DNA from: Escherichia coli
Lineage (GTDB): Bacteria > Pseudomonadota > Gammaproteobacteria > Enterobacterales > Enterobacteriaceae
Strand: one strand, 5' to 3'
NCBI RefSeq assembly: GCF_013315695.1
Contig: NZ_CP054353.1
DNA length: 64,000 bases
Notes under the pieces: model-generated
Database searches by the model: none
What the model was told of the DNA's origin: nothing
Seen by the model: only the letters and a program-made list of their open reading frames with translations
In this document: in pieces, positions 1 through 64,000 of the stretch
Numbering within the stretch: position 1 is the first letter of the stretch
How the letters are laid out: the number at the start of each line of letters is the position of its first letter
Made by a program: the position numbers and the translations under genes

Positions 1-1423
1 CTTCATACGATTTTTTCAGTATCACATCAGTGTGTTTGGTTAGGTCTTTGAAAATGCCTTTATTCATCGCGTCGTAGCGTTTGGCGTTGCTCTCAACAGG
101 CATAAAGATATCTTTCACGCGAACCATTTTGTCGACAGCCGTTGCGTAATCCGGATACAGACCAAGCCCTACCGCCGTATTAATCGCCGCCCCCAGACTT
201 GCACAACCATTAATGGCGTTACGGCGTGCCGGAAGGTTGAACACGTCGGCAAAAATCTGCATAAACAGATCGCTGTTCGAACCGCCGCCAGTAATGATCA
301 CATGCTTTGCAAAGTGATTCATTTCATTACACATATTGTCGTAATTGTTCTTCAGCGTCAGCGCCACGCTTTCCAGTATCGAACGATATATCCATGCGTA
401 ATCCATGCTGGAATCAAAGCCGATCATAATCCCGCGTTTGTATGGTTCCCACGGATTGGTCAGCCAGTCCAGCACCGTCATCAGACCATTACAGCCAGGT
501 GGCACACAAGACGCTTTTTTGTTGAGCAAATCTTCCGGTGAAAGATCCTGTGCTTTGGCATCCTGAATTAACGACTCGCCTAGCATGTCGCGTAGCCAGC
601 TCACCGTCCACATGCCTTTGCGAATACCGTAACCTTCATACAGCAAGGTTTGCGGAATAGAAGACATAATCGGCCAGTACGCTACCGGATCTTTCGGCAG
701 TGCTTTACCGTTCATCATCAGCGCGATGTAGGTGCCAAGAGAAATCACCGCCGTTTCATCATCCAGTAATCCGGCTCCCAGAGCTTCTACCGGTTTATCA
801 CTGGTGGTACAAACAACCGGCAGCCCAGCTGGGAAATGTGTCGCCAGCGCGGCTTGAGGAGTGATATGCCCAAGAACAGTGCCCGGCATTTGCACATCAA
901 ACAGCATATGACGGGGGATATTAAACTTCTCCATGACTGCGGCATCTTCACTCCATGCCCAGCTCTTATAATCCACCGGCCACTGACCAAAATAGTTGGC
1001 GATATTGTCTTTAAACTCGCCGGTTAAGCGATGCGTCAGATAACCCGAAAAAGAGGTGACATATGCCACGTCAGGATTCGTATGTTCGTAAGGGCGTGTA
1101 ACGCGTGCATCCTGCCAGCTAATCAACGGCGCAGCTGGCGTGCCATCGGCTTTCAATAACGCACGGCAGCAACGGATGGATCCCAGACCAATACCGACAA
1201 TATCTTCTTTATTTCCGGCAAACTGACTCATCAAATCGTGACCGGCAAAACATAATGATGCCCATAAATCGTCGTCAGGATGTTCTGCGGTATCGGCATC
1301 TGGCGTGTGCATCGGCTGCAATAAGCCTTTGCCTTCGCAAACCACATTACCTTCCAGATCATACATCACCACTTTTGTGCTCTGACTTCCGCCATCAATC
1401 CCTATGATGTATTTTTTCGACAT
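1..1423 (-). CDS. ygcE: FGGY-family sugar kinase, C-terminal end cut off by the window edge
   Basis: Minus-strand ORF starting at ATG (1423-1421) with a GGAG RBS upstream; hand translation MSKKYIIGIDGGSQSTKVV... shows the FGGY kinase N-terminal glycine-rich motif; runs off the left edge so it is absent from the ORF track. Symbol by synteny. Confidence 0.75.
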   Translation of the reverse strand, partial: MSKKYIIGIDGGSQSTKVVMYDLEGNVVCEGKGLLQPMHTPDADTAEHPDDDLWASLCFAGHDLMSQFAGNKEDIVGIGLGSIRCCRALLKADGTPAAPLISWQDARVTRPYEHTNPDVAYVTSFSGYLTHRLTGEFKDNIANYFGQWPVDYKSWAWSEDAAVMEKFNIPRHMLFDVQMPGTVLGHITPQAALATHFPAGLPVVCTTSDKPVEALGAGLLDDETAVISLGTYIALMMNGKALPKDPVAYWPIMSSIPQTLLYEGYGIRKGMWTVSWLRDMLGESLIQDAKAQDLSPEDLLNKKASCVPPGCNGLMTVLDWLTNPWEPYKRGIMIGFDSSMDYAWIYRSILESVALTLKNNYDNMCNEMNHFAKHVIITGGGSNSDLFMQIFADVFNLPARRNAINGCASLGAAINTAVGLGLYPDYATAVDKMVRVKDIFMPVESNAKRYDAMNKGIFKDLTKHTDVILKKSYE

Positions 1424-1449
1424 GATTTTTCTCCTGTAATTTTCTGGAC

Positions 1450-2727
1450 TTACTTGCTGCTAGCCATAGCAGGGGCGCTATCAGCAGTACGAATTTTTTG
1501 GAACAGCAAAAAGGTAAAGACGATCACCATGGCAAGCGCCGCCATGCCCATCAGCCACATATTGCGGTAGGCTTCTGCAGCGGGCAGGGTGTCTTGCCAG
1601 TAGCCGATAATCGGGTAAACGAAGACATCCGGCAGGAATCCAATCACCGAACAAATACCTACCGTGGTGCCCATAATGTAAGACGGTGTTCTCGCTTCGC
1701 CAGGGCAGGCCCAGTACAGCCCGCGTGAGGCGTAACAGGTGAATCCCAGCAGTAAAATCAGGCCAATCCCCATCGCGACCGATTGCGGGTTAGAGTTCGT
1801 GACGAGCAGGGCAGTTAACGCCAGCAAGCCGAGTACGGAAAGGATTTGGATCACGCGGGTAGGGGATTTCACTTTACTGTAGGTGGTGATAATGCCGCCA
1901 AGTGGACCACACAGCGCGCGGAATATTTTGTTGATCACAATCCCCATGTAGCTCGCCGCCACCAGCGACATGCCGTACATTTCGGTGAGATAGTTGGTGG
2001 AGTAACTCAGAATGGCGTAGATGGTGAAGACACCAAAAATCACCATGCTGCAATACCAGGTGGTGCTGATGCGCAAAACGGCCAGGATGTCGCTAAGCTG
2101 GAATGACTGTTTTTCTTCGTTATTGGTATTGCGCAGGTTGTTGTTATCGCTAACAAAAAACCAGCACAGAATCCCCAATAAAATGTAGACCACACTGTAG
2201 ATGATAATGACCGTTTTCAGGCTGGCGCTGTCATCCGGTGCAAAGCGAGAAAAGACCCACATGGTAAACACCGCCAGCGACATTACACCGACGCCGCGCA
2301 GCCCTTCCATCCAGCCCATAATTTTCCCTTGCTCGCTATGATCGCCCAGCAACGATGCGGCTTTAATCGACACCGACCACAGCATTAAAATCGTCGTTAT
2401 CGCAAAGGCGACCTGAATACAGAGCATTACCCACAGCGGTGGATAAGTTGCCATTAACAGACCCAGTAATCCGGTAATGATCATCGCGGAAGTAATCATT
2501 TTGCGATGTGAGAATTTATCGGCAATAACGCCACTGGGCGCATAAAGAATAATAGCTGCAATACCAAAGGTACTCATTATTAAACCTATCTCGGTATTGC
2601 TGAATCCCATAAATTTTGCTATGGGAATTTGATAAATATAACGTAAATAAGCCAGGTCGAAACTAACGCCGCCGCTAAAACTAATTATCGCGAGGGTTAT
2701 CCAACGGCGATATGAGTTGTGTTGCAT
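1450..2727 (-). CDS. yqcE: MFS-family transporter (425 aa)
   Basis: 425-aa ORF, highly hydrophobic with multiple predicted transmembrane segments; position between the sugar kinase and ygcW matches K-12 synteny. Confidence 0.8.
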   Translation of the reverse strand: MQHNSYRRWITLAIISFSGGVSFDLAYLRYIYQIPIAKFMGFSNTEIGLIMSTFGIAAIILYAPSGVIADKFSHRKMITSAMIITGLLGLLMATYPPLWVMLCIQVAFAITTILMLWSVSIKAASLLGDHSEQGKIMGWMEGLRGVGVMSLAVFTMWVFSRFAPDDSASLKTVIIIYSVVYILLGILCWFFVSDNNNLRNTNNEEKQSFQLSDILAVLRISTTWYCSMVIFGVFTIYAILSYSTNYLTEMYGMSLVAASYMGIVINKIFRALCGPLGGIITTYSKVKSPTRVIQILSVLGLLALTALLVTNSNPQSVAMGIGLILLLGFTCYASRGLYWACPGEARTPSYIMGTTVGICSVIGFLPDVFVYPIIGYWQDTLPAAEAYRNMWLMGMAALAMVIVFTFLLFQKIRTADSAPAMASSK

Positions 2728-2905
2728 ATCGTATTCCCATTTGTAATAGACAAAAAAAAGAGAAAAGTAAGCCGCCCTTTCAGGTGGATTACTTTTCTCA
2801 GGTCTCTAGTAATTGCAATAAGAAATAACATGGAAAGCAGTGGTGTTGTGTGAGAGTAGTCACGCTTCTGCTTTTTAAAATTATTTGATAATACGAATAT
2901 CACAC

Positions 2906-2921
2906 TGTGATTACGATCACA
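2906..2921. promoter_or_regulatory. Consensus cAMP-CRP binding site in the yqcE/ygcW divergent intergenic region
   Basis: TGTGATTACGATCACA reads as TGTGA-N6-TCACA, a perfect match to both CRP consensus half-sites. Confidence 0.55.
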
Positions 2922-2974
2922 TTAGCGCTTATGCCCTTATGCTAAAAATTATATCCAGTTACCAGAGATAATGA

Positions 2975-3022
2975 GAAAGGTAACTTCCCTCTCGCGGGGG
3001 AAGTTACCTTTCTTTTTTTTTT
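2975..3022 (+). terminator. Strong intrinsic terminator/attenuator hairpin 25 nt upstream of the ygcW start codon
   Basis: Perfect 15-bp stem GAAAGGTAACTTCCC / GGGAAGTTACCTTTC (2975-2989 and 2998-3012) with an 8-nt loop, followed by a run of 10 T (3013-3022). Upstream AGTTACC (2957-2963) could pair with GGTAACT in the 5' arm as an antiterminator. Confidence 0.5.
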
Positions 3023-3046
3023 GCCTTACGGAAATTGGAGCTAACT

Positions 3047-3832
3047 ATGTCAATCGAATCTCTCAATGCGTTCTCAATGGATTTTTTCTCCCTGAAAGGT
3101 AAAACAGCAATTGTTACCGGCGGGAATAGCGGTTTAGGCCAGGCATTTGCCATGGCGTTGGCCAAAGCTGGCGCAAATGTCTTTATCCCTAGCTTCGTCA
3201 AAGATAACGGCGAAACAAAGGAAATGATTGAAAAACAGGGTGTCGAAGTTGATTTTATGCAGGTGGATATCACCGCAGAAGGCGCGCCGCAGAAGATTAT
3301 CGCTGCCTGCTGTGAGCGCTTCGGTACCGTAGATATTCTGGTTAACAATGCCGGTATTTGTAAGCTGAATAAGGTGCTGGACTTCGGTCGTGCCGACTGG
3401 GACCCGATGATTGATGTGAACCTGACCGCCGCATTCGAGTTAAGCTACGAAGCGGCAAAAATTATGATCCCGCAGAAAAGCGGTAAAATTATTAATATCT
3501 GTTCATTGTTCTCTTACTTAGGTGGACAATGGTCACCTGCATATTCTGCAACTAAACATGCTCTTGCCGGATTCACCAAAGCTTATTGTGATGAACTAGG
3601 TCAATATAATATTCAGGTAAATGGTATTGCCCCTGGATATTACGCTACCGATATCACCCTGGCGACACGCAGTAATCCAGAAACCAATCAGCGCGTTCTT
3701 GATCATATTCCAGCAAACCGTTGGGGCGATACTCAGGATTTAATGGGCACAGCCATATTTCTCGCAAGTCCGGCATCGAATTATGTCAACGGACATTTAT
3801 TAGTGGTTGATGGCGGTTATTTAGTGCGCTAA
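3047..3832 (+). CDS. ygcW: Short-chain dehydrogenase/reductase (SDR), 261 aa
   Basis: ORF with TGGNSGLG Rossmann motif and YxxxK-type active-site region; start taken at the ATG preceded by a GGAG RBS (MSIESLNAF...). Confidence 0.85.
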   Translation: MSIESLNAFSMDFFSLKGKTAIVTGGNSGLGQAFAMALAKAGANVFIPSFVKDNGETKEMIEKQGVEVDFMQVDITAEGAPQKIIAACCERFGTVDILVNNAGICKLNKVLDFGRADWDPMIDVNLTAAFELSYEAAKIMIPQKSGKIINICSLFSYLGGQWSPAYSATKHALAGFTKAYCDELGQYNIQVNGIAPGYYATDITLATRSNPETNQRVLDHIPANRWGDTQDLMGTAIFLASPASNYVNGHLLVVDGGYLVR

Positions 3833-3901
3833 TCCATAACGGTGGTTTCTGTTTTCTCTTATTAATGATTATTCCATTTTTATTATCAGGAAGGAATTAC
3901 T

Positions 3902-5356
3902 ATGTCTTTATCTCGCGCAGCGATTGTCGACCAGCTAAAGGAAATTGTTGGTGCAGATCGCGTAATTACCGATGAAACAGTATTAAAGAAAAACAGTATT
4001 GACCGTTTTCGCAAATTTCCGGATATTCATGGCATTTATACTTTGCCTATTCCGGCAGCGGTCGTAAAACTCGGTTCCACAGAGCAAGTGTCCCGTGTGC
4101 TGAATTTTATGAATGCGCACAAAATTAACGGTGTGCCGCGTACCGGTGCTTCCGCTACCGAAGGTGGACTGGAAACCGTTGTGGAAAACTCGGTAGTGCT
4201 TGATGGCTCTGCAATGAATCAAATCATTAATATTGATATAGAGAATATGCAGGCGACGGCGCAATGTGGTGTTCCGCTGGAGGTGCTGGAAAACGCGTTG
4301 CGTGAAAAAGGTTACACCACGGGGCATTCACCGCAATCAAAACCGCTGGCGCAGATGGGCGGCCTGGTAGCAACCCGCAGTATCGGGCAGTTCTCCACAC
4401 TCTACGGCGCAATCGAAGATATGGTCGTTGGTCTGGAAGCAGTATTGGCTGATGGCACCGTAACACGTATTAAAAACGTGCCACGCCGCGCGGCTGGCCC
4501 GGACATTCGTCACATTATCATCGGCAACGAAGGTGCATTGTGCTATATCACTGAAGTAACAGTGAAAATCTTTAAGTTCACCCCGGAAAACAACCTCTTC
4601 TACGGCTATATCCTGGAAGATATGAAAACCGGCTTCAACATCCTGCGTGAAATCATGGTGGAAGGGTATCGTCCGTCGATTGCTCGTTTGTATGATGCTG
4701 AAGATGGCACCCAACACTTCACCCATTTTGCCGACGGCAAATGCGTGCTGATCTTTATGGCTGAAGGTAACCTTCGCATTGCGAAGGCGACGGGCGAAGG
4801 GATTGCTGAAATCGTGGCACGTTACCCGCAATGCCAGAGCGTGGACAGCAAGCTGATCGAAACCTGGTTTAACAACCTGAACTGGGGACCGGATAAAGTG
4901 GCTGCCGAACGTGTGCAGATCCTCAAAACCGGCAACATGGGCTTTACCACCGAAGTGTCCGGCTGCTGGAGCTGCATTCACGAAATCTACGAAAGCGTTA
5001 TTAACCGTATTCGTACCGAGTTCCCGCACGCCGACGACATCACCATGCTGGGCGGTCACTCCTCTCATAGCTATCAGAACGGCACCAACATGTACTTCGT
5101 CTACGACTACAACGTCGTTGACTGTAAGCCGGAAGAGGAAATCGACAAGTACCACAATCCGCTCAACAAAATCATCTGCGAAGAAACCATTCGCCTCGGC
5201 GGTTCGATGGTGCACCACCACGGTATTGGTAAACATCGCGTTCACTGGAGCAAACTGGAACACGGCAGCGCGTGGACGTTGCTGGAAGGGCTGAAAAAAC
5301 AGTTCGATCCTAACGGCATTATGAATACGGGTACTATCTATCCGATTGAAAAATAA
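3902..5356 (+). CDS. ygcU: FAD-linked oxidase/dehydrogenase (484 aa)
   Basis: 484-aa ORF with an FAD-binding PCMH-type N-terminal region; RBS AGGAAGG upstream. Confidence 0.85.
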   Translation: MSLSRAAIVDQLKEIVGADRVITDETVLKKNSIDRFRKFPDIHGIYTLPIPAAVVKLGSTEQVSRVLNFMNAHKINGVPRTGASATEGGLETVVENSVVLDGSAMNQIINIDIENMQATAQCGVPLEVLENALREKGYTTGHSPQSKPLAQMGGLVATRSIGQFSTLYGAIEDMVVGLEAVLADGTVTRIKNVPRRAAGPDIRHIIIGNEGALCYITEVTVKIFKFTPENNLFYGYILEDMKTGFNILREIMVEGYRPSIARLYDAEDGTQHFTHFADGKCVLIFMAEGNLRIAKATGEGIAEIVARYPQCQSVDSKLIETWFNNLNWGPDKVAAERVQILKTGNMGFTTEVSGCWSCIHEIYESVINRIRTEFPHADDITMLGGHSSHSYQNGTNMYFVYDYNVVDCKPEEEIDKYHNPLNKIICEETIRLGGSMVHHHGIGKHRVHWSKLEHGSAWTLLEGLKKQFDPNGIMNTGTIYPIEK

Positions 5357-5397
5357 TGTGTGAGGCAGCGTTCCGCGATGACGGGGCGTTGCCTTTT

Positions 5398-5419
5398 CGG
5401 CTTCTCAGGCGAGAAGCCG
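5398..5419 (+). terminator. Intercistronic hairpin between ygcU and ygcS (possible partial terminator)
   Basis: CGGCTTCTC-AGGC-GAGAAGCCG, a 9-bp GC-rich stem followed by TTCTTATT. Confidence 0.3.
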
Positions 5420-5449
5420 TTCTTATTACCGGACAATGAAGGGGTAAAG

Positions 5450-6787
5450 ATGAACACTTCACCGGTGCGAATGGATGATTTACCGCTTAACCGTTTTCAC
5501 TGTCGAATTGCTGCGCTCACTTTCGGCGCGCACCTGACCGACGGTTATGTTCTCGGCGTCATTGGTTACGCCATTATTCAGCTTACGCCCGCCATGCAAC
5601 TGACGCCGTTAATGGCGGGAATGATCGGCGGCTCGGCGCTCCTTGGTTTGTTTCTTGGCAGCCTGGTTCTTGGGTGGATCTCCGACCATATTGGTCGGCA
5701 AAAAATCTTCACCTTCAGCTTTTTGCTGATTACGCTCGCTTCGCTCTTGCAATTTTTTGCCACCACGCCAGAGCATCTTATTGGATTGCGCATTTTGATC
5801 GGCATTGGTCTGGGAGGCGATTACTCAGTCGGTCACACCTTGCTGGCTGAATTTTCCCCGCGCCGCCATCGCGGTATTTTGCTGGGCGCATTCAGTGTGG
5901 TGTGGACCGTAGGCTATGTGCTGGCAAGTATTGCCGGACATCACTTTATTACCGAAAGCCCGGAGGCCTGGCGCTGGCTGCTGGCATCAGCGGCGTTACC
6001 AGCCTTGCTGATTACGCTGCTACGTTGGGGCACGCCGGAATCGCCACGCTGGCTACTGCGCCAGGGGCGTTTTGCAGAAGCTCACGCTATCGTTCATCGC
6101 TATTTTGGCCCGCATGTTTTACTGGGCGATGAAGTGGCAACGGCGACCCATAAACACATCAAAACCTTGTTCTCTTCGCGCTACTGGCGGCGCACAGCGT
6201 TTAACAGCGTCTTCTTTGTCTGCCTCGTAATCCCATGGTTTGTGATTTATACCTGGCTGCCAACTATCGCCCAGACTATTGGACTGGAAGATGCGCTGAC
6301 TGCCAGCCTGATGCTTAATGCGTTGTTAATTGTTGGCGCGCTGCTGGGATTAGTTCTGACGCACCTGCTGGCACATCGCAAGTTTTTGCTGGGAAGTTTT
6401 TTGTTGCTGGCGGCAACGCTGGTAGTGATGGCCTGTTTGCCTTCCGGCAGTTCATTAACGCTGCTGCTTTTTGTTCTCTTCAGCACCACCATTTCGGCAG
6501 TCAGTAATCTGGTGGGCATTTTGCCTGCGGAAAGTTTTCCTACTGACATTCGCTCGCTGGGCGTCGGTTTTGCCACCGCCATGAGTCGGTTGGGGGCGGC
6601 GGTAAGTACTGGCCTGCTGCCGTGGGTGCTGGCGCAGTGGGGAATGCAAGCCACCTTATTGCTCCTGGCGGCAGTGTTGTTGGTTGGTTTTGTTGTGACC
6701 TGGCTATGGGCACCAGAAACCAAAGCACTCCCGCTGGTGGCGGCGGGAAATGTAGGAGGTGCGAATGAACATTCTGTTAGCGTTTAA
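5450..6787 (+). CDS. ygcS: MFS transporter (445 aa)
   Basis: ORF track frame 5360-6787; start placed at the ATG (MNTSPVRMDD...) with a GAAGGGG RBS, downstream of the hairpin; hydrophobic multi-pass protein. Confidence 0.8.
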   Translation: MNTSPVRMDDLPLNRFHCRIAALTFGAHLTDGYVLGVIGYAIIQLTPAMQLTPLMAGMIGGSALLGLFLGSLVLGWISDHIGRQKIFTFSFLLITLASLLQFFATTPEHLIGLRILIGIGLGGDYSVGHTLLAEFSPRRHRGILLGAFSVVWTVGYVLASIAGHHFITESPEAWRWLLASAALPALLITLLRWGTPESPRWLLRQGRFAEAHAIVHRYFGPHVLLGDEVATATHKHIKTLFSSRYWRRTAFNSVFFVCLVIPWFVIYTWLPTIAQTIGLEDALTASLMLNALLIVGALLGLVLTHLLAHRKFLLGSFLLLAATLVVMACLPSGSSLTLLLFVLFSTTISAVSNLVGILPAESFPTDIRSLGVGFATAMSRLGAAVSTGLLPWVLAQWGMQATLLLLAAVLLVGFVVTWLWAPETKALPLVAAGNVGGANEHSVSV

Positions 6788-7544
6788 AGCCGAACCGGAT
6801 GCCGGAATGCTGGCGGAAAAAGAGTGGCAGGCGGCGGCTCAGGGTAATATTGGACCAGATGTTTCGCTACTGCGAAGTTTACTCGGTGCTGATGAACAGG
6901 CTGCCGCCGCGCTGCTGTTGGCGCAGAGAAAAAACGGTACGTCGATGTCTTTAACCGCGTTGAGCATGGGGGATGAACGGGCGTTGCACTGGCTGCGCTA
7001 TCTCATGGCTCTTGGGTTTGAGGACGCTGTATTGCTGGAGACGGTGGCAGATCTGCGCTTTGCGCCGGAATTTGTCGCTCGCCATATTGCCGAATGGCAG
7101 CGTCAGAATCCGCTGGATCTGATAATTACCGGCTGCCAAAGCAGCGAAGGGCAGAATGGGCAAACGCCATTTTTGCTGGCGGAAATGCTGGGCTGGCCCT
7201 GCTTCACCCTGGTGGAGCGTTTTACTCTCGACGCGCCGTTTATCACCCTTGAACAGCGTACTGAACATGGGCTGCGCTGTTACCGGGTTCGCTTGCCTGC
7301 GGTGATTGCCGTGCGCCAGTGTGGTGAAGTGGCCTTGCCAGTACCGGGAATGCGCCAGCGAATGGCTGCGGGGAAAGCAGAAATTATCCGTAAAACTGTT
7401 GCTGTCGAATTGCCAGCGATGCAGTGTCTGCAACTGGCAAGAGCAGAGCAACGACGCGGAGCGACGCTGATTGATGGGCAAACGGTAGCAGAAAAAGCGC
7501 AAAAGCTATGGCAGAACTATTTACGCCAAAGGATGCAGCCATGA
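6765..7544 (+). CDS. ygcR: Electron-transfer flavoprotein beta subunit-like (FixA-like)
   Basis: ORF MNILLAFKAEPD...; overlaps the ygcS stop and the ygcQ start, consistent with translational coupling. Confidence 0.8.
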   Translation: MNILLAFKAEPDAGMLAEKEWQAAAQGNIGPDVSLLRSLLGADEQAAAALLLAQRKNGTSMSLTALSMGDERALHWLRYLMALGFEDAVLLETVADLRFAPEFVARHIAEWQRQNPLDLIITGCQSSEGQNGQTPFLLAEMLGWPCFTLVERFTLDAPFITLEQRTEHGLRCYRVRLPAVIAVRQCGEVALPVPGMRQRMAAGKAEIIRKTVAVELPAMQCLQLARAEQRRGATLIDGQTVAEKAQKLWQNYLRQRMQP

Positions 7545-8401
7545 ATATCGCAATTGTGACAATAAATCAGGAGAATGCCGCAATAGCGAGCTGGCTGGCA
7601 GAACAGGATTTCAGCGGTTGTACCCTGGCACACTGGCAGATTGAACCTCAGCCCGTAGTGGCGGAACAGGTGCTGGATGCGCTGGTGGAACAGTGGCAGC
7701 GAACGCCAGCGGACGTTGTTCTCTTTCCGCCGGGAACGTTTGGTGATGAACTGTCGACACGGCTGGCCTGGCGTTTACATGGTGCAAGCATCTGCCAGGT
7801 GACTTCGTTAGATATTTCAACCGTAAGCGTGCGCAAATCCCACTGGGGAAATGCGCTAACGGCGACGCTGCAAACAGAAAAACGCCCGCTATGCCTTTCC
7901 CTTGCCCGCCAGGCGGGAGCAGTGAAAAACGCCACATTGCCCTCTGGTATGCAGCAACTGAACATTGTCCCCGGCGCACTTCCCGACTGGCTGGTTAGCA
8001 CAGAGGATCTGAAAAATGTTACCCGTGACCCATTAGCTGAGGCCAGACGGGTGCTGGTGGTGGGGCAGGGCGGAGAGGCAGATAACCAGGAAATCGCTAT
8101 GCTGGCAGAAAAGCTGGGAGCCGAAGTGGGCTACAGTCGGGCGCGAGTAATGAACGGTGGCGTTGATGCCGAAAAAGTGATTGGTATTTCCGGACATCTG
8201 CTGGCACCTGAGGTGTGTATTGTTGTTGGCGCTTCTGGCGCAGCAGCGTTAATGGCGGGCGTATGCAATAGCAAGTTTGTGGTGGCGATTAATCATGACG
8301 CCAGCGCAGCGGTATTTTCACAGGCAGATGTTGGCGTGGTTGATGACTGGAAAGTGGTGCTGGAGGCAATGGTGACAAACATTCACGCAGATTGCCAATA
8401 A
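7541..8401 (+). CDS. ygcQ: Electron-transfer flavoprotein alpha subunit-like (FixB-like)
   Basis: ORF MNIAIVTINQ... with a C-terminal ETF-alpha FAD-binding region (GISGHLLAPEVCIVVGASGA). Confidence 0.8.
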   Translation: MNIAIVTINQENAAIASWLAEQDFSGCTLAHWQIEPQPVVAEQVLDALVEQWQRTPADVVLFPPGTFGDELSTRLAWRLHGASICQVTSLDISTVSVRKSHWGNALTATLQTEKRPLCLSLARQAGAVKNATLPSGMQQLNIVPGALPDWLVSTEDLKNVTRDPLAEARRVLVVGQGGEADNQEIAMLAEKLGAEVGYSRARVMNGGVDAEKVIGISGHLLAPEVCIVVGASGAAALMAGVCNSKFVVAINHDASAAVFSQADVGVVDDWKVVLEAMVTNIHADCQ

Positions 8402-8439
8402 CGTGTTGCTGGATGATCCTGCCTACGGTTCTGGCCTGG

Positions 8440-8490
8440 GGACTTGTAGGCCTGATAAGACGCGTCAAGCGTCGCATCAGGCGCTGAATG
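8440..8490. repeat. REP (repetitive extragenic palindromic) element between convergent ygcQ and ygcP
   Basis: GTAGGCCTGATAAGACGCGTCAAGCGTCGCATCAGGCG is the classic enterobacterial REP palindrome. Confidence 0.6.
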
Positions 8491-8547
8491 TCCGATGTGG
8501 CGTACAGCCTACAAATCACACAAATTCAATTCGTTACGATTATCCCG

Positions 8548-9123
8548 TCAAAGCAATTTTTTCGCTAGCGTCCAGACCCCGGTATTCGTGGTGGAAAGCG
8601 CCACGACACCTGCGTTAATCGCATTACGCGCATCTTCTTCATCGCACACCAGCCCGCCAGCAATCAGCGGTTGGCGGATTTTCTCCGTCACCCAGCCCAG
8701 CACTTTGGGCATACAGCCAGGCAGGATCTCAATACAATCCGGATTCGATTGCGCAACTTGCTTATCAATGTTGTGAAACGAAATCGAATCAACAATAAAC
8801 AGGCGATGAATACAGAAAAAACCTTCCGCTCTTGCTGCTTTCAGCATTGAGGCTTTGGTACTGATAATGCCGTCCGCCTCGGTCACCAGTTTCAGAAACT
8901 GAATCACCACTTCTTTGTTCGATGCGCCTTCCAGCAAATCGACATGAATAAAGGCATATTTCCCGGCACTTTTAATCTTTTTGACGATATGACTGATGGT
9001 GCAGATATTGCCGTACAACACGGAAATAAACTGGCATTCAGAGTCGATTGCCAGTTGCAGGCTGGCATTATCTTTAACGGCAGCAATCACCGGATTCTGG
9101 CGGAGCAGGTGTAAGAGGGGCAT
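8548..9123 (-). CDS. ygcP: GlpP-family (glycerol-3-phosphate-responsive type) transcription antiterminator-like protein
   Basis: 191-aa ORF with the conserved SAGKxxFxHVDL region of the GlpP antiterminator family. Confidence 0.8.
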   Translation of the reverse strand: MPLLHLLRQNPVIAAVKDNASLQLAIDSECQFISVLYGNICTISHIVKKIKSAGKYAFIHVDLLEGASNKEVVIQFLKLVTEADGIISTKASMLKAARAEGFFCIHRLFIVDSISFHNIDKQVAQSNPDCIEILPGCMPKVLGWVTEKIRQPLIAGGLVCDEEDARNAINAGVVALSTTNTGVWTLAKKLL

Positions 9124-9139
9124 AAATTATCCTTATTAT

Positions 9140-9400
9140 TTATCCAAAACGGTAGGTGATGCCGAATCCGGAAGGCGGATAGCGCCACTGTTGTAGTGTT
9201 GATTCGTCGCACAGCAAACGGCAGGTGCCACACTCCAGGCAGCCGCGATAATCAACGCGTAAGTCACCTTCCGGTGTGAGCGAAAAAAGACCAGCCGGAC
9301 AAGCGTTAATCAACCGTTGTACCGTCTGGCGCTCAACGGAGTCAGCCGGAACAATGTGCGGCGCATCGGCAACGCGCCAGAGATTACGGGCTACAGACAT
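9140..9400 (-). CDS. ygcO: Ferredoxin-like protein (FixX-like), 86 aa
   Basis: ORF MSVARNLW... with a CxxCxxC cysteine cluster; overlaps the ygcN 3' end. Confidence 0.75.
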   Translation of the reverse strand: MSVARNLWRVADAPHIVPADSVERQTVQRLINACPAGLFSLTPEGDLRVDYRGCLECGTCRLLCDESTLQQWRYPPSGFGITYRFG

Positions 9401-10662
9401 CGAATACTCCTGACAACATCGCCCGCCAGATGCCACAGGCCGTGACGACGTAAATGACGCCAGAGCAACTGGCGCAGCGGCGGAACAGGTTTATCACCCT
9501 GATCCCATAAATCGCGGGAAATATCCTGCATTAACGCAGGCCACGCACGGTACCATCCAGGGCGTTGCAAAAGCGCCGGAACATGCTGATAACGTTGTAG
9601 AACATCCCATAGCAGGCTGCGCTCGACGTTGTGATGATAAAGCGCAAACAGATTTTGCGGCTCGCGGTGCTGGCAGGCGCTTATCAGCGTTTGTGCCGCC
9701 GCCTGCGCGCCAGTCAGCGCCATATCCATGCCGCGCACGGAAATTCCGGTATTGACGCAACTGCGCAACGCATCGCCCACCAGCAGCCAGCCGTTACCGG
9801 CGTATTGCACCGGCATACTGTGCAAGCCACCTTCTGGCACCAGATGCGCACCATACTCCAGTGATTCCGTGTTTTTGATAAGCGGGCGCACTGCCGGATG
9901 CGTTTTAAAGCGAGCCAGCAGCTCGCTTGCCGGAACACGACTTTGCGTAAGGGAAGAGAGCGGGCAAACAATCCCTAACGAGAGCGTTTGTTGATTAGTA
10001 TAAAGAAATGCGCCGCCGGGTAAGTCATCACAGATCCCGCCGCTGAACAGCAACGCTGCGCCTTCGTTATTCTCCAGATGAAAACGTTCTTCAATAGCGG
10101 ATGTTTCCAGCGACAGCACTTCTTTGATCCCCAACGCCATCGCTTCGCCAGCAGGACGAGTCACTAACCCGTGACGCTCAGCCAGGACGCTGTTGGCACC
10201 TTCTGCCAGCACCACATAACGGGCGCGGAGAATATCGTCACCACAAATGACACCACACACCCTGCCGTTTTCTTCATACAGCGCATCTACCGTCGCACCA
10301 GGGATGCATTCGACACCTTCTTTTTCGGCTTCGGCAACCAGCCACGGATCGAACCGTGCACGTAATACGCTCCAGGATTCACCGCCGGGCTGTAAGCTGG
10401 AAAACGTCGTTGCGCCATCCGGCGTTAGCAGAGAAAGACTTTCGTGAGTGATGCGTCGTTCAAGAGGCGCGGTCAGGTGAAACTGAGGGAGGAGTTCCGC
10501 GAGCGCCTGGGTATATAAACGCCCGCCGGAAAGGTTTTTACTGCCGGGAATTTCAGCGCGTTCCAGTAACAGAACGGATAAACCTGCCCGCGCGCAGCGT
10601 AAAGCACAAGCGGTGCCTGCTATACCGGCACCAATAATAATAATGTCGCAGTCGTCTTCCAT
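9391..10662 (-). CDS. ygcN: FAD-dependent oxidoreductase (FixC-like), 423 aa
   Basis: ORF MEDDCDIIIIGAGIAGTACA... carrying the GxGxxG dinucleotide-binding motif. Confidence 0.8.
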   Translation of the reverse strand: MEDDCDIIIIGAGIAGTACALRCARAGLSVLLLERAEIPGSKNLSGGRLYTQALAELLPQFHLTAPLERRITHESLSLLTPDGATTFSSLQPGGESWSVLRARFDPWLVAEAEKEGVECIPGATVDALYEENGRVCGVICGDDILRARYVVLAEGANSVLAERHGLVTRPAGEAMALGIKEVLSLETSAIEERFHLENNEGAALLFSGGICDDLPGGAFLYTNQQTLSLGIVCPLSSLTQSRVPASELLARFKTHPAVRPLIKNTESLEYGAHLVPEGGLHSMPVQYAGNGWLLVGDALRSCVNTGISVRGMDMALTGAQAAAQTLISACQHREPQNLFALYHHNVERSLLWDVLQRYQHVPALLQRPGWYRAWPALMQDISRDLWDQGDKPVPPLRQLLWRHLRRHGLWHLAGDVVRSIRCL

Positions 10663-10739
10663 GTCATGCCCCAGATATCCAGAGCGCAACACCCTAACAT
10701 AGCGTTACTTAAGGGAAATTGACCGCCGACACACTCTTA

Positions 10740-11105
10740 TCATTCGCCGCGATAGATGCAACCTGCGGTGCAGGTTTCTTTCACCATCACCGCACTTAAC
10801 AGCGGAACAACCGGTTTAACCTGATCCCAAATCCATTTTGCTAAAACCTCGCTGGTCGGGTTTTCCAGGCCAGGAATATCATTGAGATAATAGTGATCGA
10901 GGCGATCATAGGTTGGTTTAAACGCTGCTTTCAGTTCAGCGAAATCGATAATCCAGCCCGTATGCGGATCGACTTCCCCGGTAATTTCCAGTCGCACCAT
11001 AAAGGAATGCCCGTGCAGGCGACCACATTTATGTCCTTCCGGGACGTGTGGTAAGCGGTGAGCGGCTTCGAAGGTGAAATCTTTAAATAACGTGGTGGAC
11101 ATCAT
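10740..11105 (-). CDS. queD: 6-carboxy-5,6,7,8-tetrahydropterin synthase (queuosine biosynthesis)
   Basis: 121-aa [21 protein letters not shown]...CGRLHGHSF..., the PTPS family zinc-binding signature. Confidence 0.85.
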
Positions 11106-11420
11106 AATTTCTCTACAGGACGATAAAACCGCCGTAGAGTACCGGAAAGGCTGTTTTTTCGCATTATCTAAAACGACTTTGTTGCGCAAAATCGCTGATT
11201 TATCTTAATGATTGGCTAAATTCACTTGTTTTTCATTGGGTTGAGTAATCTATTTTGTTGTTAAAGACTATTGCTAAAACAGGTTAGTCGATTTGGTTAT
11301 TAGTTATCGCTATCCCGTCTTTAATCCACACCGTTCACCCCGTTAACCTTACCTTCTCTTCTGTTTTATGGGCGCTGACAGGGCGCAGAAACAGCTTTGC
11401 TTACTGGAACATAACGACGC
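11106..11420. promoter_or_regulatory. Divergent queD / cysJIH promoter region (expected CysB-dependent cysJ promoter)
   Basis: 315-bp AT-rich intergenic region upstream of cysJ; CysB control of cysJIH is established knowledge, but individual sites were not mapped here. Confidence 0.4.
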
Positions 11421-13220
11421 ATGACGACACAGGTCTCACCTTCCGCGTTGCTTCCGTTGAACCCGGAGCAACTGGCACGCCTTCAGGCGGCCACGACCGA
11501 TTTAACTCCCACCCAGCTTGCCTGGGTTTCTGGCTATTTCTGGGGCGTGCTCAACCAGCAGCCTGCTGCGCTTGCAGCGACGCCAGCGCCCGCCGCAGAA
11601 ATGCCGGGTATAACTATTATCTCCGCCTCGCAAACCGGCAATGCGCGCCGGGTTGCTGAAGCATTACGCGATGATTTATTGGCAGCAAAACTGAACGTTA
11701 AGCTGGTGAACGCGGGCGACTATAAATTCAAACAAATCGCCAGCGAAAAACTGCTTATCGTGGTGACGTCAACGCAAGGAGAAGGGGAACCGCCGGAAGA
11801 AGCCGTCGCGCTGCATAAGTTCCTGTTCTCCAAAAAAGCGCCAAAGCTGGAAAACACCGCGTTTGCCGTGTTTAGCCTCGGCGATAGCTCTTATGAATTT
11901 TTCTGCCAGTCCGGGAAAGATTTTGACAGTAAGCTGGCGGAACTGGGCGGTGAACGCCTGCTTGACCGTGTCGATGCCGATGTTGAATATCAGGCCGCTG
12001 CCAGCGAGTGGCGCGCCCGCGTGGTTGATGCGCTTAAATCGCGTGCGCCTGTCGCGGCACCTTCGCAATCCGTCGCTACTGGCGCGGTAAATGAAATCCA
12101 CACCAGCCCGTACAGCAAAGACGCGCCGCTGGTGGCGAGCCTCTCTGTTAACCAGAAAATTACCGGGCGTAACTCTGAAAAAGACGTTCGCCATATCGAA
12201 ATTGACTTAGGTGACTCGGGCCTGCGTTACCAGCCGGGTGACGCGCTGGGTGTCTGGTATCAGAACGATCCGGCACTGGTGAAAGAACTTGTCGAACTGC
12301 TGTGGCTGAAAGGCGATGAACCTGTCACCGTCGAGGGCAAAACGTTGCCTCTGAACGAAGCGCTACAGTGGCACTTCGAACTGACCGTCAACACCGCCAA
12401 CATTGTTGAGAACTATGCCACGCTTACCCGCAGCGAAACGCTGCTGCCGCTGGTGGGCGATAAAGCGAAGTTACAGCATTACGCCGCGACCACGCCGATT
12501 GTCGACATGGTGCGTTTCTCTCCGGCGCAACTGGATGCCGAAGCGCTGATTAATCTGCTGCGCCCGCTGACCCCGCGCCTGTATTCCATCGCCTCCTCGC
12601 AGGCGGAAGTCGAGAACGAAGTACACGTCACCGTTGGCGTGGTGCGTTACGACGTGGAAGGCCGCGCCCGTGCCGGTGGTGCCTCCAGCTTCCTCGCGGA
12701 CCGCGTGGAAGAAGAGGGCGAAGTCCGCGTATTTATCGAACATAACGACAACTTCCGCCTGCCAGCCAACCCAGAAACCCCGGTGATTATGATTGGCCCA
12801 GGCACCGGCATCGCGCCGTTTCGCGCCTTTATGCAGCAGCGCGCCGCTGACGAAGCGCCGGGTAAAAACTGGTTGTTCTTTGGCAACCCGCACTTTACGG
12901 AAGATTTCCTCTACCAGGTGGAGTGGCAGCGCTACGTCAAAGAGGGCGTGCTGACGCGTATCGATCTTGCCTGGTCGCGCGACCAAAAAGAAAAAGTTTA
13001 TGTACAAGACAAACTGCGCGAACAGGGCGCAGAGCTGTGGCGCTGGATCAATGACGGTGCCCACATTTATGTCTGCGGCGACGCTAATCGCATGGCGAAA
13101 GACGTTGAACAGGCACTTCTGGAAGTGATTGCCGAATTTGGTGGCATGGACACCGAAGCGGCGGATGAATTTTTAAGTGAGCTGCGCGTAGAGCGCCGTT
13201 ATCAGCGAGATGTCTACTAA
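11421..13220 (+). CDS. cysJ: Sulfite reductase [NADPH] flavoprotein alpha component
   Basis: 599-aa [21 protein letters not shown]... with flavodoxin and FAD/NADPH-binding domains; operon with cysI and cysH. Confidence 0.95.
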
Positions 13221-14932
13221 TGAGCGAAAAACATCCAGGGCCTTTAGTGGTCGAAGGAAAACTGACAGACGCCGAGCGCATGAAGCTTGAAAGCAACTAC
13301 CTGCGCGGCACCATTGCGGAAGATTTAAACGACGGTCTGACCGGCGGCTTTAAGGGCGACAACTTCCTGCTGATCCGCTTCCACGGCATGTATCAGCAGG
13401 ATGACCGCGACATCCGCGCCGAACGTGCTGAACAGAAGCTGGAGCCGCGCCACGCGATGCTGTTGCGCTGTCGTCTGCCGGGTGGGGTGATTACCACCAA
13501 ACAGTGGCAGGCGATCGATAAATTTGCCGGTGAAAACACCATCTATGGCAGCATTCGCCTGACCAACCGCCAGACGTTTCAGTTCCACGGCATTCTGAAA
13601 AAGAACGTCAAACCGGTGCACCAGATGCTGCACTCGGTCGGTCTTGATGCGCTGGCGACTGCTAACGACATGAACCGTAACGTACTCTGCACCTCGAACC
13701 CTTACGAGTCGCAGCTGCACGCGGAAGCCTATGAATGGGCTAAGAAAATATCTGAACATCTGCTGCCGCGTACCCGCGCGTATGCGGAGATCTGGCTCGA
13801 TCAGGAAAAAGTCGCCACCACCGATGAAGAACCGATCCTCGGTCAGACTTATTTGCCGCGTAAGTTCAAAACCACGGTAGTGATCCCGCCGCAGAACGAT
13901 ATCGATCTGCACGCCAACGACATGAACTTCGTGGCGATCGCCGAAAACGGCAAGCTGGTGGGCTTTAACCTGCTGGTGGGCGGTGGGCTTTCCATCGAGC
14001 ACGGCAACAAGAAAACCTACGCCCGCACGGCGAGTGAGTTTGGTTATCTGCCGCTGGAGCATACGCTGGCGGTGGCAGAAGCCGTCGTGACGACTCAGCG
14101 CGACTGGGGTAACCGAACCGATCGTAAAAATGCCAAAACCAAATACACGCTGGAGCGCGTGGGGGTTGAGACGTTTAAAGCGGAAGTGGAGCGTCGCGCG
14201 GGGATCAAATTTGAACCGATCCGTCCGTATGAGTTCACCGGACGCGGCGATCGTATTGGTTGGGTTAAGGGCATTGATGATAACTGGCACCTGACGCTAT
14301 TTATCGAAAATGGTCGCATCCTTGATTATCCGGGGCGTCCGCTGAAAACTGGCCTGCTGGAGATCGCGAAGATCCACAAAGGTGATTTCCGCATTACGGC
14401 GAACCAGAATCTGATCATCGCCGGTGTGCCGGAAAGCGAGAAAGCGAAGATCGAGAAGATCGCCAAAGAGAGCGGGTTAATGAATGCCGTCACGCCGCAG
14501 CGTGAAAACTCAATGGCCTGCGTGTCATTCCCGACTTGCCCGCTGGCGATGGCGGAAGCGGAGCGTTTCCTGCCGTCTTTTATCGACAACATCGATAATT
14601 TAATGGCGAAACATGGTGTCAGCGATGAGCATATCGTGATGCGTGTAACAGGCTGCCCGAACGGTTGTGGTCGCGCGATGCTGGCGGAAGTGGGCCTGGT
14701 GGGGAAAGCGCCGGGTCGCTACAACCTGCATCTTGGCGGCAACCGCATTGGGACACGTATCCCACGGATGTATAAAGAAAACATCACCGAGCCGGAAATC
14801 CTGGCGTCGCTTGATGAACTGATAGGGCGCTGGGCGAAAGAGCGCGAAGCGGGTGAAGGCTTCGGCGACTTTACGGTGCGTGCGGGCATCATTCGCCCGG
14901 TGCTCGATCCGGCGCGCGATTTGTGGGATTAA
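13220..14932 (+). CDS. cysI: Sulfite reductase hemoprotein beta component
   Basis: 570-aa ORF; start overlaps the cysJ stop; siroheme/4Fe-4S cysteine motifs (CTSNPY..., CPNGC). Confidence 0.95.
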
Positions 14933-14945
14933 CCATCAGCCCGGT

Positions 14946-14984
14946 CTTGTAGGCCTGATAAGACGCGTGAGCGTCGCATCAGGC
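14946..14984. repeat. REP element between cysI and cysH
   Basis: CTTGTAGGCCTGATAAGACGCGTGAGCGTCGCATCAGGC, the same REP family as at 8440-8490. Confidence 0.6.
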
Positions 14985-15005
14985 AAGGCAAACAGTGAGG
15001 AACTT

Positions 15006-15740
15006 ATGTCCAAACTCGATCTAAACGCCCTGAACGAACTGCCAAAGGTAGACCGGATTCTGGCGCTGGCGGAAACTAACGCCCAACTGGAAAAACTGGA
15101 CGCTGAAGGCCGCGTAGCCTGGGCGCTGGATAATCTGCCCGGTGAATATGTACTTTCTTCCAGCTTTGGCATTCAGGCGGCGGTGAGCCTGCATCTGGTG
15201 AATCAGATTCACCCGGATATTCCAGTGATCCTCACCGATACCGGTTATCTGTTCCCGGAAACCTACCGCTTTATTGACGAGTTAACGGACAAACTCAAAC
15301 TCAACCTGAAAGTGTACCGTGCTACCGAAAGCGCTGCCTGGCAGGAAGCGCGCTACGGCAAACTGTGGGAACAGGGCGTTGAAGGTATTGAAAAGTACAA
15401 CGATATCAACAAAGTCGAACCGATGAACCGGGCGCTAAAAGAACTGAACGCGCAAACCTGGTTTGCCGGCCTGCGCCGTGAACAATCCGGCAGTCGTGCC
15501 AATTTACCGGTGCTGGCAATTCAGCGTGGCGTATTTAAAGTGCTGCCGATTATCGACTGGGATAACCGAACTATTTATCAGTACCTGCAAAAACATGGCC
15601 TGAAATATCACCCATTATGGGATGAAGGATATTTATCGGTCGGTGATACCCATACAACCCGTAAATGGGAACCCGGCATGGCGGAAGAAGAAACGCGTTT
15701 CTTTGGCTTAAAAAGAGAATGTGGGTTACACGAAGGGTAA
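15006..15740 (+). CDS. cysH: Phosphoadenosine phosphosulfate (PAPS) reductase
   Basis: 244-aa product [14 protein letters not shown]... ending ...ECGLHEG; the track ORF starting at 14853 is a 5' over-extension through the REP element. Confidence 0.9.
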
Positions 15741-15757
15741 ATATTGCCGGATAAATT

Positions 15758-15796
15758 AAACGCCTCTGTCAGAAATGATGGGGGCGTTTTTATTTT
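15758..15796 (+). terminator. Candidate terminator downstream of cysH
   Basis: AAACGCC...GGCGTTTTTATTTT: short GC stem plus T-run immediately after the cysH stop; the loop is long, so the call is weak. Confidence 0.35.
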
Positions 15797-15906
15797 GCGA
15801 GCAGCATTCCTGATTTTAAACGTGAACGTCGTTGGAAGAATTAACAGGTATAGAATGGCGTTGGGTGCTTGAGGCTGTCTGGCGTTAAGCATTCGCGAGG
15901 TTCCAG

Positions 15907-16008
15907 ATGGACAAAAGCCCCAGGCGATATTTCTATCAACCTGAGGCCAGCGTTCGAACCCAAACAATTCGAATGTTAGTCTCTTCTTTGCAGGGAGGCA
16001 AGACATGC
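15907..16008 (+). CDS. mok-like upstream reading frame, translationally coupled to hok
   Basis: 33-codon ORF ([15 protein letters not shown]...GGKTC) with a GAGG RBS; its TGA stop overlaps the hok ATG (ATGCTGA), the arrangement typical of hok/mok loci. Confidence 0.35.
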
Positions 16009-16157
16009 TGACAAAATATGCCCTTGTGGCAATCATAGTGCTGTGTTTTACAGTACTGGGATTCACGCTGATGGTAGGCGACTCGTTGTGTGAGTTGAGT
16101 ATCAGAGAACGTGGTATGGAGTTTAAGGCGGTTCTCGCTTACGAATCGAAGAAGTAG
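16005..16157 (+). CDS. hokX: Hok/Gef-family type I toxin (50 aa), apparently intact
   Basis: [50 protein letters not shown]: single TM helix followed by the conserved SLCE...AYES motif of Hok/Gef; GGAGG RBS; a GC hairpin (CGCGGGG-GTAAAA-CCCCGCG, 16164-16183) lies just downstream. Symbol by position between cysH and cas3. Confidence 0.7.
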
Positions 16158-16199
16158 CCACCACGCGGGGGTAAAACCCCGCGTACTGAATTGTGATGG

Positions 16200-16351
16200 T
16201 TTGGTCTCCTGCACCCTTTTTTAATTTATATTGTTTATGTGAATATTATGCCTATGTTTATTATTCATATATATTACGGATGAAAATTATTTGATTATTC
16301 ATAATGTAAATATTTTATTGAACGATATATATCACAGATAATTTTTAATAT
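16200..16351 (+). promoter_or_regulatory. AT-rich cas3 upstream/promoter region
   Basis: About 150 bp of very AT-rich DNA immediately upstream of cas3; in K-12 the cas promoters are H-NS silenced (established knowledge, not verified for this sequence). Confidence 0.4.
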
Positions 16352-19051
16352 ATGCGTAAATATCCTTTAAGTTTACTGAAGGATAAAAATATTGTGACTT
16401 TTTTTGATTTCTGGGGAAAAACCCGACGCGGCGAGAAAGACGGGGGCGACGACTATCACCTTCTTTGCTGGCATTCGCTGGATGTAGCCGCGATGGGCTA
16501 TTTAATGGTTAAAAGCAATTGCTTCGGACTGGCTGACTATTTTCGTCAATTAGGTTTCGCTGACACGGAGCTGGCAGCACAATTTTTCGCCTGGCTGCTG
16601 TGCTGGCACGATATTGGAAAATTTGCCCGCTCTTTTCAGCAACTTTACCTGCACCCACAACTCAAGGTTCCGGAAGGCGCAAGAAAGAATTACGAAAAGA
16701 TCTCTCATTCAACGCTGGGCTACTGGTTGTGGAACCATTATTTAAGTGAATGTCAGGAGTTGCTTCCTTCATCTTCACTCTCTCCGCGCAAACTTAAACG
16801 GGTGATGGAGATGTGGATGCCCATGACTACCGGGCATCATGGTCGACCCCCTGAGCGTATGGATGAACTGGATAATTTTCTGCCTGAAGACAAAGGTGCC
16901 GCACGAGATTTTCTCCTTGCAATCAAGGTACTGTTTCCGCTCATAGAGATCCCCACATTCTGGGATGATGACGAGGGCGTTGAACTTATAAAACAACTTT
17001 CCTGGTATATCTCTGCAACCGTCGTACTTGCAGACTGGACGGGATCGTCAACGCGATATTTTCCACGCGTCGCACAGACAATGGATATTGAAGATTACTG
17101 GCAGAAAACTTTAGTTCAGGCTCAAAACGCCTTAACCGTCTTTCCTCCAAAAGCAGAAAGCGCGCCTTTCACCGGAATTAATACGCTGTTTCCTTTTATT
17201 GAGAATCCGACACCGCTACAGCAAAAGGTGCTGGATCTGGATATCAGCCAGCCGGGACCACAGTTATTTATTCTGGAGGATGTAACCGGCGCAGGTAAAA
17301 CAGAAGCGGCGCTTATCCTGGCGCACAGGTTGATGGCTGCGGGGAAAGCGCAGGGTTTGTTTTTTGGCCTGCCAACAATGGCAACGGCCAATGCCATGTA
17401 CGATCGACTGGTCAAAACCTGGCTTGCTTTCTATTCGCCAGAGTCCCGCCCCAGCCTGGTGCTGGCACACAGTGCCCGAACATTAATGGACCGCTTTAAT
17501 GAATCACTCTGGTCCGGTGATTTAGTCGGGTCAGAAGAACCGGATGAACAAACGTTCAGTCAGGGATGTGCGGCCTGGTTTGCCGACAGTAACAAGAAGG
17601 CGCTACTGGCTGAAATTGGCGTCGGCACGCTGGATCAGGCGATGATGGCTGTGATGCCGTTCAAACATAATAATCTGCGGCTTCTGGGACTGAGTAACAA
17701 AATCCTGCTGGCTGATGAGATCCATGCCTGTGACGCTTACATGTCATGCATTCTTGAAGGGCTGATCGAGCGGCAGGCGCGTGGCGGAAACAGCGTCATT
17801 TTGCTTTCTGCCACGTTATCTCAACAGCAGCGCGACAAACTCGTTGCTGCCTTTGCGCGTGGTATAGAGGGCCAGCAAGAAGCTCCGTTCCTGGAAAAGG
17901 ATGATTACCCCTGGCTGACGCACGTTACGAAATCCGATGTGCATTCACACCGGGTAGCGACGCGCAAAGACGTTGAGCGCAGCGTGAGTGTGGGTTGGCT
18001 TCATAGCGAACAAGAGTGTATTGCGCGTATCGAATCGGCGGTAAGTCAGGGGAAATGTATCGCCTGGATCCGAAATTCTGTCGATGACGCCATCCAGGTT
18101 CATCGTCAGTTACTTGCCCGCGGCGTCATTCCTGCTTCCAGCCTTTCACTTTTTCATAGCCGCTTTGCTTTTAGCGATCGCCAGCGAATTGAAACGGAGA
18201 CGCTGGCACGCTTTGGTAAAGAAGACTGTTCACAGCGTGCCGGAAAAGTCCTCATTTGTACTCAAGTCCTGGAGCAGAGCGTTGACTGCGACCTGGACGA
18301 AATGATTTCCGACCTTGCCCCTGTTGATTTACTGATCCAGCGAGCAGGGCGATTACAGCGACATATCCGCGATATGAATGGCCAGTTAAAGCGTGACGGT
18401 AAAGACGAGCGTCACCCTCCTGAATTGCTGATTCTGGCCCCCGTCTGGGACGACTCTCCGGGTGACGAATGGTTTGGCAGTGCCATGCGTAACAGTGCAT
18501 TTGTCTATCCCGATCATGGGCGAATCTGGCTGACGCAGCGTGTGCTGCGTGAGCAAGGTGCTATTCAGATGCCACACTCAGCCCGGCTTCTGATTGAATC
18601 AGTCTACGGTGAGGACGTAGTAATGCCGGAAGGGTTTGCCCGCAGCGAGCAGGAGCAAGTGGGCAAATATTACTGCGATCGCGCAATGGCTAAAAAGTTT
18701 GTACTGAACTTCAGGCCCGGCTATGCCGCCAATATCAACGATTACCTCCCGGAAAAACTGTCGACACGTCTGGCTGAAGAGTCTGTTTCCCTGTGGCTGG
18801 CTACCTGTATTGACGGTGTGGTGAAGCCTTATGCCACAGGTGCACACGCATGGGAAATGAGCGTTGTCAGAGTGCGCCGAAGCTGGTGGAAAAAACATCG
18901 GGATGAGTTTGCTTTACTGGAAGGGGATGCGTTCAGGCAGTGGTGCGTTGAACAGCGGCATGATCCGGAGATGGCAAACGTGATTTTAGTCACCGATGAC
19001 GAAAGTTGTGGGTATTCGGCTACGGAGGGATTGATTGGCAAGGTTGGTTGA
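16352..19051 (+). CDS. cas3: Type I-E Cas3 HD-nuclease/helicase
   Basis: 899-aa ORF with an N-terminal HD region (HSLDVAA...HDIGKF), Walker A GAGKTEAA and DExH box LLADEIHACD; start could instead be the GTG 14 codons downstream. Confidence 0.9.
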   Translation: MRKYPLSLLKDKNIVTFFDFWGKTRRGEKDGGDDYHLLCWHSLDVAAMGYLMVKSNCFGLADYFRQLGFADTELAAQFFAWLLCWHDIGKFARSFQQLYLHPQLKVPEGARKNYEKISHSTLGYWLWNHYLSECQELLPSSSLSPRKLKRVMEMWMPMTTGHHGRPPERMDELDNFLPEDKGAARDFLLAIKVLFPLIEIPTFWDDDEGVELIKQLSWYISATVVLADWTGSSTRYFPRVAQTMDIEDYWQKTLVQAQNALTVFPPKAESAPFTGINTLFPFIENPTPLQQKVLDLDISQPGPQLFILEDVTGAGKTEAALILAHRLMAAGKAQGLFFGLPTMATANAMYDRLVKTWLAFYSPESRPSLVLAHSARTLMDRFNESLWSGDLVGSEEPDEQTFSQGCAAWFADSNKKALLAEIGVGTLDQAMMAVMPFKHNNLRLLGLSNKILLADEIHACDAYMSCILEGLIERQARGGNSVILLSATLSQQQRDKLVAAFARGIEGQQEAPFLEKDDYPWLTHVTKSDVHSHRVATRKDVERSVSVGWLHSEQECIARIESAVSQGKCIAWIRNSVDDAIQVHRQLLARGVIPASSLSLFHSRFAFSDRQRIETETLARFGKEDCSQRAGKVLICTQVLEQSVDCDLDEMISDLAPVDLLIQRAGRLQRHIRDMNGQLKRDGKDERHPPELLILAPVWDDSPGDEWFGSAMRNSAFVYPDHGRIWLTQRVLREQGAIQMPHSARLLIESVYGEDVVMPEGFARSEQEQVGKYYCDRAMAKKFVLNFRPGYAANINDYLPEKLSTRLAEESVSLWLATCIDGVVKPYATGAHAWEMSVVRVRRSWWKKHRDEFALLEGDAFRQWCVEQRHDPEMANVILVTDDESCGYSATEGLIGKVG

Positions 19052-19140
19052 GATGTCTGCGACAGGATTCTCTGAATAGTTGATACACAAAAAAGGATGG
19101 ACAACCGACCAGGGATGGTCTTTTTTACGAGAGGATGCGT

Positions 19141-20703
19141 ATGAACTCGTTTTCACTTCTGACAACCCCGTGGTTGCCTGTTCGTTTCAAAGACGGAACG
19201 ACAGGCAAGCTGGCATCAGTCGATCTGGCTGATGAGAATGTTGTCGATATCGCCGCACCGCGAGCAGATTTACAAGGTGCGGCCTGGCAGTTTTTGCTGG
19301 GACTACTACAAACCAGCTTCGCGCCAAAAGATCATCGTCGTTGGGATGATATCTGGGAAGACGGACTGGAAGCTGAAAAGCTACGAGAAGCATTGCTGTC
19401 TTTAGAACATGCTTTCCAGTTTGGGCCTGATTCATCTTCATTTATGCAGGATTTTGAGGCGCTCACGGGAGATAAAGTTCCGGTCGCTTCGCTACTGCCT
19501 GAGATTCCCGGCTCTCAAACGACGAAGTTTAATAAAGACCATTTTATCAAGCGGGGTGTAACGGAATATCTGTGCCCCCATTGCTTAGCATTGGCCTTGT
19601 TCTCTTTACAGTTGAATGCACCCGCGGGCGGCAAAGGCTATCGCACCGGTTTACGCGGCGGTGGGCCGATGACGACTCTCATTGAATTACAGGAATATCA
19701 GGGCAATCAACAAACACCCTTGTGGCGCAAACTGTGGCTCAACGTGATGCCGCAGGATGAAGCCGACTTACCGCTACCCAAAAAATTTGACGATCTGATT
19801 TTCCCCTGGCTAGGCCCGACGCGTACCAGCGAACTGGCCGGTGCGGTGGTAACCCATGATCAGGTCAATAAACTCCAGGCGTACTGGGGAATGCCGCGGC
19901 GTATACGTATTGATTTTAATACCACGACAGTCGGCAACTGCGATATTTGCGACGAGCAGAACGACGCGCTCCTGAGCCTGATGACGACCAAAAATTATGG
20001 TGCCAATTATGCCATGTGGCAGCATCCCTTAACGCCTTACCGTGTACCACTTAAAGAGGGTGGCGAGTTTTACTCCGTTAAACCACAACCGGGCGGTTTA
20101 ATCTGGCGCGACTGGTTAGGCCTTATCGAAACGGGTAAATCAGAAAACAATACGGAACTTCCCGCGCTGGTGGTGAAACTCTTTAATGCCAGCAGTCTGA
20201 AACAGGCAAAAGTGGGCCTATGGGGATTTGGTTATGATTTTGACAACATGAAAGCGCGCTGTTGGTACGAACACCATTTCCCGCTACTGCTCAATAAAAA
20301 AGAAGGCCAGATACCGAAGCTGCGGCTGGCTGCGCAAACGGCTTCACGGATTCTGAGTCTGTTACGGAGTGCATTGAAAGAAGCATGGTTCTCCGATCCA
20401 AAAGGTGCAAGGGGTGATTTCAGTTTTGTGGATATCGACTTCTGGAACAAAACTCAGCATCGCTTCCTGAGGTTAGTGCGCCAAATTGAAGAAGGTCAGG
20501 ATGCGGATGAATTACTCGGCAAATGGCAAAAGGAAATTTGGTTATTCGCGCGTCAGGATTTTGACGAGCGTGTATTCACTAATCCTTATGAGCCCGTTGA
20601 TTTGAAACGCGTCATGACCGCGCGCAAGAAATATTTTACAACATCGGCGGAGAAGCAAAGTGCTAAAGCCGCCAGGGAGAAAAAGCAGGAGGCTGCTGAA
20701 TGA
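19141..20703 (+). CDS. casA: Cascade large subunit Cse1/CasA
   Basis: First gene after cas3 in a canonical I-E order; about 520 aa; start chosen at the second ATG, 6 nt after a GAGAGG RBS (the track ORF starts 2 codons earlier). Confidence 0.85.
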   Translation: MNSFSLLTTPWLPVRFKDGTTGKLASVDLADENVVDIAAPRADLQGAAWQFLLGLLQTSFAPKDHRRWDDIWEDGLEAEKLREALLSLEHAFQFGPDSSSFMQDFEALTGDKVPVASLLPEIPGSQTTKFNKDHFIKRGVTEYLCPHCLALALFSLQLNAPAGGKGYRTGLRGGGPMTTLIELQEYQGNQQTPLWRKLWLNVMPQDEADLPLPKKFDDLIFPWLGPTRTSELAGAVVTHDQVNKLQAYWGMPRRIRIDFNTTTVGNCDICDEQNDALLSLMTTKNYGANYAMWQHPLTPYRVPLKEGGEFYSVKPQPGGLIWRDWLGLIETGKSENNTELPALVVKLFNASSLKQAKVGLWGFGYDFDNMKARCWYEHHFPLLLNKKEGQIPKLRLAAQTASRILSLLRSALKEAWFSDPKGARGDFSFVDIDFWNKTQHRFLRLVRQIEEGQDADELLGKWQKEIWLFARQDFDERVFTNPYEPVDLKRVMTARKKYFTTSAEKQSAKAAREKKQEAAE

Positions 20704-21236
20704 GTATTGTAAAAGAGGAGCACAAAGCCACGCTGCGTAAATGGCACGAAGAGTTGCAGGAAAAACGCGGCAATCGTGCCAGTCTGCGGCGTAGCACAAC
20801 GGTTAATGATGTTTGTCTGTCAGAAGGTTTTCGTTCTCTGCTGATGCAGACCCACACGTTGTGGAAAATTGAATCACAGGAGTGGCGTTTTACCGCACTG
20901 GCGCTGGTTGCCGCCGTTGCCGCCAATGTAAAAGCCATTGATGAACGGCAGCCTTTTGCCGCGCAGTTGGCGGCGGTAATGTCTGAGGGGCGTTTTACTC
21001 GCCTGTCGGCAGTCAAAACGCCGGATGAATTACTGCGCCAGTTACGTCGCGCGGTCAAATTATTAAATGGTTCCGTCAATCTTATCTCTTTGGCAGACGA
21101 TATTTTCCGCTGGTGCCAGGAGAGTGACGACCTGCTCAATCATCACCGCCGCCAGCAGCGGCCAACAGAATTTATCCGTATCCGCTGGGCGCTGGAATAT
21201 TACCAGGCTGGCGACGCCGATAACGAACAAAATTAA
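20700..21236 (+). CDS. casB: Cascade small subunit Cse2/CasB
   Basis: 178-aa basic protein; ATGA start/stop overlap with casA. Confidence 0.85.
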   Translation: MSIVKEEHKATLRKWHEELQEKRGNRASLRRSTTVNDVCLSEGFRSLLMQTHTLWKIESQEWRFTALALVAAVAANVKAIDERQPFAAQLAAVMSEGRFTRLSAVKTPDELLRQLRRAVKLLNGSVNLISLADDIFRWCQESDDLLNHHRRQQRPTEFIRIRWALEYYQAGDADNEQN

Positions 21237-21250
21237 TAAAGGACTATCTC

Positions 21251-22306
21251 ATGACGACATTTATTCAGCTTCATTTGTTAACCGCTTACCCTGCTGCCAA
21301 CCTTAACCGTGATGACACCGGTGCGCCAAAAACTGTGGTACTGGGTGGAGCAACGCGTCTGCGCGTTTCCTCGCAAAGTCTGAAACGTGCGTGGCGCACT
21401 TCTGCACTTTTTGAACAGGCGCTGGCGGGCCATATTGGTATTCGTAGTGGGCGTATCGCGCGCGAGGCAGCAACTATCATGATTGAGAAAGGAATCGAAG
21501 AAAAAAAAGCCATCGAATGGGCGGCAGATATTGCCGATTATCTTGGTAAAGCCAAAAAAGACAAAAAACCAAAAGATCCGCTCACTAACGCTGAAACTGA
21601 ACAGCTCGTCCATATCAGCCCGGCAGAATTTGACGCCGTAAAAGCGCTGGCCCATCAACTGGCAGAAGAAAAGCGCGCGCCAAAAGAGGACGATCTCGCT
21701 TTGTTACGTAAAGATCGTATGGCGGTAGATATCGCCATGTTTGGTCGTATGCTGGCGAATAAACCCGAGTTTAATGTTGAAGCCGCCTGTCAGGTCGCGC
21801 ACGCGTTTGGTGTCAGTGAAACGATTGTCGAAGATGATTTTTTCACCGCCGTTGATGATTTGCGCCAGGCCTCTGAAGATGCTGGTGCAGGGCATCTTGG
21901 TGAAACTGGATTTGGTTCTGCGCTGTTCTACACCTATATCTGCATTGATAAAGATCTGCTGGTCGAAAACCTCGGCGGTGACGAAGCATTAGCTAATCAG
22001 ACCCTGCGCGCCTTTACGGAAGCAGCGTTTAAAGTTTCCCCAACCGGTAAACAAAACAGCTTTGCCAGCCGTGCCTACGCCTCCTGGGCGCTGGCAGAAA
22101 AAGGCACCGAACAACCGCGTTCTCTGGCGGCGGCTTTCTATGAACCCATTAATGGCACACGTCAGTTAGATGTGGCGGTGCAGCGTATTACAACGCTTCG
22201 CGAAAACATGAATACGGTTTACGAACAGAAGACCGAATGCGCAAGTTTTGACGTGATGAACAAACAGGGAAGCATGAAGGACGTGCTGGACTTTATCTGC
22301 GCGTAA
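21251..22306 (+). CDS. casC: Cascade backbone Cas7e/CasC
   Basis: 351-aa ORF MTTFIQLHLLTAYPAANLNRDDTGAPK..., typical Cas7e N-terminus. Confidence 0.9.
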   Translation: MTTFIQLHLLTAYPAANLNRDDTGAPKTVVLGGATRLRVSSQSLKRAWRTSALFEQALAGHIGIRSGRIAREAATIMIEKGIEEKKAIEWAADIADYLGKAKKDKKPKDPLTNAETEQLVHISPAEFDAVKALAHQLAEEKRAPKEDDLALLRKDRMAVDIAMFGRMLANKPEFNVEAACQVAHAFGVSETIVEDDFFTAVDDLRQASEDAGAGHLGETGFGSALFYTYICIDKDLLVENLGGDEALANQTLRAFTEAAFKVSPTGKQNSFASRAYASWALAEKGTEQPRSLAAAFYEPINGTRQLDVAVQRITTLRENMNTVYEQKTECASFDVMNKQGSMKDVLDFICA

Positions 22307-22316
22307 GGGGCGGCTT

Positions 22317-23063
22317 ATGAGCCAATATCTGATTTTTCAGCTTCATGGGCCAATGGCATCCTGGGGCGTTGATGCACCCGGTGAGGTGCGTCATACCCAT
22401 GAACTGCCTTCGCGTTCAGCATTGCTGGGGCTGCTGGCTGCCGGGGTAGGGATACGGCGTGATGACACCGAATGCTTAAACGCGTTTAATCGCCACTATT
22501 CACTGGTGGTTTGCGCCAGCCGTAACCCGCGCTGGGCACGGGATTATCACACGGTCCAGATGCCAAAAGAGGTGCGTAAAGCGCGTTATTTCAGCCGTCG
22601 CGAAGAGTTGAGCGACCCTGATCTTCTAAGCGCGATTATCTCCCGGCGCGACTACTACACCGATGCCTGGTGGATGGTGGCCGTGGCAACAACAGCTGAT
22701 GCGCCTTACAGCCTCGAACAGTTGCAGGAAGGTTTACGCCATCCGGCTTTTCCGCTTTATCTGGGGCGAAAAAGCCATCCGCTGGCATTACCCCTTGCGC
22801 CGTTACTGCTTGAAGGTAACGCGTCTGATGCCTTACGTAACGCATACCAACAGTATCAGGATCGTTTCCACGAACTGAAAGTCTCACTCCCGAAACTTCA
22901 GGATGAATGCTGGTGGGAAGGGGAGCACGATGGCCTGGTCTCGAGCAAAATATTACGCCGCCGGGATGTTCCTTTAAATCGTCAGCAGTGGCTGTTTGGG
23001 GAACGCACCGTCAATCAGGGGCCGTGGCTCAGCAAGGAGGAACCATGTACCTCTCAAGAATAA
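22317..23063 (+). CDS. casD: Cascade Cas5e/CasD
   Basis: 248-aa ORF MSQYLIFQLHGPMASWG..., Cas5e signature. Confidence 0.9.
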   Translation: MSQYLIFQLHGPMASWGVDAPGEVRHTHELPSRSALLGLLAAGVGIRRDDTECLNAFNRHYSLVVCASRNPRWARDYHTVQMPKEVRKARYFSRREELSDPDLLSAIISRRDYYTDAWWMVAVATTADAPYSLEQLQEGLRHPAFPLYLGRKSHPLALPLAPLLLEGNASDALRNAYQQYQDRFHELKVSLPKLQDECWWEGEHDGLVSSKILRRRDVPLNRQQWLFGERTVNQGPWLSKEEPCTSQE

Positions 23064-23691
23064 CCTTACATACCGGTCAGCTTTCGCCTGCGCAGTTGCT
23101 GCATTTGGTGGATCGCGGTGAATATGTGATGCATCAGTGGCTGTGGGATCTTTTTCCTGGCGGCAAAGAAAGGCAATTTCTTTATCGTCGGGAAGAACTC
23201 CAGGGCGCGTTTCGCTTTTTTGTCCTGTCGCAGGAACGCCCGGCGGAAAGTGAAACGTTCACCATCGAATGCCGGTCATTTGCGCCTGAACTGCATACCG
23301 GACAATCCCTTTGTTTCAACCTGCGGGCGAATCCAACAGTCTGTAAAGCGGGTAAGCGCCACGATCTGCTGATGGAGGCGAAACGGCAGGTGAGGGGGCA
23401 GGCGGAAGGAAGAAATGTCTGGTTGCATCAACAACAGGCGGCGCTGGACTGGCTGGCAGCGCAGGGGGAGAGAAGCGGTTTTACACTGCTGGATACCTCG
23501 GTCGATGCCTACCGACAACAGCAACTGCGGCGGGAAAACTCCCGGCAACTGATCCAGTTCAGTAGCGTGGATTATACGGGGATGCTTACGGTCACCGATC
23601 CTGGGTTATTTCTGCAACGTCTGAGCCAGGGGTATGGCAAAAGCCGGGCGTTCGGTTGTGGTCTGATGCTGATCAAACCTGGAGCAGAGGC

Positions 23692-23695
<4 letters not shown>
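23045..23695 (+). CDS. casE: Cas6e/CasE crRNA endoribonuclease
   Basis: Start at ATG 23045 after an AGGAGG RBS (MYLSRITLHTGQ...); overlaps the casD 3' end by 19 nt; the track ORF from 22907 is a 5' over-extension. Confidence 0.85.
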
Positions 23696-24905
<1,210 letters not shown>

Positions 24906-25001
24906 GTTACCCGTTCTTTAAAAATAAGGAAAAGTTTGAATTTAGTTGGTAGATTGTTGTTGTGGAATAAAATTGTTTAAAAACAGATACGTATGCTTAG
25001 T
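24906..25001 (+). promoter_or_regulatory. CRISPR leader
   Basis: 96-bp AT-rich sequence between the cas2 stop and the first repeat. Confidence 0.6.
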
Positions 25002-25213
25002 GTGTTCCCCGCGCCAGCGGGGATAAACCGGCTGGGTACTAGCCAGGGTGAAAGGAAGTCACGTGTTCCCCGCGCCAGCGGGGATAAACCGTCGACAATG
25101 GATAAGTTGACTTCAGGTCTGGGGAGTTCCCCGCGCTAGCGGGAATAAACCGTGCAGTACGCCTGATGACAAACCAGGCATCGGGAGTTCCCCCGCGTCA
25201 GCGGGGAACTCCC
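25002..25213 (+). CRISPR. Type I-E CRISPR array: 4 repeats (29 bp) and 3 spacers (32 bp)
   Basis: Repeats at 25002, 25063, 25124 and 25185 (61-bp period): GTGTTCCCCGCGCCAGCGGGGATAAACCG twice, then GAGTTCCCCGCGCTAGCGGGAATAAACCG, then a degenerate terminal repeat GAGTTCCCCCGCGTCAGCGGGGAACTCCC. Spacers: gctgggtactagccagggtgaaaggaagtcac; tcgacaatggataagttgacttcaggtctggg; tgcagtacgcctgatgacaaaccaggcatcgg. Confidence 0.9.
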
Positions 25214-25233
25214 AGCTCCCATTTTCAAACCCA

Positions 25234-26271
25234 TCAAGACGCCTTCGCCAGCTCCTTCACCAGCGGTAGCATTATCCGCATAACGTCACGGCAGCGACGT
25301 TCTATTCTTCCAGGAAGCGCCTTATCAATATGCTGTTGATTATCAAGCCTTACATCATGCCAGCTATTTCCTGCAGGGAATGCGGTTGTTTTTGCGCGTT
25401 GCTGATAACCATCCTTATTCCCAAGATCCCAGTTAGTCGCTTCCACCGAAAGTACAGCAATGCCCGCTTTGTCGAATATTTCTGCGTCATTACAACACCC
25501 AGTGCCTTTCGGATAATTTTTATTCAAACCCGGATTGGTCGTTGCGGCAATTCCATGACTACGCGCAATTGCCAGCGCCCTGTCGCGCGTTAATTTCCTT
25601 ACTGCTTCAGGGGTTTTTACACCGCTGTTGAAATACAATTTATCGCCAACAATTAAGTTATCGAGATTAATCACCAGCAGTGTATTTTTCTTTTCGGAGT
25701 CACTCATCCGCTTGAGTAAATTCTCAGCGCCTAATTTCCCTTCCTCTTCGCCGCTGGTCGCCACAAATCGAATACCATACTCGGTAGGCGTATTTTTCAG
25801 GCGTTCTGCCAATTCCAGCATGACACCTAAACCTGCGGCGTTATCATCCATTCCTTGTAACGTCAGCCCGCCGAGATTGGCATCGGCGTCAGCATCGCTC
25901 AGCGGGGCGTAAGTATCCAGATGCGCCATAATGATGATCTGCTGCGGCGCTTTGCCTTCATGAGCGGCAATCACCGTACTTCCCGTCACGTTATGCCAGC
26001 TCTTGCGATTATCGCGGGCGGTATAAATATACCGACTATTAAATGTCCGAATATCACTGCGATAACCCATTTGCTGAAACTGTTGGCGAATATAATCGGC
26101 AGATAACATTTCTGCAGGAGTTCCGGTCATGCGTCCCGGAAAGAAAGTAGCAATATGTCGTGCCTGGGTATTAGCAAAATCGCCAGGTTTAGGTGACGAG
26201 GCGTGTACGGGGAGAATAAAGCATACGCCGAGCGCCAGGGCAGCGGTACGGTGGCGCAATGCGGAAAACAT
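25234..26271 (-). CDS. iap: Alkaline phosphatase isozyme conversion aminopeptidase (M28 family), secreted
   Basis: 345-aa ORF with an N-terminal signal peptide (MFSALRHRTAALALGVCFILPVHA); convergent with the CRISPR array as in K-12. Confidence 0.85.
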   Translation of the reverse strand: MFSALRHRTAALALGVCFILPVHASSPKPGDFANTQARHIATFFPGRMTGTPAEMLSADYIRQQFQQMGYRSDIRTFNSRYIYTARDNRKSWHNVTGSTVIAAHEGKAPQQIIIMAHLDTYAPLSDADADANLGGLTLQGMDDNAAGLGVMLELAERLKNTPTEYGIRFVATSGEEEGKLGAENLLKRMSDSEKKNTLLVINLDNLIVGDKLYFNSGVKTPEAVRKLTRDRALAIARSHGIAATTNPGLNKNYPKGTGCCNDAEIFDKAGIAVLSVEATNWDLGNKDGYQQRAKTTAFPAGNSWHDVRLDNQQHIDKALPGRIERRCRDVMRIMLPLVKELAKAS

Positions 26272-26522
26272 AGTGAGTCCTTAAATACCATGCAAATTTT
26301 TTTACCGCCATAGTATGAAACTGCCGCTGCGCTAAAACAATTTCAAATCTTCCTAAACGCCCGAAATCCGGTGCCTTAAGCACTTTTTGATATTAGCTTT
26401 GCCAAATCGTTATTCCGTTAAGGAACTACTCATTCTAATTGGTAATTTCATTCGTTCTCTTACGCTCCCTATAGTCGAAACATCTGATGGCAAGAAAATA
26501 GCGGTATTGCAAAGGAACGGTT
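26272..26522. promoter_or_regulatory. Divergent iap / cysDNC promoter region
   Basis: 250-bp intergenic region upstream of cysD; CysB activation of cysDNC is established knowledge, sites not mapped here. Confidence 0.4.
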
Positions 26523-27431
26523 ATGGATCAAAAACGACTTACTCACCTGCGGCAACTGGAGGCGGAAAGCATCCACATTATTCGCGAGGTGGCGGCAGAA
26601 TTCTCAAATCCGGTGATGCTCTACTCTATCGGTAAAGATTCCAGCGTCATGTTGCATCTGGCGCGCAAGGCGTTTTATCCAGGTACGCTGCCTTTCCCGT
26701 TGCTGCATGTCGATACCGGCTGGAAATTCCGCGAGATGTATGAGTTCCGCGATCGTACGGCGAAAGCCTACGGCTGCGAGCTGCTGGTGCATAAAAACCC
26801 GGAAGGCGTGGCGATGGGGATTAATCCATTCGTACACGGCAGCGCGAAACATACCGATATTATGAAAACTGAAGGCCTGAAACAGGCGCTGAACAAATAC
26901 GGTTTTGATGCCGCCTTCGGTGGTGCGCGCCGTGACGAAGAGAAATCCCGCGCTAAAGAGCGAATCTACTCTTTCCGTGACCGCTTCCATCGCTGGGATC
27001 CGAAAAATCAGCGCCCGGAGCTGTGGCACAACTACAACGGGCAAATTAACAAAGGCGAAAGCATCCGCGTCTTCCCGCTCTCTAACTGGACCGAGCAGGA
27101 TATCTGGCAATACATCTGGCTGGAAAATATCGACATTGTGCCGCTGTATCTCGCTGCGGAACGTCCGGTTCTGGAACGCGACGGTATGTTGATGATGATT
27201 GATGACAACCGTATCGACCTGCAACCGGGCGAAGTGATTAAAAAACGGATGGTGCGTTTCCGTACGCTGGGCTGCTGGCCGCTGACCGGTGCGGTGGAGT
27301 CAAATGCACAAACACTGCCGGAGATCATCGAAGAGATGCTGGTTTCCACCACCAGTGAACGTCAGGGCCGCGTGATTGACCGCGACCAGGCGGGGTCTAT
27401 GGAGCTGAAAAAACGTCAGGGGTATTTTTAA
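26523..27431 (+). CDS. cysD: Sulfate adenylyltransferase subunit 2
   Basis: 302-aa [30 protein letters not shown]..., PAPS-reductase-like fold. Confidence 0.95.
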
Positions 27432-27432
27432 G

Positions 27433-28860
27433 ATGAACACCGCACTTGCACAACAAATCGCCAATGAAGGCGGCGTCGAAGCCTGGATGATTGCGCAACA
27501 ACATAAAAGCCTGCTGCGTTTTCTGACCTGTGGTAGCGTCGATGACGGCAAAAGTACCCTGATTGGTCGCCTGCTGCACGATACCCGCCAAATCTACGAA
27601 GATCAGCTCTCATCGCTGCATAACGACAGTAAGCGTCACGGCACCCAGGGCGAAAAGCTGGATCTGGCGCTTCTGGTGGATGGTCTGCAAGCCGAGCGTG
27701 AACAGGGCATTACTATTGATGTGGCCTACCGCTATTTCTCTACCGAGAAGCGTAAATTTATTATCGCCGACACACCTGGGCACGAGCAGTACACCCGCAA
27801 TATGGCGACCGGCGCATCGACATGCGAACTGGCGATCTTACTGATCGACGCCCGTAAAGGCGTGCTCGATCAAACCCGTCGTCACAGTTTTATCTCCACA
27901 CTGTTGGGGATCAAACATCTGGTCGTGGCGATCAACAAAATGGATCTGGTGGATTACAGTGAAGAGACGTTCACCCGTATTCGTGAAGATTATCTGACTT
28001 TTGCCGGGCAGCTGCCGGGTAATCTGGATATCCGCTTTGTGCCGCTCTCTGCACTGGAAGGCGACAACGTGGCTTCGCAAAGTGAAAGTATGCCGTGGTA
28101 CAGCGGTCCGACACTGCTCGAAGTGCTGGAAACCGTGGAGATCCAGCGAGTGGTGGATGCCCAGCCAATGCGCTTCCCGGTGCAGTACGTTAATCGCCCG
28201 AATCTCGATTTTCGTGGCTACGCCGGAACGCTGGCATCCGGTCGCGTGGAAGTCGGGCAACGTGTCAAAGTGCTGCCCTCTGGTGTGGAATCAAACGTCG
28301 CGCGGATCGTGACCTTTGATGGCGATCGCGAAGAAGCCTTTGCCGGAGAAGCGATCACCCTGGTGCTGACGGATGAAATCGACATCAGCCGTGGCGATCT
28401 GCTGCTGGCGGCAGACGAAGCGTTACCGGCTGTGCAGAGCGCGTCGGTGGATGTGGTATGGATGGCGGAACAGCCGCTTTCCCCGGGCCAGAGTTACGAC
28501 ATCAAAATTGCCGGTAAGAAGACGCGTGCTCGTGTTGATGGCATTCGTTATCAGGTTGATATCAATAACCTTACCCAACGCGAAGTTGAAAACCTGCCGC
28601 TGAACGGCATCGGCCTGGTAGATCTCACCTTTGACGAGCCACTGGTGTTAGATCGTTATCAGCAAAACCCGGTTACCGGTGGGCTGATTTTTATCGATCG
28701 CCTGAGTAATGTGACCGTAGGTGCCGGTATGGTGCACGAACCAGTTAGCCAGGCAACTGCTGCACCATCTGAATTCAGTGCATTCGAACTGGAATTGAAT
28801 GCCCTGGTTCGCCGCCATTTCCCTCATTGGGGTGCGCGCGATTTACTGGGAGATAAATAA
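27433..28860 (+). CDS. cysN: Sulfate adenylyltransferase subunit 1 (GTPase)
   Basis: 475-aa ORF with GTP-binding motifs ([18 protein letters not shown]). Confidence 0.95.
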
Positions 28861-29465
28861 TGGCTCTGCATGACGAAAACGTCGTCTGGCATAGCCACCC
28901 AGTAACTCCGCAACAACGCGAACAGCACCACGGTCATCGTGGTGTTGTGCTGTGGTTTACCGGCCTCTCTGGTTCCGGTAAATCAACCGTCGCGGGGGCG
29001 CTGGAGGAGGCGTTACATAAACTTGGCGTCAGTACGTATCTGCTGGATGGCGACAATGTTCGCCACGGATTATGCAGCGATCTCGGTTTTAGCGATGCCG
29101 ATCGTAAAGAAAATATCCGTCGCGTCGGTGAAGTGGCGAATTTGATGGTTGAAGCCGGACTGGTGGTGCTGACCGCATTTATCTCGCCACACCGCGCCGA
29201 ACGCCAGATGGTTCGCGAACGCGTAGGAGAAGGGCGCTTTATCGAAGTGTTTGTCGATACACCGCTGGCGATTTGCGAAGCCCGCGATCCAAAAGGCTTA
29301 TATAAGAAAGCGCGTGCCGGTGAACTGCGCAACTTTACGGGAATAGATTCCGTTTACGAAGCGCCTGAATCGGCAGAAATTCATCTCAATGGTGAACAAT
29401 TAGTAACAAATTTGGTACAGCAATTATTAGATCTGTTGAGACAGAACGATATTATCAGATCCTGA
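28860..29465 (+). CDS. cysC: Adenylylsulfate (APS) kinase
   Basis: 201-aa ORF with P-loop GLSGSGKST; start overlaps the cysN stop. Confidence 0.95.
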
Positions 29466-29514
29466 GACACCACCGGGTTTCCATGCCCGGTTCGTCAAAG
29501 TAACAGGATCAAAT

Positions 29515-29838
29515 ATGCGTAATAGCCATAACATTACACTAACAAATAACGACAGCCTTACTGAGGATGAAGAAACCACATGGTCACTGCCTGGTGCCGT
29601 GGTCGGTTTTATCTCATGGTTATTTGCGCTGGCGATGCCGATGTTGATTTATGGCTCTAACACGCTGTTCTTCTTTATCTACACCTGGCCTTTCTTTCTG
29701 GCACTGATGCCTGTCGCGGTAGTGGTGGGGATTGCGCTGCATTCATTGATGGACGGAAAGCTACGCTACAGTATTGTTTTCACCCTGGTGACAGTAGGCA
29801 TTATGTTTGGCGCACTGTTTATGTGGCTACTGGGCTAA
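29515..29838 (+). CDS. ygbE: Small inner-membrane protein (DUF3561-like)
   Basis: 107-aa hydrophobic ORF at the K-12 syntenic position between cysC and ftsB. Confidence 0.75.
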   Translation: MRNSHNITLTNNDSLTEDEETTWSLPGAVVGFISWLFALAMPMLIYGSNTLFFFIYTWPFFLALMPVAVVVGIALHSLMDGKLRYSIVFTLVTVGIMFGALFMWLLG

Positions 29839-30031
29839 TTTGTACTTTCTTGTCTCCTCTGTTCATAATTCAAACCGTAACTAATAATGAGATTATGTTC
29901 TGCACGCCCTGGGTATACGTAACAATGGACAAATGTGGTACATTTGCCCGCGTTGTCGCGGTATCCCCAACAGAGGATGTAGAGTCGTCTTCGGATGCAT
30001 GGGATGATGATGCCGTTTTTCAGGGGGCAGG

Positions 30032-30343
30032 ATGGGTAAACTAACGCTGCTGTTGCTGGCTATTCTGGTCTGGCTACAGTATTCGCTGTGGTTCGGTAAG
30101 AACGGTATACATGACTATACCCGCGTCAATGATGATGTGGCGGCACAGCAAGCTACAAACGCGAAACTTAAAGCGCGAAACGATCAACTTTTTGCCGAAA
30201 TTGACGATCTCAATGGCGGCCAGGAGGCGCTCGAAGAGCGTGCGCGTAATGAACTCAGCATGACCAGGCCGGGCGAAACTTTTTATCGTCTGGTGCCTGA
30301 CGCGTCGAAGCGCGCACAGTCTGCGGGGCAAAACAATCGATAA
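30032..30343 (+). CDS. ftsB: Cell division protein FtsB
   Basis: 103-aa [28 protein letters not shown]... with TM anchor plus coiled coil. Confidence 0.9.
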
Positions 30344-30361
30344 ATCAGCCCAGGAATTAAC

Positions 30362-31072
30362 ATGGCAACCACTCATTTGGATGTTTGCGCCGTGGTTCCG
30401 GCGGCCGGATTTGGCCGTCGAATGCAAACGGAATGTCCTAAGCAATATCTCTCAATCGGTAATCAAACCATTCTTGAACACTCGGTGCATGCGCTGCTGG
30501 CGCATCCCCGGGTGAAACATGTCGTCATTGCCATAAGTCCTGGCGATAGCCGTTTTGCACAACTTCCTCTGGCGAATCATCCACAAATCACGGTTGTTGA
30601 TGGTGGTGAAGAGCGTGCCGATTCCGTGCTGGCAGGTCTGAAAGCCGCTGGCGACGCGCAGTGGGTATTGGTGCATGACGCCGCTCGTCCTTGTCTGCAT
30701 CAGGATGACCTCGCGCGATTGTTGGCGTTGAGCGAAACCAGCCGCACGGGGGGGATCCTCGCCGCACCAGTGCGCGATACGATGAAACGTGCCGAACCGG
30801 GCAAAAATGCCATTGCTCATACCGTTGATCGCAACGGCTTATGGCACGCGCTGACGCCGCAATTTTTCCCTCGTGAGCTGTTACATGACTGCCTGACGCG
30901 CGCTCTAAATGAAGGCGCTACCATTACCGACGAAGCCTCGGCGCTGGAATATTGCGGATTTCATCCGCAGTTGGTCGAAGGCCGCGCGGATAACATTAAA
31001 GTCACGCGCCCGGAAGATTTGGCACTGGCCGAGTTTTACCTCACCCGAACCATCCATCAGGAGAATACATAA
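30362..31072 (+). CDS. ispD: 2-C-methyl-D-erythritol 4-phosphate cytidylyltransferase
   Basis: 236-aa ORF; [11 protein letters not shown] motif; forms an operon with ispF. Confidence 0.9.
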
Positions 31073-31551
31073 TGCGAATTGGACACGGTTTTGACGTACA
31101 CGCCTTTGGCGGTGAAGGCCCAATTATCATTGGTGGCGTACGCATTCCTTACGAAAAAGGATTGCTGGCGCATTCTGATGGCGATGTGGCGCTCCATGCG
31201 TTGACCGATGCATTGCTTGGCGCGGCGGCGCTGGGGGATATCGGCAAACTGTTCCCGGATACCGATCCGGCATTTAAAGGTGCCGACAGCCGCGAGCTGC
31301 TACGCGAAGCCTGGCGTCGTATTCAGGCGAAGGGTTATACCCTTGGCAACGTCGATGTCACTATCATCGCTCAGGCACCGAAGATGTTGCCGCACATTCC
31401 ACAAATGCGCGTGTTTATTGCCGAAGATCTCGGCTGCCATATGGACGATGTTAACGTGAAAGCCACTACTACGGAAAAACTTGGATTTACCGGACGTGGG
31501 GAAGGGATTGCCTGTGAAGCGGTGGCGCTACTCATTAAGGCAACAAAATGA
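31072..31551 (+). CDS. ispF: 2-C-methyl-D-erythritol 2,4-cyclodiphosphate synthase
   Basis: 159-aa [16 protein letters not shown]...; start overlaps the ispD stop. Confidence 0.9.
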
Positions 31552-32577
31552 TTGAGTTTGATAATCTCACTTACCTCCACGGTAAACCGCAAGGCACCGG
31601 GCTGCTGAAAGCCAATCCGGAAGACTTTGTGGTGGTGGAAGATTTGGGCTTTGAGCCTGATGGTGAAGGTGAGCATATTCTGGTTAGAATCCTCAAAAAC
31701 GGCTGCAATACCCGTTTTGTGGCGGATGCACTGGCGAAATTCCTGAAAATTCATTCCCGTGAAGTCAGCTTCGCTGGGCAAAAAGACAAACATGCTGTTA
31801 CGGAACAGTGGTTATGCGCTCGCGTGCCGGGCAAAGAGATGCCCGATCTGAGCGCCTTTCAACTGGAAGGCTGCCAGGTGCTGGAGTATGCGCGGCACAA
31901 GCGCAAGCTGCGTTTAGGCGCGCTGAAAGGTAACGCCTTTACCCTGGTTCTGCGCGAAGTGAGCAATCGCGATGACGTTGAACAACGTCTGATCGATATT
32001 TGCGTAAAAGGTGTACCGAACTACTTCGGTGCCCAACGTTTTGGGATTGGCGGTAGCAACTTGCAGGGCGCGCTGCGCTGGGCGCAAACCAATACTCCGG
32101 TGCGCGATCGCAATAAACGGAGTTTTTGGTTGTCGGCAGCCCGCAGTGCGTTGTTTAATCAGATTGTTGCTGAGCGCCTCAAAAAAGCAGACGTTAATCA
32201 AGTTGTTGACGGCGATGCGCTACAATTAGCCGGACGTGGTAGCTGGTTTGTCGCAACCACCGAAGAACTGGTGGAATTACAGCGTCGCGTCAACGATAAA
32301 GAGCTGATGATAACCGCCGCATTGCCGGGCAGTGGCGAATGGGGAACTCAGCGTGAAGCGCTGGCATTCGAACAAGCAGCTGTCGCCGCAGAAACTGACT
32401 TACAAGCCTTACTGGTGCGCGAAAAAGTTGAAGCCGCGCGCAGAGCGATGCTGCTGTATCCGCAACAATTAAGCTGGAACTGGTGGGATGACGTCACCGT
32501 AGAAATCCGTTTCTGGCTTCCGGCGGGTAGTTTTGCAACCAGCGTTGTCAGGGAACTTATCAACACAACAGGTGATT

Positions 32578-32597
<20 letters not shown>
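31548..32597 (+). CDS. truD: tRNA pseudouridine(13) synthase
   Basis: 349-aa ORF; overlaps the ispF stop and the surE start. Confidence 0.9.
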
Positions 32598-33959
<1,362 letters not shown>

Positions 33960-34098
33960 AACGTGAGGAAATACCTGGATTTTTCCTGGTTATTTTGCCG
34001 CAGGTCAGCGTATCGTGAACATCTTTTCCAGTGTTCAGTATGGTGCCTTGCACGGTAATTATGTCACTGGTTATTAACCAATTTTTCCTGGGGGATAA

Positions 34099-35238
34099 AT
34101 GAGCGCGGGAAGCCCAAAATTCACCGTTCGCCGCATTGCGGCTTTGTCACTGGTTTCGCTATGGCTGGCAGGCTGTTCTGACACTTCAAATCCACCGGCC
34201 CCGGTCAGCTCCGTTAATGGCAATGCGCCTGCAAATACCAATTCTGGTATGTTGATTACGCCGCCGCCGAAAATGGGGACGACGTCTACAGCGCAGCAAC
34301 CGCAAATTCAGCCGGTACAGCAGCCACAAATTCAGGCCACTCAACAACCGCAAATCCAGCCGGTGCAGCCAGTAGCTCAGCAGCCGGTACAGATGGAAAA
34401 CGGACGCATCGTCTATAACCGTCAGTATGGGAACATTCCGAAAGGCAGTTATAGCGGCAGTACCTATACAGTGAAAAAAGGCGACACACTTTTCTATATC
34501 GCCTGGATTACTGGCAACGATTTCCGTGACCTTGCTCAGCGCAACAATATTCAGGCACCATACGCGCTGAACGTCGGTCAGACCTTACAGGTGGGGAATG
34601 CTTCCGGTACGCCAATCACTGGCGGAAATGCCATTACCCAGGCCGACGCAGCAGAGCAAGGAGTTGTGATCAAGCCTGCACAAAATTCCACCGTTGCTGT
34701 TGCTTCGCAACCGACAATTACGTATTCTGAGTCTTCGGGTGAACAGAGTGCTAACAAAATGTTGCCGAACAACAAGCCAACTGCGACCACGGTCACAGCG
34801 CCTGTAACGGTACCAACAGCAAGCACAACCGAGCCGACTGTCAGCAGTACATCAACCAGTACGCCTATCTCCACCTGGCGCTGGCCGACTGAGGGCAAAG
34901 TGATCGAAACCTTTGGCGCTTCTGAGGGGGGCAACAAGGGGATTGATATCGCAGGCAGCAAAGGACAGGCAATTATCGCGACTGCAGATGGCCGCGTTGT
35001 TTATGCCGGTAACGCGCTGCGCGGCTACGGTAATCTGATTATCATCAAACATAATGATGATTACCTGAGTGCCTACGCCCATAACGACACAATGCTGGTC
35101 CGGGAACAACAAGAAGTGAAGGCGGGGCAAAAAATAGCAACCATGGGTAGCACCGGAACCAGTTCAACACGCTTGCATTTTGAAATTCGTTACAAGGGGA
35201 AATCCGTAAACCCGCTGCGTTATTTGCCGCAGCGATAA
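34099..35238 (+). CDS. nlpD: Murein hydrolase activator lipoprotein NlpD (LysM plus M23 domains)
   Basis: 379-aa ORF with lipoprotein signal (LAGCS), a Q/P-rich repeat region, a LysM segment and a C-terminal M23 peptidase-like domain. Confidence 0.9.
34285..34395 (+). repeat. In-frame tandem repeat inside nlpD encoding QQPQIQP(V/A) units
   Basis: About 3.5 near-identical 24-nt units (cagcaaccgcaaattcagccggta...) visible directly in the sequence. Confidence 0.5.
34700..34735 (+). promoter_or_regulatory. Major rpoS promoter located inside nlpD
   Basis: TTGCTT-N17-TATTCT (34700-34705 and 34723-34728) places the transcription start about 566 nt upstream of the rpoS ATG, matching the known long rpoS 5' UTR. 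Confidence 0.6.
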
Positions 35239-35300
35239 ATCGGCGGAACCAGGCTTTTGCTTGAATGTTCCGTCAAGGGATCACGGGTAGGAGCCACCTT

Positions 35301-36293
35301 ATGAGTCAGAATACGCTGAAAGTTCATGATTTAAATGAAGATGCGGAATTTGATGAGAACGGAGTTGAGGTTTTTGACGAAAAGGCCTTAGTAGAAGAGG
35401 AACCCAGTGATAACGATTTGGCCGAAGAGGAACTGTTATCGCAGGGAGCCACACAGCGTGTGCTGGACGCGACTCAGCTTTACCTTGGTGAGATTGGTTA
35501 TTCACCACTGTTAACGGCCGAAGAAGAAGTTTATTTTGCGCGTCGCGCACTGCGTGGAGATGTTGCCTCTCGCCGCCGGATGATCGAGAGTAACTTGCGT
35601 CTGGTGGTAAAAATTGCCCGCCGTTATGGCAATCGTGGTCTGGCGTTGCTGGATCTTATCGAAGAGGGCAACCTGGGGCTGATCCGCGCGGTAGAGAAGT
35701 TTGACCCGGAACGTGGTTTCCGCTTCTCAACATACGCAACCTGGTGGATTCGCCAGACGATCGAACGGGCGATTATGAACCAAACCCGTACTATTCGTTT
35801 GCCGATTCACATCGTAAAGGAGCTGAACGTTTACCTGCGAACCGCACGCGAGTTGTCCCATAAACTGGACCATGAACCAAGTGCGGAAGAGATCGCAGAG
35901 CAACTGGATAAGCCAGTTGATGACGTCAGCCGTATGCTTCGTCTTAACGAGCGCATTACCTCGGTAGACACCCCGCTGGGTGGTGATTCCGAAAAAGCGT
36001 TGCTGGACATCCTGGCCGATGAAAAAGAGAACGGTCCGGAAGATACCACGCAAGATGACGATATGAAGCAGAGCATCGTCAAATGGCTGTTCGAGCTGAA
36101 CGCCAAACAGCGTGAAGTGCTGGCACGTCGATTCGGTTTGCTGGGGTACGAAGCGGCAACACTGGAAGATGTAGGTCGTGAAATTGGCCTCACCCGTGAA
36201 CGTGTTCGCCAGATTCAGGTTGAAGGCCTGCGCCGTTTGCGCGAAATCCTGCAAACGCAGGGGCTGAATATCGAAGCGCTGTTCCGCGAGTAA
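35301..36293 (+). CDS. rpoS: RNA polymerase sigma factor RpoS (sigma-S/sigma-38)
   Basis: 330 aa starting [21 protein letters not shown]...; sigma-70 family regions 2-4; the track ORF from 35265 is over-extended. Confidence 0.95.
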
Positions 36294-36310
36294 GTAAGCA
36301 TCTGTCATAA

Positions 36311-36345
36311 AGGCCAGTCTCTTATGAGGCTGGCCTTTTTCTTTT
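36311..36345. terminator. rpoS intrinsic terminator (possibly bidirectional)
   Basis: AGGCCAGTCT-CTTATG-AGGCTGGCCT hairpin followed by TTTTTCTTTT. Confidence 0.6.
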
Positions 36346-36413
36346 GTATGGGGAGTTGGTGTGTTTCGTCGCCTGGATAAGACACGTCAGCGTCCCATCC
36401 GGCAATCAACATC

Positions 36414-36821
36414 CTATTTGCTCATCATCTTGCGCACCAGCTGCATAAACAGCTCCTGCTCTTCTCCACTCAAACGCCCCAAAAATTCCTCATCCACACT
36501 GTCGCCAATCGGTATCGCCGCAGCAAGTACCTTTTCTCCTTCGGCAGTCAGCCAGACAAAGCGTCGCCGCTTATCAGCGGCGTCATGTTCACGTCTGACT
36601 AAGCCACGATTTTCCATTCTTGCCAACATTTCTGCCAGCGTTGCTTTGGTGCTGACTGCTGCTTCTATCAGTGCCACCTGTTCGATACCAGGCTTATCAG
36701 CAATGGCGCGCATCACCGCGTACTGTGGTTTGGTCAGGTCAGGTAACTCGTGCTGCCAGCGGGCCGTATGCTGCTGAAAAAGCTGTCGTAACTGATGGAA
36801 CGCTTTATTTCGTAACGCCAT
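36414..36821 (-). CDS. hosA: MarR/SlyA-family transcriptional regulator
   Basis: 135-aa ORF with a winged-helix MarR fold (TKPQYAVMRAIADKPGIEQVALIEAAVSTKATLAEMLARMENRGLV); divergent from the decarboxylase genes. Symbol from memory of the E. coli rpoS-mutS variable region. Confidence 0.75.
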   Translation of the reverse strand: MALRNKAFHQLRQLFQQHTARWQHELPDLTKPQYAVMRAIADKPGIEQVALIEAAVSTKATLAEMLARMENRGLVRREHDAADKRRRFVWLTAEGEKVLAAAIPIGDSVDEEFLGRLSGEEQELFMQLVRKMMSK

Positions 36822-36936
36822 GTAAACTCCGGGCTAATTCTCTGTCGCTATCATAGCGGTTTTTCAGTGACGAAGAAGATGTTGTTACTTTTCAATCCTT
36901 GCCGCTGTGGAAATGAAGGAGTATGTTAATAATAAC

Positions 36937-36950
36937 GTTCGTATACGAAC
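36937..36950. promoter_or_regulatory. Perfect 14-bp palindrome, candidate MarR-family operator
   Basis: GTTCGTATACGAAC lies 18 bp upstream of the ecdB start codon in the hosA/ecdB divergent region. Confidence 0.4.
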
Positions 36951-36967
36951 AATTAAGAGAGTAAGCA

Positions 36968-37561
36968 ATGAAACTGATCGTCGGGATGACAGGGGCTACC
37001 GGTGCGCCTCTTGGTGTGGCATTACTGCAAGCGCTGCGGGAGATGCCGAATGTCGAGACTCATCTGGTGATGTCGACGTGGGCGAAAACCACCATTGAAC
37101 TGGAAACGCCTTACAGCGCTCGCGATGTTGCTGCCCTCGCAGACTTCAGCCATAACTCGGCGGATCAGGCGGCGACCATCTCCTCAGGTTCCTTTCGTAC
37201 CGACGGCATGATCGTTATTCCGTGCAGTATGAAAACGCTCGCCGGTATCCGTGCCGGTTACGCCGATGGCCTGGTAGGGCGCGCGGCGGACGTCGTGCTC
37301 AAAGAAGGCCGCAAACTGGTGCTGGTGCCGCGTGAAATGCCGCTTAGCACCATCCATCTCGAAAATATGCTCGCACTTTCGCGCATGGGCGTGGCGATGG
37401 TGCCGCCGATGCCTGCCTTTTATAACCATCCCGAAACGGTAGATGACATTGTCCAGCACGTGGTAGCCCGCGTGCTGGATCAATTTGGCCTCGAACATCC
37501 TCACGCCAGGCGCTGGCAAGGATTGTCGCAGACCCGGAATTTTTCTCAGGAGAATGAATAA
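36968..37561 (+). CDS. ecdB: UbiX-like flavin prenyltransferase (prenyl-FMN synthase), decarboxylase subunit B
   Basis: 197-aa ORF MKLIVGMTGATGAPLGV... with UbiX/Pad1 flavoprotein signature. Confidence 0.85.
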   Translation: MKLIVGMTGATGAPLGVALLQALREMPNVETHLVMSTWAKTTIELETPYSARDVAALADFSHNSADQAATISSGSFRTDGMIVIPCSMKTLAGIRAGYADGLVGRAADVVLKEGRKLVLVPREMPLSTIHLENMLALSRMGVAMVPPMPAFYNHPETVDDIVQHVVARVLDQFGLEHPHARRWQGLSQTRNFSQENE

Positions 37562-38988
37562 TGGCATTTGATGATTTACGCAGCTTTTTACAGGCGCTCG
37601 ACGACCATGGGCAATTGCTGAAAATCAGCGAAGAGGTGAACGCAGAACCGGATCTGGCAGCCGCAGCCAACGCCACCGGGCGTATCGGCGACGGCGCGCC
37701 AGCGCTGTGGTTTGATAATATTCGCGGCTTTACCGATGCCCGCGTGGCGATGAACACCATCGGTTCCTGGCAGAACCACGCGATTTCCCTCGGCCTGCCG
37801 CCAAATACCCCGGTTAAAAAACAGATCGATGAGTTTATCCGCCGCTGGGACAACTTCCCGATTGCCCCGGAACGCCGAGCCAATCCAGCCTGGGCGCAGA
37901 ACACCGTCGATGGAGACGAGATCAACCTGTTCGATATCCTGCCGCTGTTTCGTTTAAACGATGGCGATGGCGGTTTCTATCTCGACAAAGCGTGCGTGGT
38001 TTCCCGCGATCCGCTTGATCCGGATAACTTCGGCAAGCAGAACGTCGGTATCTACCGCATGGAAGTGAAGGGCAAACGTAAGCTCGGCCTGCAACCGGTG
38101 CCGATGCACGATATCGCCCTGCATCTGCATAAAGCGGAAGAGCGCGGTGAAGATCTGCCGATTGCGATCACCCTCGGTAACGATCCGATCATCACGCTGA
38201 TGGGGGCCACGCCGCTGAAATATGATCAGTCCGAGTACGAAATGGCAGGCGCGCTGCGTGAAAGCCCGTACCCGATCGCCACCGCCCCGCTGACTGGTTT
38301 TGATGTGCCGTGGGGTTCAGAAGTGATCCTCGAAGGGGTTATCGAAAGTCGTAAACGTGAGATCGAAGGGCCGTTCGGTGAGTTTACCGGCCACTACTCC
38401 GGTGGGCGCAACATGACCGTGGTGCGCATCGATAAAGTCTCTTACCGCACGAAACCGATTTTCGAATCGCTGTACCTCGGCATGCCGTGGACGGAAATCG
38501 ACTATCTGATGGGGCCAGCCACCTGCGTGCCGCTGTATCAGCAACTGAAAGCCGAGTTCCCGGAAGTGCAGGCGGTGAACGCCATGTACACCCACGGCCT
38601 GCTGGCGATTATCTCCACCAAAAAACGCTACGGTGGCTTTGCCCGCGCGGTGGGCCTGCGTGCGATGACCACGCCGCACGGTCTGGGCTATGTGAAGATG
38701 GTGATTATGGTCGATGAAGACGTTGATCCGTTCAACCTGCCGCAGGTGATGTGGGCGCTCTCCTCGAAAGTGAACCCGGCAGGGGATTTGGTGCAGTTGC
38801 CGAATATGTCCGTGCTGGAACTCGACCCAGGCTCAAGCCCGGCGGGGATCACCGACAAGCTGATTATCGACGCCACCACGCCTGTCGCCCCGGACAACCG
38901 TGGTCACTACAGTCAGCCGGTGGTGGATTTACCGGAAACCAAAGCCTGGGCTGAAAAACTGACCGCTATGCTGGCCGCACGTCAATAA
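37561..38988 (+). CDS. ecdC: UbiD-family (prenyl-FMN-dependent) aromatic acid decarboxylase subunit C
   Basis: 475-aa UbiD-family ORF; start overlaps the ecdB stop. Confidence 0.85.
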   Translation: MAFDDLRSFLQALDDHGQLLKISEEVNAEPDLAAAANATGRIGDGAPALWFDNIRGFTDARVAMNTIGSWQNHAISLGLPPNTPVKKQIDEFIRRWDNFPIAPERRANPAWAQNTVDGDEINLFDILPLFRLNDGDGGFYLDKACVVSRDPLDPDNFGKQNVGIYRMEVKGKRKLGLQPVPMHDIALHLHKAEERGEDLPIAITLGNDPIITLMGATPLKYDQSEYEMAGALRESPYPIATAPLTGFDVPWGSEVILEGVIESRKREIEGPFGEFTGHYSGGRNMTVVRIDKVSYRTKPIFESLYLGMPWTEIDYLMGPATCVPLYQQLKAEFPEVQAVNAMYTHGLLAIISTKKRYGGFARAVGLRAMTTPHGLGYVKMVIMVDEDVDPFNLPQVMWALSSKVNPAGDLVQLPNMSVLELDPGSSPAGITDKLIIDATTPVAPDNRGHYSQPVVDLPETKAWAEKLTAMLAARQ

Positions 38989-38998
38989 GGAGAACAAG

Positions 38999-39235
38999 AT
39001 GATTTGTCCACGTTGTGCTGATGAACAGATTGAAGTGATGGCGAAATCGCCGGTAAAAGATGTCTGGACGGTCTACCAGTGCCAGCATTGCCTCTATACC
39101 TGGCGCGATACCGAACCGCTGCGCCGCACCAGCCGCGAACATTATCCCGAAGCGTTCCGCATGACGCAGAAAGATATTGATGACGCGCCGATGGTGCCGA
39201 GCATCCCGCCGCTGCTGGCGGAAGGTAAGCGCTAA
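38999..39235 (+). CDS. ecdD: Small zinc-ribbon decarboxylase subunit D
   Basis: 78-aa ORF with CPRC...CQHC cysteine pairs; last gene of the ecdBCD-type operon. Confidence 0.75.
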   Translation: MICPRCADEQIEVMAKSPVKDVWTVYQCQHCLYTWRDTEPLRRTSREHYPEAFRMTQKDIDDAPMVPSIPPLLAEGKR

Positions 39236-39240
39236 ATAAA

Positions 39241-39268
39241 AGGTCCGATGCCCATCGGACCTTTTTAT
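39241..39268. terminator. Bidirectional terminator between convergent ecdD and ygbN
   Basis: AAAA-GGTCCGATG-cc-CATCGGACC-TTTTT: 9-bp stem flanked by A and T runs. Confidence 0.6.
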
Positions 39269-39273
39269 TAAGG

Positions 39274-40638
39274 TCAAATTACCGCCCATACGCACCAGGT
39301 AATTAAGAATCCGGTAAAACCGAGAATGGTCGTTAACACTGTCCAGGTTTTCAGACCGTCTGCTACCGACAACCCCAGATATTTGGTCACAATCCAGAAC
39401 CCTGAGTCATTAATATGTGACGCGCCAAGCCCACCAAAGCAGGCTGCCAGCGTCACCAATACGCACTGAATCGGATTCAATCCCATCACCGCTTCTGAGA
39501 GTAACCCGCCGGTTGTCAGGATTGCTACGGTTGCTGACCCCTGCGATGCACGCAGCGCCAGTGAAATAATAAATGCGGCTGGTAACAGAGGCAGGTCAAT
39601 CATTTGTAGCATGTTGGCAAGGGCTTTGCCGACGCCCGATTCCACCAGCACTTTGCCAAATACCCCTCCAGCACCAGTAACCAAAATCACTACCGCCGCG
39701 GTGGGAAGGGCTGAGCCCATAATGTCGCTGGTGTGTTGTAAGCTCCAGCCGCGACGTAAAGCCAATAACCAGAATGCCAGCACCAGCGCAATCATTAGAG
39801 CTACCATTGGTGAGCCGATCAGCTGTAGCGTACCAAGCAGGGGATGCGAAGGCGGCATCAGTGTTGCGGAAACCGTACCCGCCATGATAATCGCGATAGG
39901 AATAACAATTAGCGAGGTGACCAGCGCGACGCCCGGTGGATTTATTTTATCGCTTAATTTTGTCGCGCCTTCCTCACTGGCCGGAGCCAGTTGCATCTGT
40001 TCCAGTACTTCCACCGACATCGCATATTGGCGCTTATTGATTATTTTCGCTGCAAAGTAGCCAACAATCCCTACGGGAATAGAAATCGCAATACCGATGA
40101 TGGTTAGCCAGCCGATGTCTGCGTGGAGTAACCCCGCTGCGGCGACAGGGCCTGGATGCGGCGGTACCGCCACATGAACAGTTAGCATGATTCCAGCGAC
40201 AGGCAGGCCAAATTTGAGTGGCGATATTTTGGCAACCTTGGCAAAACCGTAAATGATTGGCGCAAGAATAATAAAGCCGACATCAAAGAAGACGGGGATA
40301 CCGAGGAAGAACGCTGCCAGAGTCAGCGCAGCGATAGTTCGTTTGTCACCTAACTTGCGACTGAAATAATTAGCCAGTGACTCTGCACCACCAGAGTGTT
40401 CGATCATACGCCCCAGCATAGCGCCCAGACCAATAATAATAGTGACGGAACCAAGCACACCGCCCATCCCGGCGATCATCACTTTACCCACTTCGCCCGC
40501 CGGTATACCCGCCGCAAGTGCGACTAACAGGCTGACGAGGAGCAGAGCAACGAATGGTTGTACCTTTGCCTTGATGACCAGCAGCAACAGCATGATTACG
40601 CCAGTTAACGCAATGCATAACAATGTAATTGTGGACAT
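39274..40638 (-). CDS. ygbN: GntP-family permease
   Basis: 454-aa hydrophobic ORF with GntP-family topology; first gene of the minus-strand ygbJKLMN cluster. Confidence 0.85.
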   Translation of the reverse strand: MSTITLLCIALTGVIMLLLLVIKAKVQPFVALLLVSLLVALAAGIPAGEVGKVMIAGMGGVLGSVTIIIGLGAMLGRMIEHSGGAESLANYFSRKLGDKRTIAALTLAAFFLGIPVFFDVGFIILAPIIYGFAKVAKISPLKFGLPVAGIMLTVHVAVPPHPGPVAAAGLLHADIGWLTIIGIAISIPVGIVGYFAAKIINKRQYAMSVEVLEQMQLAPASEEGATKLSDKINPPGVALVTSLIVIPIAIIMAGTVSATLMPPSHPLLGTLQLIGSPMVALMIALVLAFWLLALRRGWSLQHTSDIMGSALPTAAVVILVTGAGGVFGKVLVESGVGKALANMLQMIDLPLLPAAFIISLALRASQGSATVAILTTGGLLSEAVMGLNPIQCVLVTLAACFGGLGASHINDSGFWIVTKYLGLSVADGLKTWTVLTTILGFTGFLITWCVWAVI

Positions 40639-40726
40639 GGGAAACCCTGTCTGAAAGTTATAGTTAACCTACCCCATCCGTAGATGGGGGGATGTATGGG
40701 TACGTTGTAATTAGGGATTTAACGAA

Positions 40727-41503
40727 TTAGCGCCAGGCGTCAAACCAGCCAAGCCCTTCTTCGGTGAGGCCACGAGGTTTATATTCACAACCGATCCAGC
40801 CCTGATATCCCACCTCATCGAACAGGCGGAACAGCCACGGATAGTTGATTTCTCCATCGTCCGGTTCATGTCGATCAGGTAGTCCGGCAATTTGTACGTG
40901 CGCATATTTCCCGGCGTAGTCGCGGATTAAATGCGTCAGGTTGCCATCTACTTTTTGCGCATGAAAAGTATCTAGTTGAATAAACACGTTATCTCGCGCA
41001 ACTTCTTCAACAATAGCCAGTGCCTGATACTGGCTGGAGAAGAGATAATGAGGCTTAACGCCGGGGCTGAGTGCTTCAACTAATATTCGCTTGCCGTGTG
41101 GCGCAAAGCGGTCGGCAGCGTAGCGGAGATTATCGATAAATACTGCCCTGTACCGTTCAGCATCTTCGCCAGCGGGCACGACGCCTGCCATCACATGGAC
41201 TTGTTCACAATTGAGCGCCAATGCATATTCCAGTGCCAGGTCGATGTCTGCGTGTGCTTCGTGCTCACGTCCGGGAAGGGCGGATAATCCCCATTCCCCC
41301 GCATTAATATCTCCGGGAGCGGTATTGAACAGCGCCAGTGTCAGATGGTTTTGCTCCAGTTGCTTTTGGATTTGCAGGGTGGAGTAGTTATAGGGAAACA
41401 GAAATTCCACAGCATCGAACCCGGCTTTTCGCGCTGCGGCGAAGCGTTCAATAAAAGGCACTTCGGTGAACATCATGGATAAATTAGCTGCAAAACGAGG
41501 CAT
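40727..41503 (-). CDS. ygbM: Hydroxypyruvate isomerase-like TIM-barrel isomerase (2-oxo-tetronate isomerase type)
   Basis: 258-aa [32 protein letters not shown]..., xylose-isomerase-like fold. Confidence 0.8.
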
Positions 41504-41507
41504 TGCA

Positions 41508-42146
41508 TTAACTCCTTAATTCCGCAATTTCACCTGCGGTCAGATAACGGATCGGGCGGTCACCGAGAATAAAAATCAGCTTTGCCGTTTCCTCCAGCTC
41601 TTCCATATTGTTGGCGGCTTCTTGCAGGCTTTCACCGCAAACCACTGGGCCATGATTTGCCAGTAAAAAAGCCTGATTGTCTGCTGCCAGTTCCGCCAGA
41701 TCCTGTGCGATGCGTTTATCGCCCGGTCGGTAATAAGGCACCAGCGGGATATTTCCCATCCGCATCACCACGTATGGTGTGAACGGACGAATAACGTTGC
41801 TGCTGTCCAGCCCTTGCAGGCAGGAAAGCGCCGTCGACCATGTGCTGTGCAAATGCACCACCGCTTTACAGCGCGGATTGTTGCGATACAGCGCCAGATG
41901 AAAGAGCACCTCTTTCGAGGGTTTGTCACCACTTAACCATTCGCCATCCGCGGCGACTTTGGAAAGCCGCTGCGGATCGAGATTGCCCAGGCATGAACCT
42001 GTCGGTGTCGCCAGTAAATTCCCGTCAGGTAAAAGCAGCGACAGATTGCCAGCCGAACCGGTTGCATAGCCGCGCTGAAAGAATGAACTGGCAATCCGCG
42101 TCATCTCCTCTCGCAAAGACTGCTCTACTTTTGCGAAATCGCTCAT
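41508..42146 (-). CDS. ygbL: Class II aldolase/adducin-family protein (3-oxo-tetronate 4-phosphate decarboxylase type)
   Basis: 212-aa ORF in the class II aldolase family; overlaps the ygbK stop. Confidence 0.8.
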
Positions 42147-43405
42147 GATAAAAACTCTCTTTGGGCTCGTGAAAAAAAGGCTTCATCACCGAAGTTGCCA
42201 GATTTAAGGGCGAGTGAGACAGGCTTATCCAGTGCGTTTACCCACGGCACGCCAGGGGAAATGGTTGGGCCAATATGAAACCCTTTTATTCCCAGGCTCT
42301 GTGTGACTACGCCGGAGGTCTCACCGCCTGCGACAATAAAGCGTGTCACGCCTTCCGCTGCTAACCGCGCCGCTAGTTGAGAAAACAGTGTTTCTACTGC
42401 CTGACTGGCTTTTTGTGCACCGTATTGCTGTTGAATTGCTGCCAATGCGTCAGTGCTTGCGGTGGCAAAAACCAGTGGAGCAAGTACACTTTCCTGGCCC
42501 AGAACCCACTCTGCCAGTTCGTGTGCATAAGCGGCCAGAGTTTCAATTGAGAGGCAGCGTGCCACATCAACTTCACGGGCTGGTGCAATTTGACGGTAAT
42601 GTGCTACCTGGCGGTTGGTCATTTGAGAGCATGAACCGGAGAGCACTACGCCGCGCCCAGCGAGCGGATGCCCTGCTTTGCGAGCCTGGTTACCGTTTTC
42701 TTGCGCCCACTGCCGGGCAAGGCCAATCGCCAGACCAGAACCGCCCGTTACCAGTGGGGCATCGCGCAAGGCTTCTCCCTGAATTTCCAGATGGTATTCG
42801 GTCAGCGCATCAAGCACCGCGTAGCGGTAGCCCTCTTGCTGTAAGCGAGCCAGCTCTTGACGAACGGCATCCACACCTTGTTCGAAAACATGTGCCGAAA
42901 CGACGCCGCAGCGCCCTGTGGATTGCGCTTCAACCAGACGGGGAAGATAGCTGTCGGTCATGGGATTTACCGGGTGATGGCGCATCCCGGATTCGGCCAG
43001 CAGTTGATTCATTACGAACAAATACCCCTGATAAACCGTACGTCCGTTGACCGGCAGGGCCGGAGAGAAGACCGTAAACGGCGTGTCGAGAGCATCCATT
43101 AATGCATCGGTAACCGGGCCGATATTACCTTTCGCCGTACTGTCGAAAGTAGAGCAGTATTTGAAATAGATCTGTTTGCAACCTTGCTGTTGCAACCAGC
43201 TCAGAGCCGCCAGCGATTGCTGTGTGGCTTCAACCACCGGACAGGAACGCGTTTTCAGGCTGATCACCAGTGCGTCGATTGCTTCCGGCATTTTACCTGT
43301 TGGAACACCGTTAATTTGTACCGTTGGTAGACCGTTTTCCACCAGAAAACTGGCGATATCCGTCGCGCCGGTAAAATCATCGGCGATAACGCCAATCTTG
43401 ATCAT
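42143..43405 (-). CDS. ygbK: Four-carbon acid sugar kinase (3-oxo-tetronate kinase type)
   Basis: 420-aa ORF MIKIGVIADDFTGATD... (DUF1537/DUF2090-type kinase); ATGA overlap with ygbJ. Confidence 0.8.
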   Translation of the reverse strand: MIKIGVIADDFTGATDIASFLVENGLPTVQINGVPTGKMPEAIDALVISLKTRSCPVVEATQQSLAALSWLQQQGCKQIYFKYCSTFDSTAKGNIGPVTDALMDALDTPFTVFSPALPVNGRTVYQGYLFVMNQLLAESGMRHHPVNPMTDSYLPRLVEAQSTGRCGVVSAHVFEQGVDAVRQELARLQQEGYRYAVLDALTEYHLEIQGEALRDAPLVTGGSGLAIGLARQWAQENGNQARKAGHPLAGRGVVLSGSCSQMTNRQVAHYRQIAPAREVDVARCLSIETLAAYAHELAEWVLGQESVLAPLVFATASTDALAAIQQQYGAQKASQAVETLFSQLAARLAAEGVTRFIVAGGETSGVVTQSLGIKGFHIGPTISPGVPWVNALDKPVSLALKSGNFGDEAFFSRAQREFLS

Positions 43406-44310
43406 GATTTCGCTCCCGGTAGAGTGATGCCAGAGAAAATCTTGATAACTGCGCTATCGTCTTCTTTCCCGTAACCCGCGTTACTGGCGCTGGTGAACAT
43501 ATTCAATGCTGTTGAGGCCAATGGCAGCGGGAAGTGCAGGGCTTTGGCTGTATCGGCAACCAGACCAAGATCCTTAACAAAAATATCGACGGCTGAATGC
43601 GGGGTGTAATCGCCATCCACCACATGACGCATCCGGTTTTCGAACATCCAGGAATTTCCGGCGGCATTGGTCACGACGTCATACATCACATCCAGCGGGA
43701 TCCCCGCACGGGCTGCAAGTGCCATCGCTTCGGCTCCGGCAGCAATATGTACGCCCGCTAACAACTGGTGAATAATTTTTACGGTCGAACCTGGTCCCGG
43801 TTCTGCACCTATGCGATAAACTTTTCCGGCAACGGCTTCCAGCACGGGTGCCAGTCGTTCAAAGGCAATATCGCTACCGGAGGCCATGACAGTCATTTCA
43901 CCGTTAGCGGCTTTTACTGCACCACCAGAAACTGGCGCATCCAGCATTTCCAGATCGAATCCAGCCAGAGCGGTAGCAATTTCTTGCGCATCAGCACTAG
44001 CGATAGTGGAAGAAACCATTACTGCCGTACCGGGTTTCAGATGTTGTGCAACGCCTGTTTCACCAAACAGCACCTGTTTAACCTGGGCCGCATTGACCAC
44101 CAGCACCAGCAGAGCGTCCAGTTTTTCGGCAAACGTCGCGGCGTTATCAGAAACCCCGCAAGCACCTGCCTCTTTCAACGTAGCGCAGGCATTGCTGTTC
44201 AGGTCTGCGCCCCAGGTAGAAAGACCTGCGCGGACACATGACAGTGCTGCTCCCATTCCCATTGACCCTAAGCCAACGATACCGACATGAAACTCAGATC
44301 CCGTTTTCAT
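43402..44310 (-). CDS. ygbJ: NAD-dependent 3-hydroxyisobutyrate dehydrogenase-family enzyme (L-threonate dehydrogenase type)
   Basis: 302-aa ORF with N-terminal Rossmann motif VGIVGLGSMGMGAA. Confidence 0.85.
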   Translation of the reverse strand: MKTGSEFHVGIVGLGSMGMGAALSCVRAGLSTWGADLNSNACATLKEAGACGVSDNAATFAEKLDALLVLVVNAAQVKQVLFGETGVAQHLKPGTAVMVSSTIASADAQEIATALAGFDLEMLDAPVSGGAVKAANGEMTVMASGSDIAFERLAPVLEAVAGKVYRIGAEPGPGSTVKIIHQLLAGVHIAAGAEAMALAARAGIPLDVMYDVVTNAAGNSWMFENRMRHVVDGDYTPHSAVDIFVKDLGLVADTAKALHFPLPLASTALNMFTSASNAGYGKEDDSAVIKIFSGITLPGAKS

Positions 44311-44381
44311 CTGCTCTCCTTGTTAATTTAAGTGATATTTTGTTTGATATTGTGAATATAAGCGCTGGAAGATAACGATAT

Positions 44382-44397
44382 GGTGAGCTGATTCACA
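44382..44397. promoter_or_regulatory. CRP-like site in the ygbJ/ygbI divergent region
   Basis: GGTGAGCTGATTCACA matches TGTGA-N6-TCACA with one mismatch; additional TGTGAA motifs at 44351 and 44423 may be DeoR-type operator repeats. Confidence 0.3.
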
Positions 44398-44475
44398 AAA
44401 ATTAACATTGTGTGTTATTTTATGTGAACTAAGCGTTAGTTGCGCCGCGCACGTTTCGCAGGCAAATAGCGTAGA

Positions 44476-45273
44476 ATGTCAGCAGGACAAAGGAAGGAGC
44501 AAAAGTTGATACCCGTAGAGCGTCGCCAAATCATCCTTGAGATGGTAGCTGAAAAAGGCATTGTCAGTATTGCTGAACTAACGGACAGAATGAATGTGTC
44601 ACATATGACCATTCGTCGGGATTTACAAAAACTGGAGCAGCAGGGAGCCGTTGTGCTGGTGTCCGGAGGCGTCCAGTCTCCGGGACGCGTGGCGCATGAA
44701 CCTTCTCATCAGGTAAAAACTGCGCTGGCAATGACGCAAAAAGCGGCTATTGGCAAGCTGGCGGCAAGTCTTGTTCAGCCGGGAAGTTGTATCTATCTGG
44801 ATGCGGGAACGACCACGCTAGCGATAGCACAGCATCTGATTCACATGGAGTCACTGACTGTGGTCACAAACGATTTCGTTATTGCGGACTACTTGCTCGA
44901 CAACAGTAATTGCACAATTATTCACACTGGCGGTGCAGTGTGTCGGGAAAACCGTTCCTGTGTCGGGGAAGCCGCTGCGACCATGCTGCGCAGCCTGATG
45001 ATTGATCAGGCTTTTATTTCTGCATCGTCATGGAGTGTGCGGGGGATTTCTACGCCAGCGGAAGATAAAGTCACGGTGAAACGGGCGATTGCCAGTGCCA
45101 GCCGCCAGCGAGTTTTGGTCTGTGATGCGACGAAATATGGTCAGGTGGCGACATGGCTGGCGTTACCATTAAGCGAGTTTGATCAGATTATTACAGACGA
45201 CGGTTTGCCGGAGAGTGCCAGTCGCGCGCTGGCGAAGCAGGATCTCTCTTTGCTGGTAGCGAAAAATGAATAA
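44476..45273 (+). CDS. ygbI: DeoR-family transcriptional regulator
   Basis: N-terminal HTH (SIAELTDRMNVSHMTIRRDL) plus DeoR C-terminal sensor domain; an alternative TTG start 10 codons downstream (MIPVERRQ...) follows a GGAGG-like RBS. Confidence 0.8.
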   Translation: MSAGQRKEQKLIPVERRQIILEMVAEKGIVSIAELTDRMNVSHMTIRRDLQKLEQQGAVVLVSGGVQSPGRVAHEPSHQVKTALAMTQKAAIGKLAASLVQPGSCIYLDAGTTTLAIAQHLIHMESLTVVTNDFVIADYLLDNSNCTIIHTGGAVCRENRSCVGEAAATMLRSLMIDQAFISASSWSVRGISTPAEDKVTVKRAIASASRQRVLVCDATKYGQVATWLALPLSEFDQIITDDGLPESASRALAKQDLSLLVAKNE

Positions 45274-45295
45274 TGGCCTGCAATAACACCGGGTT

Positions 45296-45321
45296 ACTCA
45301 TGCTTCACAGAAGAAGCATGA
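45296..45321. terminator. Hairpin between convergent ygbI and pphB
   Basis: CTCATGCTTC-ACAGAA-GAAGCATGAG, a 10-bp perfect stem, followed by TTTATTTT. Confidence 0.5.
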
Positions 45322-45323
45322 GA

Positions 45324-45980
45324 CTACTTTATTTTATAAAATGACAGCCGCCCGCTTTTCGGCGATCCGGTATCAATATAAATCTGGTTAGCGAACGTCT
45401 GAGTGTTATCAAACATCATATGACCAAATATAAAGAAGTCGGCACCGTTTATTTTTTGTAATTCGCTATTAAGTGATTTCTGCACACGATCAACAGGCCA
45501 GAGTAATTCGCTCTCCGCTATTTCTTTGCCAAACTGATACTCCTTCCCCGGATAATCTGCATGTGCGATGACATATTTTATGTTGTCGTTAGTGATTTCA
45601 ATAATATGTGGAAGGTGATGAAATTTCAGCAACAGATCTATTGCCGCTTGTTGCTCTGAATCATTTAAATCGAAAAACCAGTCACCACCGCTGGCAAGCC
45701 ACATATTTCCATCGCCAGTTTCGAATGCATCCAACGCCATCGCTTCGTGGTTGCCTTTAACCGACGTAAACCAGGGCTGGTTTAACAGGCGTAGCACGTT
45801 AAGACTCTCCGGCCCACGATCAATGTTGTCGCCGACAGAAATAAGTAAGTCTTTTTCGGGGCAAAAAGAGCGTTGATGTAAGCGGGATTGTAATAATTGA
45901 TAGTCACCATGAATATCACCAACGGCCCATATATGGCGATAGTGATGGGCATTGATTTTTTGATAGCGTGTAGATGGCAT
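45324..45980 (-). CDS. pphB: Serine/threonine protein phosphatase 2 (PPP family metallophosphatase)
   Basis: 218-aa ORF with GDIHGD and GNHE metallophosphatase motifs. Confidence 0.85.
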   Translation of the reverse strand: MPSTRYQKINAHHYRHIWAVGDIHGDYQLLQSRLHQRSFCPEKDLLISVGDNIDRGPESLNVLRLLNQPWFTSVKGNHEAMALDAFETGDGNMWLASGGDWFFDLNDSEQQAAIDLLLKFHHLPHIIEITNDNIKYVIAHADYPGKEYQFGKEIAESELLWPVDRVQKSLNSELQKINGADFFIFGHMMFDNTQTFANQIYIDTGSPKSGRLSFYKIK

Positions 45981-46085
45981 GGTTTTACCCTGTAAAATAA
46001 GATTTCCTATTATACAGGGTATTTTTATTTGATTCGTCAGTTGTCGTTAATATTCCCGATAGCAAAAGACTATCGGGAATTGTTA

Positions 46086-48647
46086 TTACACCAGACTCTT
46101 CAAGCGATAAATCCACTCCAGCGCCTGACGCGGAGTCAGTGAATCCGGGTCGAGGTTTTCCAGTGCCTCGACCGCAGGCGAAGTTTCTTCTGGTACGGAC
46201 AGCAAAGACATCTGCGTGCCATCCACTTGCGTAGCGGCGGCGTTCGGCGAAATGCTTTCCAGCTCACGCAGTTTTTGCCGTGCGCGCTTAATCACCTCTT
46301 TTGGCACGCCCGCCAGAGCAGCAACCGCCAGGCCGTAGCTTTTGCTCGCCGCGCCGTCCTGTACGCTGTGCATAAAGGCGATGGTGTCGCCGTGCTCCAG
46401 CGCATCGAGGTGCACGTTAGCCACGCCTTCCATTTTCTCCGGCAGTTGAGTCAGCTCGAAGTAATGGGTGGCAAACAACGTCAATGCCTTAATCTTATTC
46501 GCCAGATTTTCAGCGCACGCCCACGCCAGCGACAGACCATCGTAAGTGGACGTTCCACGCCCAATCTCATCCATCAACACCAGGCTGTACTCCGTGGCGT
46601 TATGCAGAATATTGGCGGTTTCGGTCATCTCCACCATAAAGGTTGAACGCCCGGATGCCAGATCGTCAGCCGCGCCCACACGGGTAAAGATACGGTCAAT
46701 CGGGCCAATCTCGACTTTTTGCGCCGGTACGTAGCTGCCGATATAGGCCATCAGCGCAATCAGTGCGGTCTGGCGCATATAGGTACTTTTACCGCCCATG
46801 TTCGGACCGGTGATGATCAACATGCGACGCTGCGGCGACAGGTTCAGCGGGTTAGCGATAAACGGCTCATTCAGTACCTGTTCAACTACCGGATGGCGAC
46901 CTTCGGTAATGCGAATACCCGGTTTATCAATGAAGGTCGGGCAGGTGTAGTTCAGGGTATAGGCCCGTTCCGCCAGGTTCACCAGTACGTCGAGTTCTGC
47001 CAGTGCGCTCGCGCTCTGTTGCAACGTTTCCAGATGCGGCAACAGCAGGTCGAACAACTCTTCATAAAGCTGTTTTTCCAGTGCCAGTGCTTTACCTTTC
47101 GAGGTGAGTACTTTGTCTTCATACTCTTTTAGCTCTGGAATAATGTAGCGTTCGGCGTTTTTCAGCGTCTGGCGACGCATATAGTTGATGGGTGCCAGAT
47201 GGCTTTGTCCACGGCTGATCTGAATGTAATAACCATGAACCGCGTTAAAGCCGACTTTCAGCGTGTCCAGGCCAGTACGTTCACGCTCGCGGACTTCCAG
47301 ACGCTCCAGATAATCGGTCGCGCCGTCAGCCAGCGCGCGCCACTCATCCAGCTCTTCGTTATAGCCCGGTGCGATAACACCACCGTCGCGTACCAGCACT
47401 GGCGGTGTGTCGATGATTGCTCGCTCCAGCAGATCGCGCAGCTCGGCAAACTCGCCCATTTTTTCACGCAGCGCCTGTACCGGAGCGCTATCGACATTTT
47501 CTAATAGTGCACGCAGCTCCGGCAGTTGCTGGAAAGCGTGACGCATACGGGCCAGATCGCGTGGGCGAGCAGTTCGTAAAGCCAGACGCGCCAGAATACG
47601 TTCCAGGTCGCCGACCTGACGCAGTACCGGCTGCAGCTCGGCGGTGAAATCCTGCAATGCGCCAATAGTTTGCTGGCGCTCAAGCAACACGCGGGTATCG
47701 CGCACTGGCATATGCAGCCAGCGTTTCAGCATACGGCTGCCCATCGGCGTGACGGTGCAGTCGAGCACAGAAGCCAGCGTATTTTCCGCACCACCCGCCA
47801 GATTCTGGGTGATTTCCAGGTTACGACGCGTCGCGGCATCCATAATGATGCTGTCCTGCTCACGTTCCATAGTGATAGAACGAATATGCGGCAGGGTCGT
47901 GCGTTGGGTATCTTTCGCATATTGCAACAGACAACCGGCGGCACAAAGTCCGCGCGGTGCGTTCTCGACGCCAAAACTGACCAGATCGCGAGTGCCAAAT
48001 TGCAGGTTTAACTGCTGGCGCGCGGTGTCGATTTCAAACTCCCACAGCGGGCGACGACGCAGGCCGCGGCGACCTTCAATCAGCGACATCTCGGCGAAAT
48101 CTTCCGCATACAGTAATTCCGCTGGATTCGTACGTTGCAGTTCTGCCGCCATCGTTTCGCGGTCCGCCGGTTCGCTCAGGCGAAAACGACCGGAACTGAT
48201 ATCCAGCGTTGCGTAGCCGAAACCTTTACTGTCCTGCCAGATAGCCGCCAGCAGGTTGTCCTGACGTTCCTGCAACAGTGCTTCATCGCTGATGGTGCCC
48301 GGCGTAACGATACGGACAACTTTGCGCTCGACCGGCCCTTTGCTGGTCGCTGGATCGCCAATTTGTTCGCAGATGGCAACGGACTCGCCCTGGTTCACCA
48401 GTTTGGCGAGGTAGTTTTCCACCGCATGGTAGGGAATCCCCGCCATCGGGATTGGCTCTCCCGCTGAAGCACCGCGTTTGGTCAGTGAAATATCCAGCAG
48501 TTGCGACGCCCGTTTTGCGTCGTCATAAAACAGTTCATAAAAGTCGCCCATCCGGTAAAACAGCAGGATCTCGGGATGCTGGGCTTTCAGCTTGAGATAT
48601 TGCTGCATCATGGGCGTATGGGCATCGAAATTTTCTATTGCACTCAT
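46086..48647 (-). CDS. mutS: DNA mismatch repair protein MutS
   Basis: 853-aa ORF with Walker [10 protein letters not shown] and the MutS domain series. Confidence 0.95.
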
Positions 48648-48893
48648 GGGGTTATGTCCGGTTCCCTGATATTAAATGGGGTGTGATGGTTTTTATTTTC
48701 GTTGTTATCACATAAGGCGCACATGATACCGGAGTTAATCATTTCAGGGGAAGAAGCGAACGGCGAGTTCTTGATGGTGATTCCGGGAAAGATGCTGTTT
48801 TGCAGCTTTTGCGTGATGCTTATGAAGCAAGTACGCAAAATTGCGTCGGTTGAATAAACCTCCTCCTTCAGAGCCATAGTCCCCTTTCAAATT

Positions 48894-48916
48894 AAGTTGT
48901 AATATAAATACACCTT
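48894..48916. promoter_or_regulatory. NsrR-like inverted repeat upstream of ygbA
   Basis: AAGTTGTAATATAAATACACCTT resembles the 11-1-11 NsrR box (AAGATGCATTT-N-AAATGCATCTT) and sits 18 bp upstream of the ygbA start; ygbA as an NsrR regulon member is established knowledge. Confidence 0.35.
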
Positions 48917-48933
48917 AAGAGTATGGAGGCAGC

Positions 48934-49278
48934 ATGTCCGGCAAGCGTATCTCTCGTGAAAAACTGACGATTAAAAAAATGATCGATCTTTATCAAGCGA
49001 AATGCCCGCAGGCGTCAGCAGAGCCGGAGCATTACGAGGCGTTGTTTGCTTACGCGCAAAAGCGGCTGGATAAATGTGTGTTCGGCGAAGAGAAACCAGC
49101 CTGTAAGCAGTGTCCGGTGCACTGTTACCAGCCAGCAAAGCGTGAAGAGATGAAACAGATTATGCGTTGGGCCGGGCCGCGAATGCTGTGGCGTCATCCG
49201 ATCTTAACCGTGCGTCATCTCATCGATGACAAGCGTCCGGTGCCGGAGTTGCCAGAAAAATATCGTCCAAAGAAATAA
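48934..49278 (+). CDS. ygbA: Nitrous oxide-stimulated promoter family protein (YgbA-like, Cys-rich)
   Basis: 114-aa ORF with GGAGG RBS and CxxC motifs (CKQCPVHCY). Confidence 0.8.
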   Translation: MSGKRISREKLTIKKMIDLYQAKCPQASAEPEHYEALFAYAQKRLDKCVFGEEKPACKQCPVHCYQPAKREEMKQIMRWAGPRMLWRHPILTVRHLIDDKRPVPELPEKYRPKK

Positions 49279-49282
49279 ATCT

Positions 49283-49305
49283 GCCGGAGAGCCATACTCT
49301 CCGGC
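49283..49305 (-). terminator. Terminator hairpin downstream of the molbindin gene (minus strand)
   Basis: GCCGGAGAG-CCATA-CTCTCCGGC; on the minus strand it is followed by a U-rich tract (AGAUUUAUUUCUUU). Confidence 0.45.
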
Positions 49306-49316
49306 AAATAAGGCGT

Positions 49317-49745
49317 TTACGCTTTGGTGGCAATCAGGATGGCTGATGCTTTGATCAATGCAATAACGCGCGAGCCAGTGGTGAGTTTCATTTCATCCTG
49401 ACTTTCATTTGTTACCACTGCCACAATTTCAAAACCCGCATCCGTTTTGATATGGACAGTGGCGTTCACTGCGCCTTCGGTGATTGTCGACACGCTGCCA
49501 GCAAACTGGTTGCGAGCAGAGAATTTCAGTCCACAGTCTTCCGTTGCCAGTGTTACCCACGGGGCTTTAATCAGGGCAATCGCTTCTTTCCCTTTTGCCA
49601 GACCAAGAGCCTGCTGGCTGCTGTGTGTAACAATTGCCACCAGCTTTGCACCACCTGCCAGCGTCAGTTCTACTTCATCATTCACAGCGCCCATTGCTAC
49701 TGCGCTAACTGTTCCGGTTAATTGATTTCTTGCTGAAACTGCCAT
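49317..49745 (-). CDS. Tandem TOBE-domain molybdate/tungstate-binding protein (molbindin, Mop-like), 142 aa
   Basis: Two TOBE repeats each starting with the SARNQ signature (MAVSARNQLTGTVSAV... and KFSARNQFAGSVSTI...); start placed at the ATG 7 nt after AAAGGAGG (the track ORF from 49784 is over-extended); 44 bp downstream of fhlA on the same strand with no intervening terminator. Confidence 0.8.
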   Translation of the reverse strand: MAVSARNQLTGTVSAVAMGAVNDEVELTLAGGAKLVAIVTHSSQQALGLAKGKEAIALIKAPWVTLATEDCGLKFSARNQFAGSVSTITEGAVNATVHIKTDAGFEIVAVVTNESQDEMKLTTGSRVIALIKASAILIATKA

Positions 49746-49789
49746 ACTGCCTCCTTTCATTGAATGTTGATCGAGTATAACCACATCTG

Positions 49790-51868
49790 TTAAATCAATG
49801 CCGATTTATCAATTCCCAGTCGCTTCATCCGTGACAGCAGAGTCGTGCGTTTCAGCCCCAGACGTTGCGCAGCGCCTTTAGGCCCGGCAACCACGCCGTT
49901 TGTTTCTTTCAGCACGCGAACAATCAACTGATATTCATCTTCGCCCTCCTGGGCGACAACCGTTGCGGCAGGCGGCGTTTCAGGTTCTGGTAAAGCAATA
50001 TCTGGCAATGACAGCTGCAGCACGTTGCCGCGTGTTAGCAATACCGCGCGCTCGATGACGTTTTCCAGCTCACGCACGTTGCCCGGCCATTCCATGTTGC
50101 TCAGGATGCGCAGCGTCTCGGCAGGAATGCTGTCGATATTGCGCCCCAGACGACGGGCAATTTTGAAGGTAAAGGCTTTCGCCAGCAGCGGAATATCTTC
50201 CGGACGCTCGCGTAGTGGCGGCAGGTGGATCGGGAATACGTTCAGGCGGTAATAGAGATCACTACGGAACTCTCGGTCGGCGACCATTTTTTTCAGATCG
50301 CGGTTAGTCGCGGCAATTAAACGTACGTCCGTCTGAATGATTTTGTTGCTGCCGAGGCGTTCAAACTCCTGTTCCTGTAATACACGCAGCAACTTCGGCT
50401 GTAACTCCAGCGGCATATCGCCCACTTCGTCGAGGAACAGGGAGCTTTTATCCGCCAGTTCAAAACGACCAATGCGCTGGGCGCTGGCACCGGTAAAAGC
50501 CCCACGCTCATGACCAAACAGATCGCTCTCCAGCAATCCGGCAGGCATCGCCGCGCAGTTCATTTTTACCATGCGGCGATTATTACGCCCACTGAGATTA
50601 TGGATAGCACGGGCAATCAGCTCTTTACCCGTGCCAGTTTCACCGAGGATCAGCACGGTACTGTCACTTTGCGCCACCATTTCAACTTGTTTAAGCACGC
50701 TGTACATGGCTTCGCTGCGGCCAATAATCTCGCCAAATTCACTATCAACATTGTTGAGCTGCTCGGTCAGGGCGAGGTTTTCATCAACCAGCCGTTCTTT
50801 CAGACGATGGATTTCCTGATAGGCGAGGGCGTTATCGACAGCGATTGCCACACGTTCGGCAATCTGGCGCAGTAAATTCAGATTGGTAGTGGTAAACACT
50901 TTCTCTTCGCATTGCGCCAGTTTCAGCACGCCCAGCATGGTGTCGCCAGACATCAGCGGTAACAGGCACAAGGTTTGAATCTGGTTGCCCCAGGTGTCGA
51001 ACAACATGCGTTCATAGGGGGCTAAATCGTCCCGCTCGTGGAGATTAATCAACAGCATCTCTTTACTTTTGAAGACGCGTTCGGTGAGGGTTCCGGCTTC
51101 ATCGACTTCGCTCTGTTCGTGGGCGGGATGCTGTTTATCAAGATAGTGAGTGGAGTAGATGTTGAGTTTGTTTTTACGGTGGCTGCGTAAGACGATGCTG
51201 ATATCGTCAATGTCGAAGTAGTAATGGATTTCTTTGGCGACTTCGCTGACCAGTTCGTCCATATCCAGGCGGGAAAGCACCGCGTTGGTAATGGCAACCA
51301 GGATGCGGAAGTTATCGCGCTCCCGGCATAACAACTCATAGTCGACATTGTTAACGACGCGGCTCTGGATTTGTTCGGTGACGACCGAAACGATCTGCGT
51401 AAATGTTTGCAGACGATTGAACTCTTTTTCGCTCCAGGGGCGATCGTCATAACGAATAAATTCACAGCCACCAAAAATATGCCCTTCCGCCGCCAGTGGC
51501 ATCAGGCAATAGTGACCAAATTTGGGGTATAGTCCACCTGCGGCCAGCTGCGGCCAGGTTTCACAAAATTCTTCGTAACTGCAATGCAGCGTATCAGGGC
51601 GCGACAAAATGCTGCGTACCGGACCGTGTGCCAGAACAGTTTCGTCTTCATATTTAATGGGGGTGTCTTTTTCACGCGACGCGTAATAAGACGCACGTTG
51701 AGTCTGCGCTTGCCACAACACAATAGCCGCGTTGTCGGCGAGCGCAGAACGCTTTACCAGTTGCGAAAGAGCCTCACACAGCGAGGCCAGATCGGGCTGC
51801 TGCAATAGTGTCCGAGTGATGTCGAACAACCCTTGTTGTCCGAGATCACTCATCGGTGTATATGACAT
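49790..51868 (-). CDS. fhlA: Formate hydrogenlyase transcriptional activator (sigma-54 enhancer-binding protein)
   Basis: 692 aa from MSYTPMSDLGQQ...; GAF domains, AAA+ sigma-54 activation domain (GETGTGKE, GAFTGA) and C-terminal HTH. Confidence 0.9.
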   Translation of the reverse strand: MSYTPMSDLGQQGLFDITRTLLQQPDLASLCEALSQLVKRSALADNAAIVLWQAQTQRASYYASREKDTPIKYEDETVLAHGPVRSILSRPDTLHCSYEEFCETWPQLAAGGLYPKFGHYCLMPLAAEGHIFGGCEFIRYDDRPWSEKEFNRLQTFTQIVSVVTEQIQSRVVNNVDYELLCRERDNFRILVAITNAVLSRLDMDELVSEVAKEIHYYFDIDDISIVLRSHRKNKLNIYSTHYLDKQHPAHEQSEVDEAGTLTERVFKSKEMLLINLHERDDLAPYERMLFDTWGNQIQTLCLLPLMSGDTMLGVLKLAQCEEKVFTTTNLNLLRQIAERVAIAVDNALAYQEIHRLKERLVDENLALTEQLNNVDSEFGEIIGRSEAMYSVLKQVEMVAQSDSTVLILGETGTGKELIARAIHNLSGRNNRRMVKMNCAAMPAGLLESDLFGHERGAFTGASAQRIGRFELADKSSLFLDEVGDMPLELQPKLLRVLQEQEFERLGSNKIIQTDVRLIAATNRDLKKMVADREFRSDLYYRLNVFPIHLPPLRERPEDIPLLAKAFTFKIARRLGRNIDSIPAETLRILSNMEWPGNVRELENVIERAVLLTRGNVLQLSLPDIALPEPETPPAATVVAQEGEDEYQLIVRVLKETNGVVAGPKGAAQRLGLKRTTLLSRMKRLGIDKSALI

Positions 51869-51941
51869 TTTGTTCTTCCAGGAAAGCACCGCAAAGCGGT
51901 GCAAAAGGTCATTGACTAACTATAGGAGATTTAGAATTTTA

Positions 51942-52952
51942 TTAGCATATACGCGGAAGCGGTTCGGCGTGTGGTAAATCGAGGGTTCGTTTCACGCCAT
52001 ACAGACCGGCAAGACGAACACCTTTACGTTCCACCACTTCACCAATCAGCGCCGCGTCTTTTCCCAATGGATGGGAATGTAACGCCGCCAGCACTTGCTC
52101 TGCTGCGTTGCGTTCAACGGCGATCACCAGTTTGCCTTCGTTGGCAAAATTAAGGGCGTCCAGTCCCAGCAGTTCGCAAACGCCGCGTACAGCAGGTTTA
52201 ACCGGCAGTGCCGCTTCTGAAATTTCAATACCACAACCGCAGGCTGCCGCGAACTCATGAACTACCGCGTTCACTCCACCACGGGTGGCATCACGCAGCG
52301 CTTTCACGCCGGGAATGTCACGCAGCGTCTGAATAACCGGCGTTAGTACCGCACAGTCGCTTACCAGTTCGCCATCCAGCCCCAGCTGCTCACGCAGGTT
52401 AAGGATAGTCGCCCCGTGGTCGCCGAGAGTTCCACTCACCAGCAGAACATCGCCTGCGGTTAGCGTTTGTGCGCCCCAGTGAATATTCGCCGGAATTGCG
52501 CCCATGCCAGCGGTGTTGATAAACAGTTTATCTGCCGCGCCGCGCTGCACCACTTTAGTATCGCCAGTAACGATGGCAATGCCTGCCGCGCGGGCGGTTT
52601 CTGCCATGCTGGTCACTACGGCTTTCAGTGTCTCCATCGGCAATCCTTCTTCGAGGATAAAGCCACAGGAGAGATAGCGCGGAATAGCGCCACTGACCGC
52701 AACGTCATTCGCGGTGCCGCAAATCGCCAGCTTGCCGATATTACCGCCAGGGAAGAACAGCGGGTCAATAACGTAACTGTCGGTGGAGAACGCCAGACGG
52801 TCGCCTTCCGCCACCAGTTGTGCCAGATCAAGGCGCGCCTGGTCTTCCTGTTCTGCCAGCCACGGATTGGAAAAAGCTTCCATAAACAGGCTGTTGATTA
52901 ATTGCTGCATCGCCTGGCCGCCGCTGCCGTGGGCGAGTTGGATATTATTCAC
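51942..52952 (-). CDS. hypE: [NiFe]-hydrogenase maturation protein HypE
   Basis: 336-aa ORF ending in the ...PRIC C-terminus characteristic of HypE. Confidence 0.9.
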   Translation of the reverse strand: MNNIQLAHGSGGQAMQQLINSLFMEAFSNPWLAEQEDQARLDLAQLVAEGDRLAFSTDSYVIDPLFFPGGNIGKLAICGTANDVAVSGAIPRYLSCGFILEEGLPMETLKAVVTSMAETARAAGIAIVTGDTKVVQRGAADKLFINTAGMGAIPANIHWGAQTLTAGDVLLVSGTLGDHGATILNLREQLGLDGELVSDCAVLTPVIQTLRDIPGVKALRDATRGGVNAVVHEFAAACGCGIEISEAALPVKPAVRGVCELLGLDALNFANEGKLVIAVERNAAEQVLAALHSHPLGKDAALIGEVVERKGVRLAGLYGVKRTLDLPHAEPLPRIC

Positions 52953-54070
52953 GCTTCACTCTCCTGCTGACGATACTGATACCACGCGGCGCATGCTCCT
53001 TCGGAGGAAACCATCAGCGCGCCAAACGCGGTTTGAGGATTACAGGTGTTACCAAACAGCGGGCATTGATGCGGCTTACATTTGCCCGTTAATACTTCGC
53101 CACAACGTGCGCGCGGGTCATCGCAGACCTGCTGCGGTGCCGGGCGGAAATGCGCTTCGGCATCGAATCGTTGATAATCCGGCGTCAGGTGTACACCAGA
53201 AGATTCAATCACGCCTAAGCCGCGCCATTCGCTGTCGCCGTTGACACAGAACACATCGGCAATCGCCTGTTGCGCCAGCAGGTTACCGGCATCCGGCACC
53301 ACCCGACGATACTGATTCTCTACCTTGCTGTGGGCTGCTATTTTCTGCTCCACCAGCATGACCACGCCTTGCAGTAGATCAAGCGGTTCGAAACCAGCCA
53401 CCACCAGCGGACGATGAAAATCGCTGGCGATAAAATTATAGGCGTCGGTGCCGATAACCATACTGACGTGGCCGGGCGCGAGGAACGCGTCGATACCGTT
53501 ATCCGGCTGTTCCAGCAAACTGCGCAGTGTTGGGATGAGCGTAATGTGCTGGCAGAAGAAGTAAAAATTCTGCACATCGCGGGCTTTTGCCTGTTGCAGA
53601 GTGATGGCGGTGGTCGGCATGGTGGTTTCAAAACCTAAGCCGAAGAACACCACTTTGCGGGTTGGATTCTCCTGCGCCAGTTTTAACGCATCCATTGGCG
53701 AGTAAACGATGCGCACATCGGCACCGCGCGCTTTTGCCTGTAACAACGACCCCTGTTTCCCTGGTACGCGCATGGCGTCGCCAAAGGTACAGAAGATGAC
53801 TTCCGGATGGCTGGCAATCTCCACGCAGGTGTCGATTCTTCCCATCGGCAGTACACATACCGGGCAACCCGGACCGTGGATAAACTCAACGTTCTCCGGC
53901 AGCAACTGGTCGAGGCCGAATTTAAAAATGGCGTGGGTATGACCGCCACACACTTCCATAATCCGCAGAGGGCGTTCGGCGGTGTAAGAGAGATGTGAAG
54001 CACGTTCGCGCAGATGCTCAATTAACTGCATCACCTGTTCCGGCGCGCGATATTCATCAACAAAACGCAT
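52949..54070 (-). CDS. hypD: [NiFe]-hydrogenase maturation protein HypD
   Basis: 373-aa ORF with conserved CGxH, GPGCPVC and FPVC motifs. Confidence 0.9.
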   Translation of the reverse strand: MRFVDEYRAPEQVMQLIEHLRERASHLSYTAERPLRIMEVCGGHTHAIFKFGLDQLLPENVEFIHGPGCPVCVLPMGRIDTCVEIASHPEVIFCTFGDAMRVPGKQGSLLQAKARGADVRIVYSPMDALKLAQENPTRKVVFFGLGFETTMPTTAITLQQAKARDVQNFYFFCQHITLIPTLRSLLEQPDNGIDAFLAPGHVSMVIGTDAYNFIASDFHRPLVVAGFEPLDLLQGVVMLVEQKIAAHSKVENQYRRVVPDAGNLLAQQAIADVFCVNGDSEWRGLGVIESSGVHLTPDYQRFDAEAHFRPAPQQVCDDPRARCGEVLTGKCKPHQCPLFGNTCNPQTAFGALMVSSEGACAAWYQYRQQESEA

Positions 54071-54342
54071 TATTTTTCCTCGCCATACAACAGCGCACCG
54101 ACATCCGGCTCAACGTCAAACATGTTTTGTAAGGCGTCGAGAGTGTCGCGCGCTTCGGCTTCATTAATTACGCTCATGGCAAAGCCAACGTGAACCAGTA
54201 CCCACTGGCCCACGCGTGGCTGACCGTTTTCATCGCAGCTGCCGACTAACGTTAAATCGACATCGCGCTGAATGCCGCAGACGTCGACTTTCGCCTGGTT
54301 GCCGTCAATGGTGCGGATCTGGCCGGGAACGCCTATGCACAT
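54070..54342 (-). CDS. hypC: [NiFe]-hydrogenase maturation chaperone HypC
   Basis: 90 aa starting MCIGVPGQI (the N-terminal Cys after Met is diagnostic); the track ORF is over-extended by 9 codons. Confidence 0.85.
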
Positions 54343-55205
54343 CGCTGTGTCTCCAGCCAGTTCAGCCACTGCTCCATCCCTTCGCCGCTGGTGGCGGAAA
54401 TAAGGATGATTTCAATTTCTGGATTGACTTCACGGGCGCAGGCGATGCACTTCTCAACGTCGAAATTGAGATACGGCAGCAAGTCAACTTTGTTGAGCAG
54501 CATCAGCGAGGCGGCGGCAAACATATGCGGATATTTCAGCGGTTTGTCTTCACCTTCGGTAACGGAAAGCACCGCCACTTTGTGTTTTTCACCGAGATCG
54601 AAGCTGGCCGGGCAAACGAGGTTACCAACGTTTTCGATAAACAGAATACCGTTATCGGCCAGTGGCAGGCGCGGTGCGGCGTCGGCAATCATCTGAGCGT
54701 CGAGATGGCAGCCTTTACCGGTATTCACCTGAATCGCTGGTGTGCCGGTAGCACGAATGCGTGCGGCATCGTTCACGGTTTGCTGATCGCCTTCAATAAC
54801 CGCGCACGGAACGCTGTCTTTCAGGCGCATTAAGGTTTCCGTCAGCAGGGTGGTTTTACCGGAACCAGGGCTGGAAACTAGGTTGAGCACCAGTTGCTTG
54901 CGGGCAGCAAAGCGCGCGCGGTTGCGTTCAGCCAGACGGTTATTTTTGTCCAGCACGTCAATTTCGACTTCCAGCATCCGACGCTGGCTCATGCCCGGCG
55001 CGTGAGTGCCCGCTTCGCCATGACCGTAATGCAGGTCGCCTTCTTCAGTCTGGCTGGGGGTAAATTCAGGCGCTTTAATGCCGGTGATTTTCATCTTCGG
55101 GCGTGCCGCCGGGGCAAATGGCGCGCTACGAAACGCGGAATGAGGGTTATGTTCATCACCCTCAATATAGAGGTTGCCTTCACCGCAACCGCATGTTGTA
55201 CACAT
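54333..55205 (-). CDS. hypB: Nickel-insertion GTPase HypB
   Basis: 290-aa ORF with N-terminal [10 protein letters not shown] metal-binding motif and GTPase P-loop GSGKTT. Confidence 0.9.
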
Positions 55206-55208
55206 CGC

Positions 55209-55559
55209 TCACTCCTGGTCTATTTCTATCCGCCGAATCTGTAAACCGTCGTCTGCCACAATCTGTAGCATGTCACCATGACACTGTGGACAGCGGCGGA
55301 CGCGCTGGGTCAGTAGCGTCACATACTGTTGGCATGTTTCACACCAGCATTCGGCCTCTTGTTCTTCGAGGTGCAGTTTACAACCTTCCGCCACGCTGCC
55401 GCGGCAAACCAGATCAAAACAAAAGGCAAGAGAGCTGGTTTCGACACAAGAAAATGCGCCAATTTTGAGCCAGACCCCAGTTACGCGTTTTGCGCCGTGT
55501 TTTGCGGCCTGCTGTTCGATCAATTCCAGTGCCCGTTGGCAGAGGGTTATTTCGTGCAT
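55209..55559 (-). CDS. hypA: Nickel-insertion protein HypA
   Basis: 116 aa starting MHEITLCQ after a GGGAGG RBS; zinc-finger CxxC...CxxC pairs. Confidence 0.9.
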   Translation of the reverse strand: MHEITLCQRALELIEQQAAKHGAKRVTGVWLKIGAFSCVETSSLAFCFDLVCRGSVAEGCKLHLEEQEAECWCETCQQYVTLLTQRVRRCPQCHGDMLQIVADDGLQIRRIEIDQE

Positions 55560-55590
55560 ATCGCCTCCCATTAACTATTGCCAGCTACAA

Positions 55591-55605
55591 GCAATAATTG
55601 TGCCA
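55591..55605 (-). promoter_or_regulatory. Sigma-54 (-24/-12) promoter for the hyp operon
   Basis: Reverse complement reads TGGCAC-AATTA-TTGC, matching the GG-N10-GC sigma-54 consensus. Confidence 0.5.
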
Positions 55606-55630
55606 GTGTTGATTATCCCTGCGGTGAATA

Positions 55631-55665
55631 ATGTCGATGATGTCGAAATGACACGTCGACACGGC
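55631..55665. promoter_or_regulatory. Candidate FhlA upstream activating sequence (hyp/hyc divergent region)
   Basis: ATGTCGATGATGTCGAAATGACACGTCGACA contains repeated TGTCGA/TCGACA units; a near-identical motif recurs at 56282-56338. Confidence 0.45.
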
Positions 55666-55717
55666 GACGAAATTCATCTTTAGCTTAGAAATTGCTTTAA
55701 TAACAATGAATTAAAAG

Positions 55718-55735
55718 TTGGCACAGAAAATGCTT
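55718..55735 (+). promoter_or_regulatory. Sigma-54 (-24/-12) promoter for the hyc operon
   Basis: TTGGCAC-AGAAAA-TGCTT matches the GG-N10-GC consensus about 40 bp upstream of the hycA ATG. Confidence 0.55.
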
Positions 55736-55770
55736 AAAGCTGGCATCTCTGTTAAACGGGTAACCTGACA

Positions 55771-56232
55771 ATGACTATTTGGGAAATAAGCGAGAAAGCC
55801 GATTACATCGCACAGCGGCATCGTCGCCTACAGGACCAGTGGCACATCTACTGCAATTCGCTGGTTCAGGGGATCACGTTATCGAAAGCGCGCCTGCATC
55901 ACGCCATGAGCTGCGCGCCGGACAAAGAACTCTGTTTCGTCCTTTTTGAACATTTTCGCATTTACGTCACCCTGGCGGATGGCTTTAACAGCCACACCAT
56001 CGAGTATTACGTCGAAACAAAAGATGGCGAAGACAAACAGCGGATTGCGCAGGCGCAACTGAGCATTGACGGCATGATTGATGGCAAGGTCAACATCCGC
56101 GATCGCGAACAGGTTCTGGAACACTATCTCGAAAAAATCGCTGGCGTTTACGACAGCTTATATACCGCCATTGAAAACAATGTGCCGGTGAATTTAAGCC
56201 AACTGGTAAAGGGACAAAGCCCGGCAGCATGA
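55771..56232 (+). CDS. hycA: Formate hydrogenlyase regulatory protein HycA
   Basis: 153-aa ORF, first gene after the sigma-54 promoter. Confidence 0.9.
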   Translation: MTIWEISEKADYIAQRHRRLQDQWHIYCNSLVQGITLSKARLHHAMSCAPDKELCFVLFEHFRIYVTLADGFNSHTIEYYVETKDGEDKQRIAQAQLSIDGMIDGKVNIRDREQVLEHYLEKIAGVYDSLYTAIENNVPVNLSQLVKGQSPAA

Positions 56233-56281
56233 GCTGAGGCTTTGCCCGTTTTGCAGGCGTTACGCCTGTTTGGGGATGGGC

Positions 56282-56338
56282 GTGTCGATGAGTGTCGAAA
56301 ATGACATTTCATCGGCATGTTTTCGTCAAAAATGACAA
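56282..56338. promoter_or_regulatory. Second FhlA-UAS-like motif between hycA and hycB
   Basis: TGTCGATGAGTGTCGAAAATGACA... repeats the 55631-55665 motif almost exactly. Confidence 0.4.
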
Positions 56339-56356
56339 TCACCTGAGGAATGCCTG

Positions 56357-56968
56357 GTGAATCGTTTTGTAATTGCTGACTCCACGCTCTGTATCGGCTG
56401 CCACACTTGTGAGGCTGCCTGTTCAGAGACGCATCGCCAGCACGGCCTGCAATCAATGCCGCGCCTGAGAGTGATGCTAAATGAAAAAGAATCTGCGCCG
56501 CAGCTCTGCCACCACTGTGAAGATGCACCCTGCGCAACGGTCTGCCCGGTTAACGCCATCACTCGTGTTGATGGTGCTGTGCAGTTGAATGAAAGTCTGT
56601 GCGTAAGCTGCAAACTGTGTGGCATCGCCTGCCCGTTTGGCGCAATTGAATTTTCCGGCAGCCGTCCGCTGGATATTCCGGCAAACGCCAATACCCCGAA
56701 AGCGCCACCGGCACCGCCTGCTCCGGCGTGTGTCAGCACATTGCTTGACTGGGTGCCAGGTATTCGCGCGATCGCCGTCAAATGTGACCTTTGTAGCTTT
56801 GATGAACAAGGTCCGGCCTGCGTGCGGATGTGCCCGACTAAAGCCCTGCATCTGGTGGATAACACCGATATCGCCCGCGTCAGCAAACGTAAGCGTGAGC
56901 TGACTTTTAACACGGACTTTGGCGATCTCACCTTGTTTCAGCAGGCTCAAAGTGGAGAGGCTAAATGA
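56357..56968 (+). CDS. hycB: Formate hydrogenlyase Fe-S subunit HycB
   Basis: 203-aa ORF with four CxxCxxCxxxCP ferredoxin-type clusters; GTG start after a GAGGAA RBS. Confidence 0.9.
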   Translation: MNRFVIADSTLCIGCHTCEAACSETHRQHGLQSMPRLRVMLNEKESAPQLCHHCEDAPCATVCPVNAITRVDGAVQLNESLCVSCKLCGIACPFGAIEFSGSRPLDIPANANTPKAPPAPPAPACVSTLLDWVPGIRAIAVKCDLCSFDEQGPACVRMCPTKALHLVDNTDIARVSKRKRELTFNTDFGDLTLFQQAQSGEAK

Positions 56969-58791
56969 GCGCAATTTCCCTGATCAATAGCGGCGTGGCG
57001 TGGTTTGTCGCCGTCGCTGTTCTGGCATTTCTCTTTTCTTTTCAAAAAGCGCTAAGTGGCTGGATAGCCGGAATTGGCGGCGCGGTGGGTAGCCTGTATA
57101 CGGCAGCCGCGGGCTTCACTGTGCTGACTGGCGCGGTTGGCGTGAGCGGTGCGCTGTCGCTGGTAAGCTACGATGTGCAAATCTCTCCGCTTAACGCGAT
57201 TTGGCTGATTACGCTCGGTCTGTGCGGTCTGTTTATCAGCCTCTACAACATTGACTGGCATCGCCACGCGCAGGTGAAGTGCAACGGCTTGCAGATCAAT
57301 ATGTTGATGGCTGCCGCCGTCTGTGCCGTCATCGCCAGCAACCTCGGCATGTTCGTGGTAATGGCCGAAATCATGGCCCTGTGTGCGGTGTTCCTCACCA
57401 GCAACAGCAAAGAGGGCAAACTGTGGTTTGCGCTGGGGCGTCTTGGCACTCTGCTGCTGGCGATTGCTTGCTGGCTGCTGTGGCAGCGTTACGGCACGCT
57501 GGATCTGCGCCTGCTGGATATGCGTATGCAACAGCTGCCGCTCGGTTCCGATATCTGGCTGCTCGGTGTGATTGGCTTTGGTCTGCTGGCAGGGATTATT
57601 CCGCTGCACGGCTGGGTGCCGCAGGCACATGCTAACGCCTCTGCGCCAGCTGCCGCGTTGTTTTCTACGGTAGTCATGAAAATTGGCCTGCTGGGCATTT
57701 TAACCCTGTCACTGCTGGGCGGTAACGCACCGCTGTGGTGGGGGATCGCGCTGCTGGTGCTCGGTATGATCACCGCGTTCGTCGGTGGTCTGTATGCGCT
57801 GATGGAGCATAACATCCAGCGCCTGCTGGCTTACCACACCCTGGAAAATATCGGCATTATCCTGCTGGGGCTGGGCGCTGGCGTAACGGGTATCGCGCTC
57901 GAACAACCGGCGCTGATTGCCCTTGGTCTGGTTGGTGGTCTGTACCATCTGCTTAACCATAGCCTGTTCAAAAGCGTGCTTTTCCTCGGGGCGGGGAGCG
58001 TCTGGTTCCGTACCGGTCATCGCGATATCGAAAAACTCGGTGGTATTGGCAAGAAAATGCCGGTTATCTCCATCGCCATGTTAGTCGGGCTGATGGCAAT
58101 GGCTGCGCTGCCGCCGCTGAACGGTTTTGCCGGGGAATGGGTTATCTATCAATCCTTCTTCAAACTGAGCAATAGTGGCGCGTTTGTTGCCCGTCTTCTC
58201 GGGCCGCTGCTCGCCGTGGGGCTGGCAATTACCGGTGCGCTGGCGGTGATGTGTATGGCGAAAGTCTATGGCGTTACTTTCCTCGGCGCGCCGCGTACCA
58301 AAGAAGCCGAAAACGCCACCTGTGCGCCGCTCCTGATGAGCGTAAGCGTAGTGGCACTGGCGATTTGCTGCGTAATTGGCGGTGTTGCTGCGCCGTGGCT
58401 ACTGCCGATGCTCTCTGCTGCTGTACCTCTGCCGCTGGAGCCTGCTAACACCACCGTTTCTCAACCAATGATCACGTTGCTGCTGATTGCCTGCCCGCTG
58501 CTGCCATTCATCATTATGGCGATTTGCAAAGGCGATCGTTTGCCGTCGCGTTCCCGCGGCGCGGCCTGGGTGTGCGGCTACGACCATGAAAAATCAATGG
58601 TGATTACCGCTCACGGTTTTGCCATGCCGGTGAAACAGGCGTTTGCGCCGGTGCTGAAACTGCGCAAATGGCTGAATCCGGTGTCGCTGGTACCGGGCTG
58701 GCAGTGCGAGGGGAGTGCGTTGCTGTTCCGCCGGATGGCGCTGGTTGAACTGGCGGTGCTGGTGGTGATTATTGTTTCACGAGGAGCCTGA
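56965..58791 (+). CDS. hycC: Formate hydrogenlyase membrane subunit HycC (NuoL/ND5-like)
   Basis: 608-aa polytopic membrane ORF; overlaps the hycB stop. Confidence 0.9.
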   Translation: MSAISLINSGVAWFVAVAVLAFLFSFQKALSGWIAGIGGAVGSLYTAAAGFTVLTGAVGVSGALSLVSYDVQISPLNAIWLITLGLCGLFISLYNIDWHRHAQVKCNGLQINMLMAAAVCAVIASNLGMFVVMAEIMALCAVFLTSNSKEGKLWFALGRLGTLLLAIACWLLWQRYGTLDLRLLDMRMQQLPLGSDIWLLGVIGFGLLAGIIPLHGWVPQAHANASAPAAALFSTVVMKIGLLGILTLSLLGGNAPLWWGIALLVLGMITAFVGGLYALMEHNIQRLLAYHTLENIGIILLGLGAGVTGIALEQPALIALGLVGGLYHLLNHSLFKSVLFLGAGSVWFRTGHRDIEKLGGIGKKMPVISIAMLVGLMAMAALPPLNGFAGEWVIYQSFFKLSNSGAFVARLLGPLLAVGLAITGALAVMCMAKVYGVTFLGAPRTKEAENATCAPLLMSVSVVALAICCVIGGVAAPWLLPMLSAAVPLPLEPANTTVSQPMITLLLIACPLLPFIIMAICKGDRLPSRSRGAAWVCGYDHEKSMVITAHGFAMPVKQAFAPVLKLRKWLNPVSLVPGWQCEGSALLFRRMALVELAVLVVIIVSRGA

Positions 58792-58793
58792 GA

Positions 58794-59717
58794 ATGAGTG
58801 TTTTATATCCGTTAATTCAGGCGCTGGTGCTATTTGCCGTTGCGCCGCTGCTCTCCGGTATTACCCGCGTAGCGCGCGCCCGTCTGCATAACCGTCGTGG
58901 GCCGGGTGTGTTGCAGGAGTATCGCGACATTATCAAACTGCTGGGGCGTCAGAGCGTTGGCCCGGATGCCTCCGGCTGGGTGTTCCGCCTGACGCCGTAT
59001 GTGATGGTGGGCGTCATGCTGACTATCGCCACTGCGCTGCCGGTGGTGACCGTCGGTTCTCCGCTGCCGCAACTGGGCGATTTGATCACCTTACTGTATC
59101 TCTTCGCCATCGCGCGTTTCTTCTTTGCCATTTCTGGTCTGGATACCGGTAGCCCGTTTACCGCTATCGGCGCGAGCCGTGAAGCGATGCTTGGCGTGTT
59201 GGTTGAACCGATGCTGCTGCTTGGTCTGTGGGTCGCCGCACAGGTTGCCGGTTCCACCAACATCAGCAACATCACCGACACCGTTTATCACTGGCCACTG
59301 AGCCAGAGCATCCCGCTGGTGCTGGCGCTTTGTGCCTGTGCGTTCGCCACCTTTATCGAAATGGGCAAACTGCCGTTCGACCTGGCGGAAGCCGAGCAGG
59401 AGTTGCAGGAAGGTCCGCTCTCCGAATACAGCGGTAGCGGCTTTGGCGTCATGAAATGGGGTATCAGCCTGAAACAGCTGGTGGTGTTGCAGATGTTCGT
59501 CGGGGTGTTTATTCCGTGGGGACAAATGGAAACCTTCACCGCTGGTGGACTGCTGCTGGCGCTGGTGATTGCCATCATCAAACTGGTGGTTGGCGTCCTG
59601 GTTATCGCGCTGTTCGAAAACAGCATGGCCCGTCTGCGTCTTGATATTACTCCGCGCATTACCTGGGCTGGGTTTGGCTTTGCATTTTTAGCGTTCGTCT
59701 CCTTGCTGGCGGCGTGA
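58794..59717 (+). CDS. hycD: Formate hydrogenlyase membrane subunit HycD (NuoH-like)
   Basis: 307-aa polytopic membrane ORF. Confidence 0.9.
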   Translation: MSVLYPLIQALVLFAVAPLLSGITRVARARLHNRRGPGVLQEYRDIIKLLGRQSVGPDASGWVFRLTPYVMVGVMLTIATALPVVTVGSPLPQLGDLITLLYLFAIARFFFAISGLDTGSPFTAIGASREAMLGVLVEPMLLLGLWVAAQVAGSTNISNITDTVYHWPLSQSIPLVLALCACAFATFIEMGKLPFDLAEAEQELQEGPLSEYSGSGFGVMKWGISLKQLVVLQMFVGVFIPWGQMETFTAGGLLLALVIAIIKLVVGVLVIALFENSMARLRLDITPRITWAGFGFAFLAFVSLLAA

Positions 59718-59734
59718 TTAAAGAGAGTTTGAGC

Positions 59735-61444
59735 ATGTCTGAAGAAAAATTAGGTCAACATTATCTCGCCGCGCTGAATGAGGCATTTCCGGGCGTCGTG
59801 CTGGACCACGCGTGGCAGACCAAAGATCAGCTGACTGTCACCGTAAAGGTGAACTATCTGCCGGAAGTGGTGGAGTTTCTCTACTACAAGCAGGGGGGCT
59901 GGCTGTCGGTGCTGTTTGGTAACGACGAACGCAAACTGAATGGTCATTACGCCGTTTACTACGTGCTGTCGATGGAGAAGGGCACCAAATGCTGGATAAC
60001 CGTGCGCGTTGAAGTTGACGCCAACAAACCGGAATATCCGTCCGTGACACCGCGCGTTCCGGCGGCGGTGTGGGGCGAGCGCGAAGTGCGCGATATGTAC
60101 GGTTTGATTCCGGTTGGTCTGCCAGATGAACGCCGTCTGGTGCTGCCGGATGACTGGCCGGATGAACTTTATCCGCTGCGTAAAGACAGCATGGATTATC
60201 GTCAGCGTCCGGCACCGACTACCGATGCTGAAACCTACGAGTTCATCAACGAACTGGGCGACAAGAAAAACAATGTCGTGCCGATTGGTCCGCTGCACGT
60301 CACTTCTGACGAACCGGGTCACTTCCGTCTGTTTGTCGATGGCGAAAACATTATCGACGCCGACTACCGCCTGTTCTACGTTCATCGCGGCATGGAAAAA
60401 CTGGCGGAAACCCGCATGGGTTATAACGAAGTGACCTTCCTCTCTGACCGTGTGTGCGGGATCTGCGGCTTTGCTCACAGCACCGCCTATACCACGTCGG
60501 TGGAAAACGCGATGGGTATTCAGGTGCCAGAACGTGCGCAGATGATCCGCGCCATTCTGCTGGAGGTAGAACGCCTGCACTCGCATCTGCTCAATCTCGG
60601 CCTGGCCTGTCACTTTACCGGCTTCGACTCCGGCTTTATGCAGTTCTTCCGCGTGCGTGAAACCTCCATGAAAATGGCAGAGGTCCTTACCGGTGCACGT
60701 AAAACCTACGGCCTGAACCTGATCGGCGGGATTCGTCGCGATCTGCTGAAAGACGACATGATCCAGACCCGCCAGCTGGCACAACAGATGCGTCGTGAAG
60801 TGCAGGAGCTGGTGGATGTGCTGCTGAGCACACCGAACATGGAACAACGCACCGTCGGTATTGGTCGTCTGGACCCGGAAATCGCTCGCGACTTCAGTAA
60901 CGTTGGCCCGATGGTCCGTGCCAGCGGTCACGCCCGTGATACCCGTGCCGATCACCCGTTTGTTGGTTATGGCCTGCTGCCAATGGAAGTCCACAGCGAG
61001 CAGGGCTGCGACGTTATTTCCCGTCTGAAAGTGCGTATCAACGAAGTCTATACCGCGCTGAATATGATCGATTACGGTCTGGATAACCTGCCGGGCGGCC
61101 CGCTGATGGTGGAAGGCTTTACCTACATTCCGCACCGTTTCGCGCTGGGCTTTGCCGAAGCGCCGCGCGGCGACGATATCCACTGGAGCATGACCGGCGA
61201 CAACCAGAAGCTGTACCGCTGGCGCTGCCGTGCGGCGACCTACGCAAACTGGCCGACCCTGCGCTACATGCTGCGCGGCAACACCGTTTCCGATGCGCCG
61301 TTGATTATCGGTAGCCTGGACCCTTGCTACTCCTGTACCGACCGCATGACCGTGGTCGATGTACGTAAGAAGAAGAGCAAAGTGGTGCCGTACAAAGAAC
61401 TCGAGCGTTACAGCATTGAGCGTAAAAACTCGCCGCTGAAATAA
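59735..61444 (+). CDS. hycE: Hydrogenase 3 large [NiFe] subunit HycE
   Basis: 569 aa from MSEEKLGQHYL...; N-terminal RVCGICGFAH and C-terminal DPCYSCTDR Ni-binding motifs; the track ORF from 59714 is over-extended. Confidence 0.9.
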   Translation: MSEEKLGQHYLAALNEAFPGVVLDHAWQTKDQLTVTVKVNYLPEVVEFLYYKQGGWLSVLFGNDERKLNGHYAVYYVLSMEKGTKCWITVRVEVDANKPEYPSVTPRVPAAVWGEREVRDMYGLIPVGLPDERRLVLPDDWPDELYPLRKDSMDYRQRPAPTTDAETYEFINELGDKKNNVVPIGPLHVTSDEPGHFRLFVDGENIIDADYRLFYVHRGMEKLAETRMGYNEVTFLSDRVCGICGFAHSTAYTTSVENAMGIQVPERAQMIRAILLEVERLHSHLLNLGLACHFTGFDSGFMQFFRVRETSMKMAEVLTGARKTYGLNLIGGIRRDLLKDDMIQTRQLAQQMRREVQELVDVLLSTPNMEQRTVGIGRLDPEIARDFSNVGPMVRASGHARDTRADHPFVGYGLLPMEVHSEQGCDVISRLKVRINEVYTALNMIDYGLDNLPGGPLMVEGFTYIPHRFALGFAEAPRGDDIHWSMTGDNQKLYRWRCRAATYANWPTLRYMLRGNTVSDAPLIIGSLDPCYSCTDRMTVVDVRKKKSKVVPYKELERYSIERKNSPLK

Positions 61445-61453
61445 GGAATCGCC

Positions 61454-61996
61454 ATGTTTACCTTTATCAAAAAAGTCATTAAAACCGGCACGGCGACCTC
61501 GTCTTACCCGCTGGAGCCGATTGCGGTTGATAAAAACTTCCGTGGTAAGCCAGAGCAGAACCCGCAGCAGTGCATCGGCTGTGCAGCCTGCGTCAATGCC
61601 TGCCCGTCAAACGCCTTAACGGTTGAAACTGACCTCGCCACAGGTGAGCTGGCATGGCAGTTCAATCTCGGTCGCTGCATCTTCTGTGGACGTTGCGAAG
61701 AAGTCTGCCCGACGGCGGCGATCAAACTGTCGCAAGAGTACGAACTGGCGGTGTGGAAGAAAGAAGACTTCCTGCAACAGTCTCGCTTCGCGCTGTGCAA
61801 CTGCCGCGTCTGCAATCGTCCTTTCGCCGTCCAGAAAGAGATCGACTACGCCATTGCGCTGCTTAAGCACAATGGTGACAGCCGCGCGGAAAACCACCGC
61901 GAAAGCTTTGAGACTTGCCCGGAATGTAAGCGCCAGAAATGCCTGGTGCCGTCCGACCGTATTGAACTGACTCGCCATATGAAAGAGGCCATCTGA
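61454..61996 (+). CDS. hycF: Formate hydrogenlyase Fe-S subunit HycF
   Basis: 180-aa ORF with two CxxCxxCxxxCP motifs. Confidence 0.9.
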
Positions 61997-62763
61997 TGAG
62001 CAATTTATTAGGCCCCCGTGACGCCAACGGCATTCCGGTCCCGATGACGGTGGATGAATCCATCGCCAGTATGAAGGCGTCGTTACTGAAAAAAATCAAA
62101 CGTTCTGCCTACGTTTACCGCGTGGACTGCGGCGGCTGCAACGGCTGTGAAATCGAAATTTTCGCCACGCTTTCGCCGCTGTTCGATGCAGAACGCTTCG
62201 GCATTAAAGTCGTCCCGTCACCGCGTCATGCGGATATTTTACTGTTTACCGGCGCGGTCACCCGTGCAATGCGATCCCCTGCGCTGCGTGCGTGGCAGTC
62301 CGCGCCGGACCCGAAAATCTGTATCTCCTACGGTGCCTGCGGTAACAGCGGCGGCATTTTCCACGATCTCTACTGCGTGTGGGGCGGTACGGATAAAATC
62401 GTCCCGGTCGATGTTTACATTCCTGGTTGCCCACCAACGCCTGCCGCCACGCTGTATGGCTTTGCGATGGCGCTCGGCCTGCTGGAGCAGAAAATCCACG
62501 CTCGTGGGCCGGGTGAACTGGATGAACAACCGGCTGAGATTCTGCATGGCGATATGGTGCAGCCGCTGCGTGTAAAAGTAGATCGCGAAGCACGCCGCCT
62601 GGCGGGTTATCGTTACGGTCGCCAGATTGCCGATGATTTCCTGACGCAGTTAGGGCAGGGTGAAGAGCAGGTTGCACGCTGGCTGGAAGCGGAAAACGAT
62701 CCGCGTCTGAACGAGATTGTCAGCCATCTGAATCATGTTGTTGAAGAGGCGCGTATCCGATGA
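61996..62763 (+). CDS. hycG: Hydrogenase 3 small subunit HycG (NuoB-like)
   Basis: 255-aa ORF with CGGCNGC and GCPP motifs. Confidence 0.9.
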
Positions 62764-63170
62764 GTGAAAAGGTGGTGTTCAGTCAACTGAGCCGTAAATT
62801 TATTGATGAGAACGATGCCACGCCCGCCGAGGCGCAGCAGGTGGTCTATTACAGCCTGGCGATTGGTCACCACCTTGGGGTTATCGATTGCCTGGAAGCG
62901 GCGCTCACCTGCCCGTGGGATGAATATCTGGCATGGATTGCCACTCTGGAGGCGGGCAGCGAAGCCCGCCGCAAAATGGAAGGCGTGCCGAAATATGGTG
63001 AGATCGTCATCGACATTAACCATGTGCCGATGCTGGCCAACGCATTCGATAAAGCCCGGGCAGCGCAAACTTCGCAGCAGAAGGAATGGAGTACAATGCT
63101 GTTAAGTATGCTGCATGATATTCATCAGGAAAACGCCATCTATTTGATGGTGAGGAGACTGCGTGACTGA
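62760..63170 (+). CDS. hycH: Formate hydrogenlyase maturation protein HycH
   Basis: 136-aa ORF; overlaps neighbours on both sides. Confidence 0.85.
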
Positions 63171-63630
63171 CGTTTTACTTTGTGTTGGCAATAGCATGAT
63201 GGGCGATGATGGCGCAGGCCCGCTGCTGGCGGAAAAGTGCGCCGCCGCGCCGAAAGGTAACTGGGTGGTGATTGACGGCGGTAGCGCACCGGAAAACGAT
63301 ATCGTCGCCATCCGTGAACTGCGCCCGACACGACTGCTGATTGTCGACGCCACGGATATGGGGCTAAACCCCGGCGAGATCCGCATCATCGACCCGGATG
63401 ACATCGCCGAGATGTTTATGATGACTACCCATAACATGCCGCTGAACTACCTTATCGACCAGTTGAAAGAAGACATTGGCGAAGTGATTTTCCTCGGCAT
63501 CCAGCCGGATATCGTCGGCTTTTACTACCCGATGACCCAGCCGATTAAAGACGCGGTAGAAACCGTTTATCAACGGCTGGAAGGCTGGGAAGGGAATGGC
63601 GGCTTCGCGCAGTTAGCGGTGGAAGAATAA
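63163..63630 (+). CDS. hycI: Hydrogenase 3 maturation endopeptidase HycI
   Basis: 155-aa [28 protein letters not shown]..., HycI/HybD protease family. Confidence 0.9.
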   Translation: MTDVLLCVGNSMMGDDGAGPLLAEKCAAAPKGNWVVIDGGSAPENDIVAIRELRPTRLLIVDATDMGLNPGEIRIIDPDDIAEMFMMTTHNMPLNYLIDQLKEDIGEVIFLGIQPDIVGFYYPMTQPIKDAVETVYQRLEGWEGNGGFAQLAVEE

Positions 63631-64000
63631 TTCTTCATTAGGGAATTCAGGGAATTGAACATCAAAACAGGGATGTGCGCTTTTTATTGAGCTTAGTGCT
63701 GCCTGCACAGGCCACCAGCTTTACCGAATATCTGCCAATGAGTGACAGCGAATACGCGCAAAAGCGGGCGCTGAAACCTCTCTTAAACATGCCTTATGAT
63801 GCCGAGCAAACCTGGCATTTTAGAAAAGTGGGCGTTGCTGGCGTGACGCTTGAAAAGATGCCAAATGATGATAGTGAATGGCAATTGAACGGTAAAGATC
63901 GCGCCGGTAAATCCTGGTCTGTGCCTGTGGGGGGGGCTGCAAAATATGGCGGGTAATGCGCAACTTTACCGTGCCGATCTTGATCGTAACGGCATTCAGG

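Follow-up and report, generated by a model that had tools for sequence, protein, structure and literature searches.

The window analyzed here, a stretch of 64,000 nucleotides from Escherichia coli, very probably contains a complete chromosomal hokX/sokX type I toxin-antitoxin locus of Escherichia, with no insertion sequence (IS) and no deletion, in the gap between the end of cysH (position 15740) and the start of cas3 (position 16352). The RNA switch elements of hokX are all kept and the toxin is still under selection, but the canonical mok start codon is gone, as it also is in hokE and in most of the Hok clade. The textbook mok coupling therefore does not transfer to this clade, and the loss of the mok start beside a selected toxin raises a testable question, namely, how chromosomal Hok toxins are translated. 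The locus itself is already known, having been annotated, named, and surveyed before.

A 50-codon ORF lies in this gap at positions 16005 to 16157 on the forward strand. Its peptide matches the Pfam family HOK_GEF (PF01848; E value, 3.5e-11; residues 5 to 46), and the ORF corresponds to WP_000956460.1, annotated in RefSeq as "Hok/Gef family protein" (strain 2014C-3075, in which the region is 100% identical), which bears out both the Hok/Gef-type ORF recognized in a preliminary description of this DNA and its placement between cysH and cas3. The leader at 15863 to 16020 (forward strand) matches the full model (positions 1 to 157) of the Rfam family RF01794 ("sok") at 111.1 bits (gathering score, 59; E value, 6e-26); because this model runs in the sense orientation, it describes the hok mRNA leader and not the antisense RNA. 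The peptide falls below the curated cutoffs of two NCBIfam models, the equivalog model for HokA (NF007290; 57.7 bits, cutoff of 89) and the Hok subfamily model (NF007279; 41 bits, cutoff of 73), and hokX is thus neither a HokA nor a Hok-subfamily paralogue. A distant DNA search of plasmids returned only mislabeled chromosomes, hokE copies, and one 45-nt match, the sole usable DNA similarity to R1-type plasmid loci, and this result argues for no plasmid origin of hokX. Sub-threshold Rfam matches to ctRNA_p42d and Spot_42 (15698 to 15798) fall on the cysH terminator hairpin and were dismissed as chance.

The hokX/sokX loci of K-12 and E. coli B occupy the same chromosomal position as that of the window, the cysH-iap/cas3 interval. 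K-12 MG1655 has an annotated noncoding RNA, sokX (b4701, 2887353..2887411), between cysH and cas3, and its position agrees with the K-12 hokX/sokX location to which the preliminary description had pointed for comparison. Between the stop codon of cysH and the ATG of hok (15741 to 16007), K-12 and the window differ at five bases, none of them within 15907 to 15965, and past the hok ATG (16007) the two sequences diverge completely. The hok ORF of the window is absent from K-12, and judging from this alignment, K-12 has lost the toxin ORF and its sokX is an orphan antitoxin. E. coli B encodes the same protein as the window (WP_000956460.1), but there, unlike in the window, the hairpin that follows the stop codon is interrupted: the match stops at 16179, in the 3′ arm of this hairpin, at the end of an IS421 element (IS4-like). 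In derivatives of E. coli B, a CRISPR array lies beyond IS421, and both the fbi element of the hok mRNA and the cas genes are gone. A search for IS disruption in other strains, as suggested earlier, thus found it in E. coli B and found the window free of it. One paper states that hokX/sokX was first identified in E. coli B and is inactivated there by an insertion element; it also reports the locus as intact and IS-free in the AIEC strain NRG857c. According to a 2025 survey, 90% of urinary isolates carry hok and sokX beside cysH and the remaining isolates have sokX alone, "as in K-12." The pair has also been entered in a toxin-antitoxin inventory.

Of 5426 complete E. coli genomes, 5415 contain the 5′ portion of the locus and 4220 the hok ORF region, and in 3416 (63%) the ORF and 3′ untranslated region are contiguous to position 16222. 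About 1200 genomes (about 22%) carry the K-12-type deletion, with sokX only, and in about 800 (about 15%) the match ends near 16179, within the GC-rich hairpin. Most E. coli genomes therefore have an intact hokX, and it is K-12 and B that are the exceptions. The preliminary description was therefore right that the locus is complete and without IS or deletion but went too far in treating it as unusually intact, given that it is contiguous in 63% of genomes. Its loss or breakage in about 37% of genomes shows that hokX is dispensable. The commonest E. coli HokX allele has Cys15, and the allele of the window has Phe15 (F15).

The following elements of a hok mRNA were placed on the window.

15851 to 15856, forward strand: probable −10 box of the hokX mRNA promoter (TAGAAT, read from the sequence), 6 nt before the GGGTGC 5′ end and kept in relatives.
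15863 to 16222, forward strand: predicted full-length hokX mRNA of 360 nt, with the 5′ end taken from RF01794 position 1 and the 3′ end from the T-run.
15863 to 15876, forward strand: tac element, GGGTGCTTGAGGCT, the 5′ partner of fbi; the MFE fold pairs 15863 to 15868 with 16211 to 16216.
15917 to 15921, forward strand: ucb, GCCCC, the partner of the mok SD in the full-length MFE fold (helix 6, 98% paired in relatives).
15922 to 15942, forward strand: hairpin separating ucb from the mok SD, where sokT lies in the R1 paradigm (Rfam consensus hairpin 2; folds).
15943 to 15946, forward strand: canonical mok SD, GAGG, retained; in the alignment, it matches the GAGG that precedes the mok ATG in R1, hokB, hokC, and Klebsiella.
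15979 to 15983, forward strand: dcb, GUCUC, which pairs with the mok SD (GAGGC) in the truncated fold.
15994 to 15998, forward strand: hok SD, GGAGG, 6 nt before the ATG, invariant in 44 relatives, with a P(unpaired) of 0.42 to 0.57.
16005 to 16157, forward strand: hokX ORF, 50 amino acids, F15 allele, WP_000956460.1 (ORF call, RefSeq, and Pfam).
16163 to 16184, forward strand: GC-rich hairpin after the stop codon, ACGCGGGG/CCCCGCGT, 8 bp, found in the folds and 98% paired in relatives with 2 covarying pairs.
16203 to 16216, forward strand: fbi element, GGTCTCCTGCACCC, the 3′ partner of tac (fold and mapping on relatives).
16217 to 16222, forward strand: T-run, the presumed 3′ end of the transcript.

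The 360-nt RNA folds with an MFE of −130.7 kcal/mol (z score of −4.05 against shuffles), in a structure closed by pairing of the 5′ GGGUGC of tac with the 3′ GCACCC of fbi, the hallmark of a full-length hok mRNA. The switch formed by ucb, the mok SD, and dcb is also present: GCC(CC) pairs with GAGGC in the full-length fold, and GAGGC pairs with GUCUC once the last 36 nt are removed. The 5′ end of the truncated RNA forms the tac-proximal hairpin in preference to a tac/ucb stem; in the hok literature, this hairpin is a metastable structure formed during transcription. The T-run probably ends the transcript, and a further basis for this 3′ end is that E. coli genomes with other downstream DNA align only to about 16224. 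The GC-rich hairpin past hok, noticed in the preliminary description and present at 16163 to 16184, has no U-tract behind it and is the probable stop point of 3′ trimming. The hok/sok system of plasmid R1 (parB) shares with hokX the Hok/Gef peptide, tac/fbi, ucb, the mok SD, dcb, the GC-rich hairpin before the 3′ tail, and an antisense Sok promoter between the mok SD and the hok start. R1 hok/sok is plasmid borne and mediates post-segregational killing, whereas hokX is chromosomal and is not known to have this role.

Comparison with relatives supports this structure. We fetched 56 related loci, one genome per species, and aligned 44 of them. When the full-length structure of the window is laid on these 44 relatives, 88.1% of cells are paired, compared with 36 to 44% when the partners are slid by 1 to 3 columns; this measure is biased upward, as one of the aligned sequences supplied the structure, and changes on both sides of a pair are less affected. 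Thirty-six pairs have changed on both sides, and none of 500 shuffles reached the observed values. The tac/fbi helix is paired in 100% of the relatives but is nearly invariant and never changed on both sides, and so its support comes from conservation and not from covariation.

The antisense strand carries two further features.

15907 to 15965, reverse strand: SokX antisense RNA, 59 nt, with its 5′ end at 15965; K-12 sokX (b4701) maps here with identical sequence.
15973 to 16001, reverse strand: probable sokX promoter, with a −35 box TTGCCT (16001 to 15996), a 17-nt spacer, a −10 box TAACAT (15978 to 15973), and the start 7 nt farther on.

SokX is fully complementary to nt 45 to 103 of the hokX mRNA and folds into a 5′ tail, a long terminator hairpin (15948 to 15916), and a final UUUUGU (−23.8 kcal/mol; z score, −3.3). 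The preliminary description had estimated the position of the antisense RNA as about 15850 to 15950, which is about 15 to 55 nt too far upstream of where it lies. Its promoter boxes are conserved in relatives, appearing on the forward strand as GGAGGCAA and ATGTTA, and a conserved "ATG" 32 nt upstream of hok is the complement of the sokX −10 box. With 8 of 12 consensus matches, this promoter sits just below the threshold of our scanner and was not called. The consensus promoter and terminator scan of 15700 to 16400 called nothing beyond the cysH terminator and a single promoter-like site attributable to chance; because it missed both the hok and sok promoters (8/12 matches) and the Sok terminator, the promoter calls given here rest on sequence reading and conservation. 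The hokX mRNA promoter looks weak on this reading, with no good −35 box. Published RNA sequencing of EHEC lists reads for "sok_15/sokX."

The start of mok is where hokX departs from R1, and three features of the forward strand bear on it.

15897 to 15900, forward strand: SD-like GAGG of an upstream frame, 6 nt before the ATG at 15907 and conserved in Escherichia hokX copies.
15907 to 16011, forward strand: upstream frame of 34 codons (the "mok" of the preliminary description), whose TGA lies inside ATGCTGA and overlaps hok codon 2.
15954 to 15956, forward strand: canonical mok start position by alignment, here TCG and no start codon.

In R1, hokB, hokC, and relatives from Klebsiella, Kluyvera, and Enterobacter, the mok ATG follows the GAGG by about 6 to 8 nt. 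Its offset from hok is −57 or −58 in R1-type loci, hokB, and hokC and −50 or −51 in the Klebsiella, Kluyvera, and Enterobacter relatives, and the canonical frames either continue in frame through hok or are ended by the TGA of ATGCTGA. R1 has this ATG 7 nt past the SD, opening a 71-codon frame that is in frame with hok, where the window has TCG. Among the 44 aligned clade members, only 7 have an ATG at the canonical position (Enterobacter L020, Kluyvera L024 and L030, and Klebsiella L032, L040, L041, and L043), and each of the nine hokX copies from Escherichia and "Pseudocitrobacter" carries TCG or CCG at this site. The two Kluyvera loci resemble hokX in their orthologous place after cysH, in protein sequence (90% identity), and in their RNA elements; unlike hokX, they keep both the canonical mok SD and its ATG, from which the frame runs for 18 codons and ends at ATGCTGA in L024, whereas in L030 it is 67 codons long and stays in frame with hok. 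Without a canonical start for mok, hokX cannot work by the R1 mechanism in its original form.

The frame that was earlier taken for mok begins elsewhere. Its stop does overlap the hok start (ATGCTGA), as described, but it has 34 codons with its ATG and not 33, and the identification as mok does not hold: the canonical start is TCG, and the ATG at 15907 lies 47 nt upstream of that position, within the 3′ arm of the 5′ hairpin. The helix that holds this ATG (helix 3) is the best-covarying helix of the leader, and the AUG has a P(unpaired) of ≤0.09 in the full-length, truncated, and nascent folds. Ten E. coli alleles of the frame were read directly. In the window, ETEC4071, O111:H8, and B, it is 34 codons long and reaches into hok; it has 48 codons in K-12 and ATCC 8739, which carry the same upstream allele and no hok ORF; and it stops after 18 codons, about 41 nt short of hok, in O157:H7, NGF1, PMV-1, 64.1, and 2017.09.02CC. 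The frame is also broken in five relatives (L014 and L016 to L019), and its 34-amino-acid peptide has no NCBIfam match. The exact 61-nt allele of the window occurs in 818 of the 5426 genomes; an attempt to count the two upstream-frame alleles by identity bands of the 61-nt query gave classes that were not cleanly separated and so only a rough split, which the 10 alleles read directly support. Read from these sequences, the 34-codon frame is real but is neither conserved nor a homologue of mok.

The toxin ORF, by comparison, shows the mark of purifying selection. Its dN/dS against the window (Nei-Gojobori) has a median of 0.125 over 48 comparisons. In the Escherichia and "Pseudocitrobacter" group, where the mok ATG is absent, dN is 0 to 0.018 and dS is 0.06 to 0.28, with dN/dS of 0 to 0.14 within Escherichia. 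Purifying selection that has continued after the loss of the mok start argues that HokX is still made. The toxicity panel of a 2026 preprint on Hok diversity includes a construct, 46_982, that differs from the peptide of the window by F15C and matches the allele most frequent in E. coli. Three constructs are the only ones that the text describes as nontoxic, and 46_982 is not among them, which suggests that the C15 form of HokX is toxic when overexpressed from an engineered SD. Neither this panel nor the RNA sequencing data show that the native hokX locus is active. The same preprint, summing up earlier work, notes that intact chromosomal hokA, hokB, and hokC gave no post-segregational killing.

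These results bear on three other ways of understanding the locus. If the frame at 15907 to 16011 were a working mok, hok would be translated by termination-reinitiation at ATGCTGA. The GAGG 6 nt before its ATG and the overlap of its TGA with the hok start fit this idea, and Enterobacter L020 and Kluyvera L024 use the same frame and TGA for their canonical 18-codon mok. Further support comes from the sister clade, hokE. The hokE/sokE locus of K-12, the paralogue nearest to hokX (its protein is 78% identical, and its DNA about 80% over most of the mRNA), resembles hokX in its RNA elements, in having no canonical mok ATG, in an SD and ATG placed within the 5′ hairpin, and in a Tyr46 codon within TACG. 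It differs in its location near ybdK, in the IS186 that lies behind it in K-12, in a compensatory change of the stem between the mok SD and dcb (GGGGC/GUCCC, compared with GAGGC/GUCUC in hokX), and in an upstream frame that runs in frame into hokE for 83 codons. This 83-codon frame is found in 4 of 5 hokE copies, and one species keeps it through two compensating indels; in view of it, a similar relocated leader frame in hokX is conceivable. Against a working mok stand a start that is not at the homologous position, an AUG that is paired in all three folds, the 18-codon stop in five strains together with the breaks in L014 and L016 to L019, and the location of the ATG at the far 3′ edge of the SokX complementarity. 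On balance, we consider it unlikely that this frame acts as mok.

We likewise give little credence to the possibility that the locus is a silent relic, in which Hok, having no mok start, is never translated and the element survives through inertia alone, as the inactive K-12 hok loci do. The TCG at the homologous start, the base pairing of the replacement AUG in every fold, the deletions and hairpin breaks in about 22% and about 15% of genomes, and the chromosomal hok loci reported without post-segregational killing would all agree with such a relic. The low dN relative to dS in the group without mok is, however, unexpected for a dead ORF, the RNA helices keep covarying, and the hok SD within GGAGGCAA is invariant in 44 relatives, although its complement doubles as the sokX −35 box. 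A tie to the type I-E CRISPR-Cas system, with hokX as a stabilizing addiction module or a coregulated defense gene, is very improbable and is largely refuted by distribution. The hokX ORF does lie 195 bp ahead of cas3 in the same orientation, and hok/sok has been linked to phage defense in the literature. In PMV-1 and NGF1, however, hokX follows cysH and is followed by iap with no cas genes between, K-12 and ATCC 8739 have cas3 without hok, and cas3 is downstream in only 3 of 12 cysH-linked relatives. A preprint survey found that hok genes are not enriched near defense systems, with 12% lying within 20 kb of one against a random expectation of 9.4%. Linkage of hok to cysH persists across Escherichia species, "Pseudocitrobacter," Kluyvera, Lelliottia, and another enterobacterium, and the adjacency of hokX and cas3 is positional and reflects this old linkage to cysH.

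The account that we put forward, tentatively, is that translation of Hok from hokX has left the mok-coupling rule of R1. Since the canonical mok start has been lost in Escherichia, Hok would be translated either directly from its own strong SD (GGAGG followed by 6 nt) or by way of a relocated leader frame of variable length in the 5′ hairpin. The weak promoter probably produces an mRNA of about 360 nt, predicted to span 15863 to 16222, which would at full length be closed, with tac paired to fbi and ucb covering the old mok SD. By analogy with R1, trimming of the 3′ end back to the GC-rich hairpin (16163 to 16184) would remove fbi and allow the 5′ region to refold. SokX, transcribed from its near-consensus promoter on the opposite strand, would then pair with the refolded mRNA and lead to its decay. 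The product would be a membrane toxin of 50 amino acids.

One more feature may add a layer of control.

16140 to 16143, forward strand: TACG at codon 46 (Tyr), a candidate site of TadA A-to-I editing (Tyr46 to Cys) recognized from the sequence.

HokX has cysteines at positions 14 and 29 and a tyrosine, Y46, at the second Cys position. A-to-I editing of codon 46 to Cys has been reported for hokC, hokD, and hokE (40% in hokE), and in HokB, Cys46 together with an edited Cys29 has been implicated in disulfide-dependent toxicity. K-12 has no hokX gene, and editing of hokX could therefore not have been observed there. By analogy, TadA editing of Tyr46 might gate HokX toxicity in addition to the RNA switch. 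The TACG motif is present in 42 of the 44 relatives, and the other 2 have a hard-coded TGCG.

The K-12 counterpart of the hokX/sokX locus (L003) differs from the window at 5 positions over 15741-16007, and the match runs to the G of the hok start codon (16007/16008), past which K-12 diverges completely from the window as far as cas3. K-12 therefore lacks the hokX toxin gene, and sokX is there an orphan antitoxin. K-12 also has a different region upstream of cas3 and a different cas3 variant, whose product is 888 aa (2,667-nt CDS) rather than the 899 aa encoded in the window, and it has no counterpart of the window's AT-rich spacer:

16223-16351, AT-rich 130-bp hokX-cas3 spacer
16352-19051, cas3, 899 aa, a non-K-12 type I-E variant

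A different end of the locus is found in E. coli B derivatives, where an end of IS421 (IS186-like) lies within the 3′ arm of the hokX post-stop GC hairpin (GGGG-N6-CCCC), at window position 16179. On the far side of IS421 stands the CRISPR array instead of the remainder of hokX, and therefore fbi, the 3′ partner of tac in hok mRNA, and the cas genes have been deleted. The stretches of the E. coli B derivative L004 that bear on this insertion are as follows:

2817-2840 and 4140-4200 (L004 coordinates), site of the IS421 insertion and its surroundings

Similarly, hokC and hokE of K-12 carry IS186 at the equivalent hairpin. Given IS421 in hokX of E. coli B and IS186 in these two K-12 loci, the hok post-stop hairpin looks like a recurrent target of the IS186 family.

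The frames upstream of hokE and hokX were compared among related loci. At hokE (L010, L038, L048, L052, and L036), a GAGG Shine-Dalgarno sequence and an ATG about 99 nt upstream open a frame of 83 codons that shares the hokE reading frame; this frame survives in E. whittamii (L052) by way of a +1 and a −1 indel and is broken in one copy (L036). No mokE is annotated in K-12. In E. coli hokX alleles L067 and L070 to L073, the upstream frame stops at codon 19 through differences in window 15958-15966, and two separate allele types reach this same stop, one being ACCTAAGC and the other, which lacks 1 nt, ACGTAGC. The shared stop may be coincidence or may reflect selection for early termination.

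Within the toxin frame, the Tyr46 codon lies in a motif that may be recognized by TadA:

16140-16143, + strand, TACG holding the hokX Tyr46 codon TAC, candidate TadA recognition motif

TACG is the TadA recognition motif, and A-to-I editing to Cys has been reported at the equivalent codon of hokC, hokD, and hokE. The motif is kept in 42 of the 44 aligned clade members, and the other two (L047, L050) have a hard-coded TGCG.

In three "Pseudocitrobacter" assemblies (L011 to L013), HokX has the same sequence as in the window, and CysH shares 97 to 99% identity with its E. coli counterpart; in L013, cas3 also follows downstream. Such likeness is unexpectedly high for a different genus and points to transfer or to a problem with the taxonomy or the assembly.

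Sub-threshold Rfam matches to ctRNA_p42d and Spot_42 were dismissed as chance, caused by the cysH terminator hairpin:

15758-15789, cysH intrinsic terminator, 14-bp stem and T-run

RF01794 (Rfam "sok antitoxin") matches the leader of the hok mRNA at 15863-16020, on the sense strand, and the antisense RNA lies on the opposite strand. Annotations taken from RF01794 can assign "sok" to the incorrect strand; the entry "sok_15/sokX" of an EHEC table is an example.

Follow-up and report, generated by a model that had tools for sequence, protein, structure and literature searches.

Transcription of cas genes in described type I-E loci

The regulation of the cas locus of Escherichia coli K-12 has been described in terms of the promoters Pcas3, Pcas8e and anti-Pcas, with H-NS silencing that LeuO lifts (Pul 2010 and Westra 2010, as cited in PMC10011333 and PMC3497052), and PMC5394155 also worked with K-12 alone. 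The S. Typhi 'cas-STY' locus is reported to comprise five transcription units (Medina-Aparicio 2011, 2017, cited in PMC8039139). According to the same source its cas3 forms a unit of its own that H-NS silences, as an earlier note had proposed for the DNA analyzed here, but the S. Typhi cas3 is reported to be divergent or complementary to the cascade operon, at a distance of 357 nt, an arrangement and a cas lineage that differ from those of the present locus. Deletion of cas3 in S. Enteritidis, a serovar assigned to the contiguous cas-STM group, raised expression of cse1 by 20-fold, cas6 by 9-fold and cse2 by 7-fold, and the authors state that all other genes of the cas operon rose. Across type I-E systems a short cas3-cas8 junction is the typical state, with only ~20% of loci exceeding 200 bp (Shmakov et al.), and two preprints describe creR or other regulatory mini-arrays between cas3 and cas8e (Liu et al. 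2023; Shmakov et al. 2023). For E1 E. coli, a search of the literature turned up no data on transcripts, their starts or 3' ends, or H-NS binding, and for cas-STM Salmonella it turned up none on transcription starts, H-NS or transcripts.

The locus analyzed here lies in a window (the whole stretch of DNA analyzed, 64 kb) that is 100% identical to E. coli strain MS 21-1. It shares with K-12 a chromosomal position flanked by cysH and iap and the order cas3-casA through cas2 and then CRISPR; at both loci cas transcription goes along with AT-rich DNA that would suit H-NS, and the CRISPR leader carries a separate promoter. However, the cas variant is cas-E1 as compared to cas-E2 in K-12, and its Cas3 is only 29% identical to K-12 Cas3. 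Specifically, the window contains the published E1-specific cas3 sequence, the cas3E1-R primer, as its reverse complement at 16434-16453, as well as an intact hok/sok locus between cysH and cas3, the features by which E1 membership is recognized (Almendros 2014). K-12 in contrast keeps only a sokX remnant of hok/sok. The E1 arrangement is common, as region 15900-19300 is present at a coverage of at least 80% in 2,425 of 5,426 complete E. coli genomes (~45%).

Assignment to type I-E follows from a Cse1/CasA protein (TIGR02547, 607 bits), from the gene order cas3-casA-B-7-5-6-1-2 given by the PGAP annotation of the identical strain and from an adjoining array of four 29-nt type I-E repeats at 25002-25214. 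Cas3 has both an HD domain (TIGR01596, NCBIfam cas3_HD, 87.6 bits against a cut-off of 43) and a helicase core (TIGR01587, NCBIfam cas3_core, 214.8 bits against a cut-off of 102). Regarding its start, the position of GTG 16394 is used in homologues of 9 species, and the upstream ATG is out of frame in Escherichia sp. L002. The genes from casA through cas2 are closely packed, as the earlier note had observed, with successive junctions of -4, +14, +10, -19, -4 and -4 nt.

Table 1. Coordinates of features in and around the cas3-casA region of the window
Feature	Position	Strand	Details
cysH intrinsic terminator	15758..15798	+	14-bp stem (14 pairs, 6 GC pairs), then T-rich tail
hok/sok type I toxin-antitoxin locus	15863..16216	+	Rfam RF01794, PGAP, NCBIfam HokA
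Very AT-rich non-coding tract	16199..16393	+	~20% GC; candidate cas3 promoter / H-NS-type silencing region
Best sigma-70-like match in AT tract	16221..16249	+	TTAATT-17-TATTAT; score 8.9, 99.97th percentile; predicted start near 16256; consensus match only
Proximal sigma-70-like match	16314..16342	+	TTTATT-17-GATAAT; score 7.5, 99.9th percentile; predicted start near 16349
cas3 (HD nuclease + helicase)	16394..19051	+	885 aa from conserved GTG 16394; PGAP: 899 aa from ATG 16352
Variable 5' half of spacer	19052..19096	+	diversity 0.059, near neutral
Conserved 3' half of spacer, read as casA leader module	19097..19140	+	diversity 0.026
5-bp hairpin GACCA-GGGA-TGGTC	19107..19120	+	3 GC pairs, 4-nt loop
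T6 run directly 3' of hairpin	19121..19126	+	no offset; read from sequence
casA ribosome-binding site GAGAGGA	19129..19135	+	5 nt before ATG 19141
casA-casB-cas7e-cas5e-cas6e-cas1e-cas2e	19141..24905	+	tightly packed or overlapping

The AT-rich tract upstream of cas3

The cas region is insulated from cysJIH transcription by the cysH terminator, which folds at about -20 kcal/mol (z = -5.1) with none of 200 shuffles being as stable. Downstream of it, the hok/sok locus is identified by Rfam RF01794 (15863-16020, 111 bits), by a Hok/Gef protein annotated by PGAP and by NCBIfam HokA (E = 9e-16), with the hok coding sequence occupying 16005-16157 and a GC hairpin of -17.7 kcal/mol following at 16163-16184. 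A -10-like TAGAAT at 15851-15856 predicts a hok start near 15863, and we infer that the hok mRNA extends from GGGTGCTTGAGGC to GGTCTCCTGCACCC-T6, with a 3' end at ~16216, both ends being predicted. An Rfam search of 15600-19400 (E <= 1) returned only this family and two sub-threshold chance matches, and it had no match in either the AT tract or the cas3-casA spacer.

The tract that follows is the most AT-rich DNA in the window. Its 195 nt (16199-16393) are 21.5% GC, with values of 0.23, 0.18 and 0.21 in the 100-nt intervals 16200-16299, 16250-16349 and 16300-16399, respectively. The lowest 195-nt value in the window is 18.5% (16216-16410), which compares with 33.8% for the next-lowest and 52.6% overall, and only 0.04% of all 195-nt stretches are equally AT-rich. 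This bears out the ~150 bp of AT-rich DNA that had been reported before cas3, a length that applies if cas3 starts at ATG 16352 and becomes ~195 nt if it starts at GTG 16394.

A position-weight-matrix scan for sigma-70-like sites was used to rank promoters. The tract contains 18 matches at or above the 99th percentile, or 92 per kb relative to a background of 10 per kb (~9-fold). A simpler scan requiring at least 9 of 12 positions gave no match in the tract or in the cas3-casA spacer, so weaker matches could be ranked only by the matrix. The distal half of the tract is variable, for example 39 nt from 16229 are deleted in L002, and the proximal match at 16314-16342 sits in its better-conserved part. 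Diversity over the tract is 0.063, as compared to 0.074 at cas3 third codon positions, and falls to ~0.03 in the last 50 nt. A scan for the H-NS motif TCGATAAATT allowing up to 2 mismatches gave one match in the tract (16312-16321, 2 mismatches) and no enrichment; a high-affinity TCGATAAATT-like nucleation motif is not required for H-NS binding.

The same kind of tract recurs in relatives. The closest ones outside Escherichia, with Cas3 ~70% and CasA ~72-76% identical, are found in Salmonella diarizonae, Citrobacter youngae, Klebsiella grimontii and Phytobacter ursingii and, together with metagenome loci, they have a cas3-casA junction of just 0-11 nt with the casA ribosome-binding site GGAGG located inside cas3. 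These relatives share with the window both a short junction and an AT tract upstream of cas3, and wherever the upstream sequence of a short-junction relative could be used the tract is there, irrespective of the gene that precedes it. Specifically, the 8 loci that could be assessed in this way, with junctions of up to 89 nt, all have a minimum 150-nt GC of 0.18-0.29 before cas3, as compared to 0.30-0.50 in long-junction loci, the longest of which are instead AT-rich within the junction; this link between junction length and upstream AT-richness is drawn from few, phylogenetically related loci. K-12 shows the reverse of the window pattern, as it has no AT tract upstream of cas3 (minimum GC 0.39) and reaches a minimum of 0.20 at the junction. 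Given a tract that is bounded on its upstream side by the strong cysH terminator and the predicted end of the hok/sok transcript, that is dense in sigma-70-like sites and that recurs in relatives, cas3 very probably has its own promoter region here, as had been suggested.

The cas3-casA spacer and the hairpin before casA

The 89-bp gap that the earlier note placed between cas3 and casA is present, with 19051 being the last position of the cas3 stop codon and 19141 the first of the casA ATG. This spacer is 45% GC, whereas the K-12 cas3-casA region is 414 bp at 29.5% GC and contains Pcas8e and anti-Pcas. A long AT-rich regulatory region of the K-12 type is thus absent from this junction, and with the cas variant differing as well, the proposed fit to the K-12 model is not supported. 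The K-12 region also contains a degenerate reverse CRISPR repeat, whereas we found no CRISPR-repeat-like sequence on either strand of 19012-19180 at up to 9 mismatches. In Klebsiella-like loci, and in a small number of E. coli E1 strains (7 of 5,426 genomes), the junction holds a reverse CRISPR repeat or mini-array of the creR type, with repeats present in L009, L077, L089, L059, L102 and L107, followed by the same hairpin module before casA as in the window; the 89-nt spacer lacks a repeat and has no room for one. The 45 nt preceding casA in the window are the same as in a 450-nt E. coli long form. The short spacer is not a simple deletion of this long form, however, as only ~4 nt at the 5' end align in addition to those last 45 nt, leaving the middle ~40 nt with no counterpart.

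The two halves of the spacer differ in conservation. Most E. coli alleles have an extra copy of the 8-nt GATGGAAN after 19095, giving a 97-nt spacer, while the 3' half has a diversity (0.026) comparable to the 0.020 observed at cas3 first and second codon positions. Judged by this diversity, the module formed by the hairpin, T6 and ribosome-binding site is under purifying selection. T6 is unchanged in the sampled short-form Escherichia alleles, and GAGAGGA is unchanged in Escherichia and I. alba. Two candidate features of the spacer were set aside on account of the 8-nt indel. One is a 15-codon ORF from ATG 19097 to TGA 19144, which is not coding because the indel shifts its frame in most alleles; the other is a minus-strand promoter-like site, TTGTCC (19104) -17- AACTAT (19076) with a score of 6.8, which would be analogous to the K-12 anti-Pcas but is not a conserved feature because in most alleles the indel falls within its spacer.

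The 5-bp stem and T6 described earlier are located as claimed (Table 1), with the hairpin 55 nt past the cas3 stop codon and the T6 side 14 nt before the next start codon, that of casA. This element just reaches the floor of what defines a terminator, a stem-loop followed by a U-run. Its folding energy is -5.6 kcal/mol for the bare hairpin and -7.0 when 29 nt are folded together, a stability that 13 of 200 shuffles match. The three E. coli alleles have values of -5.6, -4.6 and -3.0 kcal/mol, the latter two being those of the commoner alleles, far short of the -19.5 kcal/mol of the cysH terminator. The loop-closing pair has been lost from the majority of E. coli alleles, and a 4-bp-stem allele is present in 58 of 82 sampled loci. 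In a 106-nt context the minimum-energy fold lacks the hairpin and the U-run instead pairs with GAGAGGA.

We consider it very improbable that the hairpin and T6 are a chance feature without function. The isolated fold is unexceptional (z = -1.57), terminator-like sites are frequent (21 in 9.8 kb, mostly within genes, versus 11.9 expected), and the only other site with a stem of at least 5 bp and T6 among both strands of the window (2 sites, shuffles 0.81 +/- 0.84) is antisense within an ORF at -12 kcal/mol. Yet the diversity of the 3' half is 0.026 as compared to 0.059-0.074, the stem shows compensatory changes across genera, and the element keeps its place beside casA over junctions of 89-500 nt, and this conservation already disfavours a chance origin. 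Specifically, the fourth pair from the loop is A-T, G-T, G-C or T-A and the fifth alternates between G-C and C-G. In the subset with a 4-nt loop, 86.7% of cells are paired versus 79.6% in shuffles, with a covariation score of 0.311 versus 0.134 that is reached by 4 of 500 shuffles, while slid registers of the stem are only 11-47% paired.

The conserved element looks like a part of the casA leader that moves together with casA and not with the end of cas3, because it stays 15-25 nt upstream of the casA ATG even when the spacer grows to 450-500 nt. In those long forms the cas3 stop is followed by another, far stronger hairpin, and the hairpin under study has casA on one side and, on the other, a conserved small upstream ORF of 32-49 codons beside the creR-type mini-array. 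The E. coli long form also has a strong plus-strand promoter match (score 10.7) upstream of the hairpin, which would place the hairpin within the casA transcript. We also considered a long-range helix between the cas3 end GGUUGGUUG (19042-19050) and CAACCGACC (19100-19108) as a conserved anti-terminator that competes with the hairpin, but rejected it because L002, L003, L077 and L107 change the 5' strand (to GGTTGATTG or GGTTGAGTG) without a compensating change. A derivation of the module from a degenerate forward CRISPR repeat, suggested by GCGCCAG..GGGAT shared with Klebsiella forms, was likewise rejected, as there is no match at up to 9 mismatches.

An alternative is that the hairpin and U-run do not terminate and instead act after transcription on casA message stability, processing or translation, for example through pairing of the U-run with the ribosome-binding site, within one operon from cas3 to cas2. 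We regard this as unlikely. The hairpin does covary in Klebsiella-type loci that have CATCAG in place of a U-run, so that termination cannot be its common role, plus-strand G-U wobbles are tolerated in four lineages, and both the 106-nt fold and the place of the element next to the small upstream ORF would be in keeping with such a role. Against this, T6 is unchanged in short-form Escherichia and a T-rich run is also present in I. alba (GTTTTT) and L059, as well as in the E. coli long form (TTTTCT); shuffles of the 106-nt region fold as well as the region itself (z = -0.62); and with the U-run and the ribosome-binding site both invariant, no covariation supports their pairing. A related, rather speculative proposal is that the hairpin and U-run make up a cis-acting RNA element conserved in the casA leader. 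Attenuation or translation control, acting once transcription has begun, would then set Cascade levels in this family of type I-E loci, and the 89/97-nt E. coli form would be a minimal version that has kept only this element.

One operon or two

The earlier note had read the hairpin with T6 as the end of a cas3 unit that is separate from the cascade unit, both being H-NS-silenced as in K-12. Under such a model the cascade promoter would lie within the spacer or the 3' end of cas3. In support of this are the correct orientation of a rare hairpin-T6 combination after cas3, the conservation of the module, the independent Pcas3 and Pcas8e of K-12 and the reported independence and H-NS silencing of S. 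Typhi cas3; the independence of cas3 in K-12 and, by report, in S. Typhi also counts against a single operon. However, the best plus-strand sigma-70 score in the spacer and the last 500 nt of cas3 is 4.4 (~99.2nd percentile), with no good match in the 89-nt spacer by the matrix scan, whereas the AT tract reaches 8.9 and 7.5 and the CRISPR leader 10.5. At third codon positions the last 300 nt of cas3 are as diverse as the gene as a whole (0.074) and so give no sign of a conserved embedded element. Any promoter spanning 19095 would have its spacing altered by the 8-nt indel that follows this position. In addition, the closest relatives have a 0-11-nt junction and no hairpin, whereas the 89-97-nt junction of Escherichia includes a separate ribosome-binding site, the hairpin and T6, and the hairpin itself has a 4-5-bp stem of -3 to -5.6 kcal/mol that in long forms is on the casA side. 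With the cas variant also different from that of K-12, we find two separate units improbable. The claim that cas3 is a separate transcription unit is supported in its upstream half, the promoter region of its own, and is not supported in its downstream half, a hairpin boundary followed by a casA promoter.

The sigma-70 scan is blind to activator-dependent or non-sigma-70 promoters, and weak ones may also escape it. Attenuation after cas3 would yield more Cas3 than Cascade message, the reverse of the protein stoichiometry, and for this reason a casA promoter missed by the scan would make biological sense.

The reading that we favour, at about an even chance, is that the cas locus is a single eight-gene operon with an internal attenuator or leader rather than two independently promoted units. 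In this operon, cysJIH transcription would be stopped by the strong terminator and the hok mRNA would end at ~16216, with the ~20%-GC tract up to GTG 16394 providing the cas3 promoter or promoters and a natural target for H-NS-type silencing. The 89-nt spacer would not be a second promoter region. Its 3' half would instead constitute a conserved casA leader of small hairpin, U6 and ribosome-binding site, with the hairpin being at most a weak, leaky intrinsic terminator or attenuator, and casABCDE-cas1-cas2 would receive most of their transcription as read-through from the promoter region ahead of cas3. The increase in cas gene expression observed upon cas3 deletion in S. Enteritidis fits transcription that enters upstream of cas3. 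Like weak intra-operon terminators and attenuators, the element is a stem-loop directly followed by a U-run between co-oriented genes, but its stem is only 4-5 bp, and conservation in other genera extends to the hairpin but not to the U-run. Given that the module is under purifying selection and that the hairpin-T6 combination is rare in the window, the site may truly terminate transcription, even to a substantial degree.

What is known about type I-E cas regulation in E. coli comes nearly entirely from K-12 and its cas-E2 system, where H-NS, LeuO, CRP and BaeR act at Pcas8e. In the E1 arrangement the control region that K-12 has between cas3 and casA is missing, and the AT-rich DNA is found ahead of cas3. 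This is a modest point about gene organization, made from sequence, that agrees with the known short cas3-cas8e junctions. If E1 loci are indeed single operons, then K-12 rules regarding the separate switching of Cascade and the Cas3:Cascade ratio would not be transferable to most cas-bearing E. coli, which would bear on predicting native CRISPR activity and on repurposing endogenous systems.

An E1-type cas locus and its AT-rich tract

Between 15900 and 19300 the window matches several E. coli chromosomes, among them that of MS 21-1, at 100% identity. Of 5,426 complete E. coli genomes, 2,425 have at least 80% of this segment. In the PGAP annotation of the identical record, the plus strand carries in this order cysJ-cysI-cysH, a Hok/Gef gene, cas3, casA, casB, cas7e, cas5e, cas6e, cas1e and cas2e; the next gene, iap, lies on the minus strand. 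NCBIfam profiles confirm Cas3 (HD domain and helicase core), Cse1/CasA and the Hok toxin. The cas-E genes of E. coli occur as two variants, with E2 being the K-12 type, found mostly in phylogroup A, and E1 always being accompanied by an intact hok/sok locus and by a specific cysH-cas3 intergenic segment (Almendros et al., PMC3903273). The E1-specific primer of these authors is found, as its reverse complement, at 16434-16453, and Cas3 of the window is only 29% identical to that of K-12; on these comparisons the locus is not of the K-12 form. Its CRISPR array is tiny, with two perfect repeats followed by two that are 90% and 66% identical. A 7-kb contig (L010, JAIJJM010000114.1) from a "Collinsella sp." metagenome-assembled genome carries a cas3-casA region 96% identical to E. 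coli E1, a label that probably reflects a binning error or contamination.

The window retains an intact hok/sok type I toxin-antitoxin locus between cysH and cas3, whereas K-12 retains only a sokX remnant there. The Rfam sok model RF01794 matches 15863-16020 on the plus strand in the hok-sense orientation (111 bits), and a -10-like TAGAAT gives a predicted hok transcript start near 15863. The predicted transcript would end with GGTCTCCTGCACCC-T6 (about 16197-16216), which complements its 5' end as in hok mRNAs; we infer both transcript ends from sequence. The GC hairpin that follows hok is an insertion-sequence target (at ~16167). Three E. coli strains, one of them ECCNB12-2, carry an IS4-family element there (annotated IS421 in comparison locus L106), and E. 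albertii has a ~1.3-kb insertion of opposite orientation at the same site; both insertions part hok from the AT-rich tract.

Features of the window and small ORFs of long-junction loci
Feature	Position	Strand	Remarks
cysH terminator	15758-15789		strong; about -19.5 to -20 kcal/mol; no shuffle folds as well
hok/sok locus	15863-16216		intact
hok coding sequence	16005-16157		PGAP
GC hairpin after hok	16163-16184		CGCGGGGG-TAAAAC-CCCCGCG
Best sigma-70-like match of AT tract	16221-16249		TTAATT-17-TATTAT; score 8.9
Sigma-70-like match of AT tract	16314-16342		TTTATT-17-GATAAT; score 7.5; predicted start near 16349
Promoter-like site antisense to cas3	19076-19104	minus	TTGTCC-17-AACTAT; score 6.8
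Hairpin and T6 before casA	19107-19126		GACCA-GGGA-TGGTC
CRISPR leader promoter match	24946-24973		TTGGTA-16-TAAAAT; score 10.5; strong
CRISPR array with leader promoter match	24946-25214		four repeats, three spacers
Other stem and T6 site	34480-34503	minus	9-bp stem; -12 kcal/mol
Small ORF, loci L009, L050, L089, L059	-152 to -50		relative to casA ATG
Small ORF, locus L107	-184 to -43		relative to casA ATG
Small ORF, locus L077	-196 to -46		relative to casA ATG

The earlier note had described very AT-rich DNA before cas3, and GC content between 16200 and 16400 is indeed 0.18-0.23. At 18.5-21.5% GC this tract is by far the most AT-rich DNA of the 64-kb window (next-lowest stretch 33.8%, overall 52.6%), and it begins exactly at the inferred 3' end of the hok transcript. 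The cas3 homologues of nine species all start where the window has GTG 16394, with AAGGA 9 nt ahead of this codon, and in L002, an Escherichia sp. locus, a 1-nt indel puts the upstream ATG (16352 in the window) out of frame. The true cas3 start is thus probably 16394, and the PGAP product (ATG 16352, 899 aa) is probably 14 aa too long. With this start the non-coding AT tract would run from 16199 to 16393, about 195 nt.

The tract contains 18 sigma-70-like matches that reach the 99th percentile of the window or exceed it (92 per kb versus 10 per kb). Diversity among 33 distinct Escherichia E1 sequences is 0.063 in the tract versus 0.074 at cas3 third codon positions, which is almost neutral, and about 0.03 in the last ~50 nt of the tract. 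Diffuse AT-richness with a better-conserved gene-proximal core is what is expected of a promoter region silenced by nucleoid proteins. Salmonella, Citrobacter, K. grimontii and Phytobacter likewise have an AT-rich tract ahead of cas3, despite a different upstream neighbour. Given the promoter matches, the proximal conservation and the tract in these relatives, the proposal of the earlier note that cas3 has its own promoter region is well supported at the sequence level. A scan of the tract for H-NS nucleation motifs gave no enrichment, and its H-NS dependence is plausible.

Junction length and long-junction forms

Downstream of cas3 the layout is also as the earlier note described it. The cas3 stop ends at 19051 and casA starts at 19141, leaving an 89-nt junction that contains the hairpin with its T6, and casA through cas2 are tightly packed (junctions of -4, +14, +10, -19, -4 and -4 nt). 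Junctions were compared among 12 genome loci obtained with a Cas3 query and metagenome loci from a DNA-pattern scan for the casA N-terminus, which matched 91 stretches; both the cas3 stop and the casA start were found in 97 loci, giving 35 distinct spacers. Junction length differs strikingly among them. Junctions are 0-11 nt in Salmonella diarizonae, Citrobacter youngae, K. grimontii, Phytobacter ursingii and several metagenome loci, with the casA ribosome-binding site GGAGG lying within the last cas3 codons; 89 nt in the window and also in an Escherichia sp., E. albertii and a few more; 97 nt in most E. coli loci, where an 8-nt GATGGAAN copy after 19095 is added to the 89-nt form; 151-251 nt in K. 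indica (151), Intestinirhabdus alba (176) and two metagenome loci; and 450-500 nt in K. spallanzanii, three metagenome loci and a rare E. coli form of 450 nt (strain ECNB21-M121, L107 261-710) present in 7 of 5,426 genomes. At 19095/19096, GATGGAAN is present in some alleles and absent from others, a polymorphism that creates a tandem GATGGA repeat; the window has the less common allele of 89 nt, and 97 nt are found in nearly all E. coli loci sampled.

Upstream base composition was compared across the loci whose upstream sequence was usable. Where junctions are at most 89 nt, the DNA before cas3 includes a very AT-rich tract (lowest GC over 150 nt 0.18-0.29, eight loci), and this minimum is 0.30-0.50 where junctions are at least 151 nt. 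The longest junctions are instead AT-rich within the junction itself, with a minimum of 0.20 in K-12. In this small, phylogenetically related sample the pattern is suggestive of an either/or relation between junction length and the upstream AT tract.

In the long forms, cas3 is directly followed by a strong GC hairpin and a reversed type I-E CRISPR repeat. A reverse repeat or mini-array of creR type is present in six loci (L107, L077, L009, L089, L059 and L102, the last with a shorter junction), matching the creR-type mini-arrays of Liu et al. and Shmakov et al. The cas3-cas8 interval exceeds 200 bp in only about 20% of type I-E loci, and the typical locus has no room for an extra RNA gene (Shmakov et al.); the window belongs to this short-junction class. 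The 414-bp cas3-casA region of K-12 (L105 2640-3053, minus strand) contains a degenerate version of the reverse repeat, which is consistent with the E. coli mini-array described by Shmakov et al. This degenerate repeat is CGGTTTATCCCTACTTAAGTAGGGAAGG, ~40 nt after cas3, with its stem replaced by another palindrome.

About 225-250 nt upstream of casA, the E. coli long form contains a strong promoter match on the plus strand (TTGAGT-17-TATTTT, score 10.7), and in L107 a second, divergent promoter-like site faces the mini-array. Between mini-array and casA the long forms have a small ORF with a good ribosome-binding site that ends about 10-20 nt before the hairpin. It has 46-49 codons in Escherichia-like long forms and 32 in Klebsiella-like loci (MEEKPNRYKRLFCRLMIRLGNKLSVSFQLSVR), where its length is equal in four loci and substitutions are biased to third positions. 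It may encode a leader peptide or represent a CreT-like cargo gene.

The hairpin upstream of casA

A generic terminator scan places the hairpin at the floor of its criteria, with equally good matches inside genes (21 sites versus 11.9 expected in shuffles). A stem of at least 5 bp followed directly by T6 occurs at only two sites on both strands of the window (shuffles 0.81 +/- 0.84), the other one being antisense within a 379-aa plus-strand ORF (34099-35238). The bare hairpin folds at -5.6 kcal/mol, compared with -19.5 for the cysH terminator, and at -7.0 kcal/mol in a 29-nt context (z = -1.57). The minimum-energy fold of a 106-nt context lacks the hairpin, and its U-run is predicted to pair with the casA ribosome-binding site.

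Every locus with a junction of at least 89 nt has a hairpin with an invariant CCA...GG core 15-25 nt upstream of the casA start, a position that is kept when the junction expands to 450-500 nt; the hairpin travels with casA, not with the cas3 stop codon. The fourth pair outward from the loop is A-T, G-T, G-C or T-A and the fifth is G-C or C-G, with Klebsiella-type hairpins having stems of 6-7 bp. In the subset with 4-nt loops, 86.7% of cells are paired and the covariation score is 0.311; the corresponding shuffle values are 79.6% and 0.134, with 9 and 4 of 500 shuffles, respectively, being as high as observed. Slid registers are only 11-47% paired. Diversity within Escherichia is 0.026 in the 3' half of the spacer (19097-19140), like non-synonymous sites, and 0.059, near neutral, in the 5' half. 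The covarying stem and the low diversity of the 3' half thus indicate that the hairpin is a real, selected element.

The earlier note had taken this weak hairpin, together with the AT-rich region, as a sign that cas3 is a transcription unit separate from casABCDE. A U-run follows it only in Escherichia, I. alba and one metagenome locus (T6 in Escherichia, TTTTCT in the E. coli long form, GTTTTT in I. alba); Klebsiella-type loci have CATCAG at this place. The commonest E. coli allele, GACCT (58 of 82 sampled loci), has lost the loop-closing pair (-4.6 kcal/mol), GATCA is paired only via a U-G wobble (-3.0 kcal/mol), and the GACCA allele of the window is the strongest of the E. coli alleles and a minority. 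In the E. coli long form the hairpin lies within the predicted casA transcript, downstream of the small ORF. The restricted U-run, the weak E. coli alleles and this long-form position all argue against a cas3 terminator. A purely post-transcriptional role in the casA leader would account for conservation of the hairpin in Klebsiella without a U-run and for the predicted pairing of the U-run with the ribosome-binding site; we nevertheless consider it unlikely that this is its whole role.

Expression of cas3 and casA-cas2

The cas3-casA spacer of the window is 45% GC. On the plus strand, sigma-70 scores in this spacer and the final 500 nt of cas3 reach at most 4.4, whereas those of the best AT-tract matches are 7.5-8.9 and that of the CRISPR leader promoter is 10.5. 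Third-position diversity over the final 300 nt of cas3 is at the gene-wide value and thus gives no sign of an embedded conserved element. The promoter-like site antisense to cas3 recalls anti-Pcas of K-12, and most E. coli alleles have an 8-nt indel in its spacer. Deletion of cas3 in S. Enteritidis raised cse1 20-fold, cas6 9-fold and cse2 7-fold, with every other cas operon gene reported up (PMC7168661). This serovar belongs to the contiguous cas-STM group, and the result fits transcription entering upstream of cas3.

Our preferred reading, to which we give about an even chance, is that cas3 would be driven from the AT tract, probably under H-NS-type silencing, that casA-cas2 would be expressed mainly via read-through over the 89-nt leader, and that the leader hairpin and U6 would be at most a weak attenuator. 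The earlier note had instead favored separately transcribed cas3 and cascade units as in K-12, where cas3 is transcribed independently. Selection on the leader module and the rarity of the hairpin and T6 combination speak for such a division, and without a casA promoter, attenuation after cas3 would leave Cas3 and Cascade in the wrong ratio. In S. Typhi, too, cas3 is reported to be independent, but it is described there as divergent with a 357-nt gap, and S. Typhi is therefore not the analogue. Overall we regard two separate units as improbable relative to read-through from the AT tract.

The two cas-E variants, the hok/sok linkage, the short versus long cas3-cas8e junctions and the mini-arrays in the long ones are already published. 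In the literature searched we found no transcript mapping for an E1 strain and no description of a conserved casA-leader hairpin or of a shift of the AT-rich region from the junction in K-12 to upstream of cas3 in E1. The leader hairpin and the AT-region shift would be small refinements, and the finding is one of ordinary gene-organisation biology.

Follow-up and report, generated by a model that had tools for sequence, protein, structure and literature searches.

The iap-proximal CRISPR1 array of Escherichia coli was reportedly first sighted by Ishino et al. in 1987 and is said to have been surveyed by Diez-Villasenor et al. in 2010. The species is also known for quasipalindrome-associated template-switch mutation, by which, following the Ripley model, an imperfect inverted repeat moves closer to a perfect one. 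CRISPR1 of E. coli was surveyed as well by Touchon and Rocha (2010), and its published range is 1 to 28 repeats per genome (PMC2886076). Degenerate trailer repeats have been described as leader-distal repeats with a consensus-like 5' part and a diverged 3' end, which are conserved together with the oldest spacers (PMC8047081, PMC12839519), and trailer mutations usually lower the dyad symmetry of the repeat ends (PMC8047081).

The array analyzed here, which lies within a 64,000-nt stretch of E. coli DNA (contig NZ_CP054353.1; hereafter, the window), is with a probability of roughly 85% the canonical CRISPR1 (CRISPR2.1) array of a complete type I-E system, ending in a trailer repeat that has decayed species-wide and not in a terminator or insulator. 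The system has been thoroughly described before, and the array agrees with it in every feature of CRISPR1 membership that could be tested here, namely the locus, the 29-nt repeat, the 32-nt spacers, the leader, the trailer end GAACTCCC followed by AGCTCCCATTTTC, and the PAM AAG, AGG, or ATG; its four repeats fall inside the published range. Differences are confined to the allele level: the array is short, with 3 spacers, its oldest spacer is not the common GGCGCACTGGATGCG..., and the inner stem of its trailer repeat reads GCGTCAGCGGGG in place of the common GCC(T/C)CTGCGGTAG. The striking palindrome at the array end represents a rare, minor allele of a trailer repeat that has already been described for E. 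coli. The sole mildly unusual point is that the CRISPR1 trailer of E. coli gains, rather than loses, dyad symmetry, which might interest students of repeat decay or of template-switch mutagenesis.

A complete type I-E locus in its usual chromosomal context

The gene order around the array, cysJIH-cas3...cas2-leader-array-iap-cysDN, is the usual one for E. coli, and a 551-nt query spanning cas2, the array, and iap matched 5423 of the 5426 complete E. coli genomes, with all matches being chromosomal and annotated as cas2e, CRISPR, and iap. All 8 cas genes as well as iap exceed the curated NCBIfam cut-offs (Table 1), and the complete I-E operon is joined to the first repeat by a conserved AT-rich leader that starts behind cas2. 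For cas6e, the true start lies inside the ORF spanning 22907-23695, since the family match begins only at residue 47.

Table 1. Coordinates of the cas operon, the CRISPR1 array, and iap within the 64,000-nt window.
Feature	Position	Strand	Remarks
cas3 (899 aa)	16352..19051	+	NCBIfam Cas3 core and HD domains above cut-off
cse1/casA	19135..20703	+	TIGR02547, 607 bits
cse2/casB	20700..21236	+	TIGR02548, 105 bits
cas7/casC	21251..22306	+	TIGR01869, 444 bits
cas5/casD	22317..23063	+	TIGR01868, 158 bits
cas6e/casE	23045..23695	+	TIGR01907, 287.5 bits
cas1e	23656..24615	+	TIGR03638, 380 bits
cas2e	24612..24905	+	TIGR01873, 133 bits; annotated cas2e in relatives
AT-rich leader	24906..25001	+	identical in MS 21-1 and AF3, near-identical in E24377A
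Repeat 1	25002..25030	+	consensus GTGTTCCCCGCGCCAGCGGGGATAAACCG
Spacer 1, GCTGGGTACTAGCCAGGGTGAAAGGAAGTCAC	25031..25062	+	also in the AF3 and GF131 arrays
Repeat 2	25063..25091	+	consensus GTGTTCCCCGCGCCAGCGGGGATAAACCG
Spacer 2, TCGACAATGGATAAGTTGACTTCAGGTCTGGG	25092..25123	+	targets SSU5-family phage-plasmids
Repeat 3, degenerate, GAGTTCCCCGCGCTAGCGGGAATAAACCG	25124..25152	+	T2A, C14T, G21A
Spacer 3, TGCAGTACGCCTGATGACAAACCAGGCATCGG	25153..25184	+	oldest spacer in the lineage; elsewhere only in arrays of related strains
Terminal (trailer) repeat, GAGTTCCCCCGCGTCAGCGGGGAACTCCC	25185..25213	+	hairpin together with 25183-25184
Unique 20-nt stretch, AGCTCCCATTTTCAAACCCA, from trailer to iap stop	25214..25233	.	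first 17 nt AGCTCCCATTTTCAAAC
iap (aminopeptidase)	25234..26271	-	NF007568, 702 bits, full length; annotated iap in all relatives; convergent with the array

A preliminary description of this DNA, made from its sequence alone, had reported a short array with three 32-bp spacers, and this was confirmed: four 29-nt repeats and three 32-nt spacers occupy positions 25002-25213. The repeats start 61, 61, and 62 nt apart, as is typical of the regular spacing of a type I-E array, and their 27-nt core occurs in 3 copies in the window when up to 3 mismatches are allowed (0 expected from 100 shuffles). The repeat corresponds to the published E. coli/Salmonella I-E consensus in reverse-complement orientation (PMC2886076, its Table 1). 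No second array with the CRISPR1 repeat was found in the window, and an Rfam scan of positions 20000-30000 at E <= 1 returned no family.

The three substitutions that had been noted in the third repeat were likewise recovered, as T2A, C14T, and G21A relative to GTGTTCCCCGCGCCAGCGGGGATAAACCG. T2A has been recorded before as an A/T polymorphism in the E. coli/Salmonella I-E repeat family (Table 1 of PMC2886076). Repeat 3 folds with -10.6 kcal/mol, compared to -15.2 kcal/mol for the consensus repeat, and G21A disrupts the closing C-G pair beside the Cas6e cleavage site, so that processing between spacer 2 and spacer 3 may be weakened. Repeat 3 was inherited unchanged in the strains AF3, MS 21-1, GF131, and RMDEC465, and G21A alone is carried by 2020CK-00188; spacer 3 and the G21A repeat are evidently old within this lineage.

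Spacer 2 targets SSU5-family phage-plasmids

An AWG-type PAM had been predicted for protospacers of this array, and the search for them bore this out for spacer 2, which matched 13 phage and 748 plasmid records in the phage and plasmid collections, with the PAM being AAG or AGG. The match comprises 31/32 positions in the Salmonella plasmid pSA20094620.2 (PAM AGG, sole mismatch at position 24) and 29/32 positions in phage SSU5 and the E. coli plasmid pTB212 (PAM AAG, mismatches at positions 6, 21, and 24). In SSU5-family elements, the portal and major capsid genes flank a gene annotated as DUF6651, whose 3' end contains the protospacer; the family includes phage SSU5 itself, pHCM2-like Salmonella plasmids, pMT1 of Yersinia pestis, and E. 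coli plasmids of approximately 100 kb. Type I-E Cascade leaves every sixth position unpaired, including positions 6 and 24, and the effective mismatch load of spacer 2 is therefore 0-1, outside the seed. Across the 748 plasmid records, protospacer variants differ chiefly at positions 6 and 24, in addition to position 21.

A spacer that is present in sister arrays and missing from the window array (Sx) matches a prophage tail-assembly-chaperone gene over 32/32 positions, with the PAM ATG. Spacer 2 and Sx thus both derive from mobile elements and have an AAG-type PAM 5' of the protospacer, as is the case for type I-E systems, and their PAMs, including that of a real SSU5-family protospacer, bear out both the array's orientation and the AWG-type motif.

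For spacers 1 and 3, no protospacer was identified in phages, plasmids, IMG/VR, or the window. The IMG/VR search employed patterns with N at each sixth position, none of which matched, and the closest match of these spacers inside the window has 12-13 mismatches. Two candidates were rejected: the best blastn match to phages and plasmids reaches only 27/31 on a Pantoea plasmid, which is at chance level, and a 31/32 match of spacer 3 in E. coli genomes is the same spacer in the array of another strain, not a protospacer.

The window array is a pruned form of longer sister arrays

The window array has the order S1-S2-S3. In AF3, and likewise in MSB1_4I and two more strains, it is S1-Sx-S2-S3; MS 21-1 carries Sx-S2-S3, and in GF131 at least 5 newer spacers are followed by S1-Sy-S2-S3. 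Other forms are found in RMDEC465, with S2-S3' joined to a truncated cas3, and in 2020CK-00188, with eleven other spacers preceding S3'. AF3, MS 21-1, and GF131 agree completely with the window in the leader, repeat 3, spacer 2, spacer 3, and the trailer. At the level of sequence, this comparison with sister arrays shows that the window array is short through the loss of internal spacer-repeat units, representing a pruned version of the longer arrays of its closest relatives.

In 2020CK-00188, a truncated cas3 abuts a mutated first repeat, without a leader or other cas genes, and the 12-spacer array ends in the oldest spacer of the window with one SNP. In RMDEC465, the truncated cas3 is directly fused to a repeat, and the cas3-array junction of strain 20 is similar. 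The presence of such junctions in several strains suggests recurrent cas3-to-array deletions.

The diverged trailer repeat is species-wide

Array ends were compared with those of 17 other E. coli records, yielding ten distinct trailer alleles, along with one strain that has lost its trailer. All ten alleles, including that of K-12, end in GAAC(T/A)CCC, followed by AGCTCCCATTTTC / AGCTCCCATTTTCAAAC; the latter stretch is identical across all E. coli genomes read, except that 2020CK-00188 lacks its AGCTCC due to the hairpin deletion described below. The last repeat of the window array is thus a degenerate trailer of the described kind, being leader-distal and sharing its 3' divergence with related arrays, and general reviews of trailer-repeat decay agree with this reading (PMC8047081, PMC12839519).

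These results modify the preliminary description, according to which the terminal repeat had been remodelled into a longer palindrome. The palindrome itself is real, but the remodelling did not take place in this array: AACTCCC has evidently stood in place of ATAAACCG for a long time and throughout the species, K-12 included. It had been stated in advance that the proposal would fall if the palindrome were standard in related arrays and had no 3' end mapped to it, and this is largely the case, since GAACTCCC and the outer GAGTTC/GAACTC pairing are standard, although the intact inner stem is specific to the lineage. Similarly, ATAAACCG is indeed lost, but it was not a 3' handle as then worded, because the 3' end of a repeat provides the 5' handle of the next crRNA. 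As no spacer follows the last repeat, this loss is costless.

The K-12 trailer, GGAGTTCCCCCGCCTCTGCGGTAGAACTCCC, has the five-C run and the outer 7-bp GGAGTTC/GAACTCC complementarity in common with the window allele and folds with -17.4 kcal/mol; for the E24377A-type trailer, TAGAATTCCCCGCCCCTGCGGTAGAACTCCC, the value is -6.6 kcal/mol. What is peculiar to the window lineage is only the intact inner stem GCGTCAGCGGGG (CCCCGC/GCGGGG). The exact 122-nt block comprising repeat 3, spacer 3, the trailer, and its flank was found in 6 of the 5426 complete genomes, as well as in RMDEC465 at 95.9%, and a sister allele with GAGCTC occurs in a few further genomes. Among 2600 matching genomes, approximately one-third carry K-12-like and more than half weak E24377A-like alleles, as estimated from 60 evenly spaced rows of the ranking.

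Two related alleles deserve separate mention. The trailer of RMDEC465 contains one extra G opposite the bulged C of the window hairpin, which results in a perfect 14-bp palindrome with -32.3 kcal/mol. A deletion of 29 nt between AGTTCC and AGCTCC has removed the loop and the right arm in 2020CK-00188, which is closely related to RMDEC465 at the array locus; its annotated iap is nevertheless intact. No outgroup that could polarize the alleles was obtained, as a search of GTDB representative genomes with GAACWCCCAGCTCCCATTTTC returned a single contig, which is E. coli DNA.

The hairpin at the array end

The 11-bp perfect inverted repeat of the preliminary description, GGGAGTTCCCC (25183-25193) and GGGGAACTCCC (25203-25213), was confirmed, as was its position 20 nt before the convergent iap stop (exactly 25214-25233). 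As RNA, the 31 nt fold into 11 bp, a bulged C, and 2 bp around the loop GUCA, with -25.2 kcal/mol on the + strand (z = -5.5, with 0/200 shuffles as good) and -24.3 kcal/mol on the minus strand, so that the GC-rich hairpin of an intrinsic terminator is present on both strands.

Since the gaps that MAFFT introduced into the trailer alleles fell at the 5' end instead of within the C run, conservation of the pairing was judged from per-allele folds rather than from column-based covariation. The hairpin energies of the alleles are -5.3, -6.6, -10.5, -12.7, -15.1, -17.4, -25.2, and -32.3 kcal/mol. The arm changes GAATTC (E24377A type), GAACAC (ECN24 type), and GAGCTC (strain 20 type) are uncompensated, and one change, the extra G of RMDEC465, is compensatory in effect; the hairpin is hence neither conserved nor generally compensated at the orthologous site.

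A U-tract is absent within 0-2 nt of the stem on both strands, and a terminator scan called no site at the hairpin. The stem is followed by AGCUCCCAUUUUC / AGCTCCCA on the + strand, where a U run begins 9 nt beyond it, and by GAUGCCUGG / GATGCCTG / GAUGCCUGGUUUG on the minus strand. The hairpin therefore lacks two of the three features by which an intrinsic terminator could be recognized here.

Spacer 3 has an inverted repeat of its own at 25159-25182, which on the minus strand forms a 9-bp hairpin (G-U pairs included) adjoining that of the trailer. The iap-sense RNA would thus be predicted to bear two adjoining stem-loops, one from spacer 3 and one from the trailer.

Proposed origin of the trailer allele

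In the window and in K-12, the 3' divergence of the trailer raises dyad symmetry, unlike in degenerate trailer repeats generally, because AACTC, which replaces ATAAA, is the exact complement of GAGTT at the 5' end of the repeat. A random five-base replacement would yield AACTC in approximately 1 of 1000 cases. New flank bases that exactly complement the opposite flank are the hallmark of a template switch, and the further one-base correction in RMDEC465 is also in line with mutations of the Ripley type; we infer that the two together carry the signature of quasipalindrome correction. Here, however, the events are deduced from natural alleles, and the one-base changes in C/G runs equally fit slippage. 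A template switch from quasipalindrome to palindrome, or slippage, is thus the most likely origin of the trailer allele, which would be a mutational one.

Such an allele would have persisted because new spacers are acquired without ever renewing the trailer repeat, and because this repeat is a poor partner for recombination with the others, for which a general argument has been made (PMC8047081). In the window lineage, the intact inner stem together with the ancient pairing of AACTC with GAGTT would then give the long hairpin, from which the extra G of RMDEC465 would represent a further step to a perfect palindrome and the deletion in 2020CK-00188 the converse outcome for hairpin-forming DNA. 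The sole likely role of the trailer would be that of a putative Cas6e-binding stem-loop, from which the last crRNA, that of spacer 3, would take its 3' handle, and nothing downstream would need the missing ATAAACCG.

Alternative explanations for the hairpin

The preliminary description had proposed that the palindrome could terminate the pre-crRNA or insulate iap, and an extended trailer hairpin functioning as a bidirectional terminator or insulator, stopping synthesis of the pre-crRNA and/or the iap mRNA and keeping transcription from colliding, would account for a strong GC-rich stem-loop on both strands, located between convergent units and only 20 nt from the iap stop, as in Rho-independent bidirectional terminators. 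Unlike these, however, the stem at the array end has no adjacent U-tract on either strand and is not conserved among orthologous loci: hairpins are weak (-5 to -17 kcal/mol) in most E. coli alleles, the E24377A-, ECN24-, and strain 20-type alleles have uncompensated arm substitutions, and 2020CK-00188 retains an intact iap after deletion of the hairpin. In addition, neither iap nor cas2 is named in any row of the supplementary tables of a study of K-12 3' ends (Adams et al. 2021), although as a negative this carries little weight. Due to the missing U-tract, a stability that varies from -5 to -32 kcal/mol, the uncompensated arms, and the deletion strain, the idea of a terminator or insulator is unsupported, and we regard such a function as very unlikely. 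Nevertheless, two points speak against regarding the trailer as simply decayed: the hairpin is very stable and located exactly between convergent units, where it may affect RNA 3' ends through pausing or exonuclease protection, and the complementarity of AACTC to GAGTT is conserved species-wide, which could mean selection instead of a frozen accident. One could imagine the hairpin as an RNA 3'-end element that needs no U-tract and, by blocking exonucleases or serving as a pause or roadblock site, caps and stabilizes the iap mRNA and/or the precursor of the last crRNA, being regenerated at E. coli array ends by recurrent quasipalindrome correction, but we would give this idea little credence.

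Selection might also act on the inner stem, keeping it for Cas6e-dependent maturation of the spacer 3 crRNA, with the extension of the palindrome being incidental. Here, CCCCGC/GCGGGG and the 4-nt loop are kept as in the consensus repeat, while the stem of the common alleles has decayed, and spacer 3 has been retained in at least 3 array configurations and two lineages. Yet spacer 3 lacks a detectable target, the repeat upstream of it has G21A at the Cas6e site, and the helix spans the expected cleavage position and could thereby hinder Cas6e; moreover, spacers at the trailer end are kept for recombination reasons whatever their usefulness (PMC8047081). On balance, selection for this maturation appears unlikely. 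That the palindrome acts as DNA, either by extruding a hairpin or cruciform through which rearrangements of the array end are favored or restrained, or by binding a protein, seems highly improbable. Hairpin-forming DNA is known to undergo deletions such as the 29-nt loss of loop and right arm in 2020CK-00188, which occurred between near-identical hexamers flanking the hairpin, as well as palindrome-perfecting one-base gains such as that in RMDEC465. Both events would fit this explanation, but they reflect mutational instability rather than function, no protein motif was identified at the palindrome, and the pairing is unconserved across alleles. The decayed trailer of a canonical CRISPR1 array, with a hairpin of probably mutational origin, is the reading that we prefer.

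Additional observations

The contig returned by the outgroup search, JAEWTL010000035.1 (4.5 kb, labeled 'MAG: Bacillota bacterium OH_SDB_141'), contains at positions 1-700 the 3' end of iap together with the end of an E. coli CRISPR1 array, whose trailer is of the ECN24 type; the contig is almost certainly a piece of E. coli DNA that was wrongly binned into a Bacillota MAG.

Within the leader, a promoter-like site was found on the + strand at 24946-24973 (TTGGTA, a 16-nt gap, and TAAAAT; 9/12 positions), which is a plausible position for the array promoter. Furthermore, a boxA-like motif, GTTCTTTAAAAA, lies just past the cas2 stop at 24913-24924; the resemblance is our own reading, and the motif agrees at 10/12 positions with the E. 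coli boxA consensus, GCTCTTTAACAA. Functional boxA antitermination elements have been described upstream of the CRISPR leaders of Salmonella by Stringer et al. (2020; PMC7665894), and GTTCTTTAAAAA is located in the equivalent place.

Follow-up and report, generated by a model that had tools for sequence, protein, structure and literature searches.

The proline-rich region of TonB, the length of Lpp and the linker of RcsF represent extended or low-complexity periplasmic spacers that set the distance from an anchor to a domain, and in all three the dependence on length has been shown by experiment. The Gln/Pro-rich repeat of NlpD that is the subject of the current study is like them in its place between anchor and domain, whereas an experimental length dependence belongs to TonB, Lpp and RcsF alone. 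NlpD is a lipoprotein of the outer membrane and an activator of the amidase AmiC, with a degenerate, non-catalytic LytM active site (PMC5533458). 'Unusual amino acid repeat sequences' were noted in NlpD by Ichikawa, Li, Fu and Clarke (1994, J Bacteriol 176:1630), who were cited by Tidhar et al. (2009, PMC2736372) in their description of a Pro/Gln-rich N-terminal repeat region that is found in Escherichia coli and Salmonella and is absent in Yersinia. Tsang (2017, PMC5533458) named the segment the N-terminal linker and gave it as predicted disordered by DISOPRED. With these three reports (Ichikawa 1994, Tidhar 2009, Tsang 2017), the Gln/Pro repeat of NlpD is already published. By the description in citing papers, the array analysed here agrees with the Ichikawa/Tidhar repeat in gene, segment and pcm-nlpD-rpoS locus, and there is no difference in kind.

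The closest analogue of the array is the intragenic repeat of tolA, for which 8 to 16 copies were found among 234 strains, with the commonest allele at 66% (Zhou, Michiels and Aertsen 2012, PMC3477136). Contraction of the tolA repeat occurred at a frequency of 6.9e-5 and was largely RecA-dependent, and phenotypes were measured (PMC3477136). The tolA and nlpD repeats are alike in that each is an in-frame coding repeat in an envelope-spanning, spacer-like region of an envelope or cell-division protein, with copies that vary between strains and a copy number that changes through misalignment or recombination. They differ in degree: the tolA units are well conserved and highly polymorphic, whereas nlpD has three diverged units, keeps one length in about 98.5% of genomes and changes in steps of 48, 72 and 9 nt. 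Within nlpD itself, Salmonella Typhimurium UK-1 is described as carrying a 12-bp in-frame deletion (Luo et al. 2012, PMC3391293). Like the nlpD alleles of this study, the deletion keeps the frame and falls in the Q/P-rich linker segment homologous to theirs (CGCCGCAACAAG, part of TPQQA); unlike them, it concerns another species, without a clean array of three 8-residue units, and is a single strain-specific event.

Results

Genomic context and architecture of NlpD

The window, meaning the whole 64-kb stretch of E. coli DNA that was analysed, includes the truD-surE-pcm-nlpD-rpoS region according to its open reading frames. The nlpD frame is identified by the gene order pcm, nlpD, rpoS (ORFs and feature tables), by a LysM domain with a LytM/M23 domain C-terminal to it (Pfam) and by a lipoprotein signal at the N-terminus; the window gene is 97–100% identical to the annotated E. 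coli nlpD in 5,420 RefSeq genomes. Across 15 enterobacterial homologues the NlpD N-terminus is conserved, and A24, G25 and C26 are invariant in 15 of 15. The signal ends in LAGC, which we take, from inspection and from established knowledge of NlpD, to be the lipobox of the protein. The features of the region are as follows, with positions numbered from the first letter of the window.

34099–34176, plus strand: lipoprotein signal peptide with the lipobox LAGC (Cys26) at its end; translation and homologue alignment
34099–35238, plus strand: coding sequence of nlpD, for a murein hydrolase activator lipoprotein of 379 aa; ORF, Pfam and RefSeq annotation
34177–34443, plus strand: N-terminal linker, aa 27–115, low-complexity and predicted disordered; composition and Tsang 2017
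34465–34593, plus strand: LysM domain, aa 123–165; Pfam PF01476, E = 2.7e-12
34933–35214, plus strand: Peptidase_M23 (LytM-type) domain, aa 279–372; Pfam PF01551, E = 4.6e-33
35301–36293, plus strand: rpoS coding sequence, 330 aa; Pfam Sigma70 r1_2, r2, r3 and r4

Anatomy of the repeat

The array spans 99 nt (aa 66–98) between Cys26 and the LysM domain and is a short imperfect minisatellite composed of three 24-nt units and a degenerate tail, bracketed by the conserved anchor sequences AATTCTGGTATGTTGATTACGCC and GGACGCATCGTCTATAACCG. Its units, together with the shorter repeats inside it at which length changes occur, are these.

34294–34317, plus strand: unit U1, CAGCAACCGCAAATTCAGCCGGTA, encoding QQPQIQPV; Tandem Repeats Finder and codon reading
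34318–34341, plus strand: unit U2, CAGCAGCCACAAATTCAGGCCACT, encoding QQPQIQAT, 17/24 identical to U1 and 15/24 to U3; codon reading
34342–34365, plus strand: unit U3, CAACAACCGCAAATCCAGCCGGTG, encoding QQPQIQPV, 21/24 identical to U1; codon reading
34366–34392, plus strand: degenerate array tail, QPVAQQPVQ; codon reading
34297–34307, plus strand: CAACCGCAAAT in U1, an 11-nt identity with its U3 twin at 34345–34355; where the crossovers of the 48-nt deletion and expansion fall
34309–34320, plus strand: CAGCCGGTACAG, first copy of a 12-nt repeat whose second copy lies 72 nt away at 34381–34392; endpoints of the 72-nt deletion
34357–34374, plus strand: 9-nt doublet CAGCCGGTG CAGCCAGTA (QPV QPV), reading CAGCC(G/A)GT(G/A); location of the alleles that lose or gain 9 nt

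Tandem Repeats Finder reported 34294–34369 with a period of 24, 3.2 copies and a score of 83. A first-pass annotation of the DNA had placed a Gln/Pro tandem repeat in the linker part of nlpD, and it is indeed there, in frame. The details given with it need adjusting: in place of about 3.5 copies of a 24-nt unit there are three full units followed by the degenerate tail, and the proposed consensus QQPQIQP(V/A) describes U1 and U3, both with terminal Val, while U2 ends in AT.

Similarity within the array is uneven. Adjacent units are identical at only 15–17 of 24 positions (63–71%) as against 21 of 24 (88%) for U1 and U3, and the strong periodicity at the DNA level is therefore 48 nt. Copies 6–120 nt apart with an identity of at least 21/24 exist in three places of the 64-kb window, namely in the nlpD array (at an offset of 48) and twice in a CRISPR array; none was present in any of 30 block-wise shuffles of the window. 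The nlpD array is a head-to-tail repeat beyond chance.

Length alleles in complete genomes

Length was surveyed in 5,426 complete E. coli genomes, with the region present in 5,420. An initial megablast with a 462-nt query located this stretch in 5,421 genomes, with exactly 462 nt spanned by each row of a spread sample of its matches; its identity bands are blind to indels of 24–72 nt because the alignments split at gaps. It was replaced by a gapped blastn search with a 191-nt query, in which 5,343 records had an identity of 95% or above, 14 fell at 90–95%, one at 80–90% and 62 at 60–80%. Alleles were then assigned using synthetic allele queries under strict E-value cut-offs; plain ranking, in which normal alleles aligned in two pieces topped the lists, was rejected.

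The 60–80% band is fully accounted for by 61 records of a 48-nt deletion (del48) and one of a 48-nt insertion (ins48). Each of the 61 del48 genomes, which include the O157:H7 strains TW14359, EC4115 and SS17, gave one ungapped match of 143 nt, and the ins48 allele, with five units, belongs to PapRG-04-4, from a baboon. Two genomes, Z142-6 and USMARC-49610, have lost 72 nt and retain one unit (del72); a 9-nt deletion that removes QPV (del9) was found in at least seven, and a 9-nt insertion that adds QPV (ins9) in at least four. Loss of a single 24-nt unit was seen in none of the 5,426 complete genomes, and neither was a gain of 24 or 72 nt, the ins48 query, which is able to catch both, having matched one genome only. 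In-frame length variants hence number at least 75 of 5,420 (about 1.4%), a count that excludes four variant records (three in the 90–95% band and one in the 80–90% band); about 79 of 5,420 genomes (1.4–1.5%) differ in length or otherwise diverge at the array. The same array length is kept in about 98.5% of genomes, and every characterised allele changes length by a multiple of 3 with the frame preserved.

The first-pass annotation had considered the repeat prone to slippage and variable in copy number between strains, and had proposed a comparison across E. coli genomes as the check. That comparison reveals that copy number is not identical throughout: at least 75 of 5,420 genomes differ. The expectation thus stands as regards in-frame variation in length, and has to be narrowed in two respects, as the variation is rare (about 1.4%) and never takes 24-nt steps. 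By the basic definition of a VNTR, namely a length that differs from strain to strain, the array belongs to that class at low frequency, though not through its nominal 24-nt unit, the steps being 48, 72 and 9 nt.

Junctions and recurrence of the length alleles

In five del48 alleles that were sequenced through, the remaining unit carries the CAG of U1 at its start and the C of U3 at unit position 15, and the crossover therefore lies inside the 11-nt CAACCGCAAAT. The ins48 allele contains the hybrid unit reciprocal to that of del48. From the alignment, del72 fuses the two copies of CAGCCGGTACAG, and its reciprocal, a duplication of 24 aa, is present in a protein of another E. coli (P0003). One ins9 allele has three perfect copies of CAGCCAGTA. 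Misalignment between short direct repeats is well known to yield a junction pattern of this kind.

Recurrence was examined in the flanks of the array, over 3,051 bases aligned without gaps. The del48 strain TW14359 and an O157:H7 strain of normal length differ by 0 SNPs across these bases, and the flanks of PK8566 (del48) and 13P460A (ins9) are likewise identical. Five del48 examples are on five haplotypes, 9–37 SNPs apart, with diagnostic SNPs within 3–50 nt of the array; two ins9 alleles, separated by 30 SNPs, have different 9-mers duplicated. Given the distinct flanking haplotypes, del48 arose at least four times. The same del48 junction on at least four to five haplotypes suggests that the mutation rate at this site may be raised.

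About 28 of the 60 del48 genomes among the matches listed are O157:H7-like as judged by strain name or genome size, and the O157:H7 carriers also include SS52, RM6067W and Argentine isolates. From the strain names, del48 looks like an allele fixed in one O157:H7 sublineage. No report of an nlpD deletion in TW14359, EC4115 or clade 8 was found in the literature searched.

Disorder and conservation of the linker

Pro and Gln together make up a fraction of 0.36 of the linker (aa 27–115) and 0.70 of the array, and disorder-promoting residues constitute 0.78 of the linker. An AlphaFold2 model built from a 15-sequence alignment had a mean pLDDT of 36, and its scores for aa 1–117 are uninformative because the M23 domain, too, fell below 50. 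On the basis of composition and of the statement by Tsang (2017), the array segment is probably intrinsically disordered. The N-terminal linker alone gave weak midcell enrichment in that study (PMC5533458), and the segment may therefore exceed the role of a plain spacer.

Among the 15 enterobacterial homologues, the stretch between conserved motifs that holds the array is the most variable part of NlpD in both sequence and length, ranging from about 15 residues in Citrobacter freundii to about 59 in a divergent Escherichia lineage. The latter, at 91% DNA identity to the window, reaches seven units via a perfect 72-nt duplication, and this seven-unit allele is absent among the 5,426 complete E. 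coli genomes. The NlpD of E. fergusonii has three units too. Three SNPs were seen inside the E. coli array, all of them synonymous. Considered together, these comparisons of sequence point to weak constraint on the array segment of NlpD, with some constraint on sequence possible within E. coli. A single length in about 98.5% of genomes combined with synonymous SNPs could mean purifying selection, as opposed to a low mutation rate.

Position of the array relative to the rpoS promoter

The main rpoS promoter has been located relative to the rpoS start codon, with the −35 element at −601 to −596, the −10 element at −578 to −573 and the transcription start site at −568 to −566 (PMC1852560). Transferred to the window, these positions give one further feature.

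34700–34735, plus strand: main rpoS promoter inside nlpD, mapped from the positions in PMC1852560, with TTGCTT at 34700–34705, TATTCT at 34723–34728 and the start site at 34733–34735

The array occupies −1007 to −909 from the rpoS start codon. Its end is 308 bp upstream of the −35 element, and it is outside the rpoS 5' leader of about 567 nt, so that it overlaps neither the mapped promoter nor the leader. The suggestion of the first-pass annotation that the repeat overlaps the upstream regulatory region of rpoS finds no support; all that the two share is the long co-transcript of nlpD and rpoS, in which the array lies. The main promoter is described as contained in rpoS complementation fragments that start at −657 (PMC1852560) and therefore exclude the array. 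In Salmonella, the indel in the homologous region was judged to be outside the rpoS promoter region (PMC3391293). A promoter and terminator scan of 33900–35350 returned no promoter-like site and is a weak negative, as even the mapped rpoS promoter was missed. The second linker of NlpD, which overlaps the promoter and the leader, is nearly invariant across genera, in contrast to the array segment, which is the least conserved. Neither the known promoter of rpoS nor its known leader involves the repeat; the regulatory constraint that rpoS places on nlpD falls on the second linker, not on the repeat.

A phase-variable on/off locus was also considered and ruled out: all characterised changes are in frame, and the array is therefore not a phase-variation switch. 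It lies outside the promoter as well.

Discussion

Based on the collective evidence of this study, the array is very probably best understood as the known Gln/Pro repeat of NlpD, part of a tether between the lipid anchor and the LysM/LytM domains, whose length variants arise by misalignment and are near-neutral and which has no role in the promoter or leader known for rpoS. Misalignment during replication or recombination would pair U1 with U3, with the result that 48 nt (16 aa) are gained or lost; alternative pairings would involve the 12-nt repeat 72 nt apart or a slip within the 9-nt doublet. The steps would be of 48 rather than 24 nt because it is only between alternate units that similarity suffices for pairing. 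Such in-frame events may recur independently across lineages and stay rare, with occasional fixation in a clone, as appears to have happened in the O157:H7 group that includes TW14359, EC4115 and SS17. The consequence would be a slightly shorter or longer tether, most likely with a fitness effect that is small or absent. We infer the misalignment mechanism, the near-neutrality of the variants and the spacer role from the pattern of alleles, junctions and conservation described above.

The changes may reflect either RecA-independent slippage or recombination.

Several features of the data could be understood differently, as adaptive tuning of tether length, in which copy number sets the reach of NlpD, lengths are selected by niche and the short allele of O157:H7 has a phenotype. 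The recurrence of the same del48 on at least four to five haplotypes and its presence throughout the approximately 28 O157:H7-like genomes (a count based on strain names and genome sizes) are in line with such tuning, and there is precedent in tolA, whose repeat number alters tolerance to detergent, osmotic stress and phage (PMC3477136); moreover, Tsang (2017) discusses how far NlpD reaches, between outer membrane and peptidoglycan, as a potential control point (PMC5533458). The same authors, however, regard outer-membrane anchoring alone as unlikely to limit reach, given two long unstructured linkers (PMC5533458). One length dominates in nlpD and only about 1.4% of genomes deviate, as compared with the 8–16 copies of tolA and its commonest allele at 66%, and other genera tolerate array segments of very different length and sequence. 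On balance, adaptive tuning is unlikely. By analogy with tolA one might go on to propose that tether length matters in the specific sense of an allele shorter by 16 aa altering the access of NlpD to septal peptidoglycan or to its partners, a proposal that we consider quite improbable. If it were true, the short allele would change cell separation, envelope robustness or colonisation, and nlpD would be a second coding repeat, after tolA, that tunes an envelope machine of E. coli.

A function of the repeat DNA in cis-regulation of rpoS, with copy number altering the level of RpoS, could draw on the fact that transcripts from the nlpD promoters read through the array in the nlpD-rpoS operon (PMC2736372, PMC3391293). 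It is very improbable, though, for an array 308 bp upstream of the −35 element, outside the leader and absent from the −657 fragments, in which no promoter-like motif was found and whose conservation across genera is the lowest in nlpD; the Salmonella authors, too, put the indel of the homologous segment outside the promoter region (PMC3391293). Equally, repeats can mis-assemble, and with ins48 in one genome and del72 in two it may be asked if repeat collapse or expansion in assembly or sequencing produced the length variants as artefacts. Yet the array of 99 nt is shorter than a sequencing read and every record is a complete genome; the del48 junction is identical in 61 genomes from many laboratories, with a coherent O157:H7 group among them; all variants are in frame and at short homologies; and the del48 protein forms a cluster of 191 members (P0008) in an independent protein collection. 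An origin of the variants in artefact is hardly credible in view of this. Near-neutral misalignment in a known spacer repeat is the reading retained here.

Lastly, the nlpD array is an ordinary feature, a VNTR in the basic sense though not by its nominal unit, and the allele census over 5,426 genomes is a small addition to the published repeat, with no such census found in the literature searched. It portrays an array that is stable in about 98.5% of genomes and yet changes length repeatedly and in frame, in steps of 48, 72 and 9 nt and at short homologies that can be predicted. For the engineering or typing of nlpD-rpoS, the length alleles are worth knowing, and del48, being the mark of a group among O157:H7 genomes, might be used as a simple lineage marker.

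Start codon of nlpD

The RefSeq annotation (PGAP) places the nlpD start at a TTG at 34144, which gives a protein of 364 aa, whereas initiation at the ATG at 34099 yields a form of 379 aa, the n-region of which is positively charged. The N-terminal segment of the longer form is conserved in an alignment of 15 enterobacterial homologues and, together with the charged n-region, this favours the ATG over the TTG as the probable start.

Possible deletions and fusions affecting rpoS

Among the NlpD-related proteins collected, a variant of 340 aa (P0030) has 39 aa deleted from the second linker (QPTITY...PTAS, between VAVAS and TTEPT), equivalent to approximately 34708-34825 of the window. Judged by position, the deletion would take out the -10 element (34723-34728) and the start site (34733-34735) of the main rpoS promoter located inside nlpD, and P0030 may thus represent a natural rpoS-promoter deletion. 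Three chimeric proteins are 100% identical to NlpD across 81-85% of its length and are fused to UbiD (P0045, P0092) or Sigma70_r4 (P0087); they look like the products of deletions that have taken out rpoS wholly or partly. In the search of complete E. coli genomes with the nlpD-region query, E. coli O55:H7 DEC5A (H40) lacked a genuine match to the 5' portion of nlpD and showed just a spurious 49-nt hit in flhA, and a further 5 of the 5,426 genomes gave no match whatever to the query. Such genomes may have lost the nlpD-rpoS region by deletion.

RpoS and the segment downstream

The RpoS encoded in the window (35301-36293) carries Glu at residue 33, a known polymorphic position at which K-12 MG1655 has Gln and Glu is the common natural form. 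Two reading frames follow the gene.

36414-36821, minus strand, small ORF downstream of rpoS
36968-37561, ORF downstream of rpoS

The same layout is found downstream of rpoS in a comparison locus from another genome (L014), where the genes are a MarR-family gene, a flavoprotein gene and UbiD. The segment 36414-37561 is presumably the known strain-variable rpoS-mutS segment, in a form that is not K-12-like.

Other elements in the window

15863-16020, plus strand, sok antitoxin RNA (Rfam RF01794, 111 bits, E = 2e-24)
25002-25214, small CRISPR array, 29-nt repeat GTGTTCCCCGCGCCAGCGGGGATAAACCG

The sok RNA is the sole Rfam match reaching the gathering score across the whole 64 kb, implying a putative chromosomal hok/sok-type locus. 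The CRISPR array, which we assume to be of type I-E, comprises three good repeat copies and one degenerate copy, spaced 61-62 nt.

Variation in the NlpD linker

In the O157:H7 linker, CAC replaces AAT about 50 nt upstream of the Gln/Pro-rich repeat (near 34234), changing NlpD by N45H (...GNAPAHTNSG...); the substitution is common to the allele shorter by 48 nt and the normal-length O157:H7 alleles (loci L003 and L009). The NlpD of Salmonella bongori (P0055) has the linker GMLNHTAAKNGNDDAADTATSAANSTCSAPVTQP, differing from that of S. enterica at the same place. The stretch looks like an out-of-frame reading with the frame regained downstream, and could stem from a frameshift that a second one compensates or from an error in sequencing. 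The frameshift, if real, shows how little this segment of the linker is constrained.

Follow-up and report, generated by a model that had tools for sequence, protein, structure and literature searches.

The segment at positions 36340–39234 of the Escherichia coli DNA stretch analysed here (64,000 nucleotides, hereafter the window) is very probably the ancestral hosA-ecdBCD locus, which encodes a 4-hydroxybenzoate (4-HBA)-responsive repressor and a prenyl-FMN (prFMN)-dependent decarboxylase operon, and K-12 would have reached its present arrangement by deletion. The locus, which is also named slyA/hosA-pad1-yclC and kpdBCD/vdcBCD, is already known; it has been genetically described since 2000. 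In the present analysis, we determined its gene identities, operator, boundaries, distribution and synteny. The features of the locus and its flanks are as follows:

36309–36345, plus strand: rpoS intrinsic terminator, with a 13-bp stem, a 4-nt loop and a T-run; left edge of the K-12-shared sequence
36340–39234, no strand: variable block (the '2.9-kb segment'), from blastn against JM83, comparison with MG1655 and the literature
36414–36821, minus strand: hosA, MarR/SlyA-family repressor, probably 4-HBA-responsive (PDB 8AGA match; MarR-family NCBIfam matches)
36822–36967, no strand: divergent hosA/ecdB control region, from the sequence
36937–36950, no strand: predicted HosA operator, a perfect 14-bp palindrome (match to the oligonucleotides of PMC6261655 table S1)
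36968–37561, plus strand: ecdB (pad1/kpdB/vdcB), probable UbiX-type flavin prenyltransferase, the putative prFMN maker (NF041206, PDB 1SBZ)
37561–38988, plus strand: ecdC (yclC/kpdC/vdcC), probable UbiD-family prFMN-dependent decarboxylase, catalytic subunit (NF041204, PDB 7AE4_A)
38999–39235, plus strand: ecdD (kpdD/vdcD), probable Cys4 zinc-ribbon activator subunit of 78 aa (NF041205, ShVdcD alignment)
39238–39267, both strands: bidirectional hairpin terminator, serving ecdD (plus) and ygbN (minus) (folding; K-12-shared flank)
39274–40638, minus strand: ygbN (o454), GntP-family transporter, right flank outside the block (NF007332, 827 bits)

The block is 2,895 bp in length and, according to the ORF list, contains four intact genes: hosA on the minus strand, and ecdB, ecdC and ecdD on the plus strand. 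The initial annotation had placed a MarR-family gene and UbiX-like, UbiD-like and Cys-rich ORFs between rpoS and ygbN at these same positions; the family-model scores agree with its view of a MarR/SlyA regulator that is divergent from a UbiX/UbiD/zinc-ribbon operon. The ecdBCD genes are laid out as an operon: ecdB and ecdC overlap by 1 nt, the 10-nt gap between ecdC and ecdD carries AAGGAG, and a terminator is located 3′ of ecdD.

On the left side, the 3′ end of rpoS is at 36293; the terminator hairpin (36309–36338, followed by the T-run) folds with a ΔG of −23.1 kcal/mol and a z of −6.5. As revealed by blastn against JM83, the K-12 homology ends at 36339 and restarts at 39235, and K-12 has ∼8 bp instead (CTGTGCAC). 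In MG1655, ygbN directly adjoins rpoS and the block is absent, so the alignments confirmed that K-12 lacks the block, as the initial annotation had stated. The hairpin on the right side has ΔG values of −16.6 and −17.1 kcal/mol on the two strands and a z of about −5; it was overlooked by the terminator scan because its stem consumes the T-run, and folding then confirmed it. Of the two terminators that had been named as the bounds of the segment, the right one falls outside the variable block, in the K-12-shared flank, where it is the ygbN terminator. The G+C content is 56–59% within the block and 50–53% in the flanks.

Among 80 loci of other species, which cover roughly 20 genera, 56 show linkage of the cluster to rpoS and/or mutS (both genes in 43 loci, rpoS only in 8 and mutS only in 5); one of them is from an Escherichia sp. 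outside E. coli (locus L007). A frequent arrangement is rpoS-hosA-ecdBCD-mutS, with no other genes between. In many loci, mutS lies only 280–380 bp past the end of ecdC, therefore there is space for ecdD alone. We found no direct or inverted repeats at the block edges (36340 and 39234), no tRNA genes within 30000–50000, and no integrase or transposase ORFs in the block, which holds four genes only. Taken together, the rpoS/mutS synteny in other species and the lack of mobility hallmarks indicated that the block is ancestral. Owing to its absence beside the cluster in other genera, ygbN is the newcomer, and ygbN-pphB is a lineage-specific addition to the rpoS-mutS interval.

The initial annotation had offered a different history, in which an accessory island, here taken as horizontally acquired by pathogenic lineages, would have inserted between rpoS and ygbN. 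K-12 has no block, the allelic divergence is raised within it, and its G+C content (56–59%, compared to about 52% in the flanks) points superficially to a foreign origin, as does a preprint that argues for acquisition of hosA from Shigella. However, an inserted island does not agree with the rpoS/mutS linkage of the same cluster in those 56 loci, including that of the Escherichia sp., with edges and surroundings free of repeats, tRNA genes and mobility genes, with the occurrence of the block in 44% of complete genomes from hosts of all kinds, or with the missing ygbN beside the cluster in other genera. We consider this history very unlikely. According to the ancestral reading, the block would be original content of the Enterobacteriaceae rpoS-mutS interval; the strain analysed here would have kept both the block and the ygbN-pphB genes ('pattern IV'), whereas K-12 and phylogroup A would have lost the block through a clean deletion.

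As assigned initially, the locus belongs to the polymorphic rpoS-mutS region, in agreement with the literature: the block corresponds to the '2.9-kb segment' of the mutS-rpoS region of Herbelin et al. 2000, as relayed in PMC5491219 and PMC4209514, and the block with ygbN downstream is 'pattern IV' of Ewers et al. 2014 (the known system being 'pattern I/IV'). The association with pathogenic lineages did not hold. Since the block was found in 2,378 of 5,426 complete E. coli genomes, it is not pathogen-specific, and the carriers include fish, yak, calf and cat isolates; what it marks is E. coli lineages other than A and B2, not pathogens as such. O157 has the block; the B2-type genomes sampled (H25–H29) have a different cassette at the site, with a flavodoxin and an MBL-fold hydrolase. 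The allele in the window is rare, with at least 99% identity in only 14 of 5,414 matching genomes. As a separate observation, four E. coli block alleles differ from each other by 4–5% inside the block and by <1% in both flanks.

The differences in ecdC are nearly all synonymous (dN/dS of 0.012); its dS is 0.23, compared to 0.035 for rpoS. Between Pseudocitrobacter vendiensis and E. coli, ecdC and ecdD are 94% identical, whereas rpoS is 89% and hosA is 70% identical. Across genera, the median amino acid identity of EcdC is 97%, higher than the 93% of MutS. It is possible, although we think it rather unlikely, that the block is a local nucleotide-diversity peak and a site of interspecies homologous exchange, perhaps enabled by the extreme conservation of ecdC. 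If true, the strong conservation of EcdC would suggest a role more central than occasional phenolic-acid detoxification. Import of the window allele from Pseudocitrobacter, whose EcdC protein is 100% identical, was considered and rejected, because the DNA identity is 94.3%, compared to 95–96.6% to other E. coli alleles, and hosA and ecdB are E. coli-like. One match in a Citrobacter MAG (L006; 100% for HosA and EcdC) is most likely a mis-binned E. coli contig, because another copy in this MAG (L011) is Citrobacter-like.

The three operon products match the VdcBCD family models. EcdB scored 311.5 bits with NF041206 (VdcB; cut-off 290) and 246.7 with TIGR00421 (cut-off 108.9), and it aligns with PDB 1SBZ over residues 1–197 (E 9e-125). 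EcdC scored 790.8 bits with NF041204 (VdcC; cut-off 650), and its full-length alignment with ShVdcC (PDB 7AE4_A) covers residues 3–471 (E 2e-160). Both the NVG.YR ('NVGiYR') and EGPFGEF stretches are conserved in this alignment; we take them to be the E-R-E triad, by reference to R173/E277/E282 of Fdc1. EcdD scored 121 bits with NF041205 (VdcD; cut-off 30). Its C3, C6, C28 and C31 form two CXXC knuckles, in register with the Zn ligands of ShVdcD (7AE4_a; E 3e-11); different from ShVdcD, EcdD has a 6-residue insertion (LRRTSR). VdcC depends on VdcD, a Zn-ribbon protein (C3/C6/C28/C31) by which the loops with the ERE catalytic motif are stabilised (PMC8379154). The B, C and D genes are adjacent and co-oriented in this order, which is the order of a VdcBCD/EcdBCD/KpdBCD/BsdBCD non-oxidative hydroxyarylic acid decarboxylase.

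The initial annotation held that the substrate was not evident. HosA binds 4-HBA in the published work on its near-identical relatives, however, and the VdcCD homologues catalyze reversible, oxygen-sensitive decarboxylation of 4-HBA and vanillate (PMC8379154), which points to these acids for the window locus as well. We extrapolate the activity of EcdBCD from its homologues in Klebsiella, Enterobacter, Bacillus and Sedimentibacter, and we infer that the present allele is active. In the literature searched, we found no paper that assayed EcdBCD from E. coli directly.

An alternative is that EcdB and EcdC back up UbiX and UbiD in ubiquinone biosynthesis, acting on 3-octaprenyl-4-hydroxybenzoate; in its favour, EcdC is a paralogue of UbiD (E 7e-47 to E. 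coli UbiD) and is unusually conserved (median 97% amino acid identity versus 93% for MutS). However, EcdC reached only 174.1 bits with the UbiD equivalog NF008175 (cut-off 788) and 203 with the menaquinone decarboxylase model (cut-off 496), and a free phenolic acid as substrate agrees with the dedicated soluble D subunit and with a repressor that responds to 4-HBA; a back-up function is highly improbable. White et al. (2015) reportedly established that UbiX forms prFMN and does not itself decarboxylate, and this counts against EcdB (pad1) being the decarboxylase. Although that assignment is repeated in PMC5491219 and in the title of PDB 1SBZ ('Probable aromatic acid decarboxylase'), we give it almost no credence, as later structures of close homologues are all named flavin prenyltransferase UbiX/PAD1, EcdB exceeds the cut-offs of the VdcB and UbiX-family prenyltransferase models, and ecdB is paired genetically with a VdcC-type UbiD plus a VdcD subunit, not with an Fdc1-type enzyme.

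HosA of the window is identical to the crystallised EPEC HosA (PDB 8AGA, 'Transcriptional regulator HosA') at 132 of 134 residues; the two differences, A119G and N134S, are conservative and C-terminal. The ligand-site residues F15 and D110 are present; their roles are taken from the preprint that claims a Shigella origin of hosA. In the control region, the palindrome GTTCGTATACGAAC is located 17 nt 5′ of the ecdB start codon and occurs only once in the 64 kb window. The site and its flanks (TAATAATAAC...AATTAAGAGA) match the UMN026 HosA binding-site oligonucleotides of PMC6261655 table S1. Most of these oligonucleotides read GTTTCGTATACGAAC, with one extra T, whereas the perfect 14-mer of the window is found in one of them. 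A scan of 36000–39600 for consensus sigma-70 promoters found none at 9/12 or better. By eye, one weak candidate (8/12) for ecdB could be recognized, TTGCCG (36899–36904) and TATGTT (36922–36927) with a 17-nt spacer; because this sole candidate is weak and below the scan threshold, we only infer the ecdB promoter.

EMSA and ITC data on HosA (KD 4.7 μM) are given in PMC6261655, and release of the UMN026 protein from DNA by 4-HBA was reported as well (PMC6261655; bioRxiv 10.1101/2024.04.24.590444); the latter source also summarises repression and autoregulation. In the following scheme, the ligand and the repression, as well as the chemistry of the enzyme and the function of the D subunit, are adopted from such literature on near-identical or homologous proteins. 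A MarR-type HosA dimer would sit on the palindrome just 5′ of ecdB and repress ecdBCD and hosA itself. Upon binding of 4-HBA, HosA would leave the DNA and the operon would be derepressed. EcdB, as a UbiX-type enzyme, would prenylate FMN to give prFMN; hexameric EcdC of the UbiD type, kept active by the zinc-ribbon subunit EcdD, would then use prFMN to convert 4-HBA to phenol in a reversible, non-oxidative reaction. Vanillate and similar phenolic acids are likely to be accepted by EcdC as well.

As a discovery, the locus carries little weight: seven PDB entries exist for HosA, 4-HBA biosensors make use of it, and the mechanism of the enzyme class is solved. The value of the analysis lies in its corrections, namely that the block is ancestral, that the substrate and inducer are known, and that the block is a lineage marker, not a pathogen marker. 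The system is of relevance for the formation of phenol from 4-HBA and parabens in the gut, and the locus is usable as a typing marker of the mutS-rpoS region.

Among the known systems, hosA-pad1-yclC of E. coli O157:H7 and EPEC has the same genes, order and rpoS-adjacent position as the window locus. The DNA identity of the block to this system is 95–96.5%. Compared to O157, EcdC is ∼100% identical in amino acids (rounded; pN 0.0028), EcdD is identical, and HosA and EcdB are 96% and 97% identical, respectively. In O157, pphB-mutS follows directly after the block and the ygb genes are absent, whereas ygbN is located downstream here. The HosA proteins of EPEC O127:H6 and UPEC UMN026 (8AGA plus six further PDB entries; Roy & Ranjan 2016) match the present one at 132 of 134 residues. 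Sedimentibacter hydroxybenzoicus VdcCD, Bacillus subtilis BsdBCD/VdcBCD and Klebsiella KpdBCD have in common with EcdBCD the B-C-D operon, the UbiD-type C subunit, the Zn-ribbon D subunit (CXXC...CXXC) and the requirement for prFMN. The Firmicute VdcCD enzymes are more distant from EcdCD (E 2e-160 for ShVdcC and 3e-11 for ShVdcD); different from the Firmicute VdcBCD/BsdBCD systems, the HosA regulator is Enterobacterales-specific. Like EcdB and EcdC, UbiX and UbiD of ubiquinone biosynthesis belong to the same two protein families and follow the same cofactor logic, in which the prFMN made by UbiX is used by UbiD; however, EcdBCD has an extra D subunit, and it probably acts on soluble substrates and is induced by 4-HBA.

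The hosA-ecdBCD block lies between rpoS and ygbN. hosA encodes a MarR/SlyA-family regulator, and ecdB, ecdC and ecdD encode the UbiX-type, UbiD-type and Cys4 zinc-ribbon proteins, homologous to VdcB, VdcC and VdcD, respectively. Judged by the ORF list, by folding and by G+C content (56–59% within the block, 50–53% outside), the gene content and positions described in the initial annotation are accurate. The features are:

34099–35238, nlpD (ORF list)
end at 36293, rpoS (ORF list)
36309–36338 plus T-run, rpoS terminator (fold of −23.1 kcal/mol)
36414–36821, minus strand, hosA, 135-aa ORF (ORF list)
36968–37561, plus strand, ecdB, 197-aa ORF (ORF list)
37561–38988, plus strand, ecdC, 475-aa ORF, its start sharing one base with the ecdB stop (ORF list)
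38999–39235, plus strand, ecdD, 78-aa ORF (ORF list)
39238–39267, hairpin (fold of −16.6/−17.1 kcal/mol)
39274–40638, minus strand, ygbN, 454 aa (ORF list)

The folding energies of the rpoS terminator and the 39238–39267 hairpin are far beyond those of shuffled controls. Further along, ygbM (40727–41503) is named 'HPr family phosphocarrier protein' by RefSeq PGAP, compared to putative 2-oxo-tetronate isomerase in MG1655; the PGAP name is probably a propagated misannotation.

Homology to the K-12 derivative JM83 extends up to 36339 and resumes at 39235, and the variable block is therefore 36340–39234, 2,895 bp in length. Between the matching positions JM83 carries only 'CTGTGCAC', and in MG1655 rpoS likewise directly abuts ygbN; both lack hosA-ecdBCD at this site, confirming the proposed absence from K-12. 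Of the two terminators proposed to bound the block, both fold, but the right-hand hairpin also exists in K-12, as the terminator of ygbN; it is flanking sequence common to both strains and lies outside the block. Aligned with the B2-type locus of E. coli Combat2C1 (L003), homology ends at 36346 and restarts only at 39286, so that this variant also lacks the hairpin; at the same site, it carries an alternative cassette (L003, 2595–4733) of one flavodoxin-family gene and one MBL-fold metallo-hydrolase gene. In O157:H7, the block is present and is followed directly by pphB-mutS.

The gene assignments were right as well, as indicated by NCBIfam scores and PDB matches. Against the curated cut-offs for the B, C and D subunits of non-oxidative hydroxyarylic acid decarboxylase (290, 650 and 30), EcdB, EcdC and EcdD score 311.5, 790.8 and 121, respectively, and all pass. 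Identity as the ubiquinone-pathway UbiD was rejected, the equivalog model giving 174 against a cut-off of 788. EcdB matches PDB 1SBZ (E. coli O157:H7 'Pad1'; E 9e-125), and the homologous structures later than 1SBZ are all named flavin prenyltransferase UbiX. The nearest solved relative of EcdC is Sedimentibacter hydroxybenzoicus VdcC (7AE4; E 2e-160), with which it keeps the NVG.YR and EGPFGEF stretches; C3, C6, C28 and C31 are in register between EcdD and VdcD of the same organism.

The initial annotation took the block for an inserted accessory island. To place it, we scanned for EcdC using one genome per species, which gave 80 loci, and identified the neighbours by tblastn of the adjoining proteins. 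The cluster is linked to both rpoS and mutS at 43 loci, to rpoS only at 8 and to mutS only at 5; in several one-sided cases, contig ends cut the locus. Linked clusters occur in genera including Citrobacter, Pseudocitrobacter, Kluyvera, Klebsiella, Enterobacter, Leclercia, Lelliottia, Kosakonia, Atlantibacter, Franconibacter, Mangrovibacter, Cedecea and Pluralibacter, and in an Escherichia species other than E. coli. At many loci, the mutS end lies just 280–380 bp past the ecdC end, leaving space for ecdD alone, and outside E. coli YgbN was never seen beside the cluster at the scanned loci. A search for island hallmarks found neither repeats flanking the block nor any tRNA or mobility genes. 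With this linkage across genera, the block is not an inserted island. In the simplest history, the order nlpD-rpoS-hosA-ecdBCD-mutS is ancestral, pphB and the ygb (otn) genes were added later between ecdD and mutS in Escherichia, and the block later underwent deletion in the lineages of K-12 and phylogroup A and replacement in B2. Such a history fits the title of Herbelin et al. 2000, 'Gene conservation and loss...'.

Several loci vary in arrangement. Within the mutS-rpoS interval, the cluster is inverted relative to both genes in Phytobacter (L019, L048 and L050) and in Salmonella enterica subsp. diarizonae and arizonae (L023 and L025), with rpoS on the opposite strand ∼300 bp past ecdC-ecdD. 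In Enterobacter, Lelliottia, Leclercia and Klebsiella species, the rpoS-to-ecdC gap can be ∼3.8 kb rather than ∼1.25 kb, reflecting an additional ∼2.5 kb that separates rpoS from hosA (L010, L020, L021, L022, L028, L031, L041, L045 and L061). Some species of Cedecea, Pluralibacter, Chimaeribacter, Rahnella, Erwinia, Siccibacter and Superficieibacter, as well as Mangrovibacter phragmitis, have hosA-ecdC-ecdD without adjoining ecdB (L043, L053, L054, L063, L064, L068, L073, L074, L076, L077, L082 and L084); there, prFMN presumably comes from the housekeeping ubiX. The Citrobacter sp. MAG HRGM_Genome_0066 has two cluster copies, one whose 6-kb contig encodes E. coli-like proteins (L006; HosA 100%, MutS 99%) and one Citrobacter-like (L011; HosA 77%); the bin probably includes an E. 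coli contig.

The region is present over at least 80% of its length in 2,378 (44%) of the complete E. coli genomes (n = 5,426), from hosts including humans, calf, yak, fish, cat and chicken. The block, which had been ascribed to pathogenic lineages, marks lineage and not pathogenicity. The ecdD-ygbN junction of the window, pattern IV of Ewers et al. 2014, occurs in 1,592 of the carriers; the other ∼786 have O157-like or different arrangements. The window allele itself is rare, with at least 99% identity over 36200–39400 in only 14 of 5,414 matching complete genomes; the closest, strain MSB1_4I from a human rectal swab in Australia, reaches 100%, and identity is already down to 96.7% in the next match sampled.

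When the window is compared with other E. coli in 200-bp steps, identity is 99–100% in both flanks and 91–98% inside the block. Four E. coli alleles (the window, L002, L085 and L086) differ mutually by 3.5–4.7% in the block (36340–39234) and by 0.3–1.0% in the flanks (33200–36339 and 39235–42400), and the step at the block boundaries is sharp. Against O157, ecdC has a dS of 0.227 and a dN/dS of 0.012, its differences being nearly all synonymous, whereas the dS of rpoS is 0.035. In Pseudocitrobacter vendiensis (L005, 8001–10400), ecdC and ecdD share 94% DNA identity with the E. coli alleles, compared to 89% for rpoS, 82% for ecdB and 70% for hosA. This contrast points to exchange between genera, and on sequence comparison the ecdCD-pphB segment of L005 looks like a recombinational import. 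A pphB homologue (90% amino-acid identity) follows ecdCD in L005; P. faecalis (L009) lacks pphB. In the literature, the mutS-rpoS region is described as a known recombination hot spot. Across Enterobacteriaceae genera (L008–L062), the median amino-acid identity of EcdC is 97% (range 92–99%), and among the proteins compared only RpoS exceeds it (99%); MutS, EcdD, EcdB, NlpD and HosA follow at 93%, 91%, 87%, 75% and 73%, respectively.

The hosA-ecdBCD locus is already known in detail. The minus-strand HosA shares 132 of 134 residues with the crystallised HosA (8AGA), for which six further PDB entries exist. One perfect palindrome, GTTCGTATACGAAC, lies at 36937–36950 in the hosA/ecdB intergenic region; it occurs once in the window, and its flanks agree with the HosA binding-site oligonucleotides of PMC6261655, which reports EMSA and ITC with a KD of 4.7 μM. 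For HosA of UPEC UMN026, a preprint (bioRxiv 10.1101/2024.04.24.590444) describes repression of the decarboxylase operon and of its own gene, a palindromic site downstream of the transcription start, and induction of the operon when 4-hydroxybenzoate frees HosA from DNA. By analogy with this near-identical protein, the HosA of the window would repress ecdBCD and hosA until relieved by 4-hydroxybenzoate. A direct assay of the E. coli EcdBCD enzyme was not found in the literature searched. The initial annotation, although its observation and gene assignments held, was wrong on insertion and also on the substrate, which it called not evident; the literature on the HosA ligand and the VdcCD substrates makes that statement outdated. 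VdcC has no activity unless VdcD is present; VdcD is a Zn ribbon and sits beside the loops bearing the catalytic ERE motif, and the VdcCD holoenzyme is a prFMN-dependent, oxygen-sensitive hexamer acting on 4-hydroxybenzoate and vanillate (PMC8379154). Transferred from these homologues, prFMN-dependent decarboxylation would be the predicted activity of EcdBCD in the window.
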